A stretch of 64,000 nucleotides of DNA, taken from the NCBI GenBank assembly GCA_964632945.1, contig CAZWCX010000007.1:30088-94087 (forward strand), read 5' to 3'. Numbering within the stretch: position 1 is the first letter of the stretch; the number at the start of each line of letters is the position of its first letter. Below, piece after piece: positions 1 through 64,000 of the stretch. The notes under the pieces are model-generated. The model did no database searches and had not been told where the DNA came from. It saw nothing but the letters and a program-made list of their open reading frames with translations. A program made the position numbers and the translations under genes. The stretch comes from an uncultured Planctomycetia bacterium. GTDB lineage: Bacteria > Planctomycetota > MHYJ01 > WSZJ01 > CAZWCX01.

Positions 1-2382
1 CGCTCGAGCGCGGCGACGACCTCCTTCGGCGCCGCCGACTTGGGCAGGAAGTCGTCGATGCGACGACCCACCGAGAGATGGGGATCGGCGAGCGCCGATA
101 CGACGATGACGGGGACCTGCCGGTTTTCGTCCGACGCGCGCACGGCCTCGAGCACCTCCCTCCCGGAAGTCTCCCCGAGGTGCAGGTCGAGCGTGATGGC
201 GTCGAAGGGTTGCGCGCGAACGGTTCGAATCGCCTCTTCTCCCGTGGCGGCCGTAGAGACGGCGAAGCCCGCTTCACCGAGGACACGCCGCAACCAGGCC
301 CGCTCCTTCGGATCGTCCTCGATGACCAGGATGTGCGCCTGGTCCCGCGAGAGAGGCGACTCCCCGGCATCCTCCTCCGGGGGGGCGCCCTGCGCCGGCT
401 CCGCCTCGGGGGCGGGAGGGGCCTCGTGACGGGACGGCAGAACCGCAAAAAACGTGGAACCCTGCCCGGGACGGCTGTCCACCCCCACTTCCCCGCCCTG
501 CCCCTCCACCAGACGCTTGGTGAGCGCGAGACCAAGGCCGGTACCCGGATGGCGCTTGTCGGGCCCCTGTCTCAGTTGCTGAAATTCGCGGAACAGCCGG
601 TCCAGGTCGGCCGCCTCGATCCCGATCCCGGTGTCCTCGACCGCAAGGCGGATCCGGTCCGCGCCTTCCGCGGTCGCGCGGATCGTGACGCGACCCTCCT
701 CGGGTGTGAACTTGATCGCGTTGGAGAGGAAGTTGTACAGCACCTGCTTCAGGCGCGCGGGGTCGAGGCGGACCGGGCCGAGCCCGTCGGCCACCTCGAT
801 CGTCAACCCGATTCGCTTGCGGGCCGCCGCCGTGCGCACGATTTCACAGACCTCCGCCACGGTCTTCGCCAGGTCGATGTCGACCGGATGGAACTCCAAC
901 TTCCCGGCCTCGACTTTCGACAGGTCCAGGATGTCGTTGATCAACTGCAGCAGATGCCCGGCGCTCGTCAGCACGTGGCCGAGGCACTCCCGCTGGGCAT
1001 CGTCCATCCTCCCGACTTCGCCGTCGTGAAGCAGGCGCGCAAACCCGAGGATGCCGTTGAGCGGCGTGCGGATCTCGTGCGACATGTTGGCGAGAAACTC
1101 GCTCTTCACCCGGCTCGCGGTGTGCGCGGCCAACGTGGCCTCTTCCAGAGCGTTCGACTTGTGCTGGAGTTCCTCCTGCTGACGGCGGATCGCGGTGATG
1201 TCGCGCGCGGCGGCGAAGATCCGTTGCCGGTCGGGGGACGCCACCGCGCTCCAAAGCAAACGGCGATAGGACCCGTCGCGGGTCCGGTAGCGATTCTCGA
1301 ACCGGCGGGTGGTTCCGCCGACGGACAGATGCTGCGCCTCGGCCCGGGTGGCGGCCCGATCCTCTTCATGCACGAAATCCAGGTAGGGTCTTCCCAACAG
1401 TTCCTCCAGCGAATAGCCCAAGGTCTGCGTCCACGCCGGATTCAACCGCCGGAACCGGCCTTCGGTATCGGCGATGCACAGCAAATCCAGCGACAGTGAG
1501 AAGAACCCGTCGCGCTCGATCTCCAGCTCGCGGAGGTGGGTGACTTCCCGCAAGATGCCGATGACGCAGGGGGCTGGGCGGCGGCCCGGGCTGAGGGTGC
1601 CCCGTACCGCGACGCGACGGCCGTCGCGCGCGAGGAGGTCCGCTTCGATCTCCTGGTGACGGGCGTGCCGCGAGGCTCGTTCGAAGGCGAGGCGAACCTG
1701 CTCCCGGCACTCCGGGGCGACCAGGTTCCAGAACGATTCCTGCGGTCGCTCCTCTCCCGGGTACCCGAGCGTGCGGCGCCACAGTTCATTGACGTAGACG
1801 ATCCGGCCGTCCAGGGCGACGTTCTGGAGCAGGACCGCGGAGTTCTCGATCAGGTCCTCATATTCCGCCTTGGAGATGGCGAGCTCCCGGGTGGCGCGGC
1901 GCAGTTCGAGCTGGATCGACACCTGGCGTCCCAGGATTCGCAGGGCGGTCTTCTGGGCCTCGGTCAGCGATCGCGGGACTGCGTCGATGACACACAACGT
2001 GCCGAGTGCGTGGCCGTCCGACGTGACCAGGGGCATGCCGGCGTAGAATTGCATCGGCGGCCTTGCCGTGACGAGCGGATTGTCGAAGAACCGCTCGTCC
2101 CCGGCGGCGTCGGCGACGATCATGAGATCGCTGCCGTGGATGGCATGCGCGCAAAAGGAAATGTCGCGCGGCGTTTCGATCGCGGCCAGCCCAACCCGTG
2201 CCTTGAACCATTGCCGTGCGCGATCGACCAGGCTGATCAGGGCGATCGGCGTGGCGCAGATCGTCGCCGCGAGGGCTGCCACATCGTCAAATTCTGCTTC
2301 GGGTTGCGTGTCGAGGATGCCCGTTTCCCGCAGCGCTTGAAGCCGTTCCGCCTCCTTGGCAGGCAGCGCAGCGATCTTCATG
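1..2382 (-). CDS. Hybrid sensor histidine kinase with GAF, PAS, PAS, HisKA, HATPase_c and C-terminal receiver domains. The gene runs off the window start and is absent from the supplied ORF track.
   Basis: The reverse-complement translation from the ATG at 2382 reads MKIAALPAKEAERLQALRETGILD. It continues through an H-box (SHEIRTPLNGILGF), a G-box region and a REC-like C-terminus (HILVIEDDP...DAITLDLHL). The reading frame stays open to position 1. Confidence 0.85.
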
Positions 2383-2733
2383 GGACCTCCCGGTCGCCTT
2401 GTCCGATCCGCTTCTCCCTGATGTCAGCCTAGACCTGCCGCTCCCGATGCGTCAAGGCAATCCTCCTCGGGGATGATACGGGGGGCGCATACGCGCAGGT
2501 TTCGCTCCGGGTTCGAGATTTCGCTTCCGACGTGCCGATGACCCGAGGGGGATCGTCGGGACCGCTGCGGAGCGACCGCGGGGACGACGACGGAGCGACC
2601 TGAAGCGGCGGCCGCGCCGCCCGTTCGGTCCCGCGGCTCCTCCCGGTGCCGGAATTGGCTCGACATTCCCCCGCACGGACTTAGAATCCACCCATTCGGA
2701 ATTCGAGGTTCGTCAATCAGGGAGGATCTCCGC

Positions 2734-3666
2734 ATGGCACGCCCCCGGATCGCGGTTGTTGGCGGCGGCTTCGTCGGCTCGACGACGGCCCAGAGACTGA
2801 TCGAGAAGGAGCTCGGCGACGTCATCCTCGCCGACATCGTCGAAGGCATGCCCCAGGGCAAGGCGCTCGACATGCTCGAGTCCGGACCGGTCGAGGGATA
2901 CGACGGCCGGATGATCGGAACCAACTCGATGGACGACCTCAAGGCGTGCGACGTCGTCGTCATGACCGCCGGTTTTCCGCGCAAGCCCGGAATGACCCGC
3001 GATGATCTCCTCAAGGCGAATGCCGACATCGTCGGCGGCGTGATGGAGAAGGTGAAGAAGCACAGCCCGAACGCGATCGTCGTGGTCGTGACCAACCCCC
3101 TCGACGTCATGACTTACCTGGCGTACAAGGTGACGGGGTTCCCCAAGCACCGCGTCGTCGGCATGGCCGGCGTCCTCGACTCCGCGCGATTCAGCTACTT
3201 CATCAGCGAAGCGCTCGACTGCTCGATGAAGGACATCCGCGCGATGGTGATGGGCGGACACGGCGACAGTATGGTCCCGATGCCGAGGTACAGCACGGTC
3301 AACGGCATCCCGATCACCGACCTCCTGCCGGCCGACAAGATCGCCGCGCTCGTCCAGCGGACCCGTGACGGCGGCGCCGAAATCGTGAAACTGCTCAAGA
3401 CCGGCAGCGCCTACTACGCGCCCTCCGCCTCGGTCGTTGCGATGGTGGCGAGCATTCTCCGCGATGAAAAGCGGATCCTGCCGTCCTGCGCCATCCTGGA
3501 AGGGGAGTTCGGCCTCAAGGACGTGGCGGTCGGCGTGCCGGCGAAACTCGGCCACAAGGGTCTCGAGCAGGTCGTGCAGCTCAAGCTGACCGCGGAAGAG
3601 GACGAGATGCTCAAGAAGTCCGCCGCCGGGGTGCAGGAACAGCTGAAATTCCTCAAGCTGATTTGA
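2734..3666 (+). CDS. mdh: NAD-dependent malate dehydrogenase of the LDH-like type.
   Basis: N-terminal Rossmann motif IAVVGGGFVGST. Conserved MDH blocks are present (VVVMTAGFPRKPGMTRDDLL, VVVTNPLD, GGHGDSMVP). A GGGAGG ribosome-binding site sits 9 nt upstream of the ATG. Confidence 0.95.
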   Translation: MARPRIAVVGGGFVGSTTAQRLIEKELGDVILADIVEGMPQGKALDMLESGPVEGYDGRMIGTNSMDDLKACDVVVMTAGFPRKPGMTRDDLLKANADIVGGVMEKVKKHSPNAIVVVVTNPLDVMTYLAYKVTGFPKHRVVGMAGVLDSARFSYFISEALDCSMKDIRAMVMGGHGDSMVPMPRYSTVNGIPITDLLPADKIAALVQRTRDGGAEIVKLLKTGSAYYAPSASVVAMVASILRDEKRILPSCAILEGEFGLKDVAVGVPAKLGHKGLEQVVQLKLTAEEDEMLKKSAAGVQEQLKFLKLI

Positions 3667-3677
3667 CCGGACAGGGC

Positions 3678-4649
3678 ATGGACACCGGGCCGGACGCATC
3701 GGACGGGCCGGGCGGCGGCGGCGCGCGCGCGGCGCCGCCGTCTGCGCTCTCGCGCCGGGAGGCGCTGACGGCCGGGGTGCGGATCCTCGCCTCCGTGGCC
3801 CTGGCCGCATGGCTGCCGCGCGCGGCGGCCCAGCAGGGCGGCGGCGGCGATTCCGGGATCCCCCGCCCGCGGGGACTTTGCTTCGGTCCGGACGGCCTCC
3901 TGTTCGCCACCGCCCTCGTTCCCGGCGCCGGATACGACCTCGTGCGCCTCGCGCCGGACGGGACCTCCGTCGACTCGATGACCTTCGGGACCGAGTTGCC
4001 GGGCGGACCGCTCAACCTGCCCACCCGCGTCCTCCGGTTCAACGACGACACCCTGGCGGTCGCGGAAACCAATGCGTGCCGGGTCCGTTTCTTCGGCCTG
4101 GACGGATCGCCGGGTCGGATCATCGGCGGGCCCGGCTTCACTCCCGGCTTCTTCCACTACCCGACCGGGCTGGCGGTGCACGACGGCCTGCTCTGGGTGT
4201 CGGACACGGGCAACCATCGGGTGCAGAGGCTGGACCGCTACGGATCGGTCGAGGGATCGGTGGGGATGCTCGGGGATGCGCCCGAGCGTTTGCGCCGGCC
4301 CGGGGACGTGGCGGTCATGCCCGACGGGACGCTGGCGGTCCTGGATGCCGGCCATTCGGCCGTGAAGACGTTCGACCGCGACGGCCGCCTGCGGGGCGTG
4401 CTGCCGTTGCCCGCGCCTCCCGGGGGTGCCGGCCCCCTGGCGATGACCGGCATTCCCGACTCGTTCGACCTGCTGGTGGCCGTGGACGGCGCCGGACTCT
4501 GGCGCGTGGATGGGCGCGGCGGCTCGCGGGTCCTGCTCGAGGGCGGGAAGGGGCGGGGAATCACGGCCCTGGCGTCGGATCCGGCCGGGGGACGGTTCGC
4601 GGCAGCGGAAGCGTCCACCGGACGGATCCACGTCTTCTCCGGAATCTGA
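3678..4649 (+). CDS. NHL-repeat beta-propeller protein with a twin-arginine (Tat) signal peptide. The start could alternatively be the TTG at 3663, which overlaps the mdh stop.
   Basis: An SRREAL motif followed by a hydrophobic region and an AAAQ cleavage-like site. Repeated NHL-like blocks are present (LWVSDTGNHRVQRLD, VAVMPDGTLAVLDAGHSAVKTFD). Confidence 0.7.
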   Translation: MDTGPDASDGPGGGGARAAPPSALSRREALTAGVRILASVALAAWLPRAAAQQGGGGDSGIPRPRGLCFGPDGLLFATALVPGAGYDLVRLAPDGTSVDSMTFGTELPGGPLNLPTRVLRFNDDTLAVAETNACRVRFFGLDGSPGRIIGGPGFTPGFFHYPTGLAVHDGLLWVSDTGNHRVQRLDRYGSVEGSVGMLGDAPERLRRPGDVAVMPDGTLAVLDAGHSAVKTFDRDGRLRGVLPLPAPPGGAGPLAMTGIPDSFDLLVAVDGAGLWRVDGRGGSRVLLEGGKGRGITALASDPAGGRFAAAEASTGRIHVFSGI

Positions 4650-4661
4650 GGGCGGCCCGCG

Positions 4662-6299
4662 ATGCAGGCGTTGACCGGCTGGCTGGGAGTGGCGGCCGTC
4701 TTCGGAATCCTCCGGACCGTGCAGGCCGGTGGGGTCGGGGGAGACGCCCGGCGCAGGTGGGTGGGGGCGATCTCCGTCGGCGCGCTCGGACTCGCGGCGT
4801 GGACGGCCTGCGGGGACCCGGTGACGGCGCTGCGGCGGACCCTCGCGGGCGTCCCGCTTTCCCCCGTGCTTTCGCTCTACCTGGGACTCGTGGCGGGCGT
4901 ATTGCTCCGGGCTGCCGGGGTCGGGGGGCTGATCCGCGACGGCGCCAAGAGGGCGAGCGCGGCCTGGGGGAGTCCGGCCGCCGTGGCCGCCGGGCTCAGT
5001 CTGTTTCCGCTCGTCTTCGCCCTTCCCTGCGGTCACGGTCTGGCGCTCGCGGTGTTGGTTGCCGTGACCGGACCGGACGGGGGAATGGGTCTGAATCCCG
5101 CGCAGTCCCGGGTCCTCGGGTCGGCGTTCCTTCGCACGGCCTATGGGGCCTGCGCGGCGGCCGCGCTCGGGGGGATCGCCCGGGTGGGGGAGGCCGCCCT
5201 GGCCGGGCCGGGAATGCCGGGAAGCACCGACCGGTTGCGCGCCCCGCAGTTGTTCTCGCTGGTGCTCGCGGCCGGGGCCACCGCCGTCTTCGCGCGCGCG
5301 CTGCGGTCGCCTGCGCGGGAAACCACGCCGGGCGAGGAACCTCCCCCCGGGCCGCCGGAAGTCGGCTCCGGTCCGGGCGGGGCCGCGGGGATCGCGGGGG
5401 TCCCGTCGCTCCTCGCACTGGTCTTTCTTCTGGTCCTGTTCGCGTCCGCGCATGTGGCCGTACGCCGGGTCGACCCGCTCACCTGGCTTGCGGCAGGCGT
5501 GGGGGGGTTGGCGATCGTGGCCGGGCTGGCCGGTCGGATCGCGCCGTCCCGCGTGCTGTCCGAAACGCCCGCCGGCCCGGTGGTCGACATGGCGCTCGGA
5601 CTGCTCCTGGCCGGCGGACTCGAGGCCGCGGGCGGTTTCCGGGTCATCGGCGATGCGCTGGCCCTCCCCGCGGGCTGGGCATTTCCGGGACCGGCGGGCG
5701 TGATGATCCTGCTCATCCACCTCCCGCTCCTGCTTCCGCTCGCCTGCGGTCGGGTGGTGGCGACGGCGCTCATTCCCCTGGTGGCCTCCGCAGGACCGTT
5801 GGGCGCGGGCGTGCTGACGACGACCGGGGTGACGGTCTGCGTCGGTGCATTCACCCTGTTCGCCGCGATGTCGTGCGTCGTTTCCCCTGCCGGCGGTTGC
5901 CTGGCCTGGGCGCGGGGAGCGGGGACGGACCTCGCGCAGGATCGCGTGCGTGACGCGCTCAATCTGGCGGCGATCGGGACCGCGGCGCCGCTGCTGGCGG
6001 CGTACCTGCGCTGGATGTCGGCGCCGCGGCCGCAACCGCTGGCGACCCTGCTGGCGGCCGCGGCGGTGATCGGCGCTGCCTGGCTCGTTCTGAATCGTCT
6101 GGTCCGACCTGCCTCGGTTCCGGAACCGCGGAGGGGGCGGCTCACGCTCGCGTTCGCAACGCTGGGGCTTTTATCGGGCGCCGCCACGGCCGGGTTGGCC
6201 GGTCTGCCCCTCGCCGGGGCAATCCTCGGCGGCGGGGGGGCCGGGGCATTGGCCGGGGGCGCCATGGCCCTGGTCCATCCGGAGGAGCCACGCGCATGA
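4662..6299 (+). CDS. Polytopic integral membrane protein of unknown function, with roughly 12 to 14 predicted helices.
   Basis: Long uninterrupted hydrophobic Ala/Gly/Leu/Val helical segments throughout. It starts 13 nt after the NHL gene, and its stop overlaps the next start as ATGA. Confidence 0.6.
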   Translation: MQALTGWLGVAAVFGILRTVQAGGVGGDARRRWVGAISVGALGLAAWTACGDPVTALRRTLAGVPLSPVLSLYLGLVAGVLLRAAGVGGLIRDGAKRASAAWGSPAAVAAGLSLFPLVFALPCGHGLALAVLVAVTGPDGGMGLNPAQSRVLGSAFLRTAYGACAAAALGGIARVGEAALAGPGMPGSTDRLRAPQLFSLVLAAGATAVFARALRSPARETTPGEEPPPGPPEVGSGPGGAAGIAGVPSLLALVFLLVLFASAHVAVRRVDPLTWLAAGVGGLAIVAGLAGRIAPSRVLSETPAGPVVDMALGLLLAGGLEAAGGFRVIGDALALPAGWAFPGPAGVMILLIHLPLLLPLACGRVVATALIPLVASAGPLGAGVLTTTGVTVCVGAFTLFAAMSCVVSPAGGCLAWARGAGTDLAQDRVRDALNLAAIGTAAPLLAAYLRWMSAPRPQPLATLLAAAAVIGAAWLVLNRLVRPASVPEPRRGRLTLAFATLGLLSGAATAGLAGLPLAGAILGGGGAGALAGGAMALVHPEEPRA

Positions 6300-6454
6300 T
6301 CGAACATCTGCTGGTTTTCGTCGCCGCAGGCGCGCTTTCCGGCGCACTCACCGGCCACGCGCTCGATCTTCGCCGCGGCCGGGAACTCGCGCAGGCTGCC
6401 GCCGGGGGCGCGGTCATGGGTCTGTTGATCGCCCTCACCGTGAGGCCGTCATGA
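6296..6454 (+). CDS. 52-aa small membrane peptide, translationally coupled to both neighbouring genes.
   Basis: ATGA start/stop overlaps occur at both ends (6296 and 6451). The sequence MIEHLLVFVAAGALSGALTGHALD...VMGLLIALTV has two short hydrophobic stretches. Confidence 0.4.
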   Translation: MIEHLLVFVAAGALSGALTGHALDLRRGRELAQAAAGGAVMGLLIALTVRPS

Positions 6455-6927
6455 CCGATGCCCCCGTTCCCCCCGCCCTTCCCCCCCCGGCGGTCGGCGA
6501 GGTCGCACTGCCGGCCGCCGCGGTCGCCGCCGCCGCCCTGGGAGCAAGATTCGCGCTTGCTCTCGGGCCCGGCGCGACCGACGCCCTCGCGTGCGCCTCG
6601 TGTCGCGCCTGCGATGCGACCGGCGACCTCTGCCCGGCGGGGATCCCGTTCATCTCCGAAATGGCGCGCGCCGCCCACACCGGCGACCTGGACCGGTTCG
6701 TCCGCGCCCGCGGCCTTCTCTGCGTCCGTTGCGAAAATTGCTCCGCCGCCTGCCCGGCGAATCTCGACCTCACCGGCCTGTTCGCCGTCGCCCAACAGCA
6801 GGCCCGCGTCGCCCTCGCGGCAGGAATCTGGCCGGCGCCGCTGACGGAAGCCGCCCTCGCCGAGGGCTGGCTCGGTCCGACTTTCTTCCCCTCGTTCCAA
6901 CGCGGGCGCGATCGGCGGGGAGGGTAG
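6451..6927 (+). CDS. Ferredoxin-like protein with two [4Fe-4S] clusters.
   Basis: Two canonical cluster motifs are present: CASCRACDATGDLCP and CVRCENCSAACP. Both fit the CxxCxxCx(3-6)CP pattern. A hydrophobic N-terminal segment may act as a membrane anchor. Confidence 0.65.
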   Translation: MTDAPVPPALPPPAVGEVALPAAAVAAAALGARFALALGPGATDALACASCRACDATGDLCPAGIPFISEMARAAHTGDLDRFVRARGLLCVRCENCSAACPANLDLTGLFAVAQQQARVALAAGIWPAPLTEAALAEGWLGPTFFPSFQRGRDRRGG

Positions 6928-6931
6928 TGGG

Positions 6932-7684
6932 TTGATCGCATTCCGCGGGTTCCTGACCCTGACCGTCCTCGTCGGGCTCCTCTTCGAGGATGCTCGACTC
7001 CTGTTCTTTCTCGCCGCCCTGGGAATCTGGGCGCTGGATCGGTTCGTCCGCATCGGGCTCGCGCCCTGCGGAAAGGGGACCTCCGCGCCGGTTCGCGGCG
7101 CGCGCTTCCGACTCGTTCTGCGCGCGCTATCTCCCCCCGCCGTCCCGCTCGTCCTCCTGCTCGGACTGTCGTTCCCCGCCGCGCGCGCCCTCGCGTCCTG
7201 GCGCGACACCCACGCCGGGCAGGTGCGCGCCTTGCCGAAGGCGACCCTGCGGGACGGCATCTGGTTCGGCCAAGGACAGGGATTGCGGGGTCCGGTTCGC
7301 GTGGCCGTGGAGGTGCGCGAGGGCAGGGTCCGCGACGTCCGTCTCCTGGCCGTCGCCGAGACGATTTCGGTGGGGGAGACCGCGATCGAGACGCTGCGAG
7401 CCGAGATGCTGGATTCCGGTCACGCGCCCGAGCGGCTCGTCACCGGCGCTACCCATGCCTCGCAGGGGTTCCGCGATGCCGTTCACGCGGCGCTCGTCGC
7501 CTCCGCCTTCGGCGCCCCGCAGCTGCCGGCGATGGCCCGCGTCTTCCTCTTCTTCACGCACAGCGATCTGCGCTTCCCGATGCTCAACGAGGTCGCCGCC
7601 CTTCTGGTCGGCGCCGCCCTCCTGGCCGGCCTCGTGGGCGGCGTTCGCCTTTCGCGCGGGTCGGGCGCGCGGCCGACCTCCTGA
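6932..7684 (+). CDS. Membrane protein with an FMN-binding domain and a candidate flavinylation motif. A TTG start is taken from the track.
   Basis: N-terminal transmembrane helices are followed by an FMN_bind-like core (GIWFGQGQGLRGPVRVAVEVREGRVRDVRLLAVAETISVGE). The motif LVTGATHAS resembles the [ST]GA[ST] site that ApbE flavinylates in NqrC and RnfG. A hydrophobic helix sits at the C-terminus. Confidence 0.6.
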   Translation: MIAFRGFLTLTVLVGLLFEDARLLFFLAALGIWALDRFVRIGLAPCGKGTSAPVRGARFRLVLRALSPPAVPLVLLLGLSFPAARALASWRDTHAGQVRALPKATLRDGIWFGQGQGLRGPVRVAVEVREGRVRDVRLLAVAETISVGETAIETLRAEMLDSGHAPERLVTGATHASQGFRDAVHAALVASAFGAPQLPAMARVFLFFTHSDLRFPMLNEVAALLVGAALLAGLVGGVRLSRGSGARPTS

Positions 7685-7750
7685 CGCCGACCGTCCGGAA
7701 CGGCGGATTCGATCCGCAGAGCGCCGAGCCGGGCGCAAGGAGGCTGGGGG

Positions 7751-8110
7751 TCAGTCGCCGGTGGGAACCACCGTGGCGGCCTCCACCATCAGCACCACGG
7801 TTCGCCCCGGCGCGCGCGTGCGGTGCACGACTCCGCGCGGGACCATCAACCCCTGCCGGGGGGCGAGTTCCACCGTCCGGCCTTCGAAGTCCAGGAACAA
7901 CCGCCCGTCGATGACGTAGAAGAACTCGTCCTCCTTGTCGTGCTTGTGCCAGTGAAACTCCCCTTCGAACACCCCGAGGCGCGCCACACAGTCGTTGATG
8001 CGGCACAGGCTCTGGTTCCACCACTTCTCGGGGCACTCGTCGGCCAGGCGCCCCGCATCGACCAGTTCGAGCGGTCCGTATTTGACGTCGGTGTGGATCG
8101 CGTAGTCCAT
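7751..8110 (-). CDS. Cupin-domain protein.
   Basis: Classic cupin motifs are present (GEFHWHKHDKEDEFFYVIDGRL...GLMVPRGVVHRT). The ATG was verified at 8110. Confidence 0.85.
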   Translation of the reverse strand: MDYAIHTDVKYGPLELVDAGRLADECPEKWWNQSLCRINDCVARLGVFEGEFHWHKHDKEDEFFYVIDGRLFLDFEGRTVELAPRQGLMVPRGVVHRTRAPGRTVVLMVEAATVVPTGD

Positions 8111-8207
8111 GGGGCCATGCTCCGAATCGGATCCGCCGAATCACCCCGGGTGGTTCCGCCGTCGCGGCGGGGATGGAAATCGCCCGTCACCCGGCTACAA
8201 TGTTCCG

Positions 8208-9023
8208 ATGATCCCTGCAATGCCCGCTCCGGTCGAAGTGCCGCGCCGGACCGATACGGGGGCCGCCCCGACGCCGTCCGGTCCCGATTTCGCGCGCCTG
8301 CTTGCACTCGCGCTCGTGCCCCAGGCCGGGATGTGGGCCGCGGTCATGACGCTCTCCTTCGCGACCCTCGAGCGGATCGAGGCGGGGGAGCGCGTGCTGC
8401 GTTCCCCGCTGGGCGGACTGCTCCGGTTCGGGGAGCCCTGGACGGCCGTGTGCGTGTCCGGCGCGGGGATTCTGCTGGGTCTGGTCGTGGCGGCGATCCC
8501 GGGCGCCGGGCGGGAACGCGCCCGGGTCATCCAGGGACTCGGTCTCGCCTTCACCGCCGCGCTGGTCGTCTGGTCGCACGCGTCCCTTACCGCGCTTCCG
8601 TTTCTCGCCGAAGTCCTGGGCGAGGCGACCCCCACACCCGCGCACGCCTGGGCCCTGGTTCCGGTCGCATTGGGCGCGCTCCTGCTCCTCTACCTGTGGA
8701 TCCTCGGCGACGACGGCAAGGGGGCCTTCCCGACCCTGGAAATCGCCCACCTGTTCGTTCTCGTCGCCGCGCTCTCCCTCCCCTTCGTGAGCTGGGACAT
8801 GGATCGGCGGTTGCCCCTCGACCTGGCGCTCCTGTGGAGCGGTTCGCTGGGGGCGGCGCTGGCCGGCCTGGTTTCCGGCTTCGCCCTCGACCGCGCCTGG
8901 CGAACGATGGCGCAACCGCACCGCGGATTCGGTCCCTGGTTCATCCTGGTCGTGTCGAGCGCGACCGCCTTGGCCGTGGTCCGTCGTCTGACCTACGTCT
9001 TCGACGTCGCGACCGGCCGGTAG
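8208..9023 (+). CDS. Hypothetical integral membrane protein with roughly 6 to 7 helices. The first in-frame ATG is at 8208; the track's 8109 start is less likely.
   Basis: Multiple hydrophobic helices (ILLGLVVAAIPGA, ALVPVALGALLLLYLWIL, HLFVLVAALSLPFV). No recognisable catalytic motif. Confidence 0.5.
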   Translation: MIPAMPAPVEVPRRTDTGAAPTPSGPDFARLLALALVPQAGMWAAVMTLSFATLERIEAGERVLRSPLGGLLRFGEPWTAVCVSGAGILLGLVVAAIPGAGRERARVIQGLGLAFTAALVVWSHASLTALPFLAEVLGEATPTPAHAWALVPVALGALLLLYLWILGDDGKGAFPTLEIAHLFVLVAALSLPFVSWDMDRRLPLDLALLWSGSLGAALAGLVSGFALDRAWRTMAQPHRGFGPWFILVVSSATALAVVRRLTYVFDVATGR

Positions 9024-9082
9024 AAGAGGTTGGGGAGCCATCTTTCCGCGGCGTTCGGGCGGACGCCACGCTTGTGCCGGCA

Positions 9083-9496
9083 TCACCGGTAGCGGTCCTC
9101 CAGGACGTCGTCGAGGCCGAAGATGTCCCGGGTGAGTTCGCAGCTCTGCGCCCCCTCCGGGCCGGTCACGGTGACCAGGTCCATCCGGGCTTCGCAGTCG
9201 GAGAGCCCGTGGCGGGTCAGGTACTCGAGCGCGGCGAAGGCCATCCGTCGCCGCTGGGCGAAGATCAGCCGCTCGCCGCCGTCCACGCCGGGGTCACCCG
9301 GGGCGACCGTCTTGATTTCGACGAAGCAGATCACCTCGTCGGCCATGGCGATGACATCGACCTCGCCCCGGCGGGTGCGGAATCCCTGCGCCAGGATGCG
9401 ATACCCCGCGGCGGTCAGGAACGCCAAGGCCCGATCCTCTCCCCGGCGGCCGCGTTCGCGGTTGGCGCGACCCCGGCGAACGGGTTCGCGCCGCAT
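9083..9496 (-). CDS. yraN: YraN/UPF0102-family predicted endonuclease.
   Basis: The sequence GEDRALAFLTAAGYRILAQGFRTRRGEVDVIAMADEVICFVEIKT matches the YraN core. The ATG was verified at 9496. This is the real C-terminal part of the track ORF 9083..10081. Confidence 0.8.
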   Translation of the reverse strand: MRREPVRRGRANRERGRRGEDRALAFLTAAGYRILAQGFRTRRGEVDVIAMADEVICFVEIKTVAPGDPGVDGGERLIFAQRRRMAFAALEYLTRHGLSDCEARMDLVTVTGPEGAQSCELTRDIFGLDDVLEDRYR

Positions 9497-9519
9497 GGGG
9501 GGATCCTGCTCCGGCGCCG

Positions 9520-9744
9520 TCACTTCTGCTGCCGGATCCAGTTCGACAGGATGTGCCCGACCTCGTGATAGAACTCGGACTCGATCGTGCGGACCTCCTC
9601 GGGGTCGAGCGATCCGAGGTCGTGGATCATCTGCGTCACCTGCGACGAGACGTCCTTGTCCAGGCTGGCCAGCAGCTTGGAGCCGAGTTCGCGTCGTTGA
9701 TTGAGGAGGATGGTGAGAATTGCCACCCGTCTCGCCCCGGTCAT
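9520..9744 (-). CDS. 74-aa all-helical small protein. Its start overlaps the acyl-CoA synthetase stop as ATGA.
   Basis: The acyl-CoA synthetase TGA (9741-9743) overlaps the ATG at 9742-9744. The sequence RRVAILTILLNQRRELGSKLLASLDKDVSSQVTQMI...EFYHEV resembles the helical N-domains of FliG and MgtE. Confidence 0.5.
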   Translation of the reverse strand: MTGARRVAILTILLNQRRELGSKLLASLDKDVSSQVTQMIHDLGSLDPEEVRTIESEFYHEVGHILSNWIRQQK

Positions 9745-11327
9745 CGGTGTGCCTCCGAATGGTTCGCTCCGGTTCCGGCCCGCTGGGCGCGGGCCGCCTC
9801 TTCCAGCGATCGGACCAGCTCGTGTTTCTGCACCTTGCCCGTGGCGGTGCGCGGGAGTTGCGTGACGAAACATACCCGACGAGGGGACTTGTAGTCGGCG
9901 AGCCACTTGCGGCAATGCGCCTGCACGGCCGCCTCGTCGAGGCCGCCGACCCGGTCGGGGACGATCGCGGCCACCACTTCCTCGCCCCATTTCGGGTCCG
10001 GGACGCCGACCACGGCGCACTCCCGCACCCCGGGGAGCCGGTGCAGCGCCTCTTCCACCTCGCGGGGATAGATGTTCTCACCGCCGCGGATGATCATCTC
10101 CTTTTTCCGCCCGACGATGAAGAAGTACCCGTCCAGGTCCTGGGTGCCGAGGTCCCCGGTGTGGAGCCAGCCGTCCCGAAGCGTTTCCGCGGTCGCGGTC
10201 GGATTGCGGAAGTACCCCTTCATGACATTGGGTCCGCGGACGACGATCTCACCCACGCGACCGGGTTCCACCGGACGACCGGAATCGTCGACGATCCGCA
10301 TCTCCTGTCCGGGGAGGGGCAGCCCGACGGAGCCGACCTTGCGTCGGCCCTGCAGGGGGTTGACGGAACTGGCGCAGGTTCCCTCGCTCAATCCATACCC
10401 TTCGAGGATCCTGGCGCGGTACTTCCGTTCGAAGGTCTCGAACACCTCGACCGGCATGGGGGCGGCGCCGCAAATGCACACCCGCAATCGGGACAGGTCG
10501 CGCACCTGTTCGTCGGGAAGGCCGTTGAGGATGGCATAGATGGTCGGCACGGCGCTGAACGCGGTGGCGCCGAAGCGTCCGAGCGCGTCGAGGAACGGCG
10601 CCGGGCTGAATTTCTCCAGGAGGATCATGGAGCCGCCGGCGGAGATCGGCGCCATGGTCGTCACCACCTGCGCGTTCACATGGAAGAGGGGGAGCACGCA
10701 CAGGAAGCGGTCCTCGGCGGTCATCCCGGCGGCGGTCGCGATCGCCGCGGCGTCCCAGGCGTAGTTGGCGTGCGTAAGGACGACGCCCTTCGGCTTGCCC
10801 GTCGTGCCGGAGGTGTAGATGATGCCGGCCTCGCCGGCCGAATCGAGCCGGGGGAGTCGGTGGCCGGGATCGCCGAGAGCCGTCGCTTCACGTTCGTGAT
10901 CGGTCCAGGCGACCGTTCGGACCGGCAACGGGGCCTCCGGATCGAGGACGAGCGCCCCGCGCAGGAACCCGTCCCCCGGGATTGCCGCGGCGGCTACCGG
11001 GGCCAGCGCGCGTTCCGTCACGAGCCAGGCCGCCTGCGCATCGTGCAGGATGAACTCTACCTCGGGCGGCTTGAGCAGCGTGTTGATCGGGACCGCGATC
11101 GCGCCGGCGAATTGCGCGCCGAAGAACGCGACCAGGAACTCCGGGCGGTTCTGCAGAAGCAGGGCGACGCGGTCGCCCGGCGTCACCCCCTGCGCCGCCA
11201 GCCAGGCCCCGGTGCGCCGGGAGCGCTCGTACAGATCCGAGTAGGTGAGGGTCCCGGAGGGTGACATCAGGAAGGGGTGGTCGGAGCGCTCGCGCGCGTG
11301 CCGCGCGAGCCGTTCGGGGATGATCAT
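9741..11327 (-). CDS. AMP-dependent acyl-CoA synthetase (long-chain fatty-acid--CoA ligase family).
   Basis: An AMP-binding P-loop (YTSGTTGKPKGV), then GYGLSEG, DGWLHTGDLG and a PRTATGKVQK C-terminal motif. Confidence 0.9.
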   Translation of the reverse strand: MIIPERLARHARERSDHPFLMSPSGTLTYSDLYERSRRTGAWLAAQGVTPGDRVALLLQNRPEFLVAFFGAQFAGAIAVPINTLLKPPEVEFILHDAQAAWLVTERALAPVAAAAIPGDGFLRGALVLDPEAPLPVRTVAWTDHEREATALGDPGHRLPRLDSAGEAGIIYTSGTTGKPKGVVLTHANYAWDAAAIATAAGMTAEDRFLCVLPLFHVNAQVVTTMAPISAGGSMILLEKFSPAPFLDALGRFGATAFSAVPTIYAILNGLPDEQVRDLSRLRVCICGAAPMPVEVFETFERKYRARILEGYGLSEGTCASSVNPLQGRRKVGSVGLPLPGQEMRIVDDSGRPVEPGRVGEIVVRGPNVMKGYFRNPTATAETLRDGWLHTGDLGTQDLDGYFFIVGRKKEMIIRGGENIYPREVEEALHRLPGVRECAVVGVPDPKWGEEVVAAIVPDRVGGLDEAAVQAHCRKWLADYKSPRRVCFVTQLPRTATGKVQKHELVRSLEEAARAQRAGTGANHSEAHR

Positions 11328-11328
11328 G

Positions 11329-14300
11329 TCATTTCCCCCGCTTCAGGACCTCCTGCACCTCCCCCGATGATCTTACCTTATCAAAGTCCGGATCTTCCTG
11401 CACGAAATGAAGGTTCGCCCAGCCGTACTGCTGGGCGCGACGAAGGGAATCCGCGCACTCGCGCGCATTCCCCTCCAGGGCGAACACGGTCGCGAGGGCG
11501 TAGTGCGCCTTGGCATGGGCGGCATCCAACCGCAGCGCCTCGAGCAGATCCCGGCGCGCCGCCGGAAACTTCCCCATGCGATAGCGCGCCCCTGCCCGCC
11601 AGACGTAGTCTTCGACCGAATGCAGACGCGTCCGTTCACGCAACTCGGCGTCGCGAGTGAGCTTCATCCCGAAGGCCATGGTCGAGATCAGGATCTTCGG
11701 GTCCGCCTTCACCCCCATGGCGGCCACCGCCTTGGCCCACGCCCCTCCCAATTCCGGAAGTTCCCGTTCGGCTTCCGAGAACCGCAGGACGAACTCCTCC
11801 ACCTCGTACCGCATCGCGGTGCCTTCGCGATACAGGTCCATCCACTGACCCACCGCGGGCATTCCGAGGATGGTCCGGAAGACGGAACGAACGCTGGCCT
11901 TCTCCTTGGGGGTGTGGAACATGAGGTCGGGAAAGTGGAAGAGGGTGTCGCGGATCGCCTGGGTGAGCATGATTCCGAACGGCTTCTGCATCTCGAGGGC
12001 GACCCGGCGGAATTGGTCCACGCTGTCGGGGCGGAGCTCCACGAACCGGTCGAGGTCGGCCTTGGCCTCCGCGTCGAGATTGCAGGTCAGGCGAACGATG
12101 GCGCGCAGGATGAGGTGGTCGGCCGGCTCCATCCCCCGGGGGTGGACGTTTTGCAGCAGGGACTCGGCCTCGCGGAAGCGGCGCTGAAAGCAGAGCACGA
12201 TGGCCAGAAAGTCGACCCACTCCGAGCGTCGTTCTCGCTCGACCGCCTGTTCGAGATGGAGCCTGGCCTGGTCGTAGTCCCGGCGGAGGTAGTGGATCCG
12301 TCCGAGGAAGTGGAGCGGTTCCCCCCACCCGGGGGCGTTGCGGGCGACGAAGGAGAAGTTGCGCTGCGCGCCGGCGATGTCCCCGAGTTCGAGTTGGACG
12401 TTGGCCAGGGCCATGCGGGCCAGGTAATTCAAGGGATCGCGGCCGAGAATGTCCTGGAGCTCGTCCCAGGCGCGTTCCAGATTGCGGGCATGGCGACCGA
12501 ACACCGCGCCGCGCGCCGGATGCCGGTAGAAGCCGAGCATGCCGGCGTGGAGGAGGCGACTCTCCGGCGCGGAGTCCGCCAGCGCCTCGAGGTCGCGCAG
12601 GATGCGCAGGGCGGTCGGGCGGTCGGCGAACAGCGAATCGCGGAAGAGACGGACCACCCGGGTGTAGGGATCCTGGGGCGCGTCGCGCTCGAGTTCGAGC
12701 AGCATGCGTTCGCCGAGGACGAACTTGCGCGACTCGCTGAGGGACAGGGGGTCGTGGTGGAGGAGGAACAAGGCGCACAGGGCACGCGGACGCGGGGCCG
12801 CAGGGTCGAGGCGGATCGCTTCCTGGTAATGCCGGGCGGCATCGGCGAACTCCCCGATCTGTTCGTGGACTCCCGCGAGGCGAAGGTGGGCCTCCTTGAG
12901 GTTCGGGTCGAGGCGCAGCGCCTCCCGGAGCAACCGCACCTGCTCGACCGACCCGCCGGCGGCGAGGACGATGTCGGGGTTCTTGGCCTGCAGGAGGAGT
13001 TCCTGGGTCTTTCTCGCGGATTCCGCGCGTTCCCGTTCCAGGCGGGCACCCTCTTGTTCGCGCCGTTTGGCATCTTCGATCTCCCGGAGCCGGCCCCATC
13101 CCCAGCCGAGCCCGATCAGGGCGACGACCAGGACGGCCGCGGCGACCGCGATCGCGCGCCCGTGCCGGCGTGCGTCGCGCAGACGGCGTTCCCAGAAGGT
13201 CACCGGGCGGGCCCGGATCGCCTCGAACCGGAGAAAGCGGTCCAGGTCTTCCGCAAACTCCAGCATGCTCGGGTAGCGCTTGGCCGGCTCCAGTTCGAGG
13301 GCCCGCATGACGATGGTCTCGAGATCGCGGGGGACGTGCGGGGCGGCCTTGCGCAGCGGCACCTGGCGGCCGTCGACCACCCCCTGCATGATCTCGTAGA
13401 CTTCCTTGCCCGGGACGGGCGGAACGCCCGCGAGGACCTCGTAGAGGGTGGCGCCGAGCGAATAGAGGTCCGATGCGGGACCCACCCGGTCCCATTCGCC
13501 CGCGGCCTGCTCGGGCGACATGTAGTGCGGAGTGCCGATCGCCTGGCCCGAGAGGGTGAGTCCCTTCCCCGCCGAGATCTCGCGCGCGAGCCCGAAGTCG
13601 GCGACCTTGACCTGCCCCCACGAATTCAGGAGGAGATTCTGCGGTTTCAGGTCGCGGTGGATCAGTCCGCGCTCATGCGCGTGCTGGAGCGCGGAGGCCG
13701 CGTCCCGGAGCCAGCGGACGCGCTCCTGGATCGGCGGTTGGGAGGCGGCGATGGCCTCGGCGAGGTTGCGTCCGGCGACGAACTCCATCGTGAAGTAGTC
13801 CACCTCGTCCTCGCGGCCGACCTCGTACACCCGGACGATGCCGGGATGCTCGAGCCGGGCGGCGGCCCGCGCCTCGCGGCGGAATCGCTCCACCAGGGTG
13901 GCACCCGCGGCGGCGGCGCCGTGCAGCACCTTGAGGGCCACCTCCCGTTCGAGGTCGGTTTGAAAGGCGCGATAGACCGTGCCCATTCCCCCCGACCCGA
14001 GTTCCTCAAGGAGCAGGAACTTGCCGAACTTCCGGGGGCCGCGCGCGGGGCTCACCCCGGGCAGTCCGGGAGCCGCGCTGGTCGGTTCGTGGCCGGCCTG
14101 GGTGTCCCGGGCCGCACCGGTCAAGGGGGCGCCCGGGAGGGAAGGGAGCCGGTCCAGGATCGCGGTGCCGCGGGGGCCGATTTCGCCGGGCCGATCCGAG
14201 GCGGCCATGTGCTGCGTGTCGGCGATCACGGTGTCGCCGCGGCGCTCCCCCGGGGCCGCGGCGGGCGCGTCCACCGTGGGAACGCCCCCGCGGGCCACGA

Positions 14301-14505
14301 GCACCGTGACGCGCGTCGGTGGCTTGCCCGATTCGGCGGTGAATTCGTCGGGGATCTGTTCGAACGACAGCAGGCCGTTCGCCACGAGCACGTCGGCGAG
14401 CGGGCGACCCTTGGCCTGCGACAGTAGATGCGCTGCCTGGACCAGGTCCGGAGGCAACCCGGCCCGTTCGACGGCCCACTGGGCCAGGGAAGTGTCCGTG
14501 CCCAT
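11329..14505 (-). CDS. Ser/Thr protein kinase with a GspE-N-like (T2SE_Nter) N-terminal domain and C-terminal TPR repeats.
   Basis: Kinase motifs GSGGMGTVY, VALKVL, HRDLKPQNLLL, DFGLAR and SPEQ. The N-terminus (LAQWAVERAGLPPDLVQAAHLL...VLVANGLLSFEQI) is T2SE_Nter-like. The C-terminal ~500 aa are TPR-like. Confidence 0.9.
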   Translation of the reverse strand: MGTDTSLAQWAVERAGLPPDLVQAAHLLSQAKGRPLADVLVANGLLSFEQIPDEFTAESGKPPTRVTVLVARGGVPTVDAPAAAPGERRGDTVIADTQHMAASDRPGEIGPRGTAILDRLPSLPGAPLTGAARDTQAGHEPTSAAPGLPGVSPARGPRKFGKFLLLEELGSGGMGTVYRAFQTDLEREVALKVLHGAAAAGATLVERFRREARAAARLEHPGIVRVYEVGREDEVDYFTMEFVAGRNLAEAIAASQPPIQERVRWLRDAASALQHAHERGLIHRDLKPQNLLLNSWGQVKVADFGLAREISAGKGLTLSGQAIGTPHYMSPEQAAGEWDRVGPASDLYSLGATLYEVLAGVPPVPGKEVYEIMQGVVDGRQVPLRKAAPHVPRDLETIVMRALELEPAKRYPSMLEFAEDLDRFLRFEAIRARPVTFWERRLRDARRHGRAIAVAAAVLVVALIGLGWGWGRLREIEDAKRREQEGARLERERAESARKTQELLLQAKNPDIVLAAGGSVEQVRLLREALRLDPNLKEAHLRLAGVHEQIGEFADAARHYQEAIRLDPAAPRPRALCALFLLHHDPLSLSESRKFVLGERMLLELERDAPQDPYTRVVRLFRDSLFADRPTALRILRDLEALADSAPESRLLHAGMLGFYRHPARGAVFGRHARNLERAWDELQDILGRDPLNYLARMALANVQLELGDIAGAQRNFSFVARNAPGWGEPLHFLGRIHYLRRDYDQARLHLEQAVERERRSEWVDFLAIVLCFQRRFREAESLLQNVHPRGMEPADHLILRAIVRLTCNLDAEAKADLDRFVELRPDSVDQFRRVALEMQKPFGIMLTQAIRDTLFHFPDLMFHTPKEKASVRSVFRTILGMPAVGQWMDLYREGTAMRYEVEEFVLRFSEAERELPELGGAWAKAVAAMGVKADPKILISTMAFGMKLTRDAELRERTRLHSVEDYVWRAGARYRMGKFPAARRDLLEALRLDAAHAKAHYALATVFALEGNARECADSLRRAQQYGWANLHFVQEDPDFDKVRSSGEVQEVLKRGK

Positions 14506-14584
14506 GGGTGGGATTATCCCCTCCGCGGCGAGGCGGGGTCAAGCGAGTTCCCGGCCCGGCGCCGGCCGGCCCATTCGTTCCGCG

Positions 14585-15832
14585 CTACATTCCCCACGGG
14601 TCCTCGACCGTCACCAGGCTCGAGAAACCCTCCTCGAAGGCGCGGCCGATCCCCTTGCCGTAGAAGTTCATGTCCGCCTCGTAGCCGCCCCGCTCGAATC
14701 CCTCGGGCGAGGTGAAGTAACCCAGGTGATCGTTCGCGAGGCCGACGATGGCGGTGAACGACTGTCCGCGACCGCGCACGGCATCCCGCACGCGTCGGCC
14801 GACGTCCGCGCACATTTCGCCGGGCACCGCCAGCAGGACCAGGTCCTGGATCTGGAACGACTGGAGGACGACCGACTCGGGAAAGACCACGGGGACGCGC
14901 GGGCTCGGCAGCCGGAGGGTGGCGGTCTGGCCGCGCAGCAGGACGCGCGTGTTGGTGGGGATGCCGGGCATCCGTCTGTCCACCTCGTCCGCCAGGGCCT
15001 TTCCCATGGCTTCCACGCGCTCCCAGCGGGTGCTGCCGCCGGGCGTGCTCGGCCCCATGTCCCCCTCGTCCCCATTGGTGAAGAGGGCGGTGAACCCCGC
15101 GCCGTGGCGCCGCTCCAGTTCCGCGCACAGCGCCCCCGGGAAGTCGGCGGACAGCAGCATCTCCTTTTCGCTGAGGATGGTCGGATGGGCCGCATAGTTG
15201 ACGACGACGCCCATCGGCGTACCGTCCGCGCGATCCACGCGGATCAGGGTGAACGCGCTGCTGACCGGACCGTTGTCGACGCGTCGGTTGCGGTTGAATC
15301 CCGGCAGGTCGTCCTGCGCGACGCCGAGTCGCGCCGGTTGCAGGTTGGCGAAGGCCGCTTCGATCGCGGCGGCCGTGCGGGCGACGATGTCGCGGAACAG
15401 ACGGTCGTCGTACGGTCCCGTGGCGATCCACCAGTGCAGGTCGCGAGCCAGGGCGCCGGGGCCATTGTGCGTATGAGTGGCGCAGACCAGCAGGTGTTCC
15501 GGCCGCAGGTCGATCTTGCGGGCGAGCGCGCGCACCAGCGCCTCCCGGCAGCGGCGATCCACCCCGATCATGTCGAGCGCGACGATCGCCATGCGCGTCT
15601 CGCCGTTGTCCAGGGCCAGAACGCGGGCGCGGATCGGGTCGTGGACGCCCTCGCTGCGTTTTCCCATACGTCCGGAGTAGCCGGCGAGCGGGACGGGCCG
15701 GGCCGGGGTGATGTCGTGCACGGCGAAGCCCGCGTGCAGTTCGCGCGCGCCGGCGGGCGGCGTCGCGACCCCGATCGCGGCGGCCAGGGCCCCGAGGAGG
15801 AGGACGAATCGGATACGGGCCGGGGGTACCAT
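14585..15832 (-). CDS. Neutral/alkaline ceramidase-like hydrolase, N-terminal catalytic domain only, with a signal peptide.
   Basis: The sequence GFAVHDITPARPVPLAGYSG...DPIRARVLAL...LLVCATHTHNGPG matches the neutral-ceramidase active-site region. A signal peptide is present (VLLLGALAAAIGVATPPAGA). At 415 aa the protein is shorter than canonical ceramidases. Confidence 0.75.
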   Translation of the reverse strand: MVPPARIRFVLLLGALAAAIGVATPPAGARELHAGFAVHDITPARPVPLAGYSGRMGKRSEGVHDPIRARVLALDNGETRMAIVALDMIGVDRRCREALVRALARKIDLRPEHLLVCATHTHNGPGALARDLHWWIATGPYDDRLFRDIVARTAAAIEAAFANLQPARLGVAQDDLPGFNRNRRVDNGPVSSAFTLIRVDRADGTPMGVVVNYAAHPTILSEKEMLLSADFPGALCAELERRHGAGFTALFTNGDEGDMGPSTPGGSTRWERVEAMGKALADEVDRRMPGIPTNTRVLLRGQTATLRLPSPRVPVVFPESVVLQSFQIQDLVLLAVPGEMCADVGRRVRDAVRGRGQSFTAIVGLANDHLGYFTSPEGFERGGYEADMNFYGKGIGRAFEEGFSSLVTVEDPWGM

Positions 15833-15844
15833 GGCAGGGCTCCT

Positions 15845-17863
15845 TCAACTCTTCCGGCGGAGAAGCGGGACGGCGGACAGGGCGTAGAGCAGGCCGGCGG
15901 CGGGCAGCAGGGCCGTGACGCCGAAGACCAGGGAGGAGTATTCGGCGAAGCCGCCGAGCACGGCGCCGATGAGGTTGGACCCGAGCGAGCGGGTGGCGTC
16001 CTTCGATTCGCGGAAGGAGACCGCGAACACGCCGGCCGCGAAGAAAATGGGCAGGCAAGCCACGGCGGTGGCGGCCACGGCCCCGCCGGCGCCCATCCAG
16101 TCGAGGAAGCGCGCCGGCGGCAGCGCCCACGCGAGCGCCAGCGAGGCTCCCAGGCCCGCGTAGGCCCAACGGCGCCGGATCCCCACGCGATCCACGAGGA
16201 GGGTCATGCCCAGGATCGCCGTCAGAATGCCCGTAAACACCGCGGCATTGACCACCCAGGTCGAGCCGAAAAGGAGCGCCAGCACGGTCAAGGCGCGCGT
16301 CTCCAGCAGCATGAACGCGGCGCCGAGGAGGAAGAAGTGCGGCTCCACTCGATGGGCCGAGGGCGCCGCCGCGAACACGCCCGCGGCCGCCAGCAGCGCC
16401 GCGATCCCGATCACGACCCAATAGTCGGTCGGTACGCTGCGTTCGCGCATGTAGAGATACGGCCAGTCGTCGGTGCACACCGGCATCGGTACGTCCGGCA
16501 TGTTGGTCGGTCCCAGCCGTCCTTCGATCCCCGGCCCGGCCAGGAAGACCAGGTGCAGTTCGTCGGGCCCGCGAATCACCGACGGCGCCCGTCCGAAGGC
16601 CTCTTGCATGATCCGTGAAATTCGGTGGGCGATCCACTTCTGATTGATGCAGAACGACAGCGAGACTACGCCCTGCTCGGACAGCAGTTCCCGCACCCGG
16701 CGCAGGCACTCCACGGTATACACGTAGGTGTCGAGCCGGACGCTGGACATGCTCGAGAAGAGGCGATGGCTGTCGAGAAAGCCGAAGACGACGAGGTCGT
16801 AGGGTCCCGTGGCGCGCTGCAGAAAGGCGCGCGCGTCGTCGATGTGCAGCCGGACGCGGGGATCGGCGTACGGCTTCTCCGGGTGGCGTTTCCCCAGCCC
16901 GGCGATCGCGGGGTCGATCTCCACGGCATCCACGCTGCCGGCGCCGTTGCGCAGCGAGGCGGCGACGTCGTTTCCCGTCCCCGAGCCGAGAATGAGTACC
17001 CGCTCCCGGCGATCGGCGTAGGTGTAGGGGGCGTCATACATGATCCGCCACCCCTGCCAGCTCACCGTCCCCTGCGTCGTCGCCAGCTCGCGCATCGCCG
17101 CGTCGGAAAGGTTCATGGCGTTCTGGTGGTAGTCCTCGTTGACGTCGAGGCTGAAGCCCATCCGGGAGTCGAGGGGCTGGCCGGGGAGGACCGGCACGAG
17201 CTTGATCTTGTAGTACGGGGACCACAGGAACTGCCGGTCGTCGCGGGCGAGGAGAAAGAGGGCGGCGGCGAAGACCGGCAGCGCCAGGAGGAGCGTCCCC
17301 ATCCGTCCGCGGACGCAGATCAGGAATCCGGCGATGCCGGCGCCGAACCAGACCGCGGGCGGGAGCGAGAGCCAGGAGAGGGCGGCGTGCGCCGCGACGC
17401 CGGCGATGCTGCCGGCGATATTGATTGCATATCCGGTCAGAGGGGGGAGCGGCGTGAGCGCCCGGCCCAGCATCTGCCCGAGCGGCACGAAGAGCATGGT
17501 GGTCAGCACGAAGGCGCCGACGAGGAGCGCCTTGAGGTCGAGATCGGCCGCCCGCGCCCCCCCTTCCAGCACATTGGTCTGCCAGAGCTGGAAGTCCTCT
17601 CCGTGCGTGAAGTGGAACTGGTACTGGCGCGCCGCCAGAATCGCTCCGATCGTGGCCAGGAAGAGGAGGGGAAACCAGGCGGTCGTGTCCCGCCGTCGCT
17701 GCACCAGCAGGCAGCCCAGCCCGAGGCCGAGAAAACACGCGATGAGCACCACGTTGGAGTAATACGCGAGCACCCGGAACTGCGCGGGGGCCCAGCGCAG
17801 GAAGGCCATCTCGAGGAAGAGGCCGACGAAACTGATCAGGAAGAGGTCGATGCGCGCAGCCAT
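15845..17863 (-). CDS. Spermidine-synthase-like (aminopropyltransferase fold) protein fused to polytopic N- and C-terminal membrane domains.
   Basis: Central block VLILGSGTGNDVAASLRNGAGSVDAVEIDPAI...YDLVVFGFLDS, flanked by many transmembrane helices. Confidence 0.8.
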   Translation of the reverse strand: MAARIDLFLISFVGLFLEMAFLRWAPAQFRVLAYYSNVVLIACFLGLGLGCLLVQRRRDTTAWFPLLFLATIGAILAARQYQFHFTHGEDFQLWQTNVLEGGARAADLDLKALLVGAFVLTTMLFVPLGQMLGRALTPLPPLTGYAINIAGSIAGVAAHAALSWLSLPPAVWFGAGIAGFLICVRGRMGTLLLALPVFAAALFLLARDDRQFLWSPYYKIKLVPVLPGQPLDSRMGFSLDVNEDYHQNAMNLSDAAMRELATTQGTVSWQGWRIMYDAPYTYADRRERVLILGSGTGNDVAASLRNGAGSVDAVEIDPAIAGLGKRHPEKPYADPRVRLHIDDARAFLQRATGPYDLVVFGFLDSHRLFSSMSSVRLDTYVYTVECLRRVRELLSEQGVVSLSFCINQKWIAHRISRIMQEAFGRAPSVIRGPDELHLVFLAGPGIEGRLGPTNMPDVPMPVCTDDWPYLYMRERSVPTDYWVVIGIAALLAAAGVFAAAPSAHRVEPHFFLLGAAFMLLETRALTVLALLFGSTWVVNAAVFTGILTAILGMTLLVDRVGIRRRWAYAGLGASLALAWALPPARFLDWMGAGGAVAATAVACLPIFFAAGVFAVSFRESKDATRSLGSNLIGAVLGGFAEYSSLVFGVTALLPAAGLLYALSAVPLLRRKS

Positions 17864-17915
17864 GCGCGGGACTCTACCACAGCCGGGGCCCCGCAGCCAG
17901 CGAACGCGGCGGCGC

Positions 17916-18896
17916 TCACGCCTCCCGCACGGCGAACCGCGTGTGGGCCCCGCCGTCGATCTCCCGAATTCGACCGGCCTCTTCGAGCGCCTCGAGATGG
18001 CCGAGCGTCTCCGCGAACGCCAGCCAGACGTCCGTCAGCGGCAGTTCGCCGAAGAGCCTCCGGCTCAGCTCGAATGGGTGGGTCGGCTTCCCGGTGGCGA
18101 CCAGACCGAGCAATTTCTCCGACCGCGCCCGGGAGTGCGCGCGCACGCGTTCCACGACCTCGCGCAAGTCTTCCACCGCCTCGCCGTGGCCGTTCAGCGA
18201 GAGCCGCACGTCATAGGTCACCAGGCGGTCCAGGCTGCGCAGGTAGGAGCCCGTGCCCATCGCGCGACGGTGCGTGTGGCCGCCGAAGAACGGATTGGGG
18301 GTAATGTGCTTGAGCACCGTGTCGCCGGCGAAGAGGATACGGTTCTTCCGATCGTAGAAACAGACCGAGCCCGGTGTATGCCCGGGCGTGTGAATGACCT
18401 CGAGGTGCGTCCCGCCGAGGGGGATCCGGTCCCCTTCGTCGATCGTCTTCTCGACCCGGGCCGAGCGCATCAGCATCATCGCCTTGCCGAACGCGGCGAT
18501 GCCCGCGTCGAAGAGTTCCACCGGAAACCCCATGCGCGCCGAATGGTCCCGGTAGCGCGCCAGCATCGCGTGGTACGCGTCCGGAAACCCGGTCAGGCGG
18601 GGCGCGTCCGCCGGATGGGCGCGTACCGGCGCACCGGAGCGTTCCTGGATCCAACCGGCCTGTCCGCAATGATCGATGTGGGTGTGGGTCAGCAGCACCT
18701 CGGCGATTTGCTCCGGGGCGACGCCGGCCGCCGCCATGCCCTGCAGCAGCGCCCGGCGGTCCTTCTCCCAGTCGAGCCCGGTGTCGATCAGCACCCAACG
18801 TTCGGCCCGGATCAGATAGACGTTGACGTCGCCGACGGGAAAGGGCGTGGGGAGGGGGATGGGGTGGATCACGTAGTCCGGAGTGGTCAGCGGCAT
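17916..18896 (-). CDS. MBL-fold metallo-hydrolase.
   Basis: LLTHTHIDHCG (the HxHxDH motif) plus a downstream HTPGHTPGS. The ATG was verified at 18896; the track ORF starts too far upstream. Confidence 0.85.
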   Translation of the reverse strand: MPLTTPDYVIHPIPLPTPFPVGDVNVYLIRAERWVLIDTGLDWEKDRRALLQGMAAAGVAPEQIAEVLLTHTHIDHCGQAGWIQERSGAPVRAHPADAPRLTGFPDAYHAMLARYRDHSARMGFPVELFDAGIAAFGKAMMLMRSARVEKTIDEGDRIPLGGTHLEVIHTPGHTPGSVCFYDRKNRILFAGDTVLKHITPNPFFGGHTHRRAMGTGSYLRSLDRLVTYDVRLSLNGHGEAVEDLREVVERVRAHSRARSEKLLGLVATGKPTHPFELSRRLFGELPLTDVWLAFAETLGHLEALEEAGRIREIDGGAHTRFAVREA

Positions 18897-19080
18897 CAAG
18901 GCATTACAGCACCGGAACCCGTTCGCCGGGTATGTTTTTCTGCGCGGGCCGGTGTCCCTGGGCGTGCGCCCGCGCGGCGATTCCGCCCCGCCGAACAAAA
19001 CTCTTTTCCGTGAATCTGTCAATAAGGTAGGCTCTAACTTGGTGCGCCACCCGGATTTCACGCCGAACGGAGGCCCCGCC

Positions 19081-20145
19081 ATGCGCCGACTTCCGCTCGC
19101 CTGGGGTTTGCTCTCGCTGTTCGCTGCGGTCCTTCCCGCCGCGTCCGCTCAGGAGCTCGATCCCGCGCGACACCTGTTCTACCAGGCTGACCCCGGCTCG
19201 TTCCTCGAGTACGATGTCCACCTTTACTACGACTGGTCCCGGACCGCGTCGAGCGATGCGGCCGCGCTCGCGGCCGTCTCGGGCGGCTCCTCCGGCGACC
19301 TGCCCGACCAGCCCTGGTATGCCGTGCACGACCCCGCCGAGGTGGACGTACGGATCCGGCTCGAGATCGTCGAGGTGACGGAGCAGGAAGTGCGCGGGCG
19401 ACTGCACTACGGTCCCCCCCGAGTGCACTTCTTCGACAGCACCACGCAACTCAAGTTGGACTACGCCCGCGCGGAGGATGTCGCCAAGGCCGACAAGCGC
19501 ATGGCCCAGCTCCAGGACCCCCGACAGCGTGAACGCTTCACCAAGGTGCTGGGGGTGATCGAGAATCCCTTCCTGGACCAGTTCTGGCGCGTGCTCGCCT
19601 ACAGCAAGATCGAGAACTGGAGCGTCGGCTTCCGGGTCCCCCGGCGCGGCGGCGCGGCGACGCTGGAGGGATTCGAAGACGGCTTGCGGGAGCGACTGCC
19701 CGCAGCCGTTCCGGCCGAGTCGCGCGCATTGCTGAATGAGGACGCCCGCGACATGCTCGGCCTCGTTTTCCCAGTCCTGCCCGACCGGGACCAGTTGGCC
19801 AAGGGAAACTGGGAGGCGGAGGGGGGGGTACGATTCCGCTACGACGGTCTCCAGCGGGAGCGCGGCCAGGCGTGCCTCCGTTTCGTCAATGCCGAACGCA
19901 AGTCCGTCGCCCGTCGGGACGACGCCGACGCCAATGTGAAGGAAACCCGGCGGCTCGAGGAATCGATGCTGTACTCCAAGGACGCGCGGCTGATCCTGGC
20001 GCACGAGCGCGAGGTCAAGAGCGCGGTCGTGGAGCAGCAGCGGAAGGAGAAGGACTCGGTGTTCGGCAGCGGCAAAACTCGCGCACAGGTCCGCTGGGTG
20101 AAAACGGTTCCCGCGCCGGATGCGCCGCGAAAAGCGCGGGAGTAA
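19081..20145 (+). CDS. Secreted hypothetical protein.
   Basis: Signal peptide MRRLPLAWGLLSLFAAVLPAASAQ, followed by a charged soluble domain. The ATG was verified at 19081. Confidence 0.6.
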   Translation: MRRLPLAWGLLSLFAAVLPAASAQELDPARHLFYQADPGSFLEYDVHLYYDWSRTASSDAAALAAVSGGSSGDLPDQPWYAVHDPAEVDVRIRLEIVEVTEQEVRGRLHYGPPRVHFFDSTTQLKLDYARAEDVAKADKRMAQLQDPRQRERFTKVLGVIENPFLDQFWRVLAYSKIENWSVGFRVPRRGGAATLEGFEDGLRERLPAAVPAESRALLNEDARDMLGLVFPVLPDRDQLAKGNWEAEGGVRFRYDGLQRERGQACLRFVNAERKSVARRDDADANVKETRRLEESMLYSKDARLILAHEREVKSAVVEQQRKEKDSVFGSGKTRAQVRWVKTVPAPDAPRKARE

Positions 20146-20159
20146 AGGACGCAGCCCGG

Positions 20160-20187
20160 TCCCGCCGGACGGTGATCCCGGCGGGAC
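20160..20187 (+). other. Perfect 8-bp GC hairpin (cccgccgg / ccggcggg) between two same-strand genes. It may act as an attenuator or a weak terminator.
   Basis: An inverted repeat seen directly in the sequence, lying just upstream of the purine-rich RBS of the 20212 gene. There is no T-run after the stem. Confidence 0.3.
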
Positions 20188-20211
20188 GGGAGGGGGTGGG
20201 AGAAGCGCCGA

Positions 20212-22779
20212 ATGTCGACGAAGATCGTCAATTTCTTCGCGGATGCGCGTTACGAGGAAGTGGTCGAGGAAACCGACCGGTTCCTGCGCACCGTTCCCCG
20301 CAATACCACCGCGGTTCATCTCAAGGCCCAGGCGCTCTACCAGCTCGGTGATTACGGCGATTGCATTCGCCTGCTCGAAAAGGCGATCGTCTACCTCGTC
20401 GGCCGGGAACCCCTCGAAACGCGCCTCCAGTTGGCCGCCCTGCTGGCCAACGCCATGCTGGAGGAAGGGAGATACGAGGACGTGCGCGAACTCGTCGCGC
20501 ACTCCGTACCCGAGGAATCGACCGCGCGCGAAGAGTACGGGGAGTTGCTCCTCGCCGGCGCCTGGGCGGCCTACTTCGAAGGGTTGTTCCATCTGGCCAA
20601 CGCGGCCACCCTGCGCATTTTCGACGTGTCCCGGGAGCACTTCACGAGCGGTCGCGCGGCCCTCTGCGCCGCGCTGACCGCCCGCCGCGAAGGAGAACTG
20701 CACCGCGGCAAGGCCTACCTGATCAAGGCGCAGAGTCACCTTTCGCAGGCCCGCAACCTGTTCGGCAATCCCGAGCCGGTTCGCTCGCTTTACATCGTTC
20801 AGGCCCAGATCGCCCGCCGCGGCGTGAGCGAAGACCTGCCCGCCCTCGAAGTCGAAGTCGGTCGCCTGCCCCAGGGATCGAAGATGTCGTCCCTGCTCCG
20901 GCAGGCAGTCGCCCTGTACCGGAGGCATCTGCACAAGGAGCCGATCGCCTCGTCGGTGAACGAGGCGGTGAGGAGCGGCGTCAAGCGGTCCTGGGTGGCC
21001 CTGCTGCCCGGAGCGCAGGCCCGCCGCCCGACGATCGTGCAAGCCAATGTCCTCCCGGAGCCGGAGGAAGCTCCGGATCCGGCCCACGCGGCCGGCGACT
21101 CGGCGGCTCCGGAGTCGACCCTCGAGGCACCCCCCGCCGCGGCCACCGCGCCCCCCGCCGAAGAGGTCGTTCCCGACATGGCCGCCATCCTGCCGGCGGT
21201 GGAACCCGAGCCCGAGTACGTCCCGCTCGAGGAACCCGAGCCCGATTGGGTGGCCGCCCCACCGCTGATCCCGGGGGTCGCCGACGCCGCCGCTCTCGCG
21301 GAACCGGCGGACGCAGAGGCAGAGCCGGCGGCCGCGGAGGCGGAGCCGGCGGACCCGGCGGACCCGGAGTCTGCCCCGGCGGCCGCCGAGGCGGATCTCC
21401 CGCCGCTGCCCGCGACTGCCGCGGAAGACGCCGCGGCCTCCGAGTCTGCCTCTTCCGAATCGTCGAGCTCGGATGTCGGCAAGGCCACTTCGGCCTCCGG
21501 CATCATTCGGGAACTCTCCCGCGCGCCCCATCTGGAAGCCTCACCCGCCCTGGACGATCTGTTTTCGGATGAGTCGGAACCGCCGCGGCTCGCGCCTTCG
21601 GCCCCGGTCGAAGTGCCCAAGGCGCCTCCCCCCGGAGTGGCGCCCGCGTCGGGAGGCTCCCGCCCGCCGGCACGGCCGCTCGGGCCGCTCCCCGTTCCGG
21701 CGGTGCGATCGGAGCCGCCCGTGCCCGCGGGGACCGGGTCTCCCGCGCCGACCCCAGGGACTCCTCGGGCCGGGGTGCCTGCTCCACCCGCTGCGGCCGC
21801 GGAGTCCGGATCCACGGCGCCGGCGCGCCCCCGCACCCCGCCGGCCGCCCCCGCCCCGACCGGACGGGACACGGCCGCCAACGCGGACATCCCCGTCGCC
21901 CCGGTCGCCCGCGACGCCGGCTACACCCGCGTGGCCGATGTGACCAACCGTCCGCGCCGGGGCCCGGTCGTGCGCACCGCCGAGGACGCCACCCTGCTGC
22001 GGCACAAGAATCCGCCCGTCGGGTCGATCCTCCTCGTCGAACCCACCGATCGCCTCGCCAACGCGTTCGAGGAGTGTATCCGGGACTCCTCCTTCAAGAT
22101 CGCCATGCGCGTCGGCGACATCGACAGCGCGCTGGAGCAGTACGTCCTCCTGCGTCCCACGCTCGTGGTCGTCGATCTCCAGGCGCCGGGGGTGACGGGG
22201 CTCCACTCGGCCGGGACGCCCGCATTCGTGCGCATGTTCCTGGAGCTTGACTCCCACGCCAAGATCGCGGTGATCTACTCCACGCCGACCCGGGTCATGG
22301 TCCTCGAGGCCCTGCGCCAGGGCGCGCGCGCGCAGATCGAGCAACCGTTCGAGCGCTCCCGCGTCCTCGACGCGCTGAGCAAGGCGATGTCCGCGCGGAG
22401 CGCGCTGGAGGCGTTGCGCGTCCCGACGCTCGAATTGCGCCGCCCCGTCGCCTGTTCCTGGCGGCCGCTCGAAAGCGGCATGCGGACTCTGCTGGAGCCC
22501 TGGCGGCACTTCGTCGCGCGCTCGCTCGACCCGATGGGGTTGGAAGCGACGATCGATACGCCCCTGAGGGTAGGCACGCTCCTGCGGCTCAACCTGGAGA
22601 TCCCGGGGGGCGACAAACCGATCCAGACCCTGGCCGAGATCACCTCCTGCAAGCCGGAGCCCGCGATCAAGCTGAACACCGTGCGCTTCTCGTTCGTGAA
22701 GCTCCCGCCGGATGCGCGGGATCGGCTCGTGTCGTTCCTGATGAGCGCGATCGAGAAGGCGCAGGGGAAGACGCGGTAG
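20212..22779 (+). CDS. Multidomain protein with an N-terminal TPR-like domain, a ~330-aa Ala/Pro/Glu-rich low-complexity linker, a degenerate receiver (REC-like) domain and a C-terminal PilZ-like domain.
   Basis: N-terminal helical repeats are followed by a PA/PE-rich region. The REC-like block (SILLVEPTD...LVVVDLQAPGV...IYSTP...IEQPF) has Gln in place of the conserved Lys. The C-terminus (LRRPVACSW...GTLLRLNLEIPGGDKPIQ...VRFSFVKL) is PilZ-like. Confidence 0.7.
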   Translation: MSTKIVNFFADARYEEVVEETDRFLRTVPRNTTAVHLKAQALYQLGDYGDCIRLLEKAIVYLVGREPLETRLQLAALLANAMLEEGRYEDVRELVAHSVPEESTAREEYGELLLAGAWAAYFEGLFHLANAATLRIFDVSREHFTSGRAALCAALTARREGELHRGKAYLIKAQSHLSQARNLFGNPEPVRSLYIVQAQIARRGVSEDLPALEVEVGRLPQGSKMSSLLRQAVALYRRHLHKEPIASSVNEAVRSGVKRSWVALLPGAQARRPTIVQANVLPEPEEAPDPAHAAGDSAAPESTLEAPPAAATAPPAEEVVPDMAAILPAVEPEPEYVPLEEPEPDWVAAPPLIPGVADAAALAEPADAEAEPAAAEAEPADPADPESAPAAAEADLPPLPATAAEDAAASESASSESSSSDVGKATSASGIIRELSRAPHLEASPALDDLFSDESEPPRLAPSAPVEVPKAPPPGVAPASGGSRPPARPLGPLPVPAVRSEPPVPAGTGSPAPTPGTPRAGVPAPPAAAAESGSTAPARPRTPPAAPAPTGRDTAANADIPVAPVARDAGYTRVADVTNRPRRGPVVRTAEDATLLRHKNPPVGSILLVEPTDRLANAFEECIRDSSFKIAMRVGDIDSALEQYVLLRPTLVVVDLQAPGVTGLHSAGTPAFVRMFLELDSHAKIAVIYSTPTRVMVLEALRQGARAQIEQPFERSRVLDALSKAMSARSALEALRVPTLELRRPVACSWRPLESGMRTLLEPWRHFVARSLDPMGLEATIDTPLRVGTLLRLNLEIPGGDKPIQTLAEITSCKPEPAIKLNTVRFSFVKLPPDARDRLVSFLMSAIEKAQGKTR

Positions 22780-22827
22780 TCGCGCGCGGGGATTCCACCC
22801 GACGGTCGGGGCCGACGGAGGCGGGCG

Positions 22828-25449
22828 TCAACGCTTGCGTGCGGATGGGGCGCGGCGACGGCGGCGGCGGCCCGGCGAGACCTCCTTCCCCTCCTCCCAG
22901 CGCGCTTCCATCGAGGCCATGCGGTTTCGCAGGGCGCGATTCTCGTCCTTCAGCCGATCGATATCGGCGGTGATGCGGCCGATCGATCCGCGTTCGGAGC
23001 GCCGCTCGCGCAACCGGCGCAGGGCGTCCCGCGACACCTTGCGCAGGATGCCGATCGGCTCGCTCTCGGCGTGGCGTTGCAGCGCAGACGACGCCTGGTC
23101 GTCGAGGACCTGTGCCAGGGCATTGGCCGCGCACCGGCGCGCCGAATGGTCGGGATCCCGAAGCAGGTCCTCCAGGCGCTCGCGCACCGCCGCAGCCTTG
23201 CCGTCGGCATGTTCCCAGAGTCGTCCGAGGGCCTGGATCGCCGCGGTCCGCACCGCGAAGGGGCGGCCGTACTCCGCGCCGCGCTCGGCCAGCGCGATCC
23301 CCCGCGGGTCCTGCAATTCCGCCAGCCCATCCATGGCCGCGCCCGCGACCACGTCGTGGAACGAGCGCCGCCGGAACGCGCGACGGAGCGCGGGCAGCGT
23401 TCCCGATTGGCGCGTGCGCGCGAGGGCACGCACCGCTTCCGCGACGACGAAATCGCTCCGGTCGCGGCGGATGATGTCGCGGAGCAGGCGCGCGGCGGCG
23501 GGCGATCGGAACCGGCCGAGCGCGCGCGCAATCGCGCGCCGCACCTTCGGATGGCGGTCGCGGCGTCCCGTCTGCAGCGCCGCAAACGCCGAGTCCGACC
23601 GGATTTCTCCCAGCGCCGCGGCGGCCTCCGAGCGCACGCCGTGGAACCCGTCCTCGAGCAACGCTTCGGCGAGCGCCGAGACGATGCCGGGCTGGTCCTC
23701 CTTGCGGCCCATCCAGCGCGCCGCCTGCATGCGCGCCGATACGCCCGGGGAGCGCCGGAGATCGAATGCCAACTCCCGAGTCGGCTTCTCCGCGCGCAGC
23801 CGCTTCAGCAGCCAACCGTCCGGATCCAATTGCACCGAGTCGGGACGGACCGTGGCCGCGAACCAGAAGACGTGCTCGGAGCGCTCGATCTCGACGGGAT
23901 GGTCCTCGCAGCCGCCTTGCGCGTACACCCGCACGATCGCCGACGTGCGGAAGACCGGCGTGTCGCCGGTGACCGCTTGCGTCTGTTTCACCGTCACCGC
24001 CGCGCGGCTCGAGGCGGCGTCCCACTTCCAGGAAAAGGTGAATTCCGGGTGCCCGGACTTGTAGAGCCACTGCGAAAAGAAGGCGTCCAGCGCCTGGCCG
24101 GTCGCCTCCTCGATGGCGATCTTGAAGTCGCTCGTCTCCACGCTCTGACACCGGTGCTTGTGCACGTAGTGGTTGATCGCTTTCCACCAGAGGGCATCCC
24201 CGAGGTGGAAGCGGAGCATATGCAGCACCCAGGCCGCCTTCTGGTAGGAGTGGCGGTCGAAGAGGTCCTCCGGATCGCGGTAGTTCCGGGTGACGATCGA
24301 CCGCCGGTACGAGCCGCCGTCCTCCGCGTAGTAGTGATCGGCAAACTCCAGCATCCGCAAGGCGAACTCCTCGGGTCCCTTGCGGTGTTCCGTGTACAGC
24401 GCGTCGAAGTAGGTCGCGAACCCTTCGTTGAGCCACAGGTGCTCCCACGTCTTTGTGGTCAGCAGGTCCCCCCACCACTGGTGCGCCAGTTCGTGGGCCA
24501 CCAGGCCGTCCGAGTCGACGTCGTCGAGGACCTCCCGCGTGACCAGGGCGCGCTCGTTGATGGTGGTGAGGGAGGTGTTCTCCATCCCCCCCCACATGAA
24601 GTCGCTCAGCACCGCCTGCGCGTATTTCGCGTAGGGATAGGGATGGCCGATCTTCGCGGCGAAGAAACGCAGAATGTCCGGCGTCTTCCCGAACGTCGGT
24701 CGGGCCGCGGCCTCTTCTCCCTTGCGCACGTAGTAGCGCACCGGAATGCCGTCGCTGCGGTCGGACACCTCGACGAACTCGCCGACCACGATGGAGATGA
24801 GATAGGTGGTGTGGGGGACGTCCTGACGCCAGTGAAACGTCCGCTTTCTCGCCCTCCGGTCGTGGGTCGCGGACACGAGGCGGCCGTTGGAGAGGGCGGT
24901 GTAGCGGTCCCGCACCGTGAGGAGCACCTCGCTCGTGCACTTGTCGTTGGGAAAGTCCCAGCAGGGGAACCAGTAGCGGTTGTCCTCGCTTTCCCCCTGC
25001 GACCACACCTGGAACGGCTTCTTCGGGTATCCCTTGTCCGGGCGGATGAAGTAGAGCCCCTTGCACGGCTCGGCGTCATATTCGATCGAGAGGTCGAGCA
25101 CCTCTTCACTGGAGTAGGCGCGATCGAGCATGACGACGAGGACTTCCGGGGCCGCCACGAATTCGAGGTCGCGTCGGCCGCCGAGGGAGACGCGGCGGAT
25201 CTGCAGGTCGACGGCGTCGAGTTCCACGAGGCGGAGCTCGTGGATCGGGTGGAGGGTGAGCGTCGCGCTTCCCGAGATGCGTCCTCGCCGTTCGTCGACG
25301 GCCAGTTCGAGTCGCACGTGACGGACGTCGAAGGTGCGGCTGCGCGGCAGGTGCTCTCGCGCGTCGCCGCCGGCGAAGGCGCGATGGGCGGAGCCGGAGG
25401 TGGAATCGGCGGCATCGGCCCCGGCGCACTGGCGGCAGTACTGGTGCAT
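22828..25449 (-). CDS. M1-family aminopeptidase N fused to C-terminal HEAT/PBS-lyase-like repeats.
   Basis: GGMEN, HELAHQWWGDL (the HEXXH motif) and NEGFATY are present. The C-terminal repeats include VRRAIARALGRF and VVAEAVRALAR. The ATG was verified at 25449. Confidence 0.9.
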   Translation of the reverse strand: MHQYCRQCAGADAADSTSGSAHRAFAGGDAREHLPRSRTFDVRHVRLELAVDERRGRISGSATLTLHPIHELRLVELDAVDLQIRRVSLGGRRDLEFVAAPEVLVVMLDRAYSSEEVLDLSIEYDAEPCKGLYFIRPDKGYPKKPFQVWSQGESEDNRYWFPCWDFPNDKCTSEVLLTVRDRYTALSNGRLVSATHDRRARKRTFHWRQDVPHTTYLISIVVGEFVEVSDRSDGIPVRYYVRKGEEAAARPTFGKTPDILRFFAAKIGHPYPYAKYAQAVLSDFMWGGMENTSLTTINERALVTREVLDDVDSDGLVAHELAHQWWGDLLTTKTWEHLWLNEGFATYFDALYTEHRKGPEEFALRMLEFADHYYAEDGGSYRRSIVTRNYRDPEDLFDRHSYQKAAWVLHMLRFHLGDALWWKAINHYVHKHRCQSVETSDFKIAIEEATGQALDAFFSQWLYKSGHPEFTFSWKWDAASSRAAVTVKQTQAVTGDTPVFRTSAIVRVYAQGGCEDHPVEIERSEHVFWFAATVRPDSVQLDPDGWLLKRLRAEKPTRELAFDLRRSPGVSARMQAARWMGRKEDQPGIVSALAEALLEDGFHGVRSEAAAALGEIRSDSAFAALQTGRRDRHPKVRRAIARALGRFRSPAAARLLRDIIRRDRSDFVVAEAVRALARTRQSGTLPALRRAFRRRSFHDVVAGAAMDGLAELQDPRGIALAERGAEYGRPFAVRTAAIQALGRLWEHADGKAAAVRERLEDLLRDPDHSARRCAANALAQVLDDQASSALQRHAESEPIGILRKVSRDALRRLRERRSERGSIGRITADIDRLKDENRALRNRMASMEARWEEGKEVSPGRRRRRRAPSARKR

Positions 25450-25556
25450 GGTTGCTCCTTCTCTGGACGGCGGCAGCGGCATCTTAGGGCGGCGGACGGC
25501 GGGGCGTCAATCTCCGGGGGCCGGGGGCGGAACGCGCCCGGGACGGCGGGGCGCCG

Positions 25557-26690
25557 TCACGGCCGGATCCAGACCCGCTGGGCCCCCACCATGGCGGCCA
25601 CGACGACTCCGGCGAGGAAGAAGGGGGCGCCCGGAATCAGCAATCCCGTGGCCAGGGCCCCGCCGGTGATCGGCACCAAGACGTTCCCCGAACCGAGAAT
25701 CGCCTCGTGGAACCCCGTCAGCCGGCCTTCGGCCTTGGGTCCGGCGCGCAGGGAATAGTAGATCGATGAGACATAGCAGAGACCCAGGTAGGCGCCCAGG
25801 ACCGGCGTGACGAGAAAGATCCAGGGTCGGCCGGCCAGCAGCGGAAGGAGCAGCACGCAGATCAGCCCCGCACCCTGCATGACGTAGAAGAGGGAACGGT
25901 GAAGGATCCATCCGCCCCAGCGGCCGAACGCGCCGAAGGCCACGGTCTGGAACAGGTACACCAGACCGAGGAACCACCCGAAGTGGGCCGGCGCTCCGTC
26001 CATGGTCTTGATCAGTTCGGGATATTGCGAGTTGATGGTGGAGCCGATGCTCCAGGCGGCGAAGTTGGCGAGCCACGCCGCCTTCATGAACCGCGCCATG
26101 TCGGCCCGGGCCTCCGGCGGCGCTCCGTCGCTCTTCCGCTCGGCGTGGCCGGGATCGTGAGGGGTGCACAACCCGACCACCGCGGCCAGCAGGGCGGCGA
26201 CCCAGAGCGGACTCTCATAGTCGTTTCCGAACCGCAGCAGCAATTGTCCGCCGCACACGAAGCCCAACCCTTTGCCGCTGGACCAGACGATGTTGAACCA
26301 ACCCAGGTTCCGTTCCAGCGCGCGTCCGGCCGACATCCGGCCGATTCCGGCCTGGACCGCGGGCCAGAACAGCCCGGCGCCGACTCCCAGCGGCGCGCTC
26401 GCGGCCGCGATCCCCCACAAGGTCTCCGCTGCGCCCATCATGAGGCACGAGCAAGCCATGACGACGCACCCCGCCGCGGCGACGCGATAGCCGCGCGCCG
26501 TGTCGCTCAAGCCACCGGTGAGCGCGCACGTGAGGATGTAGAGAATCGCCGAAATCGCCGGCAGCAGGCCGAGGTAGAATTGGCTGGCCTGGAGGGAGAG
26601 GGCCTTGAAGGGGAGGACCGTCCACACGATGTACAGCATCAGGTCCAGCAGGAAGGACGCAATGCAGTACCGGACCATCCGCGGGTCCAC
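25557..26690 (-). CDS. MFS-family transporter.
   Basis: About twelve hydrophobic helices with MFS-like loop motifs (GGLSDTARGYR). Confidence 0.8.
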   Translation of the reverse strand: MDPRMVRYCIASFLLDLMLYIVWTVLPFKALSLQASQFYLGLLPAISAILYILTCALTGGLSDTARGYRVAAAGCVVMACSCLMMGAAETLWGIAAASAPLGVGAGLFWPAVQAGIGRMSAGRALERNLGWFNIVWSSGKGLGFVCGGQLLLRFGNDYESPLWVAALLAAVVGLCTPHDPGHAERKSDGAPPEARADMARFMKAAWLANFAAWSIGSTINSQYPELIKTMDGAPAHFGWFLGLVYLFQTVAFGAFGRWGGWILHRSLFYVMQGAGLICVLLLPLLAGRPWIFLVTPVLGAYLGLCYVSSIYYSLRAGPKAEGRLTGFHEAILGSGNVLVPITGGALATGLLIPGAPFFLAGVVVAAMVGAQRVWIRP

Positions 26691-26799
26691 GGGGCCCTCC
26701 GGGCAAACGCGGGTTGCCCCCTTTCCTATCCGGGAGAACGCTCGAAATCCAGAAATAATAGGCGGATAGGTAAATGCCCCCAGAGACCTTTGTTTTCAC

Positions 26800-26828
26800 T
26801 TGACTTCGTTGAACCTGACCGCTATTGT
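26800..26828 (+). promoter_or_regulatory. Sigma-70-like promoter (TTGACT, 17-bp spacer, TATTGT) upstream of the exonuclease gene, in a locally AT-richer stretch.
   Basis: Read directly from the sequence: ttgact tcgttgaacctgaccgc tattgt. It lies about 90 nt upstream of the ATG at 26921 and is divergent from the MFS gene. Confidence 0.45.
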
Positions 26829-26920
26829 GGCTCACGATTCGTGAGGCGACTCGTTTCCTGGACCGCACTTGCCACGGACGCGAGATGCCGGGTCGCCTGC
26901 CCAGCTCGACGAGGATTGCC

Positions 26921-27544
26921 ATGGCCAAGTCCGCCGCCCCACTTCCGGCCCCGGCGACGCCCCGGGAGTTCCAGCAACTCGACCTGTTCGCCGCCAGCAA
27001 GAAGGCGGGCGCACGCCTTCTGGCCTTCGACCTGGAGACGCAAAACTCTTTCGACGACGTTGGCGGGCGCGACAACCTGGGCGCCCTCAAGATGTCGGTC
27101 GGCATCACCTACGATCCGGACAAAGACCGCTTCGAGGTCTATCCCGAGCAGCGCGCGAGAGAGTTGGTCGATGACCTGCTCGATGCCCAGGTCGTGGTCG
27201 GCTTCAACATCCGCCGTTTCGACTACCGGGTTCTCGAACCGTATGCCGGCGGACGCGACCTGAGCAAGATCAAGACCCTCGACCTGCTGGAGAAGCTGGA
27301 GTCGGTCCTGGGCCATCGCGTCAAGCTGGACAGTTGCGCCTCCGCCACGCTCGGCACGCAGAAGAGCGGCCATGGCCTGCAGGCGATCGAGTGGTTCCGC
27401 TCGGGGCAGTTGTCGAAGGTGATCGACTACTGCAAGGACGATGTGAAGATCACGTACGAACTGTACCGCTACGGCCACGAGAAGAAGCATATCTTCATCA
27501 CGGACCGCAGCGGGGGAAAGCGCCGGGTCGAGGTCGACTGGTAA
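26921..27544 (+). CDS. DEDDy-type 3'-5' exonuclease with an RNase H-like fold.
   Basis: Exo I motif LAFDLET, Exo II motif VVGFNIRRFDYRVL and Exo III motif YCKDDVKITY. The ATG was verified at 26921. Confidence 0.7.
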   Translation: MAKSAAPLPAPATPREFQQLDLFAASKKAGARLLAFDLETQNSFDDVGGRDNLGALKMSVGITYDPDKDRFEVYPEQRARELVDDLLDAQVVVGFNIRRFDYRVLEPYAGGRDLSKIKTLDLLEKLESVLGHRVKLDSCASATLGTQKSGHGLQAIEWFRSGQLSKVIDYCKDDVKITYELYRYGHEKKHIFITDRSGGKRRVEVDW

Positions 27545-27560
27545 CGGCGCGATTCAGACT

Positions 27561-27632
27561 TGGGGGGACGGACCCAGGACCACGGTAGGGCCCTTGGGAT
27601 CAGGAGGGTGATCGACGTCCGTCCCCCTGGGG
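27561..27632 (+). terminator. Long-range inverted repeat (tggggggacggac ... gtccgtccccc) followed by TATTT, located between convergent genes.
   Basis: 11 to 13-nt complementary arms are separated by a ~43-nt loop. This is an atypical terminator geometry. Confidence 0.3.
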
Positions 27633-27710
27633 TATTTCCCCGAACCGGCGCCTGGCTCGGGTTGCATCCTGTCGGGGTGCGACCGGGAACCGGGGCGCTG
27701 CCCGCCTTCC

Positions 27711-28976
27711 CTACTTGAGGCCCTCCTCGAGCCGATCGAGCGAGACCAGCAGTTGCGCGAGTCCCTGCGCCACGCGGTCCTGTGCGACCGCGTCGCCCGC
27801 CACCAGCCCCGTGGATGCGTCCCGCAGGATGCGGACCACGTCCCGGGTCATCTGGGTCAACGGCGCGAACTCGAAGTCCGGCAGTGATTGCGACAGGCTC
27901 GCGATGCCGGCCAGCACCTTCCCTTGCCACCCCTGCAGCTGCGTCCTCACCACGGCCGCGTCCGGCTTCACCGCGCGGGACTCCTCGTACCACTTTCCGA
28001 AGTCTCGAAGCAGCTGCCGCAGGTCCTGCAGGAGGCGTCGCGCTTCGGAGGTGTCCTGCGGATGGGTGAACTGCAGGTACTCCATCCACATGAAGTAGGT
28101 GTCGTTGAACATTTCCGCGAATTCGAGAACCTTCTCCTTCGGCGGCCGCTCCGCGGCCGGCAAAGCCAGGCTGTCCCGGTAGCGCCCGACGACGCTGCGG
28201 AGATCGGACAGAAGCATGTCGATGTAGCGCCGGCCGTACCACTGCACCCAGAAGAGATCCCGCTCCGGGCGCAACTGATTGCGCGCCTGGATCTCGTGGT
28301 AGCGCGGGTCCCAATCGGACGTGAGCGCCGCGACGAACTCGTTGATCCCCGGTTCGGGACGCGCGTAGGCGGACTCGAAGAGCGCTTGGGCCTCCTGCTG
28401 CAGCCGGTGGAGGGTGATCATGTCCGTGCGCACCGAGTCGGCCGCGGTCCTGCGCTGGCGGTCGAGGTCTTCCAGGCTGCCGTGGCGGAAGGCGTGTCGA
28501 TGTTCGGGGACTTCGCCCACTCCGGCGAGGAACTTCGCCACGGCGTCGATCTGCGCCTCGAGCGGGACCCGCACGACCGCGACATAGTCGCCGGCGAACG
28601 GTTCCTCGGGAAAGAAGGCCATGCTGGCGGAGAATCGTCCGCTGCGGACGTCGGCGGTCGCCTCGTCGACCGTGACTTCCTCGATGACGAAAGGGGTGCC
28701 CTGCGCGGCGACCCGGGGCGGTGACTTGACCTGCTTGAGATAGAGCAGTTCGAGGTGCAGGGTGGCGTTGTCGGGCAGGTTGATGGAACCCTCGATCTGG
28801 AAGGTCCAGTTCTGCGCCCCCATCCTGCGCACCTCGGCCGTGACCGCGCAACGGATCGGGGATTCGCCCGCAGCCGCCGGCGGGGCCGCGGCGAAGACCA
28901 GGGCCAGGCCGCACGCCGCGGCCGCGCGCCTCAGTGCGACCCGGAACCGGGAAACGGCGGGGAGATTCATGCTCAC
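27711..28976 (-). CDS. Secreted hypothetical protein.
   Basis: Signal peptide (LALVFAAAPPAAAGE), followed by a soluble alpha/beta-like domain with no recognisable motif. Confidence 0.6.
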   Translation of the reverse strand: MSMNLPAVSRFRVALRRAAAACGLALVFAAAPPAAAGESPIRCAVTAEVRRMGAQNWTFQIEGSINLPDNATLHLELLYLKQVKSPPRVAAQGTPFVIEEVTVDEATADVRSGRFSASMAFFPEEPFAGDYVAVVRVPLEAQIDAVAKFLAGVGEVPEHRHAFRHGSLEDLDRQRRTAADSVRTDMITLHRLQQEAQALFESAYARPEPGINEFVAALTSDWDPRYHEIQARNQLRPERDLFWVQWYGRRYIDMLLSDLRSVVGRYRDSLALPAAERPPKEKVLEFAEMFNDTYFMWMEYLQFTHPQDTSEARRLLQDLRQLLRDFGKWYEESRAVKPDAAVVRTQLQGWQGKVLAGIASLSQSLPDFEFAPLTQMTRDVVRILRDASTGLVAGDAVAQDRVAQGLAQLLVSLDRLEEGLK

Positions 28977-29099
28977 CTGCGCGCGAAGGAATCGGAACTC
29001 CCCCGCATCTTACGCGCCCCCCCGCCCGGACGCAAGATCGCCGCGCGGGGGACGACTCGGACCCTTGACCTGCTTCCGGCTCTGTGATAGACGAGGCTC

Positions 29100-29543
29100 A
29101 TGCACACCAAGACTTCCATGCTGCGCAAGGAATTCGCCCTCCTGCGCGAGGCCCTGCCGGTCCGCTACAAGTTTCTGAGCAAGAAGCTGGGCGGCCCCTT
29201 GGTCCCCGAGATCTTCGAGGGGATCACCGATGACATCAACAGCGTCGGCATGCGCCTCGAAGGCGGCATTCCCGATCCGACTTGGACGATCGAAATGCTG
29301 ACGCGCGGGATCTACCTCGGCCTCAACATCCTGCTTCCCGCGAGCGAGGAGCCCATCAAGGCGCTTGGGCGCGTGATCTGGATCGAGGCCTGGGAGGAGG
29401 GGGAAGGCAAGCCGGTGGGGATGGGAGTCAAGTTCCGCGAGGTCAGCGCCGGCGACCGCCTCCGGCTCTCCACGACCATCGGCCAGATCCGCAAGGCGGC
29501 CGCCAGCACGCGCATCAACCCGTTCGACTTGAAGAACGCGTAG
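29100..29543 (+). CDS. PilZ-domain protein, a predicted c-di-GMP receptor.
   Basis: RKEFALLREALPVRYKF (the RxxxR motif) and GITDDINSVGMRL (the DxSxxG motif). Confidence 0.8.
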   Translation: MHTKTSMLRKEFALLREALPVRYKFLSKKLGGPLVPEIFEGITDDINSVGMRLEGGIPDPTWTIEMLTRGIYLGLNILLPASEEPIKALGRVIWIEAWEEGEGKPVGMGVKFREVSAGDRLRLSTTIGQIRKAAASTRINPFDLKNA

Positions 29544-29553
29544 CCCGGATGCT

Positions 29554-29582
29554 TGATGAAGCCGCGTCCGCGGCTTCATGAA
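29554..29582 (+). terminator. Hairpin immediately downstream of the PilZ stop codon.
   Basis: Inverted repeat gatgaagccgcg tc cgcggcttcat. There is no clear U-tract after it. Confidence 0.35.
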
Positions 29583-29804
29583 GAATCGGCCCGCCGGCTC
29601 CGGGTTGCGTCAGCCGCCAGGACCGCCCGGGCGCCCCGCGTGCGCCACGCGGTGTCGCACGCGGGGCGAGGCAGGCCCGCTCCGGCCGGCCTCTCAGCAC
29701 GGCCGGAGCCGGATGGTTCGCGAACCGCGAAGCGGTTCGCGATTCATCCGGGCCCGGTGGATTCCGCGGGGCGCGGGGCTGCCCCGCACGGAGCCCCCAC
29801 CCCG

Positions 29805-30782
29805 TCAGCGGGACGCGTCGACCGCCGCGCCCTCGCGCTCCGCCCGGGCGAGATCCCGGAGCAGCATGCGCGCCTCTTCCGCGGCCGGCAGCCCCGCGAA
29901 GTTTCGCGCCACTTCCTGGGCGCGCGCCTTGGCTTCCTTGCGGCTCTCCGTCCCGGCCAGCGCGCGCGCCGCGGCCAGCGCGATCATGCTCTCCTCGCCG
30001 AGTTCCGCGAGATGTCGTCGGGCCTTTTCCCGGTCGTTCCCCGCGATCAGGTCGGACTCCGCCAGTTTCTGGAAGCCCGCGATCGCCGCCGCCGTCTTGT
30101 TCTGCACCCGCAGCGCCTCCGCGTTCAGCAGCCGCTTCATTCCGTCGGCCACGGTCTTGGGCGTGATCCGGGGCGCCTGCGACGTGTAGGAGCGCCCGTC
30201 CAAGGGCACACCGGCCTTCTCTTTGACTTCGAAGAACCCGGCCGGGATCGATGTCATGTGGCTCTTGTCCCACACCACGAAGTGGAGATGTTTGAGGTCT
30301 CCCACCTTCGCGATCGTCTGACCCGCCTGGACGTGGTCCCCCCGCTTCACCAAGGCCGAGCCCGTCTGGATGTGGGAGTAGACGCTGAATTCGCCGTCCT
30401 CGTGCTGGACTTCGATGATGTTCTCCTTGTCCCCCACCGCGGTTCCGGAGTCGAACACGCGGTAGACCACCCCGTTGCGGCCGGCGCACACGAGATCTCC
30501 GGGATTCATGCCGAAGTCCCAGGCGTAGTAGTTGTGGGCGCTGATCAGATGGGTCTGCGCGCCGAAGTTCCCCTGGAAAACCGGAACGCTGACCCGGCCC
30601 GGCCAGGGGAGATGGTACTTGGCCGCTTCCGGCCACGCCCGATTGGACGCCAGATCGGCGCCCGCGCCGACAACCGGGGGAGCGGTCTTCCGACTGGTGT
30701 CCGCGTCTGCGCACGCGAGGACCATTCCTCCGGCGAAGAATGCCACCCCGACGCTGCGGAGATAGGGGTGAAACGAAAACAT
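29805..30782 (-). CDS. M23 (LytM-type) peptidase-domain lipoprotein.
   Basis: Lipobox-like signal (MVLAC). M23 motifs HNYYAWDF, VCAGRNGVV, EVQHEDGEFSVYSHI and GDLKHLHFVV. The ATG was verified at 30782. Confidence 0.8.
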   Translation of the reverse strand: MFSFHPYLRSVGVAFFAGGMVLACADADTSRKTAPPVVGAGADLASNRAWPEAAKYHLPWPGRVSVPVFQGNFGAQTHLISAHNYYAWDFGMNPGDLVCAGRNGVVYRVFDSGTAVGDKENIIEVQHEDGEFSVYSHIQTGSALVKRGDHVQAGQTIAKVGDLKHLHFVVWDKSHMTSIPAGFFEVKEKAGVPLDGRSYTSQAPRITPKTVADGMKRLLNAEALRVQNKTAAAIAGFQKLAESDLIAGNDREKARRHLAELGEESMIALAAARALAGTESRKEAKARAQEVARNFAGLPAAEEARMLLRDLARAEREGAAVDASR

Positions 30783-31056
30783 CCGGCACTCCTCCGCTCC
30801 GTGTTTCGACCCCGCGGGATTTCGCAGGGGGTTGCGAGAGGGACCATAGGCAATCCTTGTGCCTTCGCCGGTCGGGGACCGAGGAAGCGCCTCCAAAACG
30901 ATGTAACTTCTTTCCCTGAAGAGTCTTTCTCTTTCGAGGGGAAATGGCTGTGTTACGAAGGGTGACACTCCTCGGGGGGAATCCGGGCGGTCGAGTAAGA
31001 TCTCGTTTACGCCGAGCCGGAGCCTGTAAGTCGACCCTTACAGAAAAGGCAGGTCC

Positions 31057-31094
31057 GAAAACACCCGCCCCCCATTCGCGGGAATGGGGGGCGG
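31057..31094 (-). terminator. Rho-independent terminator for the minus-strand zinc-ribbon gene.
   Basis: A perfect 13-bp stem (ccgccccccattc / gaatggggggcgg), followed on the minus strand by GTGTTTTC. It lies about 25 nt downstream of the stop at 31118. Confidence 0.55.
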
Positions 31095-31117
31095 TCGGCG
31101 ACGGATGGGTGCCGCAG

Positions 31118-31885
31118 CTATTTCTTTTTAAACTTGTCGATCCGGCTGGAGCCGCGCGGCGGCTCCGGCTTCTTGGGGGCGGGGGCGGGCTTTTTTCCCG
31201 GGCCGGTCTTGGGCCGTTCCTGCAGATCTTCGAGAATCTCGAGGTCATCATCATCGCCGCCCGACTTCTTCTTCGGCTTGTCGTCGTCGAGATCGAAGTC
31301 GTCGTCGTCGCCGCCCTCGTCGAGGACCTCCACGTCATCCGCGAGGTCGTCCCCGAGATCGTCATCGCCTTCTCCGTCCTCGTCGAGCAGGTCGATGGCG
31401 TCATCGAGGTCCTTCGGCTCGTCATCGAGGACTTCCACGTCGTCTTCCTCGGCCGGCTTCTTCTTGGCCGGCGCCGCAGTCTTCTTGACCTTGATGGTGT
31501 CCTGGCCCGCGCGCTCGGCCTTCGCGGGCTTCTTCGCCGGGGGTTCCTTCCGATCCACGACCTCGTATTTGACGCCGGAGGGGACAGTCAGGCTGGTGTC
31601 GCACTTCGGGCAGCGGATGCGCGTGCCGGGGCCGAAGATCGCCACATTCAGCTTGTTCGAGCACTCGGGGCAGAAGACGATCCGACGGCCCTGCTTCTTC
31701 TCGATCTCCTGGATCTGTTCCGCGTCCAGGATGCCTTTCTTCAGCATGATGCGGTCGAGCGAGGTCACTTTCCCTTGCTTCTCGAGCTGGGCCTGCAGGC
31801 GCAGGGCCTCCTCGATTTTGTCCTTGGACGTGAAGTCCAATTCAACGGCCAGTTGGCCGAACTTGATGTCCCCCTTGCTCGGCAT
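31118..31885 (-). CDS. Protein with a GspE-N-like (T2SE_Nter) domain, a C4 zinc ribbon, and a ~140-aa poly-acidic/poly-basic disordered tail.
   Basis: N-terminus GQLAVELDFTSKDKIEEALRLQAQ...GILDAEQIQEI. Zinc ribbon CPECSNK...CPKCD. The tail is made of Asp/Glu runs such as DDVEVLDDEPKDLDD and EGDDDLGDDLADD. The gene is locally lower in GC. Confidence 0.7.
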   Translation of the reverse strand: MPSKGDIKFGQLAVELDFTSKDKIEEALRLQAQLEKQGKVTSLDRIMLKKGILDAEQIQEIEKKQGRRIVFCPECSNKLNVAIFGPGTRIRCPKCDTSLTVPSGVKYEVVDRKEPPAKKPAKAERAGQDTIKVKKTAAPAKKKPAEEDDVEVLDDEPKDLDDAIDLLDEDGEGDDDLGDDLADDVEVLDEGGDDDDFDLDDDKPKKKSGGDDDDLEILEDLQERPKTGPGKKPAPAPKKPEPPRGSSRIDKFKKK

Positions 31886-31908
31886 CGATCCTTACCTCCA
31901 CACTTCCC

Positions 31909-32337
31909 CTAGCGGTCGTGGTACTGCAATAAGTCGACGAACCCAGGCCGTGGCGGCGCAGGCTTCGGTGCGCGCGACTCCTCGGTCACAAAGTAGAACC
32001 CGCACGGGTGATCCGGCATGACCAAGTCCCGGTCGCGCAGGTCGCGCTCATCGATCGGAAACAGGCTGCAGACTTCGGGGCGGACGGGATACACGCCGCA
32101 CGCGCCGACGAATCCGTCCTTCTTGAGGAAGGCGCAATGATACATCAGGCGGCAGCAGGCCCCGGAACGGTTGCAATGGCCGCGACGCCGCGCCAGACTT
32201 CTTCGGACGTAGCCGGGTCGGAACAGGATGAGGTACTGCCGGCGCAGTTTTCCCCAGCCAAGTTGTATCCGGGCCCGGATTTTACGCGCGAGGCTCGGTT
32301 TCCCGAACCGCGGCGATGTGGCGTCCAAGGAGGGCAC
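31909..32337 (-). CDS. YkgJ-family Fe-S/zinc-chelating protein (the CxxCxxCC domain).
   Basis: CNRSGACCRL, plus the downstream cysteines of the YkgJ/UPF0153 pattern. Confidence 0.75.
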   Translation of the reverse strand: MPSLDATSPRFGKPSLARKIRARIQLGWGKLRRQYLILFRPGYVRRSLARRRGHCNRSGACCRLMYHCAFLKKDGFVGACGVYPVRPEVCSLFPIDERDLRDRDLVMPDHPCGFYFVTEESRAPKPAPPRPGFVDLLQYHDR

Positions 32338-32647
32338 CTTCCTATGACCCGATACCGATCGGATGGGCCGGAACCGCTGTCGAATCCTACTGTCGGTTCC
32401 GAAGGAGTGTCAAGAGGAAATGTGGCTTCAAACTTTGCCGCCGGGCATTGAAGGATTTGTTCAATCCGGCCTGTAAGCCGGTTGCGAGCGAATCCTGAAA
32501 TGATTGCTACATATAGTGTTACGTCATTGCTGGGAATTCCGTGGGCACGGAATGGCGCTTGCTTATCCCCCTCTTCGGTGCGGCCAACCCCGGCTCGCAG
32601 GGGGTGCACCGGAGGCCCGCACGAAAGGCATCGGGAGGCACGCAACC

Positions 32648-34168
32648 ATGAGTCATCTGCACGGCAAGCCTGGGGATCGAATCGCGGAGTACGTTCTGCT
32701 CGACAAGATCGGCGTCGGTCCGATGGGTGAGGTGTGGAAGGCCCGGTTGGCGGAGAAGCCGTTCACGGTGGTGGCGCTGAAAATTGCCGCGGACCCTGAG
32801 CGCTTCCGCGACGCGCGGTCGATGGGGACCCAGCCGTTGGGGTTGGACCATCCCGCGGTCGTGCGGACGCTGGGATTGAACATCGCGCATGACCCGCCCT
32901 ACGTGGTCATGGAGTACGTCGAAGGCCGGAGCCTGCGTCAGGTGCTGGAGAAAGGCCGGCGACTGACCCCCGGGGATGCGCTCGAAACGGCGATCCAGGT
33001 TCTCGAGGTTCTCGGCTGCGCGCACGAGCAGGGAGTGATCCACGGCAACCTCAAGCCGGAGAATCTGCTCATCGAGACGCCGCCCGGGGCGGCGGCCGGG
33101 TCGTTCCGGGTACGCGTGACCGACTTCGGACCTGGCATGGTGGCGCGAACGGGGGCGCTCCCCGCGACCGGGGACCTTTCGTACCTCTCGCCCGAGAACC
33201 GCCAGGGCGAGATGTTCGGCGTGCGATCCGACCTCTACGCGGTCGGCGCGATGCTGTTTGAGATGCTGACGGGACGGACGCCGGCGGGGGAGGAATCCCC
33301 GAGCGAGGCCGCGGAAGGCGTACCGGCGCTGCTGGATGGCGTCGTGCGCAAGGCTCTGCATGCCCGCCCCGAGGGGCGTTATGCGACCGCCCGGCAGATG
33401 CGGGAGGACGTGCTGGCGTGTCTCCGGGCGGTGCGCTCGGAGGAAGCCCGAGCGGACAAGCACGCGGCGGGAGCCTCCGGCTCCGGCAAGGCCGAAGACT
33501 CCGGTCCCCGGTTCCGCGAGCAGGTCCGTCGGGTCGTCGACGACGTCAAGGGCCGTCAGTCGGTGGACGTGGGACGCGCGTTCAATGACGCGATCGCGAT
33601 GTTGTCGCGCAGCGCCGGGACACTCCTGCTGGCGGGATTGATCTCCGGGTTGCTGTCGTTGGCTACCGCCTTCATCCTGGCGGGTCCGCTCACCGCAGGT
33701 CTCTACGCCATGGTCCTTCGCGTGCTGCGCGGCGGGACCGTCGAGGTCGGCGATGTGTTCGGCTCGTTCGACCGGTTCTGGAGCAAGATGTTCGCGTTCT
33801 ACGTGATCCTGTTCGGCATCCTTGTCGGCTTCGTGCACCTCGTCCTGCCCGGCATCGTGATTGCCGGTCTGACCATGTATGTGTTCCCGATCCTGGCCGA
33901 GCGGAAGGTCGGCTTCGGCCAGGCGTTTTCCGAGAGTGCCGGCCTGGTGTGGAAGCACGGTTTGCTGGTGCACTCGGCGCTCGTCCTCGTGGTCATCCTG
34001 ATGGACGTCTCGGCCGGGTGGGTCTTTCCGGGCGGGTTGCTGGCGAGTTGGTTGCTGAGCCCCTTCCTGTACGGGCTGATCGGGTCGGCCTACCTGCAGG
34101 TGCAGGAGCGGGAGAGCGCGGCGCCGGAGCCGAACGTTCCGGTTGCGGCCGTGCCCGCGACCGCGTAG
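32648..34168 (+). CDS. Predicted pseudokinase (Hanks-type kinase fold with a degenerate catalytic loop) fused to a C-terminal polytopic membrane domain.
   Basis: GVGPMGEVWKA, VVALKIA and DFG are present. The catalytic loop reads HGNLKPENLL instead of HRDLKPEN. The C-terminal ~200 aa form five to six hydrophobic helices. The ATG was verified at 32648. Confidence 0.75.
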   Translation: MSHLHGKPGDRIAEYVLLDKIGVGPMGEVWKARLAEKPFTVVALKIAADPERFRDARSMGTQPLGLDHPAVVRTLGLNIAHDPPYVVMEYVEGRSLRQVLEKGRRLTPGDALETAIQVLEVLGCAHEQGVIHGNLKPENLLIETPPGAAAGSFRVRVTDFGPGMVARTGALPATGDLSYLSPENRQGEMFGVRSDLYAVGAMLFEMLTGRTPAGEESPSEAAEGVPALLDGVVRKALHARPEGRYATARQMREDVLACLRAVRSEEARADKHAAGASGSGKAEDSGPRFREQVRRVVDDVKGRQSVDVGRAFNDAIAMLSRSAGTLLLAGLISGLLSLATAFILAGPLTAGLYAMVLRVLRGGTVEVGDVFGSFDRFWSKMFAFYVILFGILVGFVHLVLPGIVIAGLTMYVFPILAERKVGFGQAFSESAGLVWKHGLLVHSALVLVVILMDVSAGWVFPGGLLASWLLSPFLYGLIGSAYLQVQERESAAPEPNVPVAAVPATA

Positions 34169-34407
34169 GATCGGCATGGACCTGTGTCTGCGGATCGTCG
34201 GATGCGCGCATCCGACGATCCGTCGTCTTTCCGGGGCGGGACGATACGGGACGGGTGGGGGGCGAGCCGGGGGCGGGCGGGGGTGCCGGCGGTCCTCGGC
34301 CTGCAGGGAGGGTCGGCGGCCCGGCTGCATTTCGACCATGACGGCGTGGTCCGCTTCGGCGCGCCGGTGTGCTTGGCGTGGGCCCCCTGCCGCTCTATAC
34401 TCTGGGC

Positions 34408-35661
34408 ATGTTTACCGCTGCCCCTCCCCTCGAGCGACGCCTCCTTCTCGTCTGCCTGGTGGTCGCGGCCGTCGCCCGTCTCGGATTCGCCTTCGCGGGG
34501 CGGGAGTACGTGGAGCGGACGTCGCGGGAAACCCTTCGCGACACCGTCGGCTACAACGACCTCGCGCGTCATGCTCTCGAGCACGGCGCGTTCGCCAAGC
34601 TCCCGCCGCAGACGTTCCCCCGGCCGCCGTTGTATCCGCTATTTCTCGCCGGCGTTCGCGCCACGCTGGGGGACGGCTACGCCGCCACCCGGATCGCGCA
34701 GACCCTCCTGCAGTTGCTGACGCTGCTGCTCCTCTATCGCCTGGCGCGGGCCTGGTTCGGCCCCACGGTCGGCCTGCTCGCTTCGTACCTGTTCGCGCTC
34801 AATCCGTTCTTCGTCTTCTATACCGCCTTCGAGTTGTCCGAGACGCTGGCCGTGTTCCTGGTCGTTCTCATCGCCTCCCTGGTCCAGCACGGGTCGGCGA
34901 CGCTGCACCCCGCCTGGGCCGCGGCGCTGGGCTTCGCGCTGGCGGCCGCAACCTTGTGCCGTCCCCCGCTGGGTCAGGCCGGTCTGCTGCTGCTCGCCGG
35001 GACCGGCCTGGCGCGTCGCGCGGATCGCGCCTTCTGGGTCGCCGCGGGATCGGCGTGCCTTTCCTTCCTGGTCGCGGTGGCTCCGTGGATCTGCTTCCAC
35101 GCGCAGGCCTACGGCCGTCCCGTGATCGTCTACATGGGACTGGGACGCAGCCTGTACGAGGCGAACAACCCGACGAGCGTGACCGGCACGGGGATCATCG
35201 GCGTCGACTTTCAGCTCGATCCGGCGATCGAGGCGCTGCCGTTCGAGGAGCGCGACCGCATCTACCTGGATCGCGCCCTCGCGCACATCCGGGAGGAGCC
35301 GGGATTGTACGTCGGTCGCTGCCTGTGGCGTTTCTATCGGCTGTGGCAGCCGGTTCCCTACGCGCCGGAATTCGCGGATTCCGGCAAGATTCTCGTAGTG
35401 TTGCTGGGCGAAGGGATCTTCCTGCCGTTCTTCGTCGCCGGTCTGTGGCTGACCCGGCAGCGGTGGCGGGACCTGCTCTGGCCCTACGCGCTCGGGATCA
35501 CGCTCACCGCCGCCCACACGCTGATCGTGAGCGGCATGCGCTACCGCGTTCCGGTGATGCCGTTCGCGCTCATCCTGGCGGCGTTCGCCCTGACGACGCT
35601 GATCGCCCGGTGGAACCGGCTGCGCGCGGCGGATTCCGACCGGGGCGGGTCGGCGCGTTGA
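34408..35661 (+). CDS. GT39-like membrane glycosyltransferase (ArnT/PMT_2 family).
   Basis: A polytopic N-terminal half with a PMT_2-like arrangement (YNDLARHALEHGAF...PPLYPLFLAG). The ATG was verified at 34408. Confidence 0.65.
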   Translation: MFTAAPPLERRLLLVCLVVAAVARLGFAFAGREYVERTSRETLRDTVGYNDLARHALEHGAFAKLPPQTFPRPPLYPLFLAGVRATLGDGYAATRIAQTLLQLLTLLLLYRLARAWFGPTVGLLASYLFALNPFFVFYTAFELSETLAVFLVVLIASLVQHGSATLHPAWAAALGFALAAATLCRPPLGQAGLLLLAGTGLARRADRAFWVAAGSACLSFLVAVAPWICFHAQAYGRPVIVYMGLGRSLYEANNPTSVTGTGIIGVDFQLDPAIEALPFEERDRIYLDRALAHIREEPGLYVGRCLWRFYRLWQPVPYAPEFADSGKILVVLLGEGIFLPFFVAGLWLTRQRWRDLLWPYALGITLTAAHTLIVSGMRYRVPVMPFALILAAFALTTLIARWNRLRAADSDRGGSAR

Positions 35662-35806
35662 CGGGGGGCGGACCGGACCGATAGAGTAAAGGGAACGGAC
35701 GGCCTGGCCCGGGCCGAGGAGCGTGGACCGGAGCGGGCGGGCCACCCCTGGACCCGGCGGAGGCGGTGCGCAGGGTGTTCGCACCCTCGGCGCGCGCGTT
35801 CCTCTC

Positions 35807-38800
35807 ATGACGGAACCTCGCAATCCGGATACGTCGGCCGGATCCGCGCCGACCCCGCGTCCGGATGCCACCCTGCCCCTTCCGATGGCGGGTGAGGCGT
35901 CCGGGGGCGCGGGGGCGACGGAGCCTCGCGGGCCGCATCTCGCTCCGGAACGCGCCGACTCGGTCGGCTTCAACCTCGAGGACGAATTCCGCGGGCTCCC
36001 GCGTCACTTCGGTCGCTTCCAGATCCTCGAGGAACTCGGTCGGGGCGGGATGGGGGTCGTTTACCTGGCCTATCATCCCGAACTCCGCGTCCACTTCGCG
36101 GTCAAGGTGCTGCTCGCCGGAGACCAGCCGCCCGCCGAACTGCTGTCCCGATTCGAACGCGAGGCGCGCGCGCTCGCCCGCATCCGGCATCCCGGCTTCG
36201 TCGCCGTCCACGACCTCGGCGTTGCGGACGGAAGGGCGTTCATCGCCATGGAGTATGTCGAGGGGGTGTCGCTGGAAAGGCTGCTCGAGGATCCGGTCGG
36301 CCACGGCGTCGCCGAGGCCGGACCGGGATCGGCGCCTGCGCCGGTCGGCGGTTCCCCCGCGGGTCCGATCCGGGTTCGCTCCCGCCGCGGCGCGCGCGGC
36401 ATCGCTCCGCGCGAGGCGGCGGGAATGATTGCGGAGGTCGCAGAGTCCCTGCAGGCGGCGCATGAAGCCGGCATTCTTCATCGCGACCTGAAGCCCGCCA
36501 ACATCCTTCGTGATCGCGCCGGTCGCCTGAAGATCATGGACTTCGGGATCGCGAAGATGACGGGCGCCGGGACGCTGCAGACCCAGGCCGGAGCGGTCAT
36601 GGGAACCCCTTCGTACATGAGTCCCGAGCAGGCGTCCGGCGATGTGGATCGCATGGATGAGCGCAGCGACGTGTATCAGCTCGGAGCGGTGCTCTACGAG
36701 ATGTTGACCGGCACCGTGCCGCACGACGGGCCGAGCCCGATGGCCATCGCCATGTCGGTCCTGAAGAGCGAGCCGGCGCGTGTGCGGGTTCGGTCACCGT
36801 GGGTGCCGGTCGGCTTGGCGGCCATCGTCGAGAAGGCAATGGAGCGCGAATCCCGTCAGCGGTACAGCACCGCGCAGTCGCTGGCGCTCGACCTCCGCCG
36901 ATGGCTGGCCGGAGAGCCGACCGAAGCGCGTCCGCCGTCCTGGTGGAAGCGGCCGGTGCGCTGGCTGCATCGCCATCGGGGGCCCGCCGCGCTCGGCGGT
37001 GTCGCGCTGGTCTGTCTGATCGCGGCCGTCCTTGCCGTGGTGCGGTGGCGCGGCGCCGAGGCGCGCAGATGGAGCGACCTGGCGGACAGGGCCGCTCTCT
37101 ATCGCAAGGCGGCCATCGACCTGCGTCGCGAGGGCCTTTCGCTCGAGCGCAAGGGCCGCGACTACCTGGCGCTGCTCGGCGCCGCGGTCACCGAGGCGGA
37201 AGCGGCGGATCCGTCGCGGCCGGAGCCCCGCTGGCACCTCGGGCGCCTGCAGCGCGCGCTGATGGACTTCCGCGCGGCGCGCGCCGCGCAGGAGGAGGCC
37301 CTGCGTCGCGATCCGGAGTTCGCACCCGCGCGGTACGAACACGCGGTCCTGCTCGCCGCGGAGTACCGGGCGCGGATCGATCGCCTGCGGGATGCCTGGT
37401 GGGCGTCGGCAGGCGCGCAGCGGCCGTCCGGCCCGGATCCGGACCGCGAAGGGGGAAGCGCGATCGCTGCGGGGCCGCCTCCCTCGGCCGACCTGGCCGC
37501 GGCGGATCCGGTCGCCGGCGCACTTCGCCGGGCCTTGCGGGAGGACCTCAAGCGGCTCGAGGCGGCAACCGGCCGGTCCGGGGACGACGAAGGGGTGATC
37601 ACTTCCGCCATGCGGCGCTGTGCGCGCGGGCTCTACCTGTCCGGGGAGGCGTCCGGACCGGAGGGATGGGCGGCGTCGGCCGAAGAGCTCGAAGCCGCCC
37701 TGGCGGCGGACCCGGGACTGGAGGAGGCCGTCGAGGCCCTGGCCGCGCTGCGGCGCGACGAAGGGAAGCCCGCCGCCGCCGTGGCGGTGTACACGCGCGG
37801 CATCGAAGCCGATCGCGGCTACGCTCCCTTCCGCTCCGGCCGTGCCGGGATGTGGACCGAGGAAGGGATGCAACGGTTCGGTCGCGGCGAGGACCCGGGC
37901 GCTGCCTTCACCGCTGCGCTGGAGGACTTCGCCCAGGCACTCGAAACCGCGCCCGACGTGCCGGCGACCTGGGTCGGACGGGGCATGACGCGGCTCAACC
38001 GCGGCGTGTGGATCGTCCTGGCGGGCGGGGATCCGACGTCCGAATACGAGGCGGCGGTCGCGGACTTCGGTCAAGCTCTCGCCCGGGCGCCGGACCTCGT
38101 CGATGCGCTCAGCTGGCGCGGGAGTACGCGGTCCAATCTCGCTCGCCATCGCGAGGAGCGGGGGGTCGATCCCGGGGATGCCGTGCGGCTGGCCCGGGAG
38201 GACTTCGATCGCGCGCTGGAACTCGATCCTCGCGCATCCGGGGCGCTGCGCGGCCGGGCCAATCTGCTCAACAACATCGGCCTGGCGAAGCGGCGTCGGG
38301 GCGAAGATCCCACTCCGGACTACCAGGCGGCGATCGCGGACTACGGGCGCGCGCTGGCGCTGGATCCGCGCTCCGAGGAGGCCTGGGTTCGGCGGGGGTT
38401 GGCGCGCGTCAACCTGGGCGTGTACGTGGTCGGGCGCGGCGGGGATCCCCTGGCGTGGTACGACGAGGCGATCGCCGACTTCGGACAGGCGATCGAGCGC
38501 TTCCCGCGCGAGGCGGAGGGCTACCTGCGACGCGGGACGGCACGCTGCAACCGGGCGATCTACCGCGCCTCGCGGGGCGCGGACGCCCGGCCCGACTATG
38601 CCGCGGCCCTGTCGGATCTCGATGCCGCGGTGGAGCGCAATCCGCGCTGGGACGAGGCGTGGCGGACGCGCGGCATCCTTCGGGCCCGGCATGCGGTCGA
38701 CGCGCGACAGCAGGGGGAGGACCCGACCCCGCTGTACGAGGCGGCCATGGCCGACTTTGGTGAGGCCATCCGCGTGAATCCGGCGCAGGAGGAGAACTGG

Positions 38801-39250
38801 ACGGAACGCGGCCAGACGCGCCTGAACTGGGCCATCGGCAAGTTGGCCGCCTTCCAGTTGCCGGCAGGGCTGCTCGAGGCGGCCGAGGCCGATTTCACGG
38901 CGGCGCTCGAGCGCAATCCCGCGCGGGACATGGCCTGGCAGGGACGCGGGCACGCGCGGCGCCTCGCGGCGATGCTCGGCGCCATGCGCGGGAAAGATCC
39001 GGCGGCCGGACTCGCGGCGGCGCTCGACGATCTGGACCGGGCGGTGCGGGCAAACCCGGGAAACGCGGTCTCATTCGCCCGACGGGGGTCGTTGCACGTG
39101 GTGCTGGGCAACGACGAGAAGGCGCTTTCCGACTTCGCCTCCGCCGCGGCCCTCGATCCGGCGAGCACCGCGTCGTACGCCATGGAGATCCAGATGGCTC
39201 GCGCGCGCCTGACGCAGCGGAAGCCGGAAGAGGACCTCGGGGAAGATTGA
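35807..39250 (+). CDS. Ser/Thr protein kinase with a single transmembrane segment and an extensive C-terminal TPR array.
   Basis: GRGGMGVVY, AVKVL, HRDLKPANIL, DFGIAK and SPEQ are present. One hydrophobic helix (ALGGVALVCLIAAVLAVV) separates the kinase from the TPR array. The ATG was verified at 35807. Confidence 0.9.
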   Translation: MTEPRNPDTSAGSAPTPRPDATLPLPMAGEASGGAGATEPRGPHLAPERADSVGFNLEDEFRGLPRHFGRFQILEELGRGGMGVVYLAYHPELRVHFAVKVLLAGDQPPAELLSRFEREARALARIRHPGFVAVHDLGVADGRAFIAMEYVEGVSLERLLEDPVGHGVAEAGPGSAPAPVGGSPAGPIRVRSRRGARGIAPREAAGMIAEVAESLQAAHEAGILHRDLKPANILRDRAGRLKIMDFGIAKMTGAGTLQTQAGAVMGTPSYMSPEQASGDVDRMDERSDVYQLGAVLYEMLTGTVPHDGPSPMAIAMSVLKSEPARVRVRSPWVPVGLAAIVEKAMERESRQRYSTAQSLALDLRRWLAGEPTEARPPSWWKRPVRWLHRHRGPAALGGVALVCLIAAVLAVVRWRGAEARRWSDLADRAALYRKAAIDLRREGLSLERKGRDYLALLGAAVTEAEAADPSRPEPRWHLGRLQRALMDFRAARAAQEEALRRDPEFAPARYEHAVLLAAEYRARIDRLRDAWWASAGAQRPSGPDPDREGGSAIAAGPPPSADLAAADPVAGALRRALREDLKRLEAATGRSGDDEGVITSAMRRCARGLYLSGEASGPEGWAASAEELEAALAADPGLEEAVEALAALRRDEGKPAAAVAVYTRGIEADRGYAPFRSGRAGMWTEEGMQRFGRGEDPGAAFTAALEDFAQALETAPDVPATWVGRGMTRLNRGVWIVLAGGDPTSEYEAAVADFGQALARAPDLVDALSWRGSTRSNLARHREERGVDPGDAVRLAREDFDRALELDPRASGALRGRANLLNNIGLAKRRRGEDPTPDYQAAIADYGRALALDPRSEEAWVRRGLARVNLGVYVVGRGGDPLAWYDEAIADFGQAIERFPREAEGYLRRGTARCNRAIYRASRGADARPDYAAALSDLDAAVERNPRWDEAWRTRGILRARHAVDARQQGEDPTPLYEAAMADFGEAIRVNPAQEENWTERGQTRLNWAIGKLAAFQLPAGLLEAAEADFTAALERNPARDMAWQGRGHARRLAAMLGAMRGKDPAAGLAAALDDLDRAVRANPGNAVSFARRGSLHVVLGNDEKALSDFASAAALDPASTASYAMEIQMARARLTQRKPEEDLGED

Positions 39251-39353
39251 TCGCCGGCCGTGTTCCGCGGCCCGCGCGGGCCGATCTTCCGGTCGCGGGC
39301 GGCGGGGTGGGGCGTCCCGTCCCGCGGACGGCGTGGGCGTGACCGTTGCCGGG

Positions 39354-40694
39354 TCAACGGTCCTCGGCCGCGGTCTGCAACAGCGTTCGGATGTGGCGGG
39401 CCCGAATGGCGTAGCCCAGACCGGTTTCGCCGGCGATCTTGCTGACCGCGATGGCGATCAGTTCGCCGCGACGATTCACCACGGGGGCGCCGCTGATTCC
39501 CCCCTGGATCGTCCCGCCCAGGTGCAGGTACTGGTCCACCCGCCGCAGCGGCGCCGGCGCCACGCTGAGGGCGAGGTCCATTCCCACGAACGCGGTCGGT
39601 CGCGGAAACCCCAGGGTCACCACCGGCTCCGCACCCGGAGCCGGAACCGCCGCGTCCGGCTCCGCAGGCAGGAAGATCGGCGTGGAGTGGATGCCGGGAA
39701 CCCGAAGCAGCGCAATGTCGGCATCCGAGCGGCTCGCATGATAGGGGGAGCTCTTCTCGAGCGGCACGTCCGGGCAGGATGCGACCAACTCCACGACCGA
39801 GGTCTCAACTCCCCAGGTCGGCGAATCCGGATCGAACGTGCCTCCCGGTTCGTGGATGAAGTAGCGCACCTCGAGCAATTCGGGAAAGGGCGCCTTCTCG
39901 GCCCCGTCGTCCGGAAACTTCCAGGGTTGCACCACATGTTTGGCGGTGACGATTCCCCCCGTCGCGTCGACGTAGAACCCGGTGCCGAAGGCGTGACCGG
40001 TCTTGGTGCTGCCGGACGCGGGATCCTTGAACCGGTAGCGGGTCTGAACCAGCACGACGCTGCGCGCATACCGCCGCTGCACCTCGAGCAACGCGGAGTC
40101 CTTGAATCCTTCCGCGCGCGCGAGCGCAAACTCCCGATAGAGCGCGAACACGCCGAACCCGACTCCGCCCATCACCAGGAGCAGGGCCGTGAGGGCGGCG
40201 CCGAACCAGAACTTCAGGCGGCGGTGCGAGTGCTGAAGATCCCGGTAGAGGTTGCGGACGAAAACGGCGGTGCGTTCGATGCCTCGGGCAGGCTTGCTCG
40301 TGGACAGCGCGCGCGTGATCAACGCGCGCATCGTCTTGGGCGGTCCGTCCGCGGCGGAATCGTCCGGGGTCGGGTCCACCGGGACCGAGAAACACAGCTC
40401 GGCCGGTCGATCCCCGAACGAGATCCGGTCCCCGTTGCGTATCGGCGCGCCTTCCCCGGCCGCGAGCGCCTTGCCGTTGAGCCGCGTCGGCACGGAGCGG
40501 CCGACGGGATAGAGCGTGATCCGGTCGGCGCTTTCGACACAGATCTCGGCCTGGTTCGGTTCCGCGCGAAAACCTGCGTCTTCCGTCAAGACCAGGTCGT
40601 TTCCGGTGCCCGCGCCGAGCCGGATGACGTCGGCCTCGAATTCACCGAGGGTCCGACGGGAGCCTCCCTGGACGCTGCTGAGGACGATCCGCAT
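39354..40694 (-). CDS. FHA domain, transmembrane helix and trypsin-like (S1) serine protease fused in one protein.
   Basis: N-terminal FHA (VIRLGAGTGNDLVLTED...ITLYPVGRSVPTRLNGK...NGDRISFG). Transmembrane helix FGAALTALLLVMGGVGFGVF. Protease catalytic triad context: TAKHVV (His), DIALLRV (Asp) and GGISGAPVV (Ser). Confidence 0.85.
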   Translation of the reverse strand: MRIVLSSVQGGSRRTLGEFEADVIRLGAGTGNDLVLTEDAGFRAEPNQAEICVESADRITLYPVGRSVPTRLNGKALAAGEGAPIRNGDRISFGDRPAELCFSVPVDPTPDDSAADGPPKTMRALITRALSTSKPARGIERTAVFVRNLYRDLQHSHRRLKFWFGAALTALLLVMGGVGFGVFALYREFALARAEGFKDSALLEVQRRYARSVVLVQTRYRFKDPASGSTKTGHAFGTGFYVDATGGIVTAKHVVQPWKFPDDGAEKAPFPELLEVRYFIHEPGGTFDPDSPTWGVETSVVELVASCPDVPLEKSSPYHASRSDADIALLRVPGIHSTPIFLPAEPDAAVPAPGAEPVVTLGFPRPTAFVGMDLALSVAPAPLRRVDQYLHLGGTIQGGISGAPVVNRRGELIAIAVSKIAGETGLGYAIRARHIRTLLQTAAEDR

Positions 40695-40913
40695 TCCCTT
40701 TCCGTAGTCTCTGCCCGCCTCTCATGTCAAGCCTTCGACCCTCGCGTCGCCCGCTTGGGCCATTCGCCTTGCCGGGCACGGTTCCCTCCCGAGCCGGACT
40801 CCGTGGTTGCATCGCCGGGTGGGCATGGCGCCCTCGCTTGCTTGCGCGCCCGTGGGTCCCTCGGCATACTGGGAGATGCCGTTCCTCATCAGGCCGGGAG
40901 GTCGCCGCCCCTC

Positions 40914-42104
40914 ATGCCCTCGGAATCCGAAATCGCCTTCTGCCGCCGCCTGGTCGAGATTTGCTCGTCCTCGGGCATCTCGTTCACCCCGGCGGATGCC
41001 GACCGGATCCTCGCGCGCGTCGACGAGATCGAAAAAACGACCGGTCGACCGGTGTGCGTGGCTGAGATGCTGTTCAAGGACGAGGCCACGGATGTGCCCC
41101 CCTCGGCCATCGCCCGGGTACAGAACGAGCACAAACGCAAGATCGTCCTTTGCCCCACGTGCGGCGCGAAGAACAACGTCTTCGACCGGTCCCGCGAGAA
41201 GGCGGTGAAGTGCCCGGCGTGCCGCGAGATGTTCTATTTCTCGGACGGGCTCTTCCCGGTTGCCGATACCGTCGGCCTGCCCCGGATCGAGGGGTTTGCG
41301 ATCGGTGACCTGATCATGGAAGGCGGGCAGGGGGCCGTCTACCGCGGTACGCGAGCGGCCGATGGCGCGCCCGTGGCCATCAAGATCGTGCAGTGGGGGA
41401 CGATGCACGATCCCTCGGATCGCGACCGGTTCAAACGCGAGGCGGAACTGGCCGCGAGTCTCGATCATCCTGCCATTGTCCGAGTGCTCCACTTCCAGGC
41501 CGCACCGATGCGCGGTATCCTGGTCATGGAGTGGGCCGGGACAAGCGTACAGGATCGGGTCGAAACGGATGGGCCCGATCCGCCGCCGCGCGCGCTGGCC
41601 CTCGGGCGGGCGCTGTTCTCCGGCTTGGCCTACGCGCACGCCCGGGAGATCGTCCACCGCGACATCAAGCCCGCCAACATCATGGTGCGCGAGGACGGTG
41701 CGGTGAAAATCGTCGACCTCGGACTGGCCAAGACCATGGCGTGCACGGGCGTCAGCGGCATTACGCTTTCCGGGGTCGGAATGGGCACACCCGCGTACAT
41801 GCCTCCCGAGCAACTCACGCGCTTTCGCATTCTGGATGCGCGAGCGGATCTGTACGGAGCGGGGGCCACGCTCTACTTCCTGCTCACGGGTCATGCGCCG
41901 TACGAGGGCAAGGGCCCCGCAGAGGTGCAGCGCCGGCTCGCAGAGGGACCGCCGAAGTCGATTCGGTCGTGGCAACCCGCGTTGCCTCCGGCCATCGTTG
42001 CGCTGATCGAGCGCCTGATGGCCCGCGAGCCGGAGCGCCGTCCGGCCGACGCGGGTTCGGTCATCGTCGAAATCGACCGTATCCTGGCGGATTCGGCGCG
42101 CTGA
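40914..42104 (+). CDS. Ser/Thr protein kinase with an N-terminal zinc-ribbon domain. It is divergent from the FHA-protease gene.
   Basis: CPTCGAK...CPACREMF, then GGQGAVYRG, VAIKIV, HRDIKPANIMV, DLGLAK and PPEQ. The ATG is in-frame inside the long track ORF 39333..42104 and was verified at 40914-40916. Confidence 0.85.
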   Translation: MPSESEIAFCRRLVEICSSSGISFTPADADRILARVDEIEKTTGRPVCVAEMLFKDEATDVPPSAIARVQNEHKRKIVLCPTCGAKNNVFDRSREKAVKCPACREMFYFSDGLFPVADTVGLPRIEGFAIGDLIMEGGQGAVYRGTRAADGAPVAIKIVQWGTMHDPSDRDRFKREAELAASLDHPAIVRVLHFQAAPMRGILVMEWAGTSVQDRVETDGPDPPPRALALGRALFSGLAYAHAREIVHRDIKPANIMVREDGAVKIVDLGLAKTMACTGVSGITLSGVGMGTPAYMPPEQLTRFRILDARADLYGAGATLYFLLTGHAPYEGKGPAEVQRRLAEGPPKSIRSWQPALPPAIVALIERLMAREPERRPADAGSVIVEIDRILADSAR

Positions 42105-42607
42105 GTCGCGCGGGTGATTTGTCCGGCGCTGCGCGCGGCAGGCGACGGTCACCGGGATTCGACGGTCCGTGGAACGCGGGGGCGAACCGGTCCCGCCGGA
42201 CGGGGCCGGCCACCCGGTCCGCGTCCCCGGACCTCCGGATGGCGGTGGTTGTCATGGATCGAAATGACGCGCGCGAACCGGCGCGGTCTGCGCGACGGGT
42301 CGTCGCCTACCTCGCCTGGCTCGCGGAGAGCGGCCCCGGACGCGTCGAGCGCTCCCGCTCGAACAATCATGGAACCTGGCACGACGTCCAAACGGCCGCG
42401 TTCGCGTTCGTCTGCGGGCAGCCGCGGAAGGCCCGGGAGGATTGAAGCCTTACACCCCGCGGCGGGGACGAACGCGACGGCGGACGATCGAGCGCGCCTC
42501 ACCGCATCGCCGTCGCCTCACCAAGGCCTCTTGCGGCCACTCCACCCGAAGCGATAGCATGTCCGCATCGGCGCGCACGCATCCCCCCTCGAGCGAAAAG
42601 GGCTGCC

Positions 42608-43492
42608 ATGCCATCGCGAAGACTCCTCATCGCCGGAGGCGTCCTGTTGGCCGCGATCTTCGTCGCCCAGACCGCGGTCCTCCTGCGGGCGCGTCCCGAG
42701 GCGGACCCCGCGGAGACGGCGGAGATCGCCTCCCTCCGCGCCGATGTCCGGGCGTTGACCCAGGCGCACGCCCAGGCGCAGGCGCGGCTCGAGCGAATCG
42801 AGGAAGCGACGGCCCGCAGCGCGTCCCTGCTGGCCGAAGTCAGAGCCTGGACGGAAGCGCAGGAATCGTATCTCCGTTCGGCCGCCATCGCCGCCTCCTC
42901 CACGCCCACCCCCGTCGGCTCGACGGGGTCGGATCGCTCCACCGACGAGGCCGGCGACCCGAGCGATCGCGGGACCGGCAAGGCGGGGATCTCCGAAGTC
43001 CTCGACCGGCTGGCGCGCATGGAGAAGAAACTCGGCCGGCGCAAGGGGGGCGAGGAGTGGAAGCCGACGGTGGCCGAGCTCGACGAGGCGCTCGATCTGG
43101 AGCCGCATCAGGAGTCCGGGCTGGTGCAGACCGCCAATCGCGCCAAGGACGAATTGATGGCGCTGGCGCGAGTCCCGCGCGCGGACGGCGGCACTTTCCT
43201 CGACGACTTCGCGGACGCGATCAACGAGTCCAAGAGCAATCCCGCGGCGGCCCAGGCGGCGTACGGGGCGCTGATCGCCCGCCTCATGGTCGAGAAAGTC
43301 CCCGGACGGAACGGGACGTACTTCGCCGAGATTGTCGCCTTGTCGGCGCAGGCGCATCGCGAGTTCCAGTCCACCCTGACTCCGGAGCAATATCAGGAAC
43401 TCCAGGAGCGGGACGTCGACGTCTTCGGCATCAAGACCGGATATGATCCCATCGGCGATTACGCGGCCGCGCGGGTCCCGCGGCGCAAGTGA
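42608..43492 (+). CDS. Membrane-anchored hypothetical protein.
   Basis: An N-terminal transmembrane helix (LLIAGGVLLAAIFVAQTAVLL), followed by helical, charged sequence. Confidence 0.6.
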   Translation: MPSRRLLIAGGVLLAAIFVAQTAVLLRARPEADPAETAEIASLRADVRALTQAHAQAQARLERIEEATARSASLLAEVRAWTEAQESYLRSAAIAASSTPTPVGSTGSDRSTDEAGDPSDRGTGKAGISEVLDRLARMEKKLGRRKGGEEWKPTVAELDEALDLEPHQESGLVQTANRAKDELMALARVPRADGGTFLDDFADAINESKSNPAAAQAAYGALIARLMVEKVPGRNGTYFAEIVALSAQAHREFQSTLTPEQYQELQERDVDVFGIKTGYDPIGDYAAARVPRRK

Positions 43493-43590
43493 CCCCGTTT
43501 CCACCGGTCCGAAATGGGCGGCGACCGCGTGGGAATTCCCACCTTCCGGAGCCCGGGCCTTCGGAGGCATTCGATGCGATCCTTCGCCTG

Positions 43591-44290
43591 ATGTTTCCCG
43601 TCCTCCTCGCCCTGCCCATGACCGCTCCGGCGCAGTCCCCTCCCACGCGCGACCCGTCCGAGCTGGCCGCCCGATCGAGTGCCTCCGGGCCGCCGATGTC
43701 GCCTGGCGGAAAATCCCCTGGAAAAGTTGCCTCTTCGACGGCTTGCGGGAGTCCAGGGCGTCGGGAAAGCCGATTCTTCTTTGGGTCTTCATCGACCGTC
43801 CGGTCGAGGACGAGCGTTGCCGAGTCTTCGCCGGCGCTGCCCGTGAGGCGGTCTTCAGCCGGTCCGACGTCCTCGAACGGGTGCGGTCCGGGTTCGTCCC
43901 CGTGGCCCTGGAGGCCGCCCCGGTCAACCGGCCGGCGGCCGGAGAGGAGGGAGCGCTCTACGCGGAGATCGGGCGGTCCAAGCCGGCTCCGCAGGGGACC
44001 TGCGCGATCAACTCCGCCGGTATTGCGCTCGAGTGGCAGGGGACCCCGGAGGCGGAGGCCGCGGACCGCGACGAGACGGTGGCCTTCGTCGAGCCCCGGG
44101 ACATTCGGGCCCGGGTCGACCGGGTTCACGCCGGGATCCGACGCATGCAAGCGGGAGGTCTTGATCCGTCCCCGGTGATGAGGATCCGGCGGGAATTCGA
44201 GCCGCGCATGCAAGCCGGTCGGTTGGAGGAGGGCCTGTCAGGTCCTGGAACGCGCGCTGGATGCCCTGGAGCGGGAGTTGGGGAAGGATT
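43591..44290 (+). pseudogene. Thioredoxin-like (DUF255/Thioredoxin_7-type) gene with apparent frameshifts. The signal peptide and the domain lie in different frames.
   Basis: Signal-peptide-like MFPVLLALPMTAPAQ sits in one frame from 43591. The domain WRKIPWKSCLFDGLRESRASGKPILLWVFIDRPVEDERCRVF...FVPVALE sits in the frame of track ORF 43443..44639. A plausible C-terminal helix (QVLERALDALERELGKD) ending at 44290 is in a third frame. Confidence 0.35.
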
Positions 44291-44359
44291 GACGGGGGCG
44301 GCCCCGATCTCCATGCTGGGCCCGCGGGTTGTCAAGTTCCGTCTCGCCGGGGAGGGCCC

Positions 44360-44806
44360 ATGGACCCGATGGATCCGCAGGTATGGCTGCGTTTCGCGTG
44401 CTACGGTCTGCTGGGCTGGGGCGCAGAAATCCTCTGGACGGGAGTCAAGCCGCTGCGGCGGCGTCCGATCGACTGGCGTCTCCCCGGGGACACCTCGCTC
44501 TGGATGTTCCCGATCTACGGGCTCTCGGCGTTCCTGTTCGAGCCGATCCACGAACTCCTGCGCGTCTGCGCCTGGCCGGCGCGCGCGGCCGCCTACGTGG
44601 CCGGCATCTGGATCATCGAGTATCTCACGTCCTGGCTGATCGAGCGCGCCGTCGGGTCCCCGCCGTGGGACTACTCGTACGCCCGCTGGAATCTGCACGG
44701 ACGAATCCGCTGGGACTACGCTCCGCTCTGGGTGCTCTTCGGGCTGCTGCTGGAACGAGTTCATGACGCCCTCCTGCGGGCCGGTCCGACCCTGCTCGGG
44801 ACCTGA
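44360..44806 (+). CDS. Small integral membrane protein.
   Basis: Four hydrophobic helices (WLRFACYGLLGWGAEILW, MFPIYGLSAFLF, AAYVAGIWIIEYL, PLWVLFGLLL). The ATG was verified at 44360. Confidence 0.6.
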   Translation: MDPMDPQVWLRFACYGLLGWGAEILWTGVKPLRRRPIDWRLPGDTSLWMFPIYGLSAFLFEPIHELLRVCAWPARAAAYVAGIWIIEYLTSWLIERAVGSPPWDYSYARWNLHGRIRWDYAPLWVLFGLLLERVHDALLRAGPTLLGT

Positions 44807-44909
44807 GCCGGGGCGGCGCGTCCGCAGGAGAGCGCGATCCCGGCCCTTGAGCCGTCCGCTCGGGCGGGATACAATCGGCCGTCCCGCGAACGATGGAGGA
44901 AGACTCCGC

Positions 44910-45752
44910 ATGGCCGACCAGGACCGATTCGAAGGCGCCCGTCGCTACGTGCTCGACGACGAGCTGGCGAAAATCGTGAACGTCAGCATCGCCCTGGAGA
45001 TGCCCCTGCTGATCAAGGGCGAACCGGGCACCGGAAAGACCATGCTCGCCCACGCAATCGCCGAGAGCCTGGGGATGAAGCTCGTCATCCTCAACGTCAA
45101 GTCGAGCATGAAGCTGGTCGATGCGCTCTATCAGTACGATACGCTGACGCGGCTCAACGACTCGCGCTTCGGCGACTCCAAGCGAAACGTCGCCGACATC
45201 GCCGAGTACATCCGCATGGGAAAAATCGGCCAGGCCTTCACGGCGGATGAGCGCGTGGTGTTGCTGATCGACGAGATCGACAAGGCCGACACCGATTTCC
45301 AGGACGACATGCTCGACGTTCTGGACCAGATGTCGTTCGACATCCTGGAGATCGACCGGACGGTCCGGGCACGGCACCGTCCCGTCATCCTGATCACCAG
45401 CAACGCCAAGAAGGACCTGTCGGACCCGTTCCTCGGCCGCTGCAACTTCCATCACATCGCGTTCCCGGACGCCGAGATGATGAGACGGATCGTGCAGGCG
45501 CACTATCCCGACATCGAGCGCGAACTGCAGGAGGGCGCGGTGCGGGCCTTCTACGCTCTGCGCGAGCTCCCCGACCTCGAGAAGCGGCCGGCGACGCGCG
45601 AGCTCCTCAACTGGATCCGCGCGCTCCGCGCCGATCCGGAGTTCAAGGCGAAGGGCCTCGGGCGCGGCGGCGCGCCGTTCCTGGGCGTCCTGTTCAAGAA
45701 GAGCCGGGATCTCGACATTGCCCTCACCCATGCCCCGCGCCTGAAACTCTGA
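44910..45752 (+). CDS. MoxR-like AAA+ ATPase of the CbbQ/NirQ/NorQ/CoxD subfamily.
   Basis: Walker A motif GEPGTGKT, Walker B motif VLLIDEIDKA and sensor region ILITSNAK. The ATG was verified at 44910. Confidence 0.9.
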   Translation: MADQDRFEGARRYVLDDELAKIVNVSIALEMPLLIKGEPGTGKTMLAHAIAESLGMKLVILNVKSSMKLVDALYQYDTLTRLNDSRFGDSKRNVADIAEYIRMGKIGQAFTADERVVLLIDEIDKADTDFQDDMLDVLDQMSFDILEIDRTVRARHRPVILITSNAKKDLSDPFLGRCNFHHIAFPDAEMMRRIVQAHYPDIERELQEGAVRAFYALRELPDLEKRPATRELLNWIRALRADPEFKAKGLGRGGAPFLGVLFKKSRDLDIALTHAPRLKL

Positions 45753-45766
45753 CGTCGATCCGGGGA

Positions 45767-46960
45767 TTGCGCATGTTCGCCGCGTTCTTCCACCAGATGA
45801 AAGCCGAAGGCGTGCCGGTGACGCCGACGTCTTTTCTCCGCCTTCATCGGGCGCTTCAGCTCGGCCTCGTCGGCTCGCTCCACGACTTCTATGCCGCCGC
45901 TCGGACCATCCTGGTCAAGAGCGAGCGGCACTTCGACGTCTATGACCGGCTCTTCGCCCACCACTTCCACGGGGCGGAGTTCGTCCATCCCGCGGACGAG
46001 GAGCTGGCGGATGCCGTCAAGGCGCTCCTGTCCGAATGGCTGGCCGATCCTGCGGCTCTCGCCGGCCTGCTCGATCTGCCGAGGGAGAAGATCGAGAGCC
46101 TGACCCCCGACGAACTGATTCAGTACTTTCTCGACCGCTTGAAGGAGCAGAAAGGGCGGCACCAGGGCGGGTCCAAGTGGATCGGGACCGGTGGAACGTC
46201 GCCGGTCGGGCACTCGGGCCGGCATCCCGGCGGGATGCGCGTGGGCGGTGTGGGCGGCGGGCGCTCGGCGGTCAAGGTGGCGATGGAACGCCGATATCGC
46301 GATTACTCCCAGTCCGGTCCGCTCACCCAGGCGCAGATCGGGGAGGCCCTGAAGCGACTGCGCCGGCTCGTCCCGGCCGGACCCCGCGACTTCCTGGACA
46401 TCGACGGCACCATCGATCGGACCACGCGCAACGGCGGCGAAATCGACCTCGTCTTCGATCGCAGCCTCCGCGACCGGCTCGAGGTGGTGCTCGCCATCGA
46501 CAACGGCGGCTGGTCGATGGACCCGTACGTCGGAATGGTGCAGGTGCTCTTCGACTACGCGCGCGATCAGTTCAAGCGGCTCCGCACCTTCTTCTTCCAC
46601 AACACGATCTACGGGCGGGTGTGGGAAGACCCGGAGCGCTGGCGCAAGCCGATGGCCACCGAGGACTTCGCCCGCTTCGACCGCGAGACGCGCCTGATCC
46701 TCGTCGGGGACGCGAGCATGGCGGGGTGGGAACTCAACGGACACCACGGCTCGATCCGCGCCGAGGAGCGCTCGGGCATCCCGAGCAGCCGACGCCTGAA
46801 GTTCCTCGCCGAGACGTTTCCTCACGCGGTCTGGCTCAATCCGGTCCCGGCGGACCATTGGTACTTCGCCGGCACGATCGCGCAAATCGGCGCGATCTTC
46901 CCGATGTTCGAACTGTCGCTCGACGGCCTGGAAGAGGCGGTGAAGCGGCTGCAAGGTTGA
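45767..46960 (+). CDS. CoxE-like VWA-domain protein, the canonical partner of CoxD/MoxR ATPases.
   Basis: It starts 14 nt after the MoxR gene. The C-terminal VWA-like region (DLVFDRSLRD...LAIDNGGWSMDP) and overall layout match the VWA_CoxE family. Confidence 0.8.
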   Translation: MRMFAAFFHQMKAEGVPVTPTSFLRLHRALQLGLVGSLHDFYAAARTILVKSERHFDVYDRLFAHHFHGAEFVHPADEELADAVKALLSEWLADPAALAGLLDLPREKIESLTPDELIQYFLDRLKEQKGRHQGGSKWIGTGGTSPVGHSGRHPGGMRVGGVGGGRSAVKVAMERRYRDYSQSGPLTQAQIGEALKRLRRLVPAGPRDFLDIDGTIDRTTRNGGEIDLVFDRSLRDRLEVVLAIDNGGWSMDPYVGMVQVLFDYARDQFKRLRTFFFHNTIYGRVWEDPERWRKPMATEDFARFDRETRLILVGDASMAGWELNGHHGSIRAEERSGIPSSRRLKFLAETFPHAVWLNPVPADHWYFAGTIAQIGAIFPMFELSLDGLEEAVKRLQG

Positions 46961-47029
46961 CGGGACCGGCCGGCGGGGCTCCTCTCCCTCTTGCGTCGCC
47001 CGTCCGCCGCGCGCTATCGTACGCTCGCC

Positions 47030-48103
47030 ATGCTCTCCTCTCTCGATCCCCGACCGATCCAGGACCCGTACCGCGCCGCCGTCTACCGAGGGGTGTTTCA
47101 CGCCGCGGGGCTCTACAACCTCGCCTTCGGGGCATGGGCGGGACTCGATCCCTCGGCCTTCTTCCACTGGATGGAGATCGACCCGCCCCGGTATCCGGCC
47201 ATCTGGCAATGCCTGGGCATGGTGGTCGGGCTCTATGGGCTGGCCTACTCCTGGGCGGCCGAGCGGCTGGAGCTCGGCCGCCCGCTCATCGCGATCGGTC
47301 TCCTGGGCAAGGTGCTGGGGCCGTTCGGATTGATCTTCACCGTGCAGTCGGGGGAATGGCCGCTTCGCACCGGGATGCTCTGCGTCTTCAACGACCTGGT
47401 CTGGTGGGTTCCCTTCGGCCTGTACCTGCTCGAAGGGACGCGGGCGGGTGCGGCGGTGCGGGCGGGGGCGGTCTGGCCGTGCGTCGCGCTGCACGCGATC
47501 GCGGCCCCGGCCACGCTGTTCCTGCTTCAGGGGGGCAGCGAGGTCGTTCCGGACGCCGCACAGCGGATCGCGTACATCCGCGACCATGCCGTCGCCTGGC
47601 GCGCGGGTTGGGCGCTCTGGATGTTGAGCGCGGTCAGCCTGCTCGGATTCTACGCCTGGTGGGGGGCGCGGACCGGCAGGCCGCGGGCGGCGCACGTCGC
47701 GCTGGCGATCGCCGCCGTCGGTATGGGGTTCGACCTCTTCACGGAAGCCCTCTACATCGGGTGGTTGCCGCGCCACTTCGAAACGATTGCGCCGATGGGC
47801 ACCCTCCTCTCCGCGGGCGTGGCCAACGGACTCTACAGCGTGGCGGGGGTGATCCTGACCCGCAGCCACGCCGGATTGCCGCGCGCGTTGCGGGCGATCG
47901 CGTGGGCGGTCTGGGTGGGAGGATTCGGCCTCACGGCCAGCGCGCTGGCCGGCTGGGTGCCGGGATTGGTGGGGTTCTCCGCGGTGATCATGACCCTCTT
48001 CACGCCATGGTGCGCGGCCGTGGGCTGGGTGTTCCGGGAGGGGCGACGACCGGTCGCGGAGCCGGAACCCGTGCCGGGAATCGCGCCGGAGTCGAGCCCG
48101 TGA
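47030..48103 (+). CDS. Hypothetical polytopic membrane protein. It may instead start at the TTG at 46991.
   Basis: Eight to ten hydrophobic helices with no catalytic motif. Its stop overlaps the next gene's GTG as GTGA. Confidence 0.55.
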   Translation: MLSSLDPRPIQDPYRAAVYRGVFHAAGLYNLAFGAWAGLDPSAFFHWMEIDPPRYPAIWQCLGMVVGLYGLAYSWAAERLELGRPLIAIGLLGKVLGPFGLIFTVQSGEWPLRTGMLCVFNDLVWWVPFGLYLLEGTRAGAAVRAGAVWPCVALHAIAAPATLFLLQGGSEVVPDAAQRIAYIRDHAVAWRAGWALWMLSAVSLLGFYAWWGARTGRPRAAHVALAIAAVGMGFDLFTEALYIGWLPRHFETIAPMGTLLSAGVANGLYSVAGVILTRSHAGLPRALRAIAWAVWVGGFGLTASALAGWVPGLVGFSAVIMTLFTPWCAAVGWVFREGRRPVAEPEPVPGIAPESSP

Positions 48104-49188
48104 GGCGTGTGGTGGTTCTCGGCGCGCGCGGTTTCTTCGGCGGCGCGGTGGCCGAACTGTTGCGCGCCGGGGGGGCGGCGCCGCTCCGCGCCGCGCGGAC
48201 GGGCGGCGATATGCGCTGCGATGCCGAGGACCGGGAGTCGCTGCGCGCCGCGCTTCGATCCGGCGACGTAGTCGTCGATGCGGCCGGACCGTTCCAGGAG
48301 CGCACGACGGCCCTGGTGGAAGCCGCACTGGAGATCGGATTCGACGTCATCGACCTTTGCGACGCCCTCGGTCACGTGCGCCGGGTGCGGGGCCTCGAGG
48401 AGCGGATCCGCACCCGCGGCATCCGGGTCCTGTCGGCCTGCAGCACCGTGTCGACGGTCTCGGCCCTTGCGGTGCGGCGGAGCGGGGCGCGCGCGCCGGT
48501 GCGGCTCACCGGTTTTCTCGCGCCGGCGACGCGTCACTCGGCCCGCCGCGGCACGGCGGCGTCGCTGGTCGGGTCGCTCGGGAAGCCGGTCGAGGTCCGG
48601 CGGAACGGCACTCCGGCCCCCGCGACCGGCTGGGGCGAAGAACGGGCGTGGGACATGCCGCCTCCGGTGGGACCCGTGAACGGCGGACTTTTCGAGAGCG
48701 CCGATGTCGACACGCTGCCGCGCGTCTGGCCGACGCTCCGCGACGTCGCCCTGTATGCGGATTCCCGCGTCTTCGGCATGAACGCGGTGCTGCGACTCGC
48801 CGCACGATGGCCGTCGATCTTCCGTCCGTTCCTGCGGCCGAACCGGCTTGCGCTTTCCCTGGCGCGTCTCTGCGGCGCCGGCGCCGGCGGGATCGGATAC
48901 GAAGTGGAAGACGGCGACGGCACCCTTCTCGGCGTGGCCTGGGTCGGCCGGGATCGGTCGCATCTCGTCGCCGCGGCGCCGGCCGCGCTGGCGGCACGCG
49001 CGCTCGCCGAGGACCGCATCCCCGGGGGCGGCATCGTTCCCCCCGACCGCCACGTCGAGGTCGCGGCGCTTCGGGACCTGCTCCGCGACCTCGGCGTGGA
49101 GGAATTGCACGCGCGGATCGACCGTCGGGGCGGGCCGCCGGGGTGGATCGCCGCCGAGCCGTCCGATCCGTGCCCGTCCTCGCGCTGA
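48100..49188 (+). CDS. Saccharopine-dehydrogenase-like NAD(P)-binding protein. A GTG start overlaps the upstream stop.
   Basis: Rossmann motif VVVLGARGFFGGAVAELL at the N-terminus. Only the C-terminal third of track ORF 46036..49188 is the real gene. Confidence 0.6.
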   Translation: MRRVVVLGARGFFGGAVAELLRAGGAAPLRAARTGGDMRCDAEDRESLRAALRSGDVVVDAAGPFQERTTALVEAALEIGFDVIDLCDALGHVRRVRGLEERIRTRGIRVLSACSTVSTVSALAVRRSGARAPVRLTGFLAPATRHSARRGTAASLVGSLGKPVEVRRNGTPAPATGWGEERAWDMPPPVGPVNGGLFESADVDTLPRVWPTLRDVALYADSRVFGMNAVLRLAARWPSIFRPFLRPNRLALSLARLCGAGAGGIGYEVEDGDGTLLGVAWVGRDRSHLVAAAPAALAARALAEDRIPGGGIVPPDRHVEVAALRDLLRDLGVEELHARIDRRGGPPGWIAAEPSDPCPSSR

Positions 49189-49223
49189 GCGGGTTCGGCG
49201 GTACTTCCCGCGTCGGCCGCCCG

Positions 49224-50402
49224 TCACTCCCCGTCCATGCTCTGCAACAGCCGGACGTGAATCCGCGCGTACTCCTCCTGCTCCCGTACGTCCAGCAGCG
49301 TACTCCCGGAGGCGGGTTCCAGCAGCGCCGAGAAGGCCGCATCGCGGACCTCGGCCGACTCCTGTTCATCCAAGGCAATCCGCCGCAGGAGGGCGACGGC
49401 GTTCGAGTCGCGGGGGGTCAGGTGCCCGTCGAGCCCCTGAATGACCGCGCGCCGGAAGGCGGTATCCCGGCTCCGGTCCACTTCGCGCAGCAACGGCTCC
49501 AGGCGGTGCGGCGTGGGGTTCGAGTCGAAGGCCATCGCCAGCATTTCCCCGCGGCGCGCGGGGTCGGATTCCTGCTGGGCGGCGATTTCGAGGACTTCCG
49601 AAAACTGCGGACCGTCGCCGGGGATGTACGAGATCGCAACTTGCCGGACTTCCGGGTCGCGATCGCGAAGAAGGCGATCCCAGGCCTCGATCCGTTCCGC
49701 CTCGGGCAGGGTCGTGAGGTGCTCCGCGCCGAAGATCCGATGTCGGGAGTCGGACCGGGCCAGGGCTTCGCGCACATACGCCCCGGCGCGGTCTGCGGCG
49801 GCCAGTTCGAGCCACTCGAACAGTCCGTCGCGCAATCGCGGGTCCTGCGGATCGTCGCGCAAGCGCCGCTCCAGAATGCCGGCCATGGCGTCCGGAGCGA
49901 TCTCGATCAGCCGGCAGATCGACGCAACCAGGGCATTCCAGGCGGCGTGCATGGCCGCAGAGTCACCGGCGCGGGCCACTTTGTCCCACTCGAGCAGCAG
50001 TCGCGTGAACGAGCCCTCGGCGTCCCGATCATCGACGGAAAACGCCTTCTCGATCCGCTCGGTATGCGCGTCGGTGGATCCGGAGCCCGGCGGGAGGCCG
50101 CGCCGATCCGCGGGATCAGGCGCCGGCCGGTCCGGCCCCGCCGCGTGGGGGGCGGGCCCCGCGGGCAGGGGCGCCGCCGGCGCAGGCCTTTCCTCCAGAC
50201 CCCGCGGCGCCGTGGGATCGGTGGTGCGCTTGCGGGCGGCGTCCCGCCGGCGGGCTTCGTCGCGGAGACGTTGCGCGTCGGCGACCGCCCGGTCCCGCGC
50301 CGTTTCCGCATCGTGTCGCGCCCGGCGTTCGAGCCCCCACGCGCCCGCGACGAGGGCGGTGTAAGCGGCGATCCCCAAGACGAGCCACCGGTTCCGTCGC
50401 AT
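49224..50402 (-). CDS. N-terminally membrane-anchored HEAT-repeat protein.
   Basis: Transmembrane helix WLVLGIAAYTALVAGAW, followed by HEAT-like repeats (DPEVRQVAISYI, SAEVRDAAFSAL). The ATG was verified at 50402. Confidence 0.65.
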   Translation of the reverse strand: MRRNRWLVLGIAAYTALVAGAWGLERRARHDAETARDRAVADAQRLRDEARRRDAARKRTTDPTAPRGLEERPAPAAPLPAGPAPHAAGPDRPAPDPADRRGLPPGSGSTDAHTERIEKAFSVDDRDAEGSFTRLLLEWDKVARAGDSAAMHAAWNALVASICRLIEIAPDAMAGILERRLRDDPQDPRLRDGLFEWLELAAADRAGAYVREALARSDSRHRIFGAEHLTTLPEAERIEAWDRLLRDRDPEVRQVAISYIPGDGPQFSEVLEIAAQQESDPARRGEMLAMAFDSNPTPHRLEPLLREVDRSRDTAFRRAVIQGLDGHLTPRDSNAVALLRRIALDEQESAEVRDAAFSALLEPASGSTLLDVREQEEYARIHVRLLQSMDGE

Positions 50403-50528
50403 CGAGGGTTCCCCCCGGGCAGAAGCGCACCGATGCCAACATAGGACGGCACGGGGCAAGTTTCAAGCCGATTCCCGCGCACACGACCCGGCGCGGGCGG
50501 GTTGCGAGGGAACGAGCGGACGGTAGGG

Positions 50529-51386
50529 TCAGGGAATGCGTGTCGACTCGAGGAGATCCCGGACTTCCGCCAGCGGGCAGCGTTGACCCGAACACATCGC
50601 GTCGGCCGCCTTCGGCCGGACCGCCTGGAACTCCTCCGGGGTCGTGCCACGAAGTTCCCCGTTCGGCAGCCGTTTCAGGAGCGCGAGCGATGCGGCGCTG
50701 TTCCCCGAGGGGTTGCCCAGGAGGAGGTAGGCCCCCTCGACCGTCCGGAGGATTCGTTCGACTCCGAACCAATCTTCGAGTCGGGTCTCCCGTTCCGTCA
50801 GGATGCCGAGCCGGAGCATGGCGCCCCCGTCGCGACCCGACTGCAAGTCGCGCAGCAGCAGGGTTCGCCCTGCCGCCAGGTTGGTCGCCTGGATGCGGAT
50901 GGCGCAGGCGATGCGCTCGAACCAGCAGTCCGGCGTCGAACCCCAGGCGGGGATGTCCCCGAAGAGGTCGCGCAGGTCGGCTGCGAAGGAAGGGAGCCAG
51001 TCCCGATCCGGACACGTGGATCGCAGCAGCAGTCCGGGATCCGGGTCCGCGAGCAGTTCACGTACTGCATCCGGCGGGATCGCCTGGATTCGGCGTCGAT
51101 CGACGAGGTGGACGAGGTGGTGCCTCGGTGGGGGCTCGTCCTCGGGGTCCCAGAACCGGGTGGTGACGAGGTCGAGGAAGGATCCCACGGGCCGACGAAG
51201 GACCCAGTCGATTCGGTAGTCGCGGAACCCGGGAAGATCGGTGCCGCGGAGGGTGATCACGAACCAGCCGTCCCGCTTCCATGGTCCGGCGAACTCCCGC
51301 ACACCCGGGGGAAAGTCGATCGGGTCCAAACCGGGGGCGAACTGCCGGCGAATCCGTTCCCAGTTCCGGCGGTCGGCGTCGTTCAT
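50529..51386 (-). CDS. Cytoplasmic hypothetical protein of 285 aa.
   Basis: No signal peptide and a non-repetitive, balanced composition (WFVITLRGTDLPGFRDYRIDWVL...). The ATG was verified at 51386. It lies downstream of, and on the same strand as, the giant-protein genes. Confidence 0.55.
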   Translation of the reverse strand: MNDADRRNWERIRRQFAPGLDPIDFPPGVREFAGPWKRDGWFVITLRGTDLPGFRDYRIDWVLRRPVGSFLDLVTTRFWDPEDEPPPRHHLVHLVDRRRIQAIPPDAVRELLADPDPGLLLRSTCPDRDWLPSFAADLRDLFGDIPAWGSTPDCWFERIACAIRIQATNLAAGRTLLLRDLQSGRDGGAMLRLGILTERETRLEDWFGVERILRTVEGAYLLLGNPSGNSAASLALLKRLPNGELRGTTPEEFQAVRPKAADAMCSGQRCPLAEVRDLLESTRIP

Positions 51387-51490
51387 GGCCGGTTCCTTCT
51401 GCGGTTGCCCTGCAGGGAACGCGCGGGCGCCGCGTCCGCCTTCCGCCGGCACCCGGGAGGCCGGCGGGGGAGGCGGACGGTGGGATCCGA

Positions 51491-54400
51491 CTAGGTTCCG
51501 GGAGTTCCCTGCGGGCCCGGCGGCGTCGCGCCTTCCGCCGGCGGCGTGGGTGCGGCGGCCGGCGGGTGTCCCGCGCCCCAGTTCGGGGAAGCGGCGGTCG
51601 TTCCGGGCATCGGCGCCTCCGGGCCCCCCTCCGGGGCACTTCCGTCGCCGGCCCCGCCGCCCCACCAGGAGCGTACTCCCTGGAGCGCGCCGTACAGGAC
51701 CGCGAGCATGAAGCACGCGCCCGCCGTGAAGACCAGCACCGACAGGTACTCCCGGTACGTTTCCTCCAGCAGCGTGTGCGCGCCGAGGAGCACGAGCGTG
51801 CCCGCGCCAAGCCAGCCGATTCGGGCGAGGTCGGTGACGCCGGGCACGCGCCAGAGGGCCCACACGACCAGGAGCAGGAGCAGGGCCATCGTGCCGCGCG
51901 CGACGTAGCCGACGCTGGTGCGCACGCAGCGGGACCGGATCCGTCCGGGTTCATCGAGCGAAATCAGGGTCTGGAAGTGGAACGACTTCCCGGACTTCGG
52001 TCGCGCGCCGCTCGACATGGAGGGGAGGCCGGCGGCCTTGCCCTGCTGGACCTCCATCGCCCCGCCGCCCATGCGGGCTTCGGACATGCGGCGAATGACT
52101 TCCACGTTGCGCTGGTACTGGACGTCTCCCTGGCCGGCGGGTGCGTTCGCGCCCGTCGACTGCGGGGCCATGGCGATCGGCGCATCGGGGTCGGCCGCCG
52201 TGAGCTCGTTCTCGGTGAAGTAGGAGACGCGGCGCATGTTCCCCGAGTCGGCCACCAGTTCGTAATTCACCGGCAGGGAGACCGACCAACCGAGCCGCAG
52301 GACCGGCAGGTTCATCGGCGGCGCGGCGAGGTCGATGACGTCGACCACGCCCATCGGCTTCTGTTTCCGGCCGAATCGAAGGCGGACGTCGAACGTCTCG
52401 TCGCCGCGGGCCGCCTTGGCGATCGGCACCAGGGTGATCGTCTTGCCCGACTCCTGCGTCTGGAACGGGGTCTCCTGCGCACCGGCCACGAAGAGGTGCC
52501 AGATGTCGGCATCCGCGGGAAGTTCGAGCCGCAGGTACTGTTCCCGGGTGTTGCGAACCCGGGCGGCCAGGTCGGTGATCATGTGGCCTTCCTCGGTGAT
52601 GGTCGTCGACAGCCGCAGGGCCTCGACCACCGCGACGAGGACCTTGGCGAACTCGTTCTGGCGGATGTTGGCCGAGAAAGAGTACGGGTGCCGGAGGTAG
52701 CGGAACGCCATCAGGATCGGCACCGAGATGCCGCGCTTGTAGTCGGCGGGGACTTCCTTGTCGTCGATCGGCGTGAGCGCCTCGATCGCGGGCGCCGACA
52801 TCTCCACGTCCGGCCGCGCCGCAAATGCGAGGTAGCCGGTTTCGCGCTCGAGATCGTAGGCCTCCCCGACCGGCTGGACCTGGGGGCCGGTGAAGGTCAC
52901 GGCGCCGCTGCGGTCCTTCACGTCCCGCTGGAAGGTCAGGTAGAGGGTGTACGCGCCGGTCTGGGGCGAGTGGAGGGTTACCGTCCACACGTCCCCCTCC
53001 CCGGGGCGCGCGCCCTTGGTCTTTTCCTTGTGCTTGATCGCCTGCCCGTCGATGTCCGGGTCGTTGACGCCCGGCGGGAGCTTGATCTTGAACTGGCTCA
53101 CGCCGGCGTACAGGATCGAGAAGCGCAGGGTCGTGGAGCAGGTCACCAGCTGCTCGGCGATGGAGACGAAGCTGAAGGTCTCGGCGGTCACGCGCGGCTT
53201 GACCTTCTCCACCGACAGCCCCAGCGACCACGGGGATTCGAAGTACTTGTAGGCGATCGCGAACGACGCCGCCCGTCCGGCGAGGCCGGCGGGGAGGTCC
53301 TTGAGGTCGATCTCGGTCAGTTTCTGCGTCCCCTTGGCGTCGGTCTTGACGCGCAGGTCGGCGGCGGTGGTGAGGGCCAGGTGGCCGCGCTCCTTTTTCA
53401 CGTCGCGGACGGCGAAGGCGGGCAGGCCGATCCCCTTGGTCACCTCGGTCAGCGGCGTCTCCGCCTTGATCGAGAGGACGTAGGCGCCTTCGACCTTGGA
53501 CTTGAGGGTCACGGTGAGAACGCCGTCGGTCTCATCGCGCTTCCAGTCGTCGAGGTTCTCGCCCTCCACCGACAGGATGCGCAATTCGGGGGCGAGCCAC
53601 GCCTTGAGGGAGAAGACGCCCGCCTTGCGGATGTCGTACGCGAGTTCGGCGGAGAGTTCGAGGTTCTTGTCGGTGATGGAGTACACTCCGCGGGTCTCGA
53701 CCGTCACCTCCGGCATGACGTCGGTGACGCCGACCGCGAGCTTGTAGGGGTGTTTCAGGTAGCGGAAGGCCAGCTCGACCGGCTCCCGGTCCGGAGCGGG
53801 CTGCCCGCCCTTGCCGCCGTTCCCGGCCGCCGCGGGCTCATCGAAGAGCGTCCACGCCAGTTCGCGGACGTTGATCTGTCGAATCCCGTCGAAGGCACGG
53901 GCCTCCGCCTTCACGCCCGGGACCGTGGTGAGGGCGACGTAGCCCCACTCGCGCTCGACGTCGAGCACCTCGATGGCGGGCAGGGAGACGTCCGCGGCGT
54001 CCTTCACCGCGCGTTCGGTTTCCAGCGTGAGGCGGTAGTCGCCTTCCGCCTTGGAGCGGAGGTCCACCGCCAGAACGTTGTCCTTCACCTGCTGCGTATT
54101 GATGTCCCGGCCGCCGAGGTCGAGCAGTTTGAGGCCGTCGGGGAGGCGAATGAGGAAGCGGAACACGCCGGCGTCGCGGATCTTGTAATTCACCGCGGTG
54201 GACAGGCGCAGGGTGTCTTTGGAGAGCCGCGCGACCGTGAAGACATCCGCCGTCACCTTGGGCGTCACCTCGCTGACGGAGAGCGAGGCGTCGAAGGGCC
54301 GCTTGAGGTACTTGAAGCCCAGCTGCATCTCGTCGCCGGACTTCAGGTCGCCGGGCAGTTCCTGCACGTCGACCTGGGCGACGTCCTTGGCCGAGGCGAC

Positions 54401-55354
54401 CTCGACCTTGATCCCCTTCTTTGCGGCGATGGCGATCGCCCCCTTCTCGCGCTCGACGCCGAGCACGGCCACCCGCGGGGCGGCGACGGTGACGGGGATG
54501 CCCTCGAGGTTGCGCTCGAACTGGAGCTGGAGGGTGTAGGCCTTTTCGACCTCGCGGAGGAGTGCGATCTTCAGCACGCGGCCGTTGGCCTCGTCCGTGA
54601 CGTTCCAGGAGCGCACGTGTTCGCCGACGACATTCATGAGATTCAGGCCTTCGCCGATCTCGAACCGGATTTCGCCGAGGGCGCCCTGCACAACGTGGAA
54701 GTCGAACGTGCTGTCCAGGCGCAGGACGCCGCGCGCGAACGTGAGGAGGGCGCGTTGTTCCGCGAAGACCACGTTGCCGACCTTCTGGTCGAGTTCCCGC
54801 GACTGCCAGGTCACGGTGACTTGGGAGGAGGGGCCGCCGTAGACGACCACTTCGGTCTTGCCGTCCTTCTCGGAGGTGCCGAAGTTGCCGGTCGGGTCGG
54901 TGGTGACCTTGAGATTGGTCTCGGGGATGGTGAATTGCACCAGGGAACGCACGGCGGGGGCGAACGGGAGGGTGATCGACTTGCCCGCCTTGTCGTCCTT
55001 CACGCGCGTCACGAAGCCGAGATCGATTCCGTACGTCCCGGGCTTCCCGAGCAGGAGGTCGAGGCCGTGGGCGCCCCGGCGCAGATGGACGAAATCGTCG
55101 TCGCCCATGCGCACGCGGAAATCGGTGAGCGAGATCTCACCCGGGAGAAGACGCAGGGCGTGCCAGCCGGGCTGGACGCACCGCACGGTGGCTCTCATCG
55201 AGAAGGTGCCGAGGCCGCCGGAGATGGAGCCTTCGGCGGTCATCTCCTTGACGAGCACCTGCACTTCAGGCGCGGGGGTCGCCGGCTCCTGCGCCGGGGC
55301 GAGGGCGGCGCAGAGGAACAGCGCGGCGAGCGCGAGGGAAAGCGGCTTGCACAT
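51491..55354 (-). CDS. Giant secreted repeat protein of about 1288 aa with a signal peptide and C-terminal transmembrane anchor. It is a paralogue of the next gene.
   Basis: Signal peptide MCKPLSLALAALFLCAALAPAQEP; the ATG was verified at 55354. At least four ~130-aa modules recur (F[RK]YL[KR]xP[YFW]...V.P[KR]VT.ET...Y.IR.AGVF.[FL].[IL].LP.G). C-terminal helices are present (MALLLLLVVWALWRV, LSVLVFTAGACFMLAVLYGAL). Confidence 0.8.
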   Translation of the reverse strand: MCKPLSLALAALFLCAALAPAQEPATPAPEVQVLVKEMTAEGSISGGLGTFSMRATVRCVQPGWHALRLLPGEISLTDFRVRMGDDDFVHLRRGAHGLDLLLGKPGTYGIDLGFVTRVKDDKAGKSITLPFAPAVRSLVQFTIPETNLKVTTDPTGNFGTSEKDGKTEVVVYGGPSSQVTVTWQSRELDQKVGNVVFAEQRALLTFARGVLRLDSTFDFHVVQGALGEIRFEIGEGLNLMNVVGEHVRSWNVTDEANGRVLKIALLREVEKAYTLQLQFERNLEGIPVTVAAPRVAVLGVEREKGAIAIAAKKGIKVEVASAKDVAQVDVQELPGDLKSGDEMQLGFKYLKRPFDASLSVSEVTPKVTADVFTVARLSKDTLRLSTAVNYKIRDAGVFRFLIRLPDGLKLLDLGGRDINTQQVKDNVLAVDLRSKAEGDYRLTLETERAVKDAADVSLPAIEVLDVEREWGYVALTTVPGVKAEARAFDGIRQINVRELAWTLFDEPAAAGNGGKGGQPAPDREPVELAFRYLKHPYKLAVGVTDVMPEVTVETRGVYSITDKNLELSAELAYDIRKAGVFSLKAWLAPELRILSVEGENLDDWKRDETDGVLTVTLKSKVEGAYVLSIKAETPLTEVTKGIGLPAFAVRDVKKERGHLALTTAADLRVKTDAKGTQKLTEIDLKDLPAGLAGRAASFAIAYKYFESPWSLGLSVEKVKPRVTAETFSFVSIAEQLVTCSTTLRFSILYAGVSQFKIKLPPGVNDPDIDGQAIKHKEKTKGARPGEGDVWTVTLHSPQTGAYTLYLTFQRDVKDRSGAVTFTGPQVQPVGEAYDLERETGYLAFAARPDVEMSAPAIEALTPIDDKEVPADYKRGISVPILMAFRYLRHPYSFSANIRQNEFAKVLVAVVEALRLSTTITEEGHMITDLAARVRNTREQYLRLELPADADIWHLFVAGAQETPFQTQESGKTITLVPIAKAARGDETFDVRLRFGRKQKPMGVVDVIDLAAPPMNLPVLRLGWSVSLPVNYELVADSGNMRRVSYFTENELTAADPDAPIAMAPQSTGANAPAGQGDVQYQRNVEVIRRMSEARMGGGAMEVQQGKAAGLPSMSSGARPKSGKSFHFQTLISLDEPGRIRSRCVRTSVGYVARGTMALLLLLVVWALWRVPGVTDLARIGWLGAGTLVLLGAHTLLEETYREYLSVLVFTAGACFMLAVLYGALQGVRSWWGGGAGDGSAPEGGPEAPMPGTTAASPNWGAGHPPAAAPTPPAEGATPPGPQGTPGT

Positions 55355-55497
55355 GGGGGCCTCCAGCAGGTTCGGAAGGAGCCGGGGGGCGGACCGGGGC
55401 GCGGGGACGATCCCGCGCCGGCCGCGAGCGGGCTCCGGAAGTACAGGGACACGAGCGGGCGGCCGTCCGGGCGCGCCCGCGGGGGGCGGAATTCGGA

Positions 55498-58400
55498 TCA
55501 TCTGGGGAACACCTTGGCGGCGATGGCCTTGGCGGACAGAAGGAGGAGCGAGGCGCCCGAAGACCAGGCCGCCACGGACAGATACGGCGCGAGCGGGGCA
55601 TCGGCCCCGGACGACGCGAAGGCGACGGCGGCAAGGGCCACGCCCGCGACCAGGGCGCCGGCGCGCGGCCAGGCCCAGCCCAGGGCGATCAGGCCGACGC
55701 CGAGCAGCCCCACGGTGCCGAGCTGGATGGCCAGGCTCGTTCCCGCCGCGACACACCAGACGTCCAGGCGCGCGTCGCCGCCCGCCAGGGACATCTCCTG
55801 GAACTGAACTTTGCGCGTGCCCGCGACCGGGAAGGAAACCGCGATCGGGAGCGCCGCTTCGCACAGGCCCCGTTCGACGCGACGGAACGGGATCGCGTCC
55901 GCCGCCTGCAGGGTCGACTGGGCGTGGAGGAGTCCGAGGTTGGTCGCCGGCGGGGTCTTCACGTCCGGCGTCGGTGGCGACTCGGGGTCGGAGGGCAGCG
56001 GGGACTCGGTCCGGCTGGCCAGTTCGGACGCGCGCCCCGGCTGCTTGGAGGGACGCGGCGACGGGGTGTTCGCGGACTTTCCGCCGGCGAACCGGCCCTC
56101 ATCGGTGGACGGGGGCTGCATCCCTCCCGCGGAGGTTTCCCCCGCCGGGGCGGCCCCGCCCTTGGCGGCGGCCTGCTTCTCCATCTCCAGGTCCGGGTCC
56201 GCGGCGGGGGCGGGTGCAGACTTCTTCCCCTTCAGCGCGCGCTCGAGCTTGTCGCCCGCCTGGGCGAGTTGGCCGTCGTCATACCGGTCCGCTTCGCGAG
56301 GCCGTCTTTCCTCGGCCTTCCGTTCCAGGTCCTTGAGGCGGGCATCGGCGATGTTGCCGCGCACGTTCTGATAGTCCCGCCCGGCCTCGGCGAACTCTTC
56401 CTGGTCCGCGGTCTCGTTGTGGTCCATCGGCTCGTCGGCTATCTGTTGCGGCTTGTCGGCGGCGGCGCGGTCGCCCTTGCGCTGTTGGCGGTAGTTGCCG
56501 ATCGTCGCTTCTTCGCTCGCGGAGCGGCCGTCATCGGCGAGTTCCTTCTCCCGGTTTTTCTGGTCCGCCCCGCGGAGATTGCGCCGGTGCTCCCGCTGGG
56601 CCGGCCCCGAGGCGGGTTCCGGCGCGGCCGCCCCGGGCGCGGCATAGCCCGACGAGGCCGCGATGTCCTGCTCCCCCATGTCGCGCAGCGTGAATTCGGT
56701 GTTGATCCGGTCCGCAGCGCGCGACTGGCTGGGCGCCCCTTCATCGAGAGACATCGACGCCGCCTTGAAGAGGCGGGCGGATCGCTTTCCGACGGTGACG
56801 ACCAGGCCGGCGGCGACCGCCACGACGAGGGCGGCGATGGCGCCGAAGCGGATCAGGGGATGGATTTCGTACGCGCGCAGCGCGTCGCGCAGCCAGAGGA
56901 GGAAGGCGCATGCGCCGGCGAGGGTCCCCACGGCCAGGCCGATGCCCAGGATCCAGGCCAGGGCGGTGATCAGCCAGGGGGGCACCGCTTCCTTCAGGAT
57001 GCGGCCCATGCGCTCGAACAGGCGCGGCGCCTCCATCCCCGGTTCCACCGCCGCGAGCCGGAGCGAACCCTCCGCGTCGAGCATGTGGTAGCCGCCGGGC
57101 AGATAGACGGCCCAGCGCACGGCCTCCATCTTGATGTCGGATTCGGGGGCGCGGAAGGACGGTCGGGCGGCGAGCCCGAGTGCGCCGACCTTCTGCGTCC
57201 AGACCACGCTCACGTCGCACTGGATCCGGCCCGCGGTCGCGCGCGGGAGCGGGAAGCGGATCTTGCCGCCTTCTCCCAGGCTCGGCTTGACCGGTTCGCC
57301 GTCCACATATCCGCCCCACACGGTGGCGGTGTCGGGGAAGGCGAGTTCGAGATACTGCTTGTCGGTGTTGGTGAGCCGGGCGTTGAGGTAGGTCAAGGCG
57401 TCGCCGTCGGGCTGCACGATCGTGTGCAGGTCGCACATGCCCATCTGGGCGGCCTCGACCTGGCCGCGCTGGTGGGTGGTGACGCGGAAGACCGCTTGCG
57501 CGGGCGTGCGGGCGAACCGCAGCATGTGGGTATAGGCCAGGGAAGCGTCCCGGAACTCCTCGGGCAATTCCTGGCGGTCGAGGGCGGTCGTGCCCTGTCC
57601 GCGGACGAGTTCCACTTCCGCGCCCGACTGATCGCGGGCGACGAGGAGGACGCCTTCCATGCGCTCGACCCCGGCGATCTCCGGCGGGGAGACGCGGACC
57701 TGGGGGTCGTCGTCGGGGACGGCCATTTCGTACCCCATGGTGATGCGGACCGCGCCCTTGCGGCTGCCGGCAAAGGTCAGTTCCCAGGCGCCGTCCTCGA
57801 AGCGTCGGCCCTGGAGATCCTCCGCGTCGACGCGCGAATTGAGGGCCCCGGTCGGGAGGGTCACGCGCAACCGGCGGATGCCGGCGCGTTCCACCTCGAG
57901 GTCGGCGACGCAAAGGGCGGTGACGAGGCCGCGGCGGATCTCGGCCACGGTCGTGGAGCGCGCCTGGATGCGCGGCGTCAGCGGCTTCGCCGCCACGCGC
58001 ACGGACCAGGTCGCCCCCGCGCACCGATACGCCAGGACGGGGTTCGTCGCGCGCAGCTCGCCGGGGAGTTGCCCGATCGGAATCTCGCCGACCTGATCCG
58101 TTCCCGCGGCGGTCACTTCGATTTCACCGGCGGCGGCGAAGGCCGCCCAGCCGCGCTGCTCTTTTGCGCCGGCCCAGACCAGGCCGCCCAGCGGGGACGC
58201 CGCCTTGGTCGTGTCCACCCGCGACTCGGTCTCCACCGCCAGCGCGAGGGCCCCCGTGCGACCCGCCTTCAGGTCGATGCGCAGGGTCCGATCCGCGTCG
58301 CGGAACGTCCAGTCGCGCACGTGCGCGCCGGACACCTTCACCGGCTCTTGGCCGGGCGGAAGGGTCAAGTCGACGGCGAAAACGGGCGCGCGGGAAACGT

Positions 58401-60120
58401 CCGCGGCGATCCGGTGCAGGCCGGAGATCCGATCCGACTCCACGCGGTAGAGGGTGAAGACCTCGACGCGCGTCTCCGGCGCGAGCGGGGAGACCGCCAC
58501 CTTGATCTCCCCCTTGCGTTCGCGCAGCCGGTACGCGAGTCGCGAGCCGACCTGCTGGAGCCACGCGGGGAGTTCCTTGGGGTTGACCTGCGCGGCCCCG
58601 GCGGTCGCGGCGGTCTCGACCGCGGTTTCGCCCCGGGAGGCCACGCCGATCACGTCGGTGGACTCGACCGTGTCGAGCAGGTCGAGCCGGGGCAGGACCA
58701 CTTCGCCGCGCCCGGGCAGGGCGGCGGCGGCTTCCACCTGCAGCGCGACCGTGCCGAGCGTGCGGCGGAGCAGATTCACTTCCAGGAGGTCGCCGGAGGC
58801 GCGCCAGTCCCGTACGGCCTTGCCGGTGACGGTGAGGATCTCGAGATCCGCGGGACGGCGGAAACGCAACGCGGACGCGCCGATCTCGTCGATGGTGATC
58901 GCCGCGACCGTGCGCAGGACGAGGGTGTCCTTCTCGATCATCACGCTGCTCTCGGACGACACCCGCAGGCGCGGCGTCTTGCGTTCGACCCCCAGCGTCA
59001 CCGCGGCGGGGAGACGGGCGTACCGCCATCCCGCGCGCACGGTCTGGGCGAGGCCTTCGAACTGGGATTGGACGGCGGCGGTCTCGATCCGTTCGGCCGC
59101 GCGGGTCCCCTCCTCGCGGGTCGCCAGTTCGGCGTCCGCGGCCAGGGCGATCGTGCCGGCCTGCTCGCGCGCCCCCTCGACCGCGGGCGGTTCGAGGACG
59201 AACGTCCCCGGCAACCCGTCGATGGGGGCGTCGTGGCGCACCCGCAGCACGGTTTCGCGCGTGATGCGGGGCACGAACCGGACGTGGAGGAGGCGGTCCT
59301 GGTCGCGGTTCTCGACGTACCAGCGGGCGACCGCGTCCCCCTCGACCGCGAGCACGGCGGCCTGCGAGGCGAGGCGGAAGGCGATCTGGTCCAGCCCGCC
59401 GCGTTCGACCACGATCCGGTACCGGCCGAGTGCCTCGACGACGCCGGCGCCGACCTGGAAGAGGGTGCGGTCCTCGACGCGATAGGTGGCCCCCGCGTCG
59501 GCCTGGCCGTCGCGCGGGCGCCATTCGAGATTCAGGGAGGAGCCGGGCGCCGGCGCCACGCGCACGCGATTGCGCGCCTCGCCCAGGATCTCCTGCGGGG
59601 CGTCGGGCGACGCCAGGAAGACCAGGTCGCGGCCGTCCGCTTCGAACTCGACCACGGCGGCGGCGGCCGGAATCAGCGGAATCTCGACCGTCGCCCGGCG
59701 CTCCGAGCGGGCCACCGGCGCAGTCAGCCGCACGTCGATGCGCACGTCGCCGTCGCCCTGGAGGAGGAACTTCACCGTCGACCCGGAGTCGAGCATGCGG
59801 ACCGCGCCGGCGGGTTCGCAGGTCCAGGAGTCGATTCGATATTCGCCCGCAGGAAAGGGGACTTCACCCCAGGAGTCGCCCATTCGCCGGGCGTCGATCC
59901 GCAACGTGAAGACGGCCTCCTCCCCGACTACGCGGCCCTCGTAGGAGGCGCGCAGGACCGAAGCGCCCGATGGCGGTGCGAAGGGCGCCTGCGCAACCGC
60001 CGGGACGGCCGCCGATAGCAGCGCCGACAGCAGGAGCAGGAGCCCCGCGGCACGGGAAGCGGCGCTGCGGGCGCGGTGCGACCCGGGAGGGGTGCGGTGC
60101 GTGTGTTGTTCGGGGCTCAT
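55498..60120 (-). CDS. Giant secreted repeat protein of about 1540 aa with a signal peptide, a central transmembrane pair, a ~250-aa charged disordered segment and a C-terminal multi-helix membrane domain. The start coordinate is uncertain by +/-1 nt because the printed sequence and the track numbering disagree here.
   Basis: Signal peptide AAGLLLLLSALLSAAVPAVAQAP. It carries the same repeat family as 51491..55354 (LAYRLRERKGEIKVAVSPLAPETRVEV..., LAYRCAGATWSVRVAAKPLTPRIQ...). Transmembrane segments include ITALAWILGIGLAVGTLAGACAFLLWL, and the C-terminal ~110 aa are hydrophobic. Confidence 0.8.
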   Translation of the reverse strand: MSPEQHTHRTPPGSHRARSAASRAAGLLLLLSALLSAAVPAVAQAPFAPPSGASVLRASYEGRVVGEEAVFTLRIDARRMGDSWGEVPFPAGEYRIDSWTCEPAGAVRMLDSGSTVKFLLQGDGDVRIDVRLTAPVARSERRATVEIPLIPAAAAVVEFEADGRDLVFLASPDAPQEILGEARNRVRVAPAPGSSLNLEWRPRDGQADAGATYRVEDRTLFQVGAGVVEALGRYRIVVERGGLDQIAFRLASQAAVLAVEGDAVARWYVENRDQDRLLHVRFVPRITRETVLRVRHDAPIDGLPGTFVLEPPAVEGAREQAGTIALAADAELATREEGTRAAERIETAAVQSQFEGLAQTVRAGWRYARLPAAVTLGVERKTPRLRVSSESSVMIEKDTLVLRTVAAITIDEIGASALRFRRPADLEILTVTGKAVRDWRASGDLLEVNLLRRTLGTVALQVEAAAALPGRGEVVLPRLDLLDTVESTDVIGVASRGETAVETAATAGAAQVNPKELPAWLQQVGSRLAYRLRERKGEIKVAVSPLAPETRVEVFTLYRVESDRISGLHRIAADVSRAPVFAVDLTLPPGQEPVKVSGAHVRDWTFRDADRTLRIDLKAGRTGALALAVETESRVDTTKAASPLGGLVWAGAKEQRGWAAFAAAGEIEVTAAGTDQVGEIPIGQLPGELRATNPVLAYRCAGATWSVRVAAKPLTPRIQARSTTVAEIRRGLVTALCVADLEVERAGIRRLRVTLPTGALNSRVDAEDLQGRRFEDGAWELTFAGSRKGAVRITMGYEMAVPDDDPQVRVSPPEIAGVERMEGVLLVARDQSGAEVELVRGQGTTALDRQELPEEFRDASLAYTHMLRFARTPAQAVFRVTTHQRGQVEAAQMGMCDLHTIVQPDGDALTYLNARLTNTDKQYLELAFPDTATVWGGYVDGEPVKPSLGEGGKIRFPLPRATAGRIQCDVSVVWTQKVGALGLAARPSFRAPESDIKMEAVRWAVYLPGGYHMLDAEGSLRLAAVEPGMEAPRLFERMGRILKEAVPPWLITALAWILGIGLAVGTLAGACAFLLWLRDALRAYEIHPLIRFGAIAALVVAVAAGLVVTVGKRSARLFKAASMSLDEGAPSQSRAADRINTEFTLRDMGEQDIAASSGYAAPGAAAPEPASGPAQREHRRNLRGADQKNREKELADDGRSASEEATIGNYRQQRKGDRAAADKPQQIADEPMDHNETADQEEFAEAGRDYQNVRGNIADARLKDLERKAEERRPREADRYDDGQLAQAGDKLERALKGKKSAPAPAADPDLEMEKQAAAKGGAAPAGETSAGGMQPPSTDEGRFAGGKSANTPSPRPSKQPGRASELASRTESPLPSDPESPPTPDVKTPPATNLGLLHAQSTLQAADAIPFRRVERGLCEAALPIAVSFPVAGTRKVQFQEMSLAGGDARLDVWCVAAGTSLAIQLGTVGLLGVGLIALGWAWPRAGALVAGVALAAVAFASSGADAPLAPYLSVAAWSSGASLLLLSAKAIAAKVFPR

Positions 60121-60130
60121 GGCGCGATCC

Positions 60131-62440
60131 TCACTTCTTCTCGGCATCCGGGGCGTTCCGCGGTCGGGACACGCGCACGACCAGGAGCAGGGATTTCTGT
60201 TCCGGTTCGAGTCCGTGGGTCAGGGAGAAGGCGAGCGCGCCGTCCTCGGCGATCCGCGCGCCGCCCTGCACGGGAGCCAGGGCCAGCGAAGGAAGGCCCG
60301 GGGATGCCGCGCCGTCGGGTCCGACGGCGGAGCCGAGTACGGCGGCCCACTCGCCGTCCGCGTCGACGCGGAACCCGTCGCCGTCGCGGCGTGCGCGCAC
60401 GCGCAGGGCGAGTCCGGTGGCGGCGCGTACGGCGGCGGCGGCATCATCCGCGAGGTAGGCGGCGTCTTCCCGCTCCGCGCCGCCGCCGAAGCGGCCGACG
60501 GGGGAGGTCCCGGTGAGGCCGAGCCGACGCTCGACGCCGCGACGCCGGTCGGCGGCGTCGAGGAGTTCCCGCGCGGCCGCGGGGGAAAGCGCCAGGCCGG
60601 AAGCGGGAAAAGCGGCCCCGCGCTCGCTCGCGCGCAACGCGTCCACTTCGATCACGTCCGCCTCGACCGCGACGAATTCAGAACCCTCCCGGGCGATCTC
60701 CGCCAGGGCGGCGGCGAGGCCGGGGCGGGCGCCGCGCCACAGTACGCGGCCACCCGGGACGGAGAGCGCACCGGCGGCATGCGCGCGCAGCCACGCGGGG
60801 GCGGCATGTCCCGGGGCGCGCGTCGCGGCGGACACGGGCCGGAACGGGTTTTCCGGTTCGGCACGGGCCGCGGCCCGCGGCACCGCCACGCCCAGGGAGT
60901 CGAACGGCGCGACCTCGTCGAGGGAGGGGATCCGGGCCACGCTCCAGCGGTCGGCGGCCGGGGCCCCGCCCAGGCAGAGGATGCCGTCCCGAATCCAGGC
61001 CTCGATGCCGAGGCGCGCGCACGCGGCGCGCACCACGGCGGCGGCGGAGGCCCCGGCCGGCCAGTCGCCCGCGGCCGTCGATCCCGCCGGCGCCGGTCCG
61101 TGCACCACGCCCAGGCCCGCGCGCCGGGCGGCTTCGCCCGCCGTCTCGAGCGCCGGTCCCGCCGGCCACGCGTCGTTGGTCCCGGTCCCCGCGAGTCGAG
61201 GATCCTCGTCCACGGATCGGCGCGCGCCGCCCGCCGGCGCATGGGCCGCGACGATGCGCACGATCAGCGCGAGCACACGGTCGCCCTCGTCGCTGCCGAA
61301 TTCCCGGCCGAGCCGCCACGCGAACGCCCCGCCGGGGGCCACGCCCACGGCTCCCGCCGCGATCCGCTCCGCCGCGCGCGGCAATTCGATCGGCCCCAGG
61401 GGCGTCTGCGCCCACGAGGACGATTCGGCCCGGCGCAACTCGCACCGAACGCCCACCGCCACGCGTCCGCCTCCGTCCAACCCGCCCGGCCGCAACGTGA
61501 TGCGGATCCGACTGATCTCCCGGCCGCTCTGCGGAACCTTTTCCACGGACGACCCGGGTCGTTCCAGCCGCCACCCGGCCACGTAGGGGTGTTGCGTTTC
61601 CGTCTCGAAGCGCGCGTCGGTCCCTTCCAGGGCCGCGGCGGCGAATTCCCGCAGCACACGGCTCTTGTTGCGCGCCTCGTGCAGCAACGCCTCGAACTCC
61701 TCCGCCCGGAGCGCGCGCGTCCCGGCCGGCGCCAGCGCCCGCCAACCCTCGAGCGGCACCTCGATCAGCGCCGCGCGGAACTCCACCGTGTGCCCGATCG
61801 CTCCCCGCAGCGCCCCGAGGAAGGAGCGGACTTGCGCGTGCACCGCGCGCGTGTGCGTCACCCAGAGCATTTCCCCATCGGCCCCCAGCGCCGCCTCCGG
61901 GCCGCCCCATCCGGCCCCGGGTTCAGCATCCCGGACCAGCGCGACGAGAGCCCGGAGCGCCTCCGCGGATCGATCTTCCCCCGTCCCGGGGACGGTCGCT
62001 TCCAGCGCGGGAAGCAGATCCCCGACCGGGTACGCGCGCGTCACCGTTTCGGTCCCCGCCCGCGCGCGCGGGACGATGTCGATTCGGCTCCCGTCCGAAA
62101 ACCACGTCAGGCTGCTCCCATCGAGGAGCGCATCCAGCACCGTCCCGGCGGGCGCGTCTTTCACCTTTGCGGTGAACCGGTCGCCGGCGGCGGCCAGCGC
62201 TTCGGCACAGGCGGCATCCATCGCCAGGGTCACGCCCGACTGCGCCTGCATCGCCTGCAGGATCCCGGCCAGGGGCGCCTGGGTGAAGTCGAGGGTGACC
62301 CGCGCCCGCCCCAGGGTTTCTTCCGCCGGATCCGCCTGGAGCGGGTGGGAAAGAGAGAGGAAGACGAGGAGGCTTCCCCACAGGACGGCCCCGGTGGCGC
62401 GCGAATGCATGGCTGCGCGGCGGTTCGAGACGGATTTCAT
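60131..62440 (-). CDS. Secreted 769-aa protein with an N-terminal secretin-N/STN-like domain.
   Basis: Signal peptide LWGSLLVFLSLSHPLQA. The STN-like block is VTLDFTQAPLAGILQAMQAQSGVTLAMD...GTVLDALLDGSSLTWFSDGSRIDIVP. A GGAGG ribosome-binding site sits 6 nt upstream of the ATG at 62440. It is followed 10 nt later by the next giant gene. Confidence 0.7.
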   Translation of the reverse strand: MKSVSNRRAAMHSRATGAVLWGSLLVFLSLSHPLQADPAEETLGRARVTLDFTQAPLAGILQAMQAQSGVTLAMDAACAEALAAAGDRFTAKVKDAPAGTVLDALLDGSSLTWFSDGSRIDIVPRARAGTETVTRAYPVGDLLPALEATVPGTGEDRSAEALRALVALVRDAEPGAGWGGPEAALGADGEMLWVTHTRAVHAQVRSFLGALRGAIGHTVEFRAALIEVPLEGWRALAPAGTRALRAEEFEALLHEARNKSRVLREFAAAALEGTDARFETETQHPYVAGWRLERPGSSVEKVPQSGREISRIRITLRPGGLDGGGRVAVGVRCELRRAESSSWAQTPLGPIELPRAAERIAAGAVGVAPGGAFAWRLGREFGSDEGDRVLALIVRIVAAHAPAGGARRSVDEDPRLAGTGTNDAWPAGPALETAGEAARRAGLGVVHGPAPAGSTAAGDWPAGASAAAVVRAACARLGIEAWIRDGILCLGGAPAADRWSVARIPSLDEVAPFDSLGVAVPRAAARAEPENPFRPVSAATRAPGHAAPAWLRAHAAGALSVPGGRVLWRGARPGLAAALAEIAREGSEFVAVEADVIEVDALRASERGAAFPASGLALSPAAARELLDAADRRRGVERRLGLTGTSPVGRFGGGAEREDAAYLADDAAAAVRAATGLALRVRARRDGDGFRVDADGEWAAVLGSAVGPDGAASPGLPSLALAPVQGGARIAEDGALAFSLTHGLEPEQKSLLLVVRVSRPRNAPDAEKK

Positions 62441-62823
62441 GCCCCCTCCGGATCAGTCGACATGGAAACGACGGTCGGCCTCTCCCGGCCGGCCCGCTTG
62501 GAGAGACGGTCGCACCCCGGGGGGGAGCGACGAAGCAGGAATGACGGATTGGACGCCAGGAATACCGTCCCAGTTTCCAACTATTCCGCATTCCGGTCAA
62601 GAGAGCAATGCAGGGCCCGAGGTCTTGGGCGATCGGTGCGCCGGCGGGGGCGGTCCCGGGTGGATCGTCCGGATCCCGCAACCCCTATGGAGATAAAGGG
62701 ATGCACAGGCCGGGGGGCCTCGGCCTCCGGCCGCTCCGGCACCGGCTTCGCGGTCGGGCCGAGCGCGCCGCTCGCCGACGGGCACGCGTGGCCGCACCCG
62801 ATTCGGTCGGATCCTCGACGCCC

Positions 62824-63642
62824 TCAGGCCGTCTTCGCCGGCGACCCCCGCCGCCGCTCGACCTCCGGGGGCGGCGCCTGCCCGTTCCCCCCACCCTTGC
62901 TCTCGAGGAACGCCCGGAAGAGATCCACCGGCACCGGGAAGACGATGGTGCTGTTGTTCTCCGCTCCCACCTGGACGAGCGCCTGCAGGAATCGCATCTG
63001 CATCGACATCGGATGCTTCTCCATCATCGCCGCCGCCTCGGTCAGCCGGGCCGCGGCCTGGAATTCGCCGTCGGCGTGGATGACCTTGGCGCGCCGCTCG
63101 CGCTCGCTTTGCGCCTGCATCGCCATGGCCCGCTTCATGTGTTGAGGCAGGTCCACGTGCTTCACCTCGACGAGGGATACCTTCACCCCCCACGGATCGG
63201 ACTGCACGTCGAGCGTCTCCTGCAGGCGACGATTGATGCGCTCGCGATCCGACAGCAGTTCGTCGAGTTCCGCCTGCCCCACGATGCTGCGGAGCGTCGT
63301 CTGGGACAGTTGGCTGGTGGCGTAGCCGTAGTTCTCCACCTCGAGCACGGCCTTCATCGGATCGAGCACCCGGAAGTAGACGACCGCATTGACCTGGACC
63401 GACACGTTGTCGCGCGTGATCACGTCCTGCGCCGGCACGTCGTGAACGAACGTGCGCAGGCTCACGCGCATCATCCAGTCGATCGGCCAGAAGATGAAGA
63501 CCAGGCCGGGCCCCTTCGGCACCGGCAGGACCCGGCCGAGCCGAAAGACCACGCCCCGCTCGTACTCCGAGAGGATGCGCAGGCAGGTCAGGATGTAGAA
63601 GGCGACGATTCCCAGCGTGATCCCGATGGCTTGCAGGATCAT
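62824..63642 (-). CDS. SPFH/band-7 (stomatin-like) protein.
   Basis: An N-terminal transmembrane helix followed by the SPFH core ([13 protein letters not shown]...[19 protein letters not shown]). Its start overlaps the NfeD stop as ATGA. Confidence 0.9.
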
Positions 63643-64000
63643 GGCGTTTCCTCCTTTTCCCCGCCGAGGGGCGGGGACGCTACGGTCAGGGTGAGCCCCT
63701 TGCGATCGCGCACGACCACCCGCTGGCGGGCGGCGAGCGGGGTCGGCGACACCGCCCGCCAGTACTCCCCGTGCACGAACACGGTCCCGACAAACCCGCC
63801 GGCGGCGGCGGTGAAGTCTTCCAGGACTTCCGCTGCTTCCCCCACCATCCCTTCCGTCCCCGTGCGGACCTGCGCGCGGTGGGCGCGGACGATGTTGCCG
63901 ACCAGGAAGGCGGCGATGAGCCCGGTCGCGACCGCCACCGGGACGACGACGCCGGCGGAGACGCGCAGGAACCCGGTCGGCGAATCCACGAGCATGAGAC
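63639..64000 (-). CDS. NfeD-family protein, partner of the SPFH protein. The N-terminus probably extends beyond the window end.
   Basis: A C-terminal OB-fold-like block ([13 protein letters not shown]...[14 protein letters not shown]...[14 protein letters not shown]), typical of NfeD. The reading frame is still open at 64000. Confidence 0.7.

Follow-up and report, generated by a model that had tools for sequence, protein, structure and literature searches.

What does the short reading frame at the end of the interval 30783-31885 encode, and what might its product do in a planctomycete cell? The interval lies in a 64,000-nt stretch of DNA from an uncultured Planctomycetia bacterium (hereafter the window), and its predicted product joins a helical domain of the kind found in secretion ATPases to a zinc ribbon and a strongly charged tail. 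We find that the gene encodes a genuine, conserved and uncharacterised Planctomycetota protein whose folded part is shared with many Ser/Thr kinases, and we tentatively propose that it acts as a kinase-less adaptor in their signalling.

The gene and its transcription unit

The coding sequence is a 255-aa open reading frame plus stop codon at 31118..31885 (-), preceded by a GGAGG Shine-Dalgarno sequence 9 nt 5′ of the ATG; its homologues align with it over the full length and share an invariant N-terminus, MPSK(G/N)D. The long opposite-strand reading frames 30944..31912 and 31134..32021 were dismissed as high-GC artefacts, because the minus-strand frame shows the genomic GC3 signature and has conserved homologues. 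Searches of the protein and its upstream partner against Pfam, NCBIfam and PADLOC returned nothing reaching any cut-off. The earlier note had called the function unknown, and as no homology search found a characterised protein, the identification with a known factor that it had named as contrary evidence did not materialise. The elements of the locus are as follows:

31691..31876 (-): four-helix bundle of the GSPII / MshEN_N (ND0) type, residues 4-65, with a degenerate c-di-GMP motif
31580..31681 (-): predicted C4 zinc ribbon CPEC...CPKC, residues 69-102, resembling MJ0042, ZitP and GltJ-ZnR
31121..31573 (-): intrinsically disordered tail, residues 105-255 (151 aa), AF2 pLDDT below 50 or near it in both runs
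31481..31498 (-): conserved linear motif TIKVKK, residues 130-135, in the first basic block of the tail
31229..31444 (-): four acidic-hydrophobic repeats D-[DA]-[VIL]-[DE]-[VIL]-L-[DE], residues 148-154, 162-168, 183-189 and 213-219
31121..31144 (-): C-terminal basic-aromatic motif RIDKFKKK; proteins of the close clade end in RLDRFKKK/R
31055..31094 (-): intrinsic terminator, 13-bp perfect stem with a CCGC loop and a GTGTTTTCGG tail
32384..32413 (-): sigma70-like promoter candidate TTGACA-18-TAGGAT, a consensus match upstream of the bicistronic unit
31909..32337 (-): upstream partner, a 142-aa cysteine-cluster (CxxCxxCC / YkgJ-like) protein, start codon uncertain

The interval singled out by the earlier note thus contains a real coding sequence, but its lower limit, 30783, is no boundary of that sequence and is simply the base preceding the ATG of the next gene at 30782, which encodes an M23 protein with a lipoprotein signal peptide. 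The 335 nt between the two genes (30783..31117) hold the terminator of the first and the regulatory region of the second, with a sigma54-type promoter element, whose predicted start lies near 30838, and an upstream palindrome, so that functionally this flank, which had been assigned to our gene, belongs to its neighbour. Fusions of MshEN_N to Peptidase_M23 exist in Acaryochloris (PMC5013675 supplement). A Rosetta-stone link between the two genes of the window was nevertheless set aside, as they are separated by the terminator and by the separate sigma54-type promoter and the M23 protein carries a lipoprotein signal peptide.

That the gene has a terminator of its own is borne out: the hairpin, 31065..31094 (-), starts 24 nt past the stop codon and is followed by GTGTTTTCGG, with a local folding energy of -40.6 kcal/mol (z = -3.0). 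The stem is a perfect 13 bp as claimed, but it consists of 10 G-C and 3 A-T pairs rather than of G-C pairs throughout, and its T-run comprises only four consecutive T. In a closely related genome (locus L001) a 12-bp hairpin of different sequence with a T-rich tail follows the stop codon of the orthologue by 22 nt. The promoter candidate stands alone in 30500..32600, where 0.2 such sites were expected, and in L001 the orthologous gene pair is likewise preceded by a TTGACA-16/18 site. The YkgJ-like partner is probably co-transcribed with our gene; its orthologues, 50-63% identical and with all cysteines conserved, are found directly upstream of the orthologues in L001 and in a further locus, L003, with an 11-nt overlap. 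It scores 18.6 bits against PF03692, below the cut-off of 23. Rfam was searched with the whole window at the gathering score and, with the limit relaxed to E <= 1, with 30600-32600, and no credible RNA family emerged; the sole match, a plant-virus pseudoknot, was discarded (E = 0.48).

The gene had been described as lying, with its flanks, in the most AT-rich part of the window. The 1-kb bin 31001-32000 indeed has the lowest GC content (0.626 versus 0.698 overall), but the AT-richest 300-nt windows lie at 32221-32540 (GC 0.557), in the 5′ end of the upstream gene and the divergent promoter region. The dip results from amino-acid composition and intergenic DNA. At third codon positions the gene (GC3 0.855) resembles the eight neighbouring genes in the window (0.79-0.91), and therefore horizontal transfer is not indicated; a horizontally acquired island was rejected on this typical synonymous-site composition and on the synteny conserved in one related genome. 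Here the earlier note was right, but its attribution of the dip to the Lys/Asp-rich tail does not hold. The deepest trough is upstream intergenic DNA, the tail (GC 0.639) is richer in GC than the folded N-terminal part (0.606), and the low GC2 of the gene (0.344 versus 0.43-0.50 in the neighbours) is equally low in the folded part (0.355).

A helical bundle, a zinc ribbon and a disordered tail

The analysis confirmed the proposed architecture, in which a helical domain of GSPII type is followed by a C4 zinc ribbon and then by a charged, disordered tail. In the AF2 model the N-terminal domain consists of helices 4-15, 21-36, 43-49 and 55-65, the four-helix-bundle fold of the MshEN N-subdomain. 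PF05157 (T2SSE_N) does not match the protein at E <= 1, and the NCBIfam model NF053729 aligns end to end (model positions 2-53 with residues 9-65) at 12.4 bits, below its curated cut-off of 38, which the best-scoring relatives, P0033 (21.4 bits) and P0031 (26.4 bits), do not reach either. The second, alpha/beta subdomain (MshEN_C / T2SSE_N1 / ND1) is absent, residues 69-102 being the ribbon and the remainder disordered. In this the protein differs from the T2SS/T4P ATPases with an MshEN/GSPII domain (V. cholerae MshE, T. thermophilus PilF GSPII-A/B/C, X. citri PilB and XpsE); further differences are its c-di-GMP motif, which is degenerate at the Arg and Gly positions, and its scores below the threshold of every Pfam and NCBIfam model. 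Proteins with MshEN_N only have been recognised before by Wang et al. (PMC5013675 supplement).

For the c-di-GMP motif we used the strict definition and the authors' relaxed one (PMC5013675). None of 158 relatives matches the strict motif, and the relaxed motif is absent from the protein and from all its stand-alone MPS-type relatives. Motif I is retained in part (K-F-G...A-V...I...L..Q) and is mismatched at D17 and T19, motif II at S42, D44 and E62; the motif Arg positions are lost and the motif-II Gly is replaced by Asp. These substitutions extend to the 44 cluster representatives, with E, K or Q at the motif-I Arg position, S or T at that of motif II (35 of 44) and D or E at the motif-II Gly (42 of 44). 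The spacer between the motifs has 10 residues (A32-T41) and is among the better-conserved stretches (E35 in 39, G38 in 36 and T41 in 27 of the 44, within a loop pattern EK.G..T[ST].DR), whereas the MshEN definition has five non-conserved residues there. In deviating from the motif the protein is like the non-binding GSPII-A and X. citri PilB ND0, and its best Foldseek match is PilF GSPII-A, in which small motif deviations abolish c-di-GMP binding (PMC12002112). As judged from these residues, canonical c-di-GMP binding is unlikely.

The bundle is followed by a predicted zinc-binding C4 ribbon, C72-x2-C75...C92-x2-C95, with two CxxC pairs at the usual distance of ~16-20 residues and two beta hairpins, modelled as four short strands (69-71, 78-80, 89-91 and 98-100; pLDDT 82-96). 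The four cysteines and N80 are invariant in all 44 representatives. With a length of ~35 residues and its two hairpins it is like the ZitP finger (2nb9) and the GltJ/AgmX ZnR (7zok), a likeness that, as that to MJ0042, stays below the family cut-offs: the family profile matches 7zok at E = 0.019, Foldseek returned 2nb9 weakly (E = 0.33) and LysW, and TIGR02098 (12.3 bits, cut-off 20.9), Zn_ribbon_4 (11.4 bits) and Zn_ribbon_5 (10.6 bits, cut-offs of both ~30) all fall short. The ribbon also matched ribosomal protein S27e weakly (E = 0.0095-0.03). As in C. crescentus ZitP and M. xanthus GltJ/AgmX, a long flexible linker with short conserved motifs follows the ribbon. Unlike in those proteins the ribbon is not placed at the N-terminus but C-terminal to a helical bundle, and there is neither a GYF nor a transmembrane part, nor an MglA/MglB or PopZ context.

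The tail, put at ~140 aa in the earlier note and considered there as a possible nucleic-acid or polyphosphate mimic or chaperone-like region, measures 151 aa and is built of a basic block (residues 105-145, net +8), an acidic block (146-224, 42 D/E) and a Lys/Pro-rich basic end (225-255, net +9), with a net charge of -19 overall. Its basic stretches PAKKPAKA, AAPAKKKPA and KKPAPAPKKPEPP resemble histone-H1-like tails. The block layout is kept among homologues while length and sequence vary, and within this sequence three elements stand out. In TIKVKK, T130 is kept in nine of the 10 closest homologues of the protein and K134 in all 10, and T-[IVL]-[KRM]-[IVM] recurs in the otherwise unalignable tails of distant stand-alone relatives; the motif might serve as a phospho-acceptor or strand-docking site, and T130 could conceivably be phosphorylated. 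The last acidic-hydrophobic repeat is kept as DDD[IL]E[IL]LD in the close clade (D214 and E216 each in 9 of 10), while the repeats are absent in distant relatives. The C-termini of distant stand-alone relatives, such as RFSRFGKYRK, KFAMRRYGKR and KFAIRHYGRK, are similar to the basic-aromatic end. No tail motif docked on the module in either AF2 run; a deeper alignment raised the confidence of the module and left the tail motifs undocked.

The module in Planctomycetota Ser/Thr kinases

At E <= 1e-3 a profile of residues 1-116 retrieved 2,546 cluster representatives, of which 606 passed the stricter limit of E <= 1e-10. The module family is delimited by profile A2 alone, which was seeded by our protein and has no independent standard beside it, and the protein matches it contiguously over ~100 residues with the signature M-P-S-x-x-D..F-G..A...L..Q...E..G...[DE]R...Q...RR..FCxxCxxKxNV...G...CxKC....VP. 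All named relatives belong to the Planctomycetota. A second profile search for relatives returned only two proteins, and a peptide-pattern scan of genome contigs only two loci, the patterns being too specific.

Among the module-bearing proteins of 331-1250 aa, 35 of 68 contain a Pkinase domain. In about half of the long proteins TPR, FGE-sulfatase, HisKA or amidase domains take its place, and therefore the module is not kinase-specific. The single-module kinases P0031 and P0042 open with the same MPS..D..FG signature as our protein, and a clear paralogue of the whole module is found in the window itself, in the kinase 40914..42101 (+) (family profile, E = 6e-9). The earlier note had instead pointed to the kinase 11329..14505 as opening with the same domain, for which we found little support: the family profile has no match there, NF053729 scores 12.3 bits (cut-off 38), and hhalign gave a probability of 27% over 49 columns. 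Our protein differs from the module-bearing kinases, whose N-terminal regions are unnamed in Pfam, in having the disordered charged tail in place of a kinase domain. A Pfam-based survey of planctomycetal kinase architectures did not report the module (PMC11032199).

A Ser/Thr kinase divergently adjoins the operon both here (32504..34168) and in L001, and a PilZ protein (29100..29543) is a conserved neighbour. The kinase adjacency was seen in only two closely related genomes, between which synteny is uninformative. Comparing the contexts of homologues, as the earlier note had advised, showed that the YkgJ-like partner recurs in the closest clades only; distant stand-alone relatives lie in unrelated contexts, 3 nt after recA, just upstream of trmD-rplS, or alone. 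A conserved neighbourhood was for this reason discarded as a clue to function.

Possible functions

We favour, at somewhat less than an even chance, the reading that the protein is an adaptor in Ser/Thr-kinase signalling. It would be a cytoplasmic, kinase-less copy of the module that commonly precedes Planctomycetota Ser/Thr kinase domains, in which a C4 zinc ribbon packs against a four-helix bundle of the MshEN_N/GSPII type. We infer that the folded part (residues 1-104) may recognise the same partner or small ligand as the modules of the kinases, and that the 150-residue tail would provide the output through TIKVKK, the D-V-E-V-L-D repeats and the basic-aromatic C-terminal peptide, through which other proteins could be recruited or sequestered and which could also be targets of phosphorylation; the protein would then be an adaptor, a competitor or a substrate. 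Functions in protein interaction or as switches are on record for GSPII N-domains and for ribbons of the ZitP/GltJ type (PMC8389850; PMC11135422), and in GltJ a partner displaces the linker motif to which the ribbon is bound (PMC11135422); by analogy, the ribbon and a basic surface may hold a tail motif intramolecularly until a partner takes its place. We prefer this reading because kinases make up 35 of the 68 long module proteins and include 40914..42101, because P0031 and P0042 share the N-terminal signature, because a kinase divergently adjoins the operon in two genomes, and because the tail motifs are conserved inside otherwise unalignable disordered sequence. Against it stand the differing neighbourhoods of stand-alone relatives, with kinase adjacency limited to two close genomes, the occurrence of the module outside kinases and the undocked tail motifs in the AF2 models.

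That the protein is instead an MshEN-type receptor, whose bundle binds one c-di-GMP and thereby alters what the ribbon and tail bind, appears unlikely. The end-to-end alignment with NF053729 and the higher scores of P0033 and P0031 are consistent with it, as are the partly kept motif I (the known binder PilF GSPII-B also has Lys for Arg), the MshEN_N-only architectures on record, which include kinase and M23 peptidase fusions (PMC5013675 supplement), and the neighbouring PilZ protein, from which it follows that the organism uses c-di-GMP. However, all scores stay below the curated cut-off, neither motif definition fits the stand-alone proteins, the Arg and Gly positions are substituted across the family, the doubled spacer is the most conserved loop, and the best Foldseek match is GSPII-A, which shows that small departures from the motif suffice to abolish binding. 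The same loop and the acidic substitution of the Gly could mean that the module was retuned to a ligand other than c-di-GMP bound in the canonical way, for example another nucleotide messenger or a protein, and that bundle and ribbon form an unnamed intracellular Planctomycetota sensor gating hundreds of Ser/Thr kinases, with our protein as a diffusible effector whose tail, through its charge blocks, would assemble in a regulated manner or sequester partners; we regard this as rather improbable.

An association with nucleic acid, be it in the nucleoid, on the ribosome or with RNA, in which the ribbon and the Lys/Ala/Pro-rich basic blocks would bind DNA or RNA and the acidic block would auto-inhibit them or mimic nucleic acid, has a similarly small chance to the c-di-GMP receptor. 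The basic blocks, the S27e matches, the relatives next to recA and trmD-rplS and the JGI name of one module-bearing protein, 'predicted RNA-binding Zn-ribbon protein', point in this direction, but the S27e likeness is generic for four-Cys ribbons and below every cut-off, the searches revealed no family that binds DNA or RNA, the tail is acidic overall, the neighbourhoods are inconsistent across lineages, and the fusion of the module to kinases argues for a signalling role. We give least credence to a membrane- or pole-tethered scaffold, anchored by RIDKFKKK on anionic membrane or a polar matrix, with a ZitP-like ribbon binding a polar organiser and charged disorder driving clustering or condensates. 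The [KR]-F-x-[KR]-rich C-termini conserved in distant relatives, the Foldseek match to the PopZ-binding ZitP finger (PMC11135422) and the strong segregation of charge into blocks would fit such a scaffold; against it, a canonical amphipathic helix for membrane targeting needs more than eight residues, the ZitP match is weak and no PopZ-like partner was identified.

What has been found so far is a family, clearly delimited but uncharacterised, rather than a new mechanism. Ser/Thr kinases are very numerous in Planctomycetota, with next to nothing known of their inputs, and the N-terminal module described here is invisible to Pfam-based surveys. The protein offers a clean natural example of the MshEN_N fold without the c-di-GMP signature, which helps to decide which residues predict binding. 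Should the module serve as a sensor or docking unit, it would provide a handle on the control of a sizeable share of Planctomycetota kinases, and no member would then be easier to express and test than the small stand-alone protein.

Gene structure, predicted fold and tail

The interval 30783..31885 of the earlier note contains a single protein-coding gene, 31118..31885 (-), encoding 255 aa; the rest is 335 nt of downstream intergenic DNA, and 30783 is merely the base preceding the start codon (ATG, 30782) of the following gene, which encodes an M23 peptidase (Pfam PF01551, 52 bits) whose signal peptide is lipoprotein-like. The start codon is secure because GGAGG lies 9 nt 5′ of it and MPSK(G/N)D opens all homologues. 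The long ORFs that the other strand also shows are high-GC artefacts, since the target frame has a GC3 (0.855) typical of the genome.

Two AlphaFold runs, with 10 and 27 aligned sequences, respectively, gave agreeing results. The folded part spans residues 1-104 (pLDDT 82-91 and 89-96 in the first and second run, respectively), with predicted helices at 4-15, 21-36, 43-49 and 55-65 and, within residues 69-100, four short strands; residues 105-255 are disordered in both runs, and docking of tail segments onto the folded part was seen in neither. The top Foldseek match of the model is PilF GSPII-A, and the ribbon part also matches the ZitP zinc finger and LysW. At the sequence level, the family profile matched PilF (E = 0.007), the GltJ/AgmX ZnR 7zok (E = 0.019) and S27e (E = 0.03) weakly. 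The previous assignment of a GspE-N-like helical domain and a zinc ribbon is thus correct at the fold level, despite the lack of any match to Pfam T2SSE_N.

The tail starts with a basic, PAKKPAKA-type stretch (residues 105-145, net +8), continues with residues 146-224, in which 42 Asp/Glu occur together with four D-[DA]-[VIL]-[DE]-[VIL]-L-[DE] repeats, and closes with a Lys/Pro-rich segment (residues 225-255) ending in RIDKFKKK. Tails of different clades are unalignable apart from three recurring features, which behave like short linear motifs: a T-[IV]-[KR]-[IVM] motif (TIKVKK in the target), acidic-hydrophobic repeats confined to the close clade and a basic-aromatic C-terminus.

Transcription unit, flanking DNA and base composition

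The target is the second gene of a pair, with a YkgJ-like gene that stops 23 nt before it:

32413..32384 (-), sigma70-like site TTGACA-18-TAGGAT, preceding the gene pair
31909..32337 (-), cysteine-cluster protein, 142 aa, sub-threshold CxxCxxCC/YkgJ-like match

An equivalent of the sigma70-like site is also present in the related, syntenic contig L001. YkgJ-like orthologues, 50-63% identical and with every cysteine kept, lie directly 5′ of the target orthologues in two other Planctomycetota contigs (L001, 9550..10011; L003, 9634..10011) and overlap their start by 11 nt, suggesting translational coupling. At the other end, a perfect 13-bp hairpin with a CCGC loop, followed by GTGTTTTCGG, is located 24 nt past the stop codon (local fold of the region -40.6 kcal/mol, z = -3.0); the stem had been described as GC but consists of 10 G-C and 3 A-T pairs. 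The best available support for a functional terminator comes from L001, which carries a 12-bp hairpin of different sequence and a T-rich tail at the equivalent position.

Two elements lie in the intergenic DNA towards the M23 gene:

30850..30863 (-), sigma54-type promoter element GGCAC-N5-TTGC, 68 nt 5′ of the start codon of the M23 lipoprotein gene (ATG, 30782)
31024..31043, CTGTAAG-N6-CTTACAG, an inverted repeat with perfectly matching 7-nt arms, ~165 nt 5′ of the sigma54-like element

The former occurs nowhere else in the 64-kb window (0.41 chance matches expected) and is kept in the L001 alignment as GGCACGAGGATTGCCTAT; the repeat is largely kept there as well, and its position would fit a candidate enhancer-binding-protein site for the M23 gene. 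Other conserved intergenic blocks are CGTAAAC (31005..31011), CTTACTCG (30992..30999) and GGATTCC (30978..30984).

The lowest-GC 1-kb bin of the window (31001-32000; 0.626 versus 0.698 overall) does cover the target, but the deepest 300-nt trough (0.557) lies upstream of it, in the divergent promoter region at 32221-32540. Target GC2 is 0.344 versus 0.43-0.50 in eight other genes, and its GC3 falls within their range (0.79-0.91), in line with the earlier view that horizontal transfer is not needed as an explanation. The dip comes from amino-acid usage and intergenic DNA; the Lys/Asp-rich tail (GC 0.639), to which it had been ascribed, accounts for it only in part, and the contribution of the folded N-terminal region (GC 0.606, GC2 0.355) is no smaller.

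A module family shared with Ser/Thr kinases

A word-index search returned only ten full-length homologues, all unnamed or 'hypothetical', the named ones originating from groundwater Planctomycetes MAGs. In an exhaustive profile search with residues 1-116 we obtained 2,546 cluster representatives at E <= 1e-3, of which 606 reached E <= 1e-10, and all taxon-named relatives are Planctomycetota. No such module is mentioned in a Pfam-based survey of kinase architectures in planctomycetes (PMC11032199), and the table of MshEN_N architectures by Wang et al. contains no zinc-ribbon fusion (PMC5013675). The planctomycetal family defined by this module is sizeable and unnamed, and the target is one of its members.

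The helical unit is doubled before the ribbon in many relatives, and at least one relaxed MshEN half-motif occurs in about half of the 158 relatives examined, among them none of the stand-alone proteins with an MPS-type N-terminus. A Pkinase domain is present in 35 of the 68 relatives of 331-1250 aa, and the remaining long ones include TPR, FGE-sulfatase, HisKA/HATPase or amidase domains. Repeated partial matches of FumaraseC_C and DUF4388 (Pfam) on the helical repeats (15/68 and 14/68 long relatives) seem to reflect cross-matching to the helix-turn-helix half-motif, not true membership.

The MPS..D..FG signature also opens single-module kinases. The window encodes at least three Ser/Thr kinases:

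11329..14505, Ser/Thr kinase
32504..34168 (+), Ser/Thr kinase divergent from the target's operon, hydrophobic C-terminal half
40914..42101 (+), Ser/Thr kinase, 395 aa, MPSESEIAF... start, Pkinase 141 bits, with the target's module of helical bundle and CxxC...CxxC (profile E = 6e-9)

Within the window, the real paralogue of the target's module is the last of these. The kinase 11329..14505, which the earlier note took to open with the same domain, was not matched by the family profile and aligns only weakly (hhalign probability 27%; NF053729, 12.3 bits). The hydrophobic half of 32504..34168 looks like a membrane region, and the divergent kinase/operon arrangement also occurs in L001.

c-di-GMP and possible roles

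MshEN binding is defined by two 24-residue motifs and five non-conserved linking residues, with a relaxed pattern also given (Wang et al., PMC5013675). The target fails both the strict and the relaxed pattern:

Motif I: D17 replaces the turn Gly; T19 occupies a hydrophobic position
Motif II: S42 for Arg, D44 for Gly, E62 for Leu
Inter-motif spacer: ten residues, including the highly conserved E35, G38 and T41, versus five non-conserved ones in MshEN
Motif-I Arg position: E, K or Q in 44 single-module representatives
Motif-II Gly position: D or E in 42/44 representatives
NCBIfam c-di-GMP motif model: end-to-end alignment, 12.4 bits versus a cut-off of 38; relatives 21-26 bits

Small deviations of such kind account for the lack of binding by PilF GSPII-A (Neissner et al., PMC12002112), and X. 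citri PilB ND0 is a further non-binder sharing the fold (PMC8389850). Because of the motif failures, the score and these precedents, the target was not filed as an MshEN receptor. The organism itself probably uses c-di-GMP signalling, as indicated by a small PilZ-domain protein convergent to the M23 gene (29100..29543 (+), 22.2 bits versus a cut-off of 22.5) and its L001 orthologue (12211..12651 (-), 27.9 bits); we nevertheless consider a c-di-GMP receptor function of the target unlikely. The protein combines known kinds of domain in a new way: a bundle of MshEN_N type that lacks the c-di-GMP signature, a ribbon resembling those of ZitP and GltJ, and a disordered tail.

Gene neighbourhoods of distant relatives that are stand-alone proteins differ widely (L012 3927..5552, L013 610..2235, L005 3677..5871) and gave no consistent functional pointer, one relative (P0033) beginning 3 nt past recA in two contigs, another (P0010) lying immediately upstream of trmD-rplS and others standing alone. 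An association with nucleic acids, the nucleoid or the ribosome appears improbable, and a membrane or polar scaffold more doubtful still. The best-supported reading, which we favour tentatively, is that the target corresponds to the N-terminal module of the kinases, copied without the kinase domain. The folded module would serve recognition and the motif-bearing disordered tail output, and in Ser/Thr-kinase signalling the protein might be an adaptor, a competitor or a substrate. An intramolecular ribbon/tail switch is plausible by analogy with GltJ, in which a ZitP-like ribbon holds a linker motif until displacement by MglA-GTP (PMC11135422). Most of the original observation stands, although its coordinates, stem composition, kinase comparison and location of the GC trough needed correcting. 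Its interest is modest and would be greater if the module were a sensor gating many kinases.

Follow-up and report, generated by a model that had tools for sequence, protein, structure and literature searches.

The question raised by this locus is whether a Hanks-type kinase domain with a substituted catalytic aspartate, fused to a polytopic membrane domain, is still an enzyme, and what it does in the membrane if it is not. The window, that is, the whole stretch of DNA analysed (64,000 nucleotides), belongs to an uncultured organism, probably a planctomycete; a sequence-only reading had noted the fusion and proposed that it is linked to envelope glycosylation, and all the features that it described in the gene layout were found (Table 1). 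The answer put forward here, with a probability of about 0.6, is that the product of the fusion gene is a bacterial pseudokinase anchored in the membrane, which would signal without catalysis through a PknB-like domain tethered to a membrane module. Regarding the gene itself, the chosen ATG start is preceded by a ribosome-binding site (GGGAGG) 9 nt on its 5' side, while the mechanical open reading frame begins ahead of it, at TTG 32504. The protein has four full-length orthologues (55-69% identity); together they make up the set of five orthologues discussed below, which derives from five independent assemblies.

Table 1. Features of the pseudokinase locus, in window coordinates.
Feature	Position	Strand	Basis
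Cys-rich YkgJ/CxxCxxCC-like protein, 142 aa, divergent neighbour	31909..32337	-	
Divergent intergenic region, 310 nt, with conserved islands	32338..32647	.	GC 0.51-0.60, against about 0.69 in the window
Pseudokinase-6TM fusion gene (506 aa)	32648..34168 (stop codon included)	+	Open reading frame; identical to database protein P0001
Hanks-type (PknB-like) kinase domain, catalytically degenerate, aa 8-262	32669..33433	+	Matches to Pfam Pkinase and PknB structures
Beta3 (VAIK) lysine K45, kept	32780..32782	+	Invariant in five orthologues and all aligned kinases
Met59 at the alphaC Glu position	32822..32824	+	Alignments
HGN (CAC GGC AAC) replacing HRD; Gly133 at the Arg site, Asn134 at the catalytic Asp site	33041..33049	+	Alignments
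DFG (D159-F160-G161), kept	33122..33130	+	Orthologue alignment
Low-complexity Ala/Gly/Ser linker, aa 263-291, length varies	33434..33520	+	25% mean identity
Conserved juxtamembrane helix VVDDVKGRQSVDxGRAFNDA, aa 292-318	33521..33601	+	60% identity among orthologues
Polytopic membrane domain, aa 319-492, modelled as three helical hairpins with a CysZ/CTL-like fold	33602..34123	+	
GT-C (PMT_2-type) glycosyltransferase	34369..35661	+	PF13231, E 2.6e-10, 41.2 bits (cutoff 26.1)
TPR kinase	35723..39250	+	Neighbour after the GT-C gene

As for the kinase domain, it matches the Pfam Pkinase model (PF00069) over aa 15-220 with an E-value of 1.4e-28 (100.5 bits, cutoff 31.7) and, in a phmmer search of the PDB, the structures of Mycobacterium tuberculosis PknB (1MRU/3F69) over aa 13-261, with homology across the whole catalytic domain (E 6.6e-34). 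In the latter search, GVIHGNLKPENLLI pairs without gaps with GIIHRDVKPANILI of PknB. The motif takes the same column in a MAFFT alignment with six canonical kinases, and likewise in one with the nearest HGD kinases; HGN falls in the HRD column both against PknB and against eight further kinases. Three independent alignments thus agree that HGN occupies the HRD position, as had been claimed from the sequence. The Gly loop, the VAIK Lys and DFG, described as kept, are found in the window protein as GVGPMG, VALK and DFG; the catalytic-loop Asn (N139) and SPE are also present, and with N139 and D159 the protein has both metal-binding residues. Met59 aligns with E59 of PknB, with the Glu of REA in the six canonical kinases and with the Glu of RQEG in the HGD kinases, so the Lys-Glu salt bridge is lost. 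This second substitution had been overlooked in the earlier reading. The full-length structure model, built from the five sequences, is poor (pLDDT 44).

H132, G133 and N134 are invariant across the five assemblies, whose agreement rules out a sequencing or assembly error behind HGN; K45 and M59 are invariant in all five orthologues as well. Among the 120 best kinase matches, Gly-Asn at the HRD position occurs in these five proteins only, and Arg-Asp in 102. The mean pairwise identity of the five orthologues is 64% in the kinase domain, 56% in the membrane domain and 25% in the linker, which in P0002 carries an insertion of 18 residues; as the kinase domain is no less conserved than the remainder of the protein, it is to be read as a maintained pseudokinase and not as a product of decay. 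A decaying pseudogene or domain was discarded on this identity and on the intact reading frame. The proposal of a catalytically degenerate domain is therefore upheld, with a change at the HRD position that is conserved and under purifying selection. Operationally, a pseudokinase is a domain without at least one of VAIK-Lys, HRD-Asp and DFG-Asp (bioRxiv 10.1101/2025.01.12.632604); here, HRD-Asp is gone in five of five orthologues, in a domain maintained at the identity given above.

The remaining motifs vary more among the orthologues: DFG is kept in the window protein and in three others and becomes GFG in P0005, which has lost the catalytic-loop Lys and Asn as well (LEPAS), and hence both metal-binding residues, and P0002 (GASTLG) and P0004 (GDGPLS) have degenerate Gly loops. 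The whole of P0005 is still kept, and such further losses in a retained protein are expected if catalysis is dispensable. Lys, Asn and the DFG Asp persist together in four of the five orthologues, for which a residual or altered catalysis is conceivable. Regarding the origin of the substitutions, the kinase domain has P0006 and P0008 as its nearest relatives, at 41% identity; both are non-RD kinases of the HGD type in which Asp and the alphaC Glu are intact, so the losses in the pseudokinase clade are derived. The clade is rare and tiny, with five sequence clusters. A scan of species-representative genomes with the orthologue alignment matched only an unrelated Byssovorax kinase, and a scan of metagenomes returned only already known P0005 contigs and one unrelated fragment.

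The membrane domain has three long hydrophobic stretches (aa 322-360, 377-418 and 431-466), and it is well modelled alone, as three helical hairpins; both results are consistent with the five to six helices anticipated from the sequence. In the model, the module is composed of six helices, or three hairpins, and is nearly devoid of periplasmic loops. As for its family, the statement that none is recognisable is correct at curated thresholds: the membrane domain alone has no Pfam match at E<=0.01, the window protein scores 17.4 bits with the NCBIfam YciC model, whose cutoff is 227, and the module reaches the curated threshold of none of CysZ/EI24, YciC (UPF0259), GPDPase_memb and DUF975. Below these thresholds the statement fails, because the module has links to a large CysZ/YciC-like superfamily; among 85 relatives of the domain, 28 match UPF0259/YciC, 27 GPDPase_memb and 18 DUF975, with best E-values around 1e-8, and all those checked individually are under the Pfam gathering score. 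A further sub-threshold link is to EI24, and the profile match of the module family starts at LDLGRAF, in the second half of the juxtamembrane helix. The nearest solved folds are those of CysZ, a permease, and of CTL1 and PNS1, putative transporters, with 10-14% sequence identity to CysZ and Foldseek E-values that are not significant; given these folds, a transport role of the module is conceivable. On the strength of the model, the module probably has a CysZ/CTL-like fold; it forms a large uncurated family, devoid of a Pfam model, and a literature search on UPF0259, DUF975 and GPDPase_memb found nothing functional.

The proteins that share the module point to a function in signalling. Elsewhere it occurs in fusions with six canonical HRD/DFG kinases (P0133, P0156, P0164, P0187, P0203 and P0255); other fusions join it to an FHA domain in P0250 and a PP2C/SpoIIE phosphatase in P0236, five proteins combine it with HAAS domains, and zinc-finger domains are fused to it as well. 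This set of partners suggests a membrane input for signalling. HAAS is reported to link PadR regulators to multi-TM sensor domains (PMC11237479). The canonical kinase-module fusions have the same order as the window protein (kinase, linker, LDLGRAF helix, 6TM module) and are 30-33% identical to it overall, but their HRD, DFG/DYG and alphaC Glu are intact. P0006 and P0008, the closest to the window kinase domain, do not have the module, so kinase-module fusions probably arose more than once. A tentative extension of these observations, less likely than not, is that the module, of about 200 aa, is a widespread unrecognised intramembrane input domain, interchangeable among Ser/Thr kinases, PP2C, FHA and HAAS-PadR proteins, and that the planctomycete clade would be the first with a dedicated pseudokinase output, an inactive fold signalling to other kinases.

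In the mechanism proposed for the window protein, a cytoplasmic PknB-like domain would be tethered through a flexible linker and the juxtamembrane helix to the six-helix CysZ/YciC-like module. Input or localisation would be the task of the module, which would respond to something in or at the membrane, for example the state of lipids or of the envelope, or a small solute. The pseudokinase domain would switch conformation, offer a docking platform, act as an allosteric partner or accept a phosphoryl group. Judging from its residues, this domain probably still folds, with little or no phosphotransfer, and it may still bind nucleotide. Its partners would be active Hanks kinases and FHA proteins, which are abundant in the genome; the window encodes three canonical Ser/Thr kinases and one FHA-protease as candidates.

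The replacement of the catalytic-base Asp by Asn is not always fatal to activity: HER3/ErbB3, in which the same change (HRN) occurs with Lys and DFG kept, is weakly active, although it belongs to a eukaryotic receptor tyrosine kinase family whose architecture and context are unrelated to those of the window protein. The domain might thus be a weak or atypical enzyme under control of the module, binding ATP-Mg via K45, N139 and D159 and performing either a slow phosphorylation, like HER3, or another nucleotide-dependent reaction, like SelO or SidJ. The invariant beta3 Lys, the catalytic-loop Asn and DFG Asp of four orthologues and the intact Gly loop of the window copy speak for such an enzyme, and pseudokinases with new enzymatic activities do exist, SidJ and SelO among them (PMC12599244). 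Nevertheless, we regard it as unlikely, because no orthologue retains the alphaC Glu by which the Lys is positioned, the Gly loops of P0002 and P0004 are degenerate, P0005 is under selection despite its losses of the DFG Asp and of the catalytic-loop Lys and Asn, and the domain is plainly PknB-like, with no sequence similarity to the SelO and SidJ lineages. It is also quite improbable that the roles are reversed and the module is the effector, a CysZ-like permease or channel gated by the pseudokinase domain, itself under nucleotide binding or phosphorylation by active kinases, with MviN as the model: the low identity to CysZ and the non-significant Foldseek E-values weigh against this, transport is disputed even for CTL proteins (PMC13160678), and the fusions to HAAS, a readout of multi-TM sensor domains, suit a sensor better.

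The neighbouring genes bear on the remaining explanation, that of a pseudokinase scaffold which, with the downstream GT-C protein and TPR kinase, controls envelope glycosylation. The three genes do share a strand in the window, the TPR kinase following the glycosyltransferase as reported. The label of GT39-like or PMT/ArnT-like enzyme finds support at the level of the GT-C superfamily (PMT_2) only; the PMT model itself gave no match, and no PDB relative was found by sequence. The orthologous locus L001 is collinear with the window for about 11 kb upstream, and this synteny ends exactly at the stop of the pseudokinase, so the link to glycosylation is unsupported. The adjacency of pseudokinase and glycosyltransferase is conserved neither in L001 nor in L006, and the gene on the 3' side differs in all three readable loci: the window has the GT-C gene there, and L001 and L006 have convergent genes for an SDR and an acyl-CoA dehydrogenase, respectively. 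L006 is the locus of the closest orthologue. An operon with the glycosyltransferase gene was ruled out on this synteny. In L001, a PMT_2 gene does occur 1.3 kb further on, matching the window glycosyltransferase only locally (37% over 111 aa), and the TPR kinase is inverted, its best match sitting elsewhere in the window. Adding the gap of 200 nt between the two genes in the window, and the canonical fusions with the same module, which have neither GT-C nor YkgJ neighbours, the glycosylation scaffold appears very improbable.

On the upstream side, the YkgJ-like gene is kept in every readable orthologous locus; the conserved upstream genes belong to the long (~11 kb) collinear block, so the neighbourhood gives no specific clue to a partner. 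The protein had been called a YkgJ Fe-S protein, which is acceptable at the superfamily level, as a divergent CxxCxxCC type: its Pfam CxxCxxCC match (E 0.0032, 18.6 bits) is below the gathering score of 23, four orthologues match the same region with E-values of 0.00057-0.0098, and seven Cys are invariant, but the first motif is CxxSxxCC. A PDB sequence search with this protein gave no match. The spacer between the two genes is AT-rich relative to the window, as described; it contains a putative sigma-70-like promoter on the minus strand (TTGACA-18-TAGGAT, 32413-32384), with a -35 element that shows conservation across four loci. Rfam had no match over 31000-36500, so the spacer matches no known riboswitch or leader.

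As for known systems, PknB and the window protein share the Gly loop, the beta3 Lys, the catalytic-loop Asn, DFG, SPE and the subdomain XI Arg, and in both the kinase is N-terminal to the membrane part. The window protein differs in HGN for HRD, Met for the alphaC Glu, a shorter activation segment and a polytopic C-terminus, where PknB has one TM helix and then extracellular PASTA domains. Membrane pseudokinases without catalysis have precedents in EssB/YukC and MviN (PMC12599244). MviN (Rv3910, ActPs3) joins a dead Hanks-type domain and a polytopic transporter-like domain on one polypeptide, within a Ser/Thr kinase/FHA network (PMC12599244); it is actinobacterial, none of its three catalytic motifs survives (VALT, no HRD, no DFG), and its pseudokinase domain comes after a 14-TM MurJ flippase, whereas the window protein keeps Lys and DFG and has a C-terminal 6TM CysZ-like module. 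EssB/YukC, of the type VIIb secretion system, resembles it in the N-terminal cytoplasmic pseudokinase domain anchored to the membrane, and EssB acts as a scaffold (PMC12599244); the single TM helix, the degradation of all motifs and the T7SS operon of EssB have no counterpart in the window protein. Seven bacterial pseudokinase families are described, ActPs1-3, GLW, CP1, DYD and DLHK, and VAIK-Lys is substituted in all of them, partly so in CP1 (34%) and DYD (60%); ActPs3 has MurJ, CP1 has COG3899 and no TM region, and DLHK has no TM region (PMC12599244; bioRxiv 10.1101/2025.01.12.632604). Compared with the family descriptions, and not with profiles, the window protein stands apart by its invariant Lys45, its TM domain and the absence of both COG3899 and MurJ. 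Membership of CP1, ActPs or DLHK was excluded on their published defining features.

In conclusion, the clade differs from the seven described families in that it keeps Lys and DFG, its losses being confined to the catalytic base, the HRD Arg and the alphaC Glu, and its pseudokinase carries a polytopic module instead of the usual single helix. The reach of the finding is limited, as its host is an uncultured organism, the clade is very small, and no long-standing open question is touched by it. Still, very few bacterial pseudokinases have a known function, though surveys list them; if the module is a membrane sensor, it would offer a handle on the signals of many orphan bacterial Ser/Thr kinases.

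Regarding the kinase domain of the fusion protein, residues 15-220 match Pfam Pkinase with an E-value of 1.4e-28, and the closest solved structures are those of M. tuberculosis PknB (E 6.6e-34). The segment 'GVIHGNLKPENLLI' aligned gap-free to 'GIIHRDVKPANILI' of PknB, which places HGN at the HRD position; HGN fell in the same column in two independent multiple alignments, one with six canonical kinases and one with the nearest kinase-domain relatives, so that the placement assumed in the sequence-only reading held in all three comparisons. The Gly loop (GVGPMG), the β3 lysine K45 and DFG (159-161), described there as intact, are all present, and the catalytic-loop Asn and SPE are retained as well. 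A feature absent from that reading is the loss, as judged from the alignments, of the αC Glu: its position is occupied by Met59, which aligns to E59 of PknB, to the Glu of 'REA' in canonical kinases, and, in the nearest relatives, to that of 'RQEG'.

When 5.8 billion protein clusters were searched, only four full-length orthologues came up besides the protein itself, with identities to it of 55-65% by BLASTP and 55-69% in the multiple alignment. H132, G133, N134 and M59 are identical in all five; one orthologue, P0005, is further degenerate, with GFG for DFG and 'LEPAS' for 'LKPEN', and the Gly loop is degenerate in two more. Among the best 120 kinase hits, 102 have RD at the position of HRD, and GN occurs in the five orthologues only. 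Averaged over all pairs of the five, the kinase domain is 64% identical, the membrane domain 56%, the juxtamembrane helix 60% and the linker 25%, so the degenerate domain is constrained at least as much as the remainder. Outside the clade, the closest kinase domains, those of P0006 and P0008 (41% identity), have HGD and keep the αC Glu; the clade thus goes back to a non-RD kinase and lost Asp and Glu afterwards, making the losses a derived state on the present alignments. The degeneracy noticed at first is therefore confirmed and, at the sequence level, widened to the αC Glu, to the orthologues and to the origin of the losses.

As for its classification, the motifs make the protein a pseudokinase under the operational definition of the bacterial kinome atlas (bioRxiv 10.1101/2025.01.12.632604). 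In the seven described bacterial families (ActPs1-3, GLW, CP1, DYD and DLHK), each with its own partners or taxa, VAIK-Lys substitutions are found throughout, partial in CP1 and DYD (PMC12599244; bioRxiv 10.1101/2025.01.12.632604). The window protein differs from them in VAIK-Lys status, partners or taxa, and membership in any of the seven was ruled out on these published features, not on profiles. Bacterial membrane pseudokinases are already known; the motif pattern and architecture found here, as read from the sequence, fit none of the described families.

The genes in 31909-39250 were called from ORFs, Pfam matches and GC3, in a window with a GC content of ~0.69, and the coordinates and gene list proposed earlier were right on this evidence. 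The mechanical ORF of the pseudokinase gene opens earlier than the start adopted here, at TTG 32504.

Features of the pseudokinase locus and of other parts of the window
Feature	Position	Strand	Remarks
TPR Ser/Thr kinase	11332-14538	-	
Zinc-ribbon protein, 255 aa	31118-31885	-	N-terminal helical region, double zinc ribbon, long acidic/lysine-rich tail
Cys-rich YkgJ-like protein, 142 aa	31909-32337	-	ORF, Pfam, GC3
Divergent spacer, 310 nt	between YkgJ-like and pseudokinase genes		GC only 0.51-0.60
Sigma-70-like TTGACA-18-TAGGAT	32384-32413	-	in spacer, facing YkgJ-like operon
Second conserved island	32549-32565		in spacer, ~85 nt upstream of pseudokinase start
Pseudokinase-membrane fusion, 506 aa	32648-34168	+	ATG start, GGGAGG 9 nt upstream
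HGN codons	33041-33049		CAC GGC AAC
GT-C transferase, 430 aa	34369-35661	+	
TPR Ser/Thr kinase	35723-39250	+	ORF, Pfam
FHA domain (E 1.1e-5) fused to trypsin-like peptidase	39354-40694	-	divergent from next gene
Zinc-ribbon Ser/Thr kinase	~40800-42104	+	
Three very long consecutive ORFs, ~1535, 1573 and 773 aa	51491-62452	-	first two overlap as called

The YkgJ-like and zinc-ribbon/acidic genes lie divergently upstream of the pseudokinase gene in L001 (plus duplicates), L004 and L005, the three other orthologous loci whose upstream sequence is included; there they overlap by 11 nt and are thus probably co-translated. The zinc-ribbon protein shows the top conservation in the block, its first 133 aa being 83% identical to the L001 orthologue; zinc-ribbon N-termini also occur on two canonical kinases with the membrane module (P0187 and P0255) and on the zinc-ribbon kinase of the window. 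In the YkgJ-like protein, seven Cys are invariant, the first motif is CxxSxxCC, and the Pfam CxxCxxCC match is below threshold in all four orthologues. Within the spacer, the -35 element of the sigma-70-like sequence is conserved in four loci of the alignment (A6) and reads 'GTGTCAAGAGGAAATG' on the plus strand; the second island, a 'CGGAACGGCGCTTGCTT' block, could be a promoter or operator, and the spacer had no match in Rfam.

At the protein level, L001 and the window are collinear from window position 22831 to 34165, through M1 peptidase-HEAT, RNase H-like, a 412-aa protein, PilZ, M23, Zn-ribbon, YkgJ-like and pseudokinase genes, and the collinearity stops at the pseudokinase stop. The synteny of pseudokinase and glycosyltransferase expected from the sequence-only reading broke down, since the next gene downstream differs: GT-C in the window, a convergent SDR followed by a PMT_2 gene in L001, and a convergent acyl-CoA dehydrogenase in L006, the locus of the closest orthologue. 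Similarity of the L001 PMT_2 product to the window GT is confined to a local stretch (37% over 111 aa), and the TPR kinase on the L001 side is 42% identical to the kinase at 11332-14538 and 38% to that at 35723-39250, so the latter is not its positional orthologue. From these gene orders, the adjacency of GT and TPR kinase to the pseudokinase is not conserved; the YkgJ link is, yet gene order inherited within a narrow clade would look the same.

As for the C-terminal membrane domain, its 211 aa alone gave nothing against Pfam at E≤0.01 and only weak NCBIfam matches (YciC, E 0.0027; MusI), and the top Foldseek hit was CysZ (probability 0.96, TM 0.51), with a non-significant E-value. CTL1, PNS1, CysZ and SLC25 belong to the same structural neighbourhood according to a 2026 paper, which also questions whether CTL proteins are transporters (PMC13160678). 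The hydrophobic stretches (aa 322-360, 377-418 and 431-466) and the positive charge read in the connecting loops imply a topology with the two termini and the long loops on the cytoplasmic side and next to nothing on the outer face. Searching 1.84 billion representative proteins with a profile built from the five C-terminal regions gave 1602 hits at E≤1e-3, 241 of them at E≤1e-10, mostly stand-alone proteins of ~200 aa named 'hypothetical' and without a precomputed Pfam domain. This 6TM family of 1602 representative clusters is uncurated and has no Pfam model of its own; among 85 aligned members, Pfam matches were to UPF0259 (28), GPDPase_memb (27), DUF975 (18) and EI24/CysZ (3), and every score in the members checked individually was under the Pfam gathering score.

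Among the best 150 family hits, six proteins carry a canonical kinase domain on the N-terminal side of the module (Pkinase E 1e-42 to 1e-56) and keep HRD, DFG/DYG and αC Glu; two further kinase fusions are N-terminally truncated. The genes next to canonical kinase fusions are unrelated. In other organisms the module is also fused to FHA (P0250), to a 4Fe-4S domain (P0217) and to a C-terminal PP2C/SpoIIE phosphatase (P0236) in one protein each, to an N-terminal HAAS in five (P0148, P0158, P0190, P0218 and P0221), and to a prokaryotic RING or zinc finger in two (P0181 and P0188). HAAS is described as coupling multi-TM sensor domains, 'uncharacterized 6TM' included, to PadR regulators (PMC11237479). 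When the module was placed in a rough neighbour-joining tree, kinase-fused members were spread over several branches, and the window kinase domain is nearest to kinases without the module; the fusion has thus probably arisen more than once. Signalling input or anchor modules typically show such a pattern, and the partners speak against a transporter family unrelated to signalling, the case raised earlier.

Regarding the surroundings, the window malate dehydrogenase is nearest to Planctomycetota MAG proteins (64-68% identity; 9 of 12 named hits), and by this single marker gene the DNA probably comes from an uncultured planctomycete. P0005 comes from groundwater-type metagenomes, and P0187, present in the same samples, may be a paralogue in its genome; downstream of the P0187 gene (L008/L009/L010) come a 242-aa protein of no assigned family and then a RIO1-type kinase. 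The 923-aa ORF 39333-42104 and the FHA-protease gene, which lie on opposite strands, overlap, so the zinc-ribbon kinase gene probably begins far downstream of 39333. The three long ORFs have a coding-like GC3 of 0.87-0.90 and matched no Pfam family at E≤0.001.

The best supported reading, with a probability of about 0.6, is a maintained membrane-anchored pseudokinase, whose inactive kinase fold would act as a switch, docking platform or phospho-acceptor within a Ser/Thr signalling network, while the intramembrane, CysZ/YciC-like module to which it is coupled would serve for input or localisation. Candidate partners are plentiful, as the window encodes three canonical Ser/Thr kinases and one FHA-trypsin-like protease. 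Residual or altered catalysis by the kinase domain is unlikely; Lys, Asn and DFG, retained in four of the five orthologues, would favour it, and the invariant HGN and M59 speak for the pseudokinase.

Somewhat less probable still is a reading of the module as a regulated permease, with the pseudokinase as its regulatory domain, after the model of MviN, where a pseudokinase regulates the membrane part; by its resemblance, the module may have a CysZ-like transport activity, and its fusion partners are those of signalling. The scaffold for glycosylation proposed in the sequence-only reading is very improbable: its pseudokinase part stood, and its link to glycosylation fell with the adjacency of the GT gene. 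Alongside the maintained pseudokinase, the module itself is the more general lead.

Follow-up and report, generated by a model that had tools for sequence, protein, structure and literature searches.

The stretch of DNA that was analyzed here as a whole (64 kb, hereafter the window) encodes a 446-aa membrane protease on the minus strand (positions 39354..40694) and, transcribed divergently from it, a soluble Hanks-type serine/threonine kinase of 396 aa on the plus strand (40914..42104). The open reading frame of the protease showed a coding-type profile, with GC contents of 0.69, 0.51, and 0.84 at the first, second, and third codon positions, and its product was identical to a gene product called in an NCBI record. 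The start of the kinase was likewise the same as in the NCBI gene call, and a terminator-like hairpin (42097..42112) was found at the end of the kinase gene. The intergenic region between the two genes (40695..40913) had been proposed in a preliminary description as a shared control region of about 220 nt. A gap of 219 nt is indeed present. Shared regulatory elements were looked for in it and not found: the search for a sigma-70-like promoter, whose consensus may not hold in this phylum, was negative, and the repeat search gave only trivial short repeats, a result that speaks neither for nor against shared regulation. On its other side, the protease gene converges, at a distance of 103 nt, with the gene for a receptor-type Ser/Thr kinase (35723..39250, plus strand), which has Pkinase and TPR matches, a large TPR ectodomain, and a transmembrane helix at residues 422-440. 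The same local cluster includes another membrane Ser/Thr kinase (32504..34168, plus strand; Pkinase E value 1.7e-28, transmembrane helix near residue 435). Because the window contains four Hanks kinases, two of them flanking the protease gene, adjacency alone is weak evidence for a functional relationship and could be due to chance.

The domain order of the protease was investigated by Pfam and structure prediction (AlphaFold2, mean pLDDT 86 for the whole protein). As the preliminary description had stated, an FHA domain and a Trypsin_2 domain are joined by a single hydrophobic helix. The protease domain comprises residues 205-443 (39366..40082, minus strand) and is predicted to be periplasmic; the match to Trypsin_2 (PF13365) covers residues 237-415 with an E value of 1.8e-12. 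The motifs KHVV, DIALL, and GGISGAP contain H253, D326, and S401, whose codons were verified at 39936..39938, 39717..39719, and 39492..39494 of the minus strand, and, when the sequence is aligned with DegQ and HtrA1, these three residues fall on the catalytic His, Asp, and Ser. In an alignment of 140 family sequences, D326 was invariant, while H253 and S401 were conserved in at least 90%. The S1 triad described earlier from short motifs is thus intact and conserved in the family. The best Foldseek matches of the domain were the protease domains of DegS, DegP, and HtrA1 (E values of about 3e-11).

The window protease therefore has in common with DegS, DegP, DegQ, and HtrA1 a chymotrypsin-fold domain with a His-Asp-Ser triad, and it is predicted to share with DegS an inner-membrane helix N-terminal to a protease that faces the periplasm. 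In the known envelope proteases that are regulated, DegS and DegP among them, control is exerted in the periplasm through PDZ domains. Members of the HtrA/S1C group carry one or two of these domains at the C-terminus; in contrast, no PDZ match was found in the window protein by Pfam, its protease domain extends to residue 443 of 446, and a cytoplasmic FHA-fold head is the likely regulatory module instead. Moreover, a family-specific motif, HVVxPW(K)F, follows the catalytic His, unlike in the HtrA and DegS proteases; the window protein reads AKHVVQPWKF at residues 251-260, and P257 and W258 were conserved in at least 90% of the 140 relatives. The NCBIfam models for HtrA, DegP, DegQ, and DegS gave only 15-36 bits against cut-offs of 408-756 (best equivalog score 36.3 vs. 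470; DegS 15.3 vs. 408). In fact, neither the protease nor the kinase reached the cut-off of any NCBIfam family. The S1 proteases of the MarP (Rv3671c) family are, like the window protein, anchored in the membrane, periplasmic, and free of PDZ domains; the match to the model of this family was weak (23.9 bits vs. a cut-off of 250). MarP is anchored by four membrane helices and is not known to carry a cytoplasmic signalling domain.

The N-terminal head (residues 1-105; 40380..40694, minus strand) is predicted to be cytoplasmic and has kept the FHA fold. The Pfam match (PF00498, residues 25-94) was marginal (22.7 bits, cut-off 20.7), whereas canonical FHA members of the same family scored 47-67 bits. 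The model of residues 1-110 was nevertheless confident (pLDDT 94.9), and its matches in the PDB were FHA domains only, with TM-scores of 0.67-0.78 (KIF13A, kanadaptin, Ki67, GarA, FhaA, Rad53, and EmbR at the top). A sequence search with the FHA domain alone matched no solved FHA domain. The GR, SxxH, and NG motifs are crucial for phosphothreonine binding and for stabilizing the site (PMC3162421), and family alignments show that the window protein keeps only one of these six residues. The GR position reads G27-A28, with Ala28 in place of Arg; the SxxH position reads E45-P46-N47-Q48, with Glu45 for Ser and Gln48 for His; and the beta6-beta7 loop reads R66-S67-V68-P69, with Val68-Pro69 for Asn-Gly. 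In the relatives, by contrast, S45, H48, S66, N68, and G69 (query numbering) were conserved in at least 90%, and most family members have the canonical residues. Since a single canonical residue remains, canonical phosphothreonine binding by this head is unlikely on sequence grounds. The phosphothreonine-binding FHA domain of the preliminary description thus survives as a fold without the canonical binding residues, and the phosphorylation-dependent recruitment deduced from it becomes unlikely for this protein. Two arginines, R43 and R66, sit in the pocket loops, and therefore a non-canonical phosphate site may exist there.

Between the head and the membrane lies a juxtamembrane linker (residues 106-161; 40212..40379, minus strand), also predicted to be cytoplasmic, which is marked by conserved Thr motifs and by a low model pLDDT across residues 109-139. 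The two motifs are K-T121-M-R-A-L-I (T121 codon 40332..40334) and R-T142-A-V-F-V-R (T142 codon 40269..40271), both codons being verified on the minus strand. The pattern T-[MVIL]-x-[LIMVA]-[LIMV] occurred in 14 of 43 FHA-type linkers, compared with 1.0 expected by shuffling, and in none of 58 non-FHA members. This FHA-type-specific motif is retained in the window protein, and its T121 is a candidate phospho-site. The linker is followed by the transmembrane helix (residues 162-186; 40137..40211, minus strand), which falls inside a long helix of the model (139-197) and, with a Kyte-Doolittle peak of 2.2, is the sole hydrophobic helix of the protein, as had been proposed. More positive charge lies on its N-terminal flank, RNLYRDLQHSHRRLK, than on its C-terminal flank, in keeping with the positive-inside rule, and 87 of 122 family members likewise had more Lys and Arg on the N-terminal side. 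Some relatives have just an N-terminal anchor before the protease. Hydropathy and charge bias together predict a cytoplasmic head and a periplasmic protease domain.

The kinase matched the Pkinase profile with an E value of 7.7e-41 (140.7 bits vs. a cut-off of 31.7). The motifs GGQGAV, VAIK (154-157), HRDIKPAN (from 248), DLG (from 268), and PPE are present, so that the profile and the catalytic Lys, HRD Asp, and DxG Asp identify it as a Hanks kinase. No hydrophobic helix was found by the Kyte-Doolittle scan (maximum 1.24), and Pfam recognized no sensor domain. Its N-terminus consists of a helical region and a putative zinc ribbon, C80-P-T-C83 ... C100-P-A-C103 (41151..41222, plus strand). Pfam zinc-ribbon models matched it weakly, below their cut-offs (20-21 bits vs. 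23-29). The four cysteines and the flanking KNNV were invariant in the full-length orthologs P0154, P0155, and P0156. The divergent Hanks kinase and the two N-terminal CxxC pairs of the earlier description are thus present.

A word-based homolog search with the protease gave only 4 matches, and it was an exhaustive search of representative proteins that revealed the family. Related proteins formed 559 clusters, most of them from Planctomycetota and Acidobacteriota, with further members in Bacteroidales. We defined the family by one transmembrane helix followed by a Trypsin_2 domain with (T/A)xKHVVxPWKF after the catalytic His, features which the window protein possesses. Within this large uncharacterized family, found mainly in these two phyla, the window protein is a divergent member; the same protease and one membrane helix are combined in the family with interchangeable cytoplasmic heads (FHA, FHA-FHA, TerB, or none). 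FHA or FHA-FHA heads were present in about a third of the best members (50 of 151), and others carried TerB or the membrane anchor only; among the 70 best members, 21 had FHA and 25 had TerB. A signalling-to-proteolysis coupling of this kind had previously been called rarely described in bacteria; the architecture itself is not rare in sequences, considering the 559 clusters and the FHA heads on roughly one in three of the best 150. As early as 2008, Tripathi and Sowdhamini catalogued an FHA-FHA-trypsin protein (NP_811686.1) from Bacteroides thetaiotaomicron (PMC2605481). It has the same domain combination as the window protein and was listed but never studied; it differs in having two canonical FHA domains instead of one degenerate domain. 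The Bacteroidales FHA-FHA-TM-protease proteins P0138 and P0273 belong to the same family. No functional study of any FHA-TM-protease was found in our literature searches.

Whether the proximity of kinase and protease is conserved was considered at the loci of this family, which were collected by a genome scan based on a 9-sequence alignment. Looked for in other genomes, the FHA-S1 architecture proved widespread, and its synteny with kinases held in some loci and not in others. At one locus (L057), a C-terminal fragment of the protease (45% identical to the query) lies 12 bp upstream of a kinase ortholog (48% identical to the window kinase) on the same strand. The genes are in tandem there and divergent in the window, and this different orientation argues for selection on proximity. 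A kinase was found beside 7 of 24 FHA-type loci and beside none of 29 non-FHA loci (Fisher's test, p = 0.002), where the unit is the locus and not an independent event, and 5 of the 7 positives represent one acidobacterial operon type. This operon has the order DZR-FHA (Zn-ribbon-FHA), FHA-TM-protease, kinase, kinase, Band_7-FHA (SPFH-FHA). On the other hand, a nearby kinase is absent at most planctomycete FHA-type loci, and the pairing is missing at L055, with a 41%-identical kinase ortholog, and at L059 and L060, with two 34%-identical kinase relatives. Another ortholog, 55% identical, has 95 nt of upstream sequence on its contig (L056), too little to show a pairing. The locus of P0113 (L058), a fragment 54% identical to the C-terminus of the protease, was set aside as uninformative on kinase adjacency, being truncated next to a transposase. 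All-against-all clustering of neighbours returned just the kinase cluster, the acidobacterial Zn-ribbon-FHA cluster, and sub-lineage synteny; a neighbour census by Pfam was dropped, as antisense shadow ORFs in high-GC DNA made gene picking unreliable. Taken together, the comparison supports a link between the protease family and Ser/Thr kinases that appears real but patchy.

Phosphorylation, the direction of signalling, and the substrates of the pair are what we infer from these features. In our preferred reading, to which we assign a probability of about 0.55 as a whole, the window protein would be a bitopic inner-membrane serine protease whose DegS/HtrA-related C-terminal domain faces the periplasm and which is controlled by its pseudo-FHA head and linker, with the adjacent zinc-ribbon kinase as its partner. 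The cytoplasmic head and the juxtamembrane linker would determine how the periplasmic protease oligomerizes or which allosteric state it adopts, and inside-out control would replace the PDZ-based control of the DegS type. In the lineage of the window, the soluble kinase might either phosphorylate T121 and T142 of the linker or dock on the pseudo-FHA domain without phosphate. Among characterized systems, the one whose logic comes nearest to the apparent working of the family is the PknF-Rv1747 pair of Mycobacterium tuberculosis, in which an FHA-bearing ABC transporter is regulated by the kinase of its operon via threonines of its linker (PMC3138270, PMC8339232). In both pairs a membrane protein with an N-terminal cytoplasmic FHA domain is encoded next to a Hanks kinase, and the unstructured-linker threonines that act as phospho-acceptors in Rv1747 have a counterpart in the conserved threonines of the window linker, for which such a role is a candidate one. 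However, the output of Rv1747 is a transporter and not a predicted periplasmic protease; in the window pair, known from its sequence, the FHA pocket is degenerate, and the kinase is soluble and bears a zinc ribbon. Another precedent for the head is MxiG, whose N-terminal cytoplasmic FHA fold precedes a single transmembrane helix; in this fold the conserved His and Asn are missing, and phosphothreonine is not bound (PMC3162421). The order of FHA fold, one transmembrane helix, and periplasmic domain is shared by the type III secretion ring proteins MxiG, YscD, and PrgH, and the Pfam model Yop-YscD_cpl matched 19 of 70 family members; nevertheless, the periplasmic part of the ring proteins is a ring-building scaffold and that of the window protein an enzyme domain, and no secretion-system context was found in the 64-kb window.

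The adjacency could also be coincidental, with a housekeeping envelope quality-control protease, a pseudo-FHA domain that serves as a structural or oligomerization module, and kinases that have other targets. We consider this possible although clearly less probable, for the evidence is divided: the density of kinases around the gene, the scarcity of kinase neighbours among planctomycete family members, the three loci with a kinase and no protease, the degenerate pocket, and the lack of a shared regulatory element in the 219-nt gap all fit it, whereas the recurrence of the pair in another orientation at L057, the restriction of neighbouring kinases to FHA-type members, and the Thr motif kept in the window linker do not. 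A model along the lines of the preliminary description, in which a working FHA domain brings the protease to a phosphorylated substrate or to the kinase in its autophosphorylated form and makes proteolysis phosphorylation-dependent, is plausible for most family members, whose FHA residues are canonical. For the window protein it is unlikely: the fold is there, a kinase gene lies next door, and L057 shows the pair again, yet residues 28, 45, 48, 68, and 69 have replaced the motifs, and the domain alone resembles no solved FHA domain in sequence.

Signals might also run from outside to inside, the protein acting as part of a split receptor kinase in which the protease domain is sensor and anchor and the pseudo-FHA domain tethers and activates the soluble kinase. 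The kinase, having neither a membrane helix nor a recognizable sensor domain, would be anchored in the membrane by the protease and gain a periplasmic domain from it; the binding of misfolded envelope proteins by DegS is an example of such sensing, and phospho-independent FHA contacts have precedent (PMC3162421). This scheme is inferential throughout, the triad, being intact and conserved, speaks for proteolysis itself as the output, and kinase orthologs exist without the protease, so we regard it as very improbable. Hardly credible, and rejected here, is an anti-phage defence pair of a PD-T4-6-like kinase and an effector protease. The PADLOC models PD-T4-6 and mad6 did match the kinase strongly, and RT-Protease models matched the protease weakly, but the matches to the kinase cover just its kinase domain, and all are generic for kinase and trypsin domains: the unrelated TPR receptor kinase scored higher on the same models, from which it follows that they recognize a kinase domain in general. 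Moreover, no NCBIfam defence family reached its cut-off, the neighbours are ordinary genes of the chromosome, no signature of a mobile element or a defence island was seen in the window, and a periplasm-facing protease would be an atypical abortive-infection effector.

The reading of a kinase-partnered, head-controlled protease can be extended, speculatively and with considerable doubt, to the family as a whole. Cytoplasmic Ser/Thr kinases might phosphorylate the conserved juxtamembrane Thr, and FHA heads might read the phosphothreonine in trans and cluster the protein; clustering would then switch on the PDZ-less HtrA-like periplasmic protease as an inside-out device. In the lineage of the window, the FHA pocket would have decayed and a dedicated soluble zinc-ribbon kinase would dock without phosphate, rewiring the device into a transmembrane unit of two genes, a kinase and a protease, that might equally run outside-in as a split receptor kinase.

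To our knowledge, the control of bacterial envelope events by Hanks-type kinases is poorly understood beyond a few model organisms. If the adjacency is incidental, the window holds one more uncharacterized membrane protease in a kinase-rich genome. If the family, which bears a cytoplasmic FHA or TerB head and in several lineages lies inside kinase/FHA gene clusters, is kinase-coupled, it would lead directly from phosphorylation to proteolysis outside the cytoplasm, and the window protein, with a natural "pocket-dead" FHA domain that is still paired with a kinase, would offer a contrast showing what needs phosphothreonine reading.

We found that the reverse-strand gene at 39354..40694 encodes a 446-aa protein whose codon positions 1/2/3 have GC contents of 0.69/0.51/0.84, as in real genes of this ~70% GC window, and that an identical protein had already been annotated on a 112,531-bp contig at NCBI. 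A frame of 923 codons running antisense through the whole protease gene into the kinase (39333-42104, forward strand) was rejected as a high-GC shadow ORF; the NCBI gene call starts the kinase at 40914. Shadow ORFs of this kind also occurred in related loci, where they confounded automatic gene picking. In Pfam, Trypsin_2 was matched at residues 237-415 (E = 1.8e-12), and the protein has one strongly hydrophobic segment (residues 162-186), the flank on its N-terminal side, RNLYRDLQHSHRRLK, being more basic than that on its C-terminal side. In alignment, H253 (KHVV), D326 (DIALL), and S401 (GISGAP) fell on the catalytic positions of DegQ, HtrA1, and HhoA; among relatives (one set of 70 and one of 140) D326 was invariant, and H253 and S401 were invariant or at least 90% conserved. 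The AlphaFold2 model of the full-length protein (mean pLDDT 86) had the protease domains of DegS, DegP, and HtrA1 as its closest PDB matches (E ~3e-11). No PDZ domain was found by Pfam, and the NCBIfam models HtrA, DegS, and MarP all scored far under cut-off. Thus, the order of FHA domain, single helix, and protease with an intact triad, as given in the preliminary description, was confirmed by the reading frame, Pfam, and hydropathy.

Considering that this architecture had been called rarely described in bacteria, its distribution was investigated in 1.84 billion representative proteins. At E below 1e-3 the search returned 559 clusters (107 at E <1e-10), none of them above about 39% identity to the query. 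All of the best 70 relatives contained Trypsin_2, while the N-terminal head was interchangeable, being TerB in 25 and FHA in 21 of them; in local profile searches FHA, at times in tandem, was present in 50 of 151 relatives. A single hydrophobic helix lay between FHA and protease in 49 of these 50, the exception being P0140, in which no helix exceeded the threshold. About 25 of the best 70 (P0005, P0007, P0011, and others) carry TerB, the tellurite-resistance domain, in place of FHA, with one transmembrane helix and the same protease; the helix of this group follows TerB at about residues 125-150. In a third group an N-terminal anchor alone precedes the protease. More Lys and Arg were found N-terminal of the helix in 87 of 122 family members, as would fit a head in the cytoplasm and a protease in the periplasm.

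The HVVxPW(K)F motif following the catalytic His is family-specific. A scan of species-representative genomes with KHV[VI][QE]PWK gave 53 loci, nearly all of them in Planctomycetota MAGs and others in Acidobacteriota (Thermoanaerobaculia and Holophagales), and the FHA-FHA versions came from Bacteroidales. The closest protease fragment found, P0113, is 54% identical to the query C-terminus, with GLSGAP for the query GISGAP; its frame is truncated (locus L058, 136-618, forward strand) and adjoins a Transposase_29 gene (955-3309, reverse strand), so that it may be a disrupted copy. Rarity could not be upheld: an FHA-FHA-trypsin protein of Bacteroides thetaiotaomicron (NP_811686.1) was already included in a 2008 survey (PMC2605481). 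Family proteins bear only generic names in their source databases, and our literature search did not find a functional study of the FHA-TM-protease family. The locus is a divergent member of a widespread architecture that has been catalogued yet not studied, and the related known kinds are FHA/kinase-regulated membrane proteins and membrane-anchored HtrA-like proteases.

The head was thought to bind phosphothreonine; its FHA fold was confirmed, but such binding is unlikely. The Pfam FHA match (residues 25-94) scored 22.7 bits against a cut-off of 20.7, while relatives score 47-67 bits. The model of residues 1-110 had a pLDDT of 94.9, and its PDB matches were FHA domains only, including GarA, FhaA, Rad53, EmbR, and Ki67 (TM-scores 0.67-0.78); the FHA fold is thus beyond doubt. 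Pocket residues were read from query alignments to 49 FHA-type relatives and from a separate focused set of 16 FHA domains. The canonical GR is replaced by G27-A28, SxxH by E45-P46-N47-Q48, and D-x-G-S-T-N-G-T by P63-V-G-R66-S67-V68-P69-T70, while the structural NG past the next strand (N73-G74) and the structural GD (G88-D89) are kept. At the aligned motif positions, conservation among the relatives is 90% or more. The GR, SxxH, and NG motifs have been reported to be crucial to phosphothreonine binding and site stabilisation (PMC3162421), and only one of their six residues is retained in the query. Moreover, a sequence search with the FHA domain alone matched no solved FHA domain. Based on these residues, this absence of sequence matches, and the low Pfam score, canonical phosphothreonine reading by this protein is unlikely. 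Since R43 and R66 sit in the pocket loops, the pocket may still form a non-canonical site.

The stretch joining FHA to the helix contained the motif (V/F)G-x-x-T-[MVIL]-x-[LAM]-[ILMV] in 14 of 43 FHA-type relatives (P0006, P0009, P0133, L025, and others), where shuffling expects 1.0, and in none of 58 non-FHA relatives. The query form is K-T121-M-R-A-L-I, and a second conserved block, GGT-x-x-F-x-RE-VV-RQ, has its query counterpart around T142; the region spans residues 121-142 (40269-40334, reverse strand). This FHA-type-specific Thr with its hydrophobic residues is a plausible candidate for a phospho-acceptor or an FHA ligand. Similarly, in Rv1747, an FHA-bearing transporter, the linker residues T152 and T210 are phosphorylated by the operon kinase PknF (PMC3138270, PMC8339232), so that both cases have linker threonines on an FHA-bearing membrane protein beside a kinase.

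The divergent gene, 219 nt away (about 220 nt had been estimated), encodes a 396-aa Hanks kinase (40914..42104, forward strand; Pkinase E = 7.7e-41) in which hydropathy revealed no membrane helix. Its three full-length orthologs (55%, 48%, and 41% identity) have the N-terminal helical region in common, and the CPxC...CPxC ribbon is invariant among them, in agreement with the putative zinc ribbon first noticed. The gene just downstream (42608-43492, forward strand) has a product of 294 aa that is hydrophobic in a segment near its N-terminus and gave no match in Pfam, NCBIfam, or PADLOC. Further along are a CmpB-like membrane protein (44261-44806), just upstream of a MoxR-like AAA ATPase (44763-45752, forward strand), and, immediately after the ATPase, a VWA/CoxE-like protein (45767-46960, forward strand; a weak match under the Pfam cut-off); the latter two (44763-46960) form a classic MoxR-VWA pair. 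Three consecutive very large reverse-strand frames at 51491-62452 (about 1535, 1573, and 773 codons stop-to-stop) have coding-type GC3 and zero Pfam matches.

The main rival explanation is that protease and kinase are adjacent by chance in a kinase-rich genome. The window contains four Hanks-type kinases in 64 kb (11329-14538, reverse; 32504-34168, 35723-39250, and 40914-42104, forward), and one of these, a TPR receptor kinase, converges with the protease gene at a distance of 103 nt. Large TPR ectodomains occur on two of the four, and three of them cluster around the protease gene together with a PMT_2 glycosyltransferase (34342-35661). Synteny was likewise patchy: the 41% kinase ortholog is surrounded by unrelated genes, for two metagenomic kinase relatives (34%) the 8 kb upstream contain no protease, and kinases are missing from most FHA-type loci of planctomycetes. 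However, on L057, the contig of the 48% ortholog, a same-strand gene stops 12 bp short of the kinase start and encodes a protease C-terminal end with GDSGGP that is 45% identical to the query C-terminus (tblastn E = 2e-10), so the pair recurs in another orientation. Downstream of that kinase, a gene (1494-2015, forward strand) that has no counterpart downstream of the window kinase encodes an N-terminal CPxC...CPxC zinc ribbon of its own and has a weak DUF7560 match.

Also against chance, 7 of 24 FHA-type loci had a kinase no more than about 2.3 kb from the protease, versus 0 of 29 loci of the non-FHA type (Fisher p = 0.002), the fetched loci not being phylogenetically independent. The roughly 29 non-FHA loci, TerB-type or anchor-only, had no kinase in their flanks. 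Five of the seven positives were one acidobacterial operon type, ordered as double-zinc-ribbon-FHA, FHA-TM-Trypsin_2 protease, short membrane kinase, second membrane Hanks kinase, and SPFH/Band_7-FHA. In the Thermoanaerobaculia and Holophagales that share this operon (L046, 840-9650; L050, 6915-13205; L052, 6801-13187; L054, 223-9618; L047; L053), three FHA proteins and two kinases surround one periplasmic protease. The other two were planctomycete: at L009 the kinase is convergent, and at L037 a kinase-ankyrin giant lies in tandem. An outside-in system, in which the pair would act as a split receptor kinase, is less likely, and so is anti-phage defence, for which the PADLOC matches were generic.

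The best-supported reading is that of an HtrA-like protease without a PDZ domain that is anchored in the membrane, faces the periplasm, and is controlled from the cytoplasm. Head and linker would set its activity or assembly, and the adjacent zinc-ribbon kinase would be the probable input. Given the degenerate pocket, coupling in this protein would not run through the classical FHA-phosphothreonine contact but through phosphorylation of the linker, through docking on the pseudo-FHA that needs no phosphate, as with MxiG-type FHA folds, or through both. The proposal that phosphorylation recruits or regulates the extracytoplasmic protease is partly supported; for this particular protein it is weakened by the dead pocket and the patchy synteny. 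Nevertheless, at the level of the family, the tie between kinase/FHA signalling and a periplasmic protease merits experiment.

Follow-up and report, generated by a model that had tools for sequence, protein, structure and literature searches.

A tandem pair of giant repeat proteins in a planctomycete, candidate subunits of a paired periplasmic scaffold from an undescribed family

What is built by seven consecutive genes on one strand of a planctomycete contig, two of which encode giant proteins? An earlier note on this DNA saw in them a multi-component envelope assembly, which raises the question of how many of the seven belong together. The genes lie on the minus strand of the window, the whole 64,000-nucleotide stretch of DNA that was analysed. 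They encode an NfeD protein (63639–63995, 118 residues), an SPFH protein (62824–63642), protein A (60131–62440, 769 residues), giant B (55498–60120, 1540 residues), giant C (51491–55354, 1287 residues), protein D (50529–51386, 285 residues), and protein E (49224–50402, 392 residues). The gene models and their strand are as first described, and those of the SPFH protein and of A, B, C, D, and E equal independent gene calls; the NfeD model is without an exact counterpart among these. A and B are separated by 10 nt, as noted previously, and the further gaps are 143 nt (B–C), 104 nt (C–D), and 123 nt (D–E). The NfeD and SPFH genes overlap by 4 nt, and 383 nt separate SPFH from A.

This intergenic stretch 5' of A (62441–62823, minus strand) had been described as an AT-richer leader, a description that does not hold: its GC content of 0.705 exceeds the window mean of 0.698, and the sole AT-richer part is found at 62561–62620 (0.53). 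A scan for promoter and terminator consensus sequences found none in the stretch, and no Rfam family of structured RNA matches here or elsewhere in the locus. It is likely the promoter region of A, B, and C, with D and E possibly included.

B and C are true paralogues, with 23% identity over 1026 residues (BLASTP, E 4e-74). Hydropathy supports a signal sequence at the N-terminus and transmembrane (TM) helices at the C-terminus of both, in agreement with the previous reading. The internal repeat noted earlier is real: although BLASTP self-comparison of either giant fails to detect it, profiles of single units recover the remaining units of B and C with independent E-values of 1e-6 to 1e-40. Its size had been given as ~130 residues, which corresponds to the conserved core (~130–150 residues) and not to the period of ~175–180 residues. 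Each giant contains four full units and one partial unit, and the motif first recognized in the repeat is located at residues 348, 531, 703, and 885 of C.

In B, the signal peptide (residues ~1–43) is followed by an ectodomain (~45–1040) with repeat units at ~237–337, 358–505, 523–672, and 693–830 and a distinct C-terminal domain at 846–1021. An extra TM hairpin (1047–1115, by hydropathy) then leads into a charged low-complexity linker of ~280 residues, which is the charged disordered segment between membrane regions that had been put at ~250 residues. A short conserved strand motif and the C-terminal TM helices (1460–1508 by hydropathy, with a third at ~1513–1535 by eye) complete the chain. 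C is composed of a signal peptide (1–21), an N-terminal domain (22–~170), repeat units at 190–323, 340–483, 520–680, and 696–853, a partial unit (858–950), a C-terminal ecto domain (861–1045), a linker of ~100 residues, a conserved FxFQTLISLD motif, TM helices within 1146–1225 (two from the hydropathy scan, a third by eye), and a Pro-rich tail. No catalytic signature is observed: across 11 C-type orthologues no His or Cys is invariant, and neither CxEQ nor HExxH is present.

The giants and their repeat have no match in Pfam, NCBIfam, PADLOC, PHROG, or the PDB sequences, which upholds the earlier statement that the repeat maps to no named domain, and we found no description of the family in the literature. 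A role in anti-phage defence and a phage origin were tested and rejected. The family is not rare. Word-index homologue searches gave only 15 and 35 matches, an apparent rarity that is an artefact of sensitivity; the exhaustive profile search recovers the repeat in at least 5,384 protein clusters, and members number in the thousands. Those with a named host come from Planctomycetota, Verrucomicrobiota, and Lentisphaerota, and all are annotated as hypothetical. Both giants show at least four ~175-residue repeats, a C-terminal ecto domain, and a C-terminal TM block preceded by a conserved motif, features by which their sequences place them in a large unnamed family of Planctomycetes and their relatives.

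The predicted ectodomain consists of about six consecutive β-sandwich domains of the type found in ribophorin I and in the N-terminal domain of M1 aminopeptidases. The fold matches are to generic β-sandwiches at 7–14% identity. With a pTM of only 0.42, the predicted structure of C would allow a rod-like as well as a compact arrangement of the domains. Among the closest known structures are the luminal domains of ribophorin I/Ost1, a scaffold subunit of the oligosaccharyltransferase (OST), to which the giants show 7–9% identity. Ost1, however, is a eukaryotic ER protein with two such domains in place of six; no OST-like genes lie near the giants, and these have no match to the Pfam Ribophorin_I model. 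With the N-terminal β domain of M1 aminopeptidases (LTA4H, ERAP1, APN, tricorn factor F3; Peptidase_M1_N) the giants share the fold only, and they contain neither the catalytic domain nor HExxH. Sequence homology to Peptidase_M1_N was rejected, with no Pfam match and an hhalign probability of 0.1% between the repeat profile and the M1_N domain of an M1 peptidase encoded in the window itself. A relation to DUF4139/MuiA-like proteins was likewise discarded (no Pfam match; hhalign probabilities of 0.2–0.3% when two DUF4139 proteins from locus L035 are aligned with the C-family profile).

Large multi-β-sandwich ectodomains with a C-terminal membrane anchor also occur in integrin α and β chains and other paired type-I receptors, in bacterial α-2-macroglobulins, and in BatD. 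Foldseek matches integrin-α legs with E ~1e-7, and the TM-scores for the integrin, α-2-macroglobulin, and BatD group are 0.1–0.15. There is no sequence relationship to any of these, and the giants have no β-propeller, I-domain, thioester, or BatD domain. Integrins operate as a pair, as the giants may. An α-2-macroglobulin/thioester identity was rejected (no Pfam A2M match, no CxEQ, Foldseek probability 0.2–0.4), as was BatD, which the earlier note had itself raised as a possible identity of the repeat. Neither B, C, nor any of 29 isolated repeat units matches PF13584 at E up to 0.1–1, and none of the BatD operon partners (MoxR ATPase, DUF58, BatA/BatB VWA) is found in the locus.

To which genes the giants are tied can be read from their neighbourhoods, which we compared across 35 related loci. 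In 13 distinct loci (L001, L003, L004, L011, L012, L013, L016, L018, L020, L021, L022, L033, and the window), a C-like gene is immediately preceded by a B-like gene, and the view of B and C as conserved tandem paralogues is thereby borne out. A single chain of 2,100–2,800 residues holds two modules in L006, L007, L034, and L035, and a free module accompanies a two-module chain in L008, L026, L028, L030, and L032. In L024, the 10 kb upstream of a C-like gene contain no B-like gene. As two modules are provided in nearly all cases, by adjacent B-like and C-like genes or by a fused chain, we infer that B and C act together. A pseudopilin-like insert is found exactly after module 1 of fused giants or after the B-like ectodomain, and never in C-like proteins. 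Since both halves of the fused giants score nearer to the C-type than to the B-type, it is the shared insert and no other feature that equates B with their N-terminal half.

The other five genes do not follow the pair. Homologues of D, E, SPFH, and NfeD are undetectable in all 35 related loci, and A recurs only in the sister contig L033. All-against-all clustering of the neighbours returned no further family in at least three loci, except for antisense shadows of the giants and generic ABC-ATPase or sensor-kinase matches. A Pfam scan of 238 neighbouring ORFs gave a heterogeneous set, mostly housekeeping or signalling genes. Gene order is thus kept for B and C but not for D, E, and SPFH/NfeD, and the proposed seven-gene machine narrows to two genes that travel together. 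On these comparisons of gene content, we hold with moderate confidence that the functional unit would be the B–C pair and not the whole stretch.

Protein A starts with a probable signal peptide, followed by N0/STN-like and N1-like domains (residues ~40–215) and by two paralogous ~185-residue modules (215–405 and 588–765), an internal duplication with 28% identity. As a single sequence, A matches the Pfam STN model with E 0.0027, under the curated cut-off; significance is reached only when a profile of two sequences is used. When residues 40–215 are combined with an STN-like 278-residue protein that follows the pair in L003, the profile matches residues 338–505 (N0+N1) of Neisseria PilQ with E 4.6e-5 and other PilQ proteins with 3e-4 to 0.04. 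The N-terminus is therefore secretin N0/STN-like, as first suggested. A secretin C-domain (PF00263) had been reported missing, and indeed Pfam gives no match to it and neither C-terminal module has a match in the PDB. A thus resembles PilQ/GspD secretins and STN proteins in N0–N1 but differs from them in having the two ~185-residue modules instead of the C-domain. A single-sequence AF2 model, with a pLDDT of 37, was unusable. Judged by eye, the motifs 'VxxEAxxIEV...' and '...LLLVVRVSRP' may resemble those of the secretin C-domain. The L033 homologue lies upstream of B and preserves the order A–B–C. A is a lineage-restricted neighbour of the pair, probably with an accessory role.

D lacks a TM segment and matches no family, and is not counted in the unit because it is not conserved beside the pair. 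E had been described as a membrane-anchored HEAT-repeat protein; the N-terminal TM anchor is present, but the HEAT_2 match (2.6e-5) lies under the curated Pfam cut-off and amounts to weak HEAT-repeat similarity. The SPFH and NfeD assignments are confirmed (Band_7 4e-34, NfeD 8e-13). Adjoining and coupled, these genes form an ordinary, self-contained, translationally coupled membrane-scaffold pair. Judged by their absence beside the pair elsewhere, D, E, and SPFH/NfeD appear to be neighbours only.

The explanation that we favour, at about even confidence, is that B and C are the two modules of a non-enzymatic periplasmic scaffold that is anchored in the inner membrane and represents an undescribed PVC family, a function read from their architecture. 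B and C would be exported by their N-terminal signal peptides and held in the cytoplasmic membrane by their C-terminal helices, so that each giant would place an ectodomain of ~1,000 residues in the periplasm. Side by side, presumably as a heterodimer, the two ectodomains may act as a scaffold or binding platform, with a structural or binding role rather than a catalytic one. A could be a fast-evolving accessory of this lineage, whose secretin-like N0–N1 head could connect the complex with a partner in the outer membrane or the periplasm.

An unlikely alternative makes the giants accessories of a type II secretion (T2SS) or type IV pilus-like (T4P) system, in which a pilin-like helix and globular domain after module 1 would plug the giant into the base of a pseudopilus and A would be the secretin-like outer partner. 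A segment of the DUF1559/H-X9-DG type, known from pseudopilin-like proteins of Planctomycetes and Verrucomicrobia, does follow module 1 of fused giants, in at least 24 of them, and also comes after the first ecto module of the B-like proteins from L003, L013, L021, and L022. PF07596 is detected in 2 of 22 relatives, one of them named 'PulG' by JGI. The match of A to PilQ N0–N1 and a T2SSF gene that L001 carries ~9 kb downstream of its pair point the same way. In the window, however, B has its charged low-complexity linker at the equivalent position, and the pilin-like domain is not detected: an HMM of the helix and H-X9-DG built from relatives matches 41 of 277 family members, but neither B nor C. 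Where present, the helix is internal and not N-terminal, so that cleavage behind an N-terminal leader, as in prepilin processing, would not be possible. The scanned genes of the window include no ATPase, platform, or pilin gene of a T2SS/T4P, which agrees with the earlier statement on ATPases and pilins, and no secretin C-domain is detectable in A. In these phyla, DUF1559 domains have undergone a huge expansion, and their fusion to giants may be incidental.

That all seven genes encode a single machine spanning the envelope, in which A would be the secretin-N-like outer component, the giants the periplasmic arms, D a cytoplasmic partner, E a HEAT adaptor, and SPFH a scaffold, we consider quite improbable. 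It draws on the shared strand and short A–E gaps, the A–B–C order in L033, the STN-like protein of L003, and a long NfeD gene adjoining the fused giant of L034. Against these stand the missing homologues, the 383 nt between SPFH/NfeD and A, and the unrelated neighbours of the pair elsewhere (HSP70, arginine deiminase, methyltransferase, sensor kinases). SPFH/NfeD is a widespread autonomous pair.

Little credence, too, is due to a sensing or protective periplasmic system, BatD-like and VWA-linked or α-2-macroglobulin-like, whose array of β-sandwiches would trap ligands or proteases, or else relay signals to ECF sigma factors or two-component systems. VWA, YfbK, or VIT-VWA genes adjoin giants in three related loci (L006, L024, and L034) and ECF sigma genes in L006 and L007; PAS histidine kinase domains occur in three neighbouring ORFs of the first 13 loci, and whole-chain Foldseek matches to A2M, CD109, and TEP1 (probability 0.2–0.4) and to ITIH1 are weak. 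Such neighbours are confined to a minority of loci and absent from the window, no BatD, A2M, or MG-domain Pfam match appears even at E 0.1, a thioester motif is lacking, and a cytoplasmic signalling domain is absent from the giants. An adhesin or S-layer-like coat protein exported past the outer membrane is very unlikely, as the conserved C-terminal hydrophobic α-helical block points to the cytoplasmic membrane and no autotransporter, T9SS-CTD, or PEP-CTERM sorting signal rises above noise.

More speculatively, and at long odds in our view, giants of the B and C types might be structural subunits of a hitherto unassigned, PVC-specific envelope structure. The embedded pilin-like domain would connect this structure with pilus-like machinery, and secretin-N-like partners, A among them, would connect it with the outer membrane. 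The giants might, for example, stand as pillars across the periplasm or form a lattice that covers the cytoplasmic membrane on its outer face. If true, this would open a molecular approach to the unusual, enlarged periplasm of these bacteria and to their pit-like structures. Genes of the family are among the largest in many Planctomycetota, Verrucomicrobiota, and Lentisphaerota genomes; many of its members have 2,000–2,800 residues, and all of them lack a domain name, a solved structure, and an assigned function. Their predicted site is the periplasm, the compartment that sets these bacteria apart. Defined by its repeat, by the rule of two modules, by an anchor at the C-terminus, and by a pilin-like insert that is often present within the chain, the family offers annotators a new domain model and cell biologists a candidate to localise and delete.

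Seven genes occupy the minus strand of the window between positions 49224 and 64000. NfeD (63639-63995, a 118-aa model) and SPFH (62824-63642) overlap by 4 nt and are followed, after 383 nt, by A (769 aa, 60131-62440), B (1540 aa, 55498-60120), C (1287 aa, 51491-55354), D (285 aa, 50529-51386) and E (392 aa, 49224-50402). The gaps measure 10 nt (A-B), 143 nt (B-C), 104 nt (C-D) and 123 nt (D-E), and a convergent plus-strand saccharopine-dehydrogenase-like gene (48097-49188) ends the cluster. The models of A to E and SPFH coincide exactly with independent gene calls in the protein collection, where the 118-aa NfeD model has no exact match. Pfam confirms the SPFH/NfeD pair named in the earlier note (Band_7, 4e-34; NfeD, 8e-13) and gives the HEAT repeats it placed in E only a sub-threshold match (2.6e-5). 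B, C and D have no Pfam match, and NCBIfam, PADLOC and PHROGs give no further identity for the proteins of the locus. The leader upstream of A, described as AT-richer, is not so overall (GC 0.705 against 0.698 for the window); its sole AT-richer part is a 60-nt patch at 62561-62620 (GC 0.53), a possible promoter. Neither an Rfam family nor a consensus promoter or terminator was found in the leader. Elsewhere, the window encodes two giant Ser/Thr kinase-TPR proteins, a further Ser/Thr kinase that lacks TPR repeats (32504-34168, +) and an FHA-trypsin-like protease, the other three genes lying at 11329-14538 (-), 35690-39250 (+) and 39354-40721 (-). This is typical planctomycete signaling content with no evident tie to the locus.

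B and C, the two giants, are paralogous, as originally proposed, with 23% identity across 1026 aligned residues (E 4e-74). By hydropathy, both have the expected N-terminal signal sequence and C-terminal block of hydrophobic helices. B alone has an extra TM hairpin (1047-1115), followed by the charged segment already noticed beside its membrane regions, ~280 residues rich in D, E, K, R, P and A. Because the hairpin takes the chain back outside, we infer that this linker is periplasmic, as is the shorter linker of C. The internal repeat is real, since a profile of any single C-family unit finds the remaining units in C (residues 190-323, 340-483, 520-680 and 696-853, with a partial unit at 858-950) and in B (237-337, 358-505, 523-672 and 693-830), with independent E-values of 1e-6 to 1e-40. 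Its period is ~175-180 aa with a conserved core of ~130-150 aa, rather than the ~130 aa of the earlier note, whose motif falls at residues 348, 531, 703 and 885 of C. A further, separate C-terminal ecto domain is common to the two giants (C 861-1045, B 846-1021). Across 11 C-type orthologues there is no invariant His or Cys, and searches for a thioester (CxEQ) or HExxH motif were negative.

For C residues 22-1060, an AlphaFold2 model based on an alignment of 29 sequences is all beta, with two ~23-residue strands per repeat (mean pLDDT 85); at a pTM of 0.42, the relative domain arrangement is uncertain. As the structural matches of this model lie at 7-14% sequence identity, and no PDB sequence matches the protein, the family profile or the repeat profile, the repeat as modeled is of a known fold class yet without a named family; Pfam and PDB searches thus bear out the initial failure to assign it to a named domain. 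The N-domain of an M1 aminopeptidase-HEAT fusion in the same window (22828-25506, -; Peptidase_M1_N, Peptidase_M1, HEAT_2) resembles the giants' repeats in fold but has no sequence relation to them (hhalign probability 0.1%), and repeat and family profiles match neither this Peptidase_M1_N domain nor DUF4139 proteins. The latter, a tandem pair at L035:3308-6032 (+) with no profile similarity to the giants, occur 4-7 kb upstream of a fused giant (two modules in one chain), together with genes for a TPR protein and a two-component system.

Word-index searches returned just 15 and 35 proteins. An exhaustive HMM search with a repeat profile from 29 sequences, counted in clusters at 50% identity, yielded 5,384 clusters at E<=1e-3, of which 1,462 reach E<=1e-30. 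The top matches mostly have either ~1,250-1,300 aa and five repeat matches or 2,100-2,600 aa and seven or eight. Apart from one JGI 'PulG' label, all available names are 'hypothetical protein' from Planctomycetota, Verrucomicrobiota and Lentisphaerota MAGs, and a genome scan gave 24 loci, nearly all from MAGs of Planctomycetota (including Phycisphaerae and Brocadiaceae), Lentisphaeria and Victivallales. The family is genuine and large, has a coherent taxonomic range, and carries no name.

All seven proteins were compared by tblastn with 35 related loci (L001-L035). A B-like gene lies directly upstream of a C-like gene in L001, L003, L004, L011, L012, L013, L016, L018, L020, L021, L022 and L033; a single ORF holds both modules in L006, L007, L034 and L035, and in L008, L026, L028, L030 and L032 a free module lies directly beside a two-module ORF. 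L024 is an exception, with a solitary C-like gene. We hold with high confidence that the conserved unit is B plus C. By tblastn and its stop-free frame, the B-like gene of L003 is one long plus-strand ORF (4618-9666); the deposited calls divide it into three minus-strand genes, a probable misannotation of GC-rich sequence.

A ~120-aa segment, consisting of a membrane helix and then 'LLPALSxAKxKAxxxxSxSNLKQIG...VLxADGxV', is common to giants and to a probable anti-sigma protein beside an ECF sigma factor in L007. Its sequence carries the signature of the DUF1559 / H-X9-DG pseudopilin-like proteins, an expanded group in these phyla. Of 22 relatives, 2 show PF07596, and an HMM of the segment matches 41 of the 277 family members. 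Among the stronger of these matches that were inspected, the segment directly follows the first ecto module. It occurs in fused giants (at least 24 matches at E<1e-29) as well as in B-like proteins from split pairs (L003, L013, L021 in three copies, L022), for example at L007:12626-12973, L034:12665-13018, L013:8436-8792 and L021:6042-6383, with two more copies in L021. The ECF sigma factor and the 371-aa putative anti-sigma protein of L007 (7968-9083 and 9121-9732, both -) are divergent from the fused giant, and the periplasmic part of the latter is the same domain as inside the giant, at 43% identity. The HMM never finds the segment in C-like proteins among the 277 members. In the window's B, no pilin-like domain can be detected any longer, and the charged linker takes up the equivalent position. 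A tie of the giants to pseudopilus machinery is unlikely. As a positional marker, the insert argues that B is the counterpart of module one together with the stretch between the modules in the fused proteins, and C of the second module. This position is the best available evidence, not proof, that B and C act together. Both halves of the fused proteins score closer to C-type than to B-type in BLAST, consistent with B as the faster-evolving copy, and orthology of B and C to the halves is a candidate assignment only.

The multi-component machine of the earlier note, uniting all seven genes, is improbable. None of the 35 loci contains a homologue of D, E, SPFH or NfeD, and A has a homologue only in L033, a sister contig and the closest relative (C 78%, B 59% identical), again immediately upstream of B; a word-index search with A returned no other protein. 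A long-form NfeD (NfeD1b_N, NfeD_membrane, NfeD) divergent from the fused giant of L034 (7729-9132, -) echoes the window's NfeD/SPFH, a single case and possibly coincidence. All-against-all clustering of every ORF in the related loci revealed no other informative family in three or more loci, the residual clusters being antisense shadows of giants or generic ABC-ATPase and sensor-kinase matches. Pfam scans of 238 flanking ORFs gave scattered recurrences only, such as PAS histidine kinase domains (three ORFs within the scan's first half), HEAT_2 (two ORFs) and ECF sigma factors near giants (L006, L007). VWA/YfbK or VIT-VWA genes adjoin family members in L006 (6996-9976, a zf-HC2 anti-sigma-VWA-YfbK_C fusion with its ECF sigma), L024 (15776-18764, two YfbK-like copies) and L034 (17322-19703, VIT-VWA). 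This is a minority association of three loci, and we give little credence to a sensing or protective system linked to VWA and sigma factors.

On its own, A yields no more than weak hints of STN, PilQ and SctC (Pfam STN 0.0027, sub-threshold). In the distant relative L003, the gene that immediately follows the pair (13939-14775, +) encodes a secreted protein of 278 aa (STN 1.7e-4, FecR_C 0.0018) that aligns to A residues 45-113. The N0/STN reading of A's N-terminus is supported and extended to N1, because a two-sequence profile of A residues 40-215 and this protein matches Neisseria PilQ residues 338-505, N0 plus N1 (E 4.6e-5); other PilQ proteins match at 3e-4 to 0.04. The rest of A comprises two paralogous ~185-aa modules (215-405 and 588-765, 28% identity; window 60146-60679 and 61226-61798, -) with no PDB or Pfam match. 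They start 'VxxxAxxIEV' and end 'LxLxVRV', a pattern that may resemble secretin domains. A single-sequence AF2 model of A is unusable (pLDDT 37).

Taken together, the best-supported picture, to which we give roughly an even chance, is a paired, non-catalytic B-C platform with A as an accessory. B and C would both be anchored in the cytoplasmic membrane, with about six beta-sandwiches in each periplasmic ectodomain and the two ectodomains jointly forming a scaffold or binding platform; A would be a lineage-restricted accessory with a secretin-N-like head for docking, and D, E, SPFH and NfeD bystanders. Our confidence is high for the fold and topology class of the giants and low for both B-C heterodimerization and a structural or binding role. 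That these membrane-anchored proteins are instead a surface adhesin or S-layer protein is very improbable. Novelty is bounded by a common beta-sandwich fold and a function that we only infer. To our knowledge, the family's architecture (the two-module rule, a polytopic anchor at the C-terminus and often an internal pilin-like insert) has no prior description, and our literature search found none. In these phyla, giant envelope proteins labeled 'hypothetical' are common, and we rate B and C as belonging with the giant membrane-anchored multi-beta-sandwich envelope proteins.
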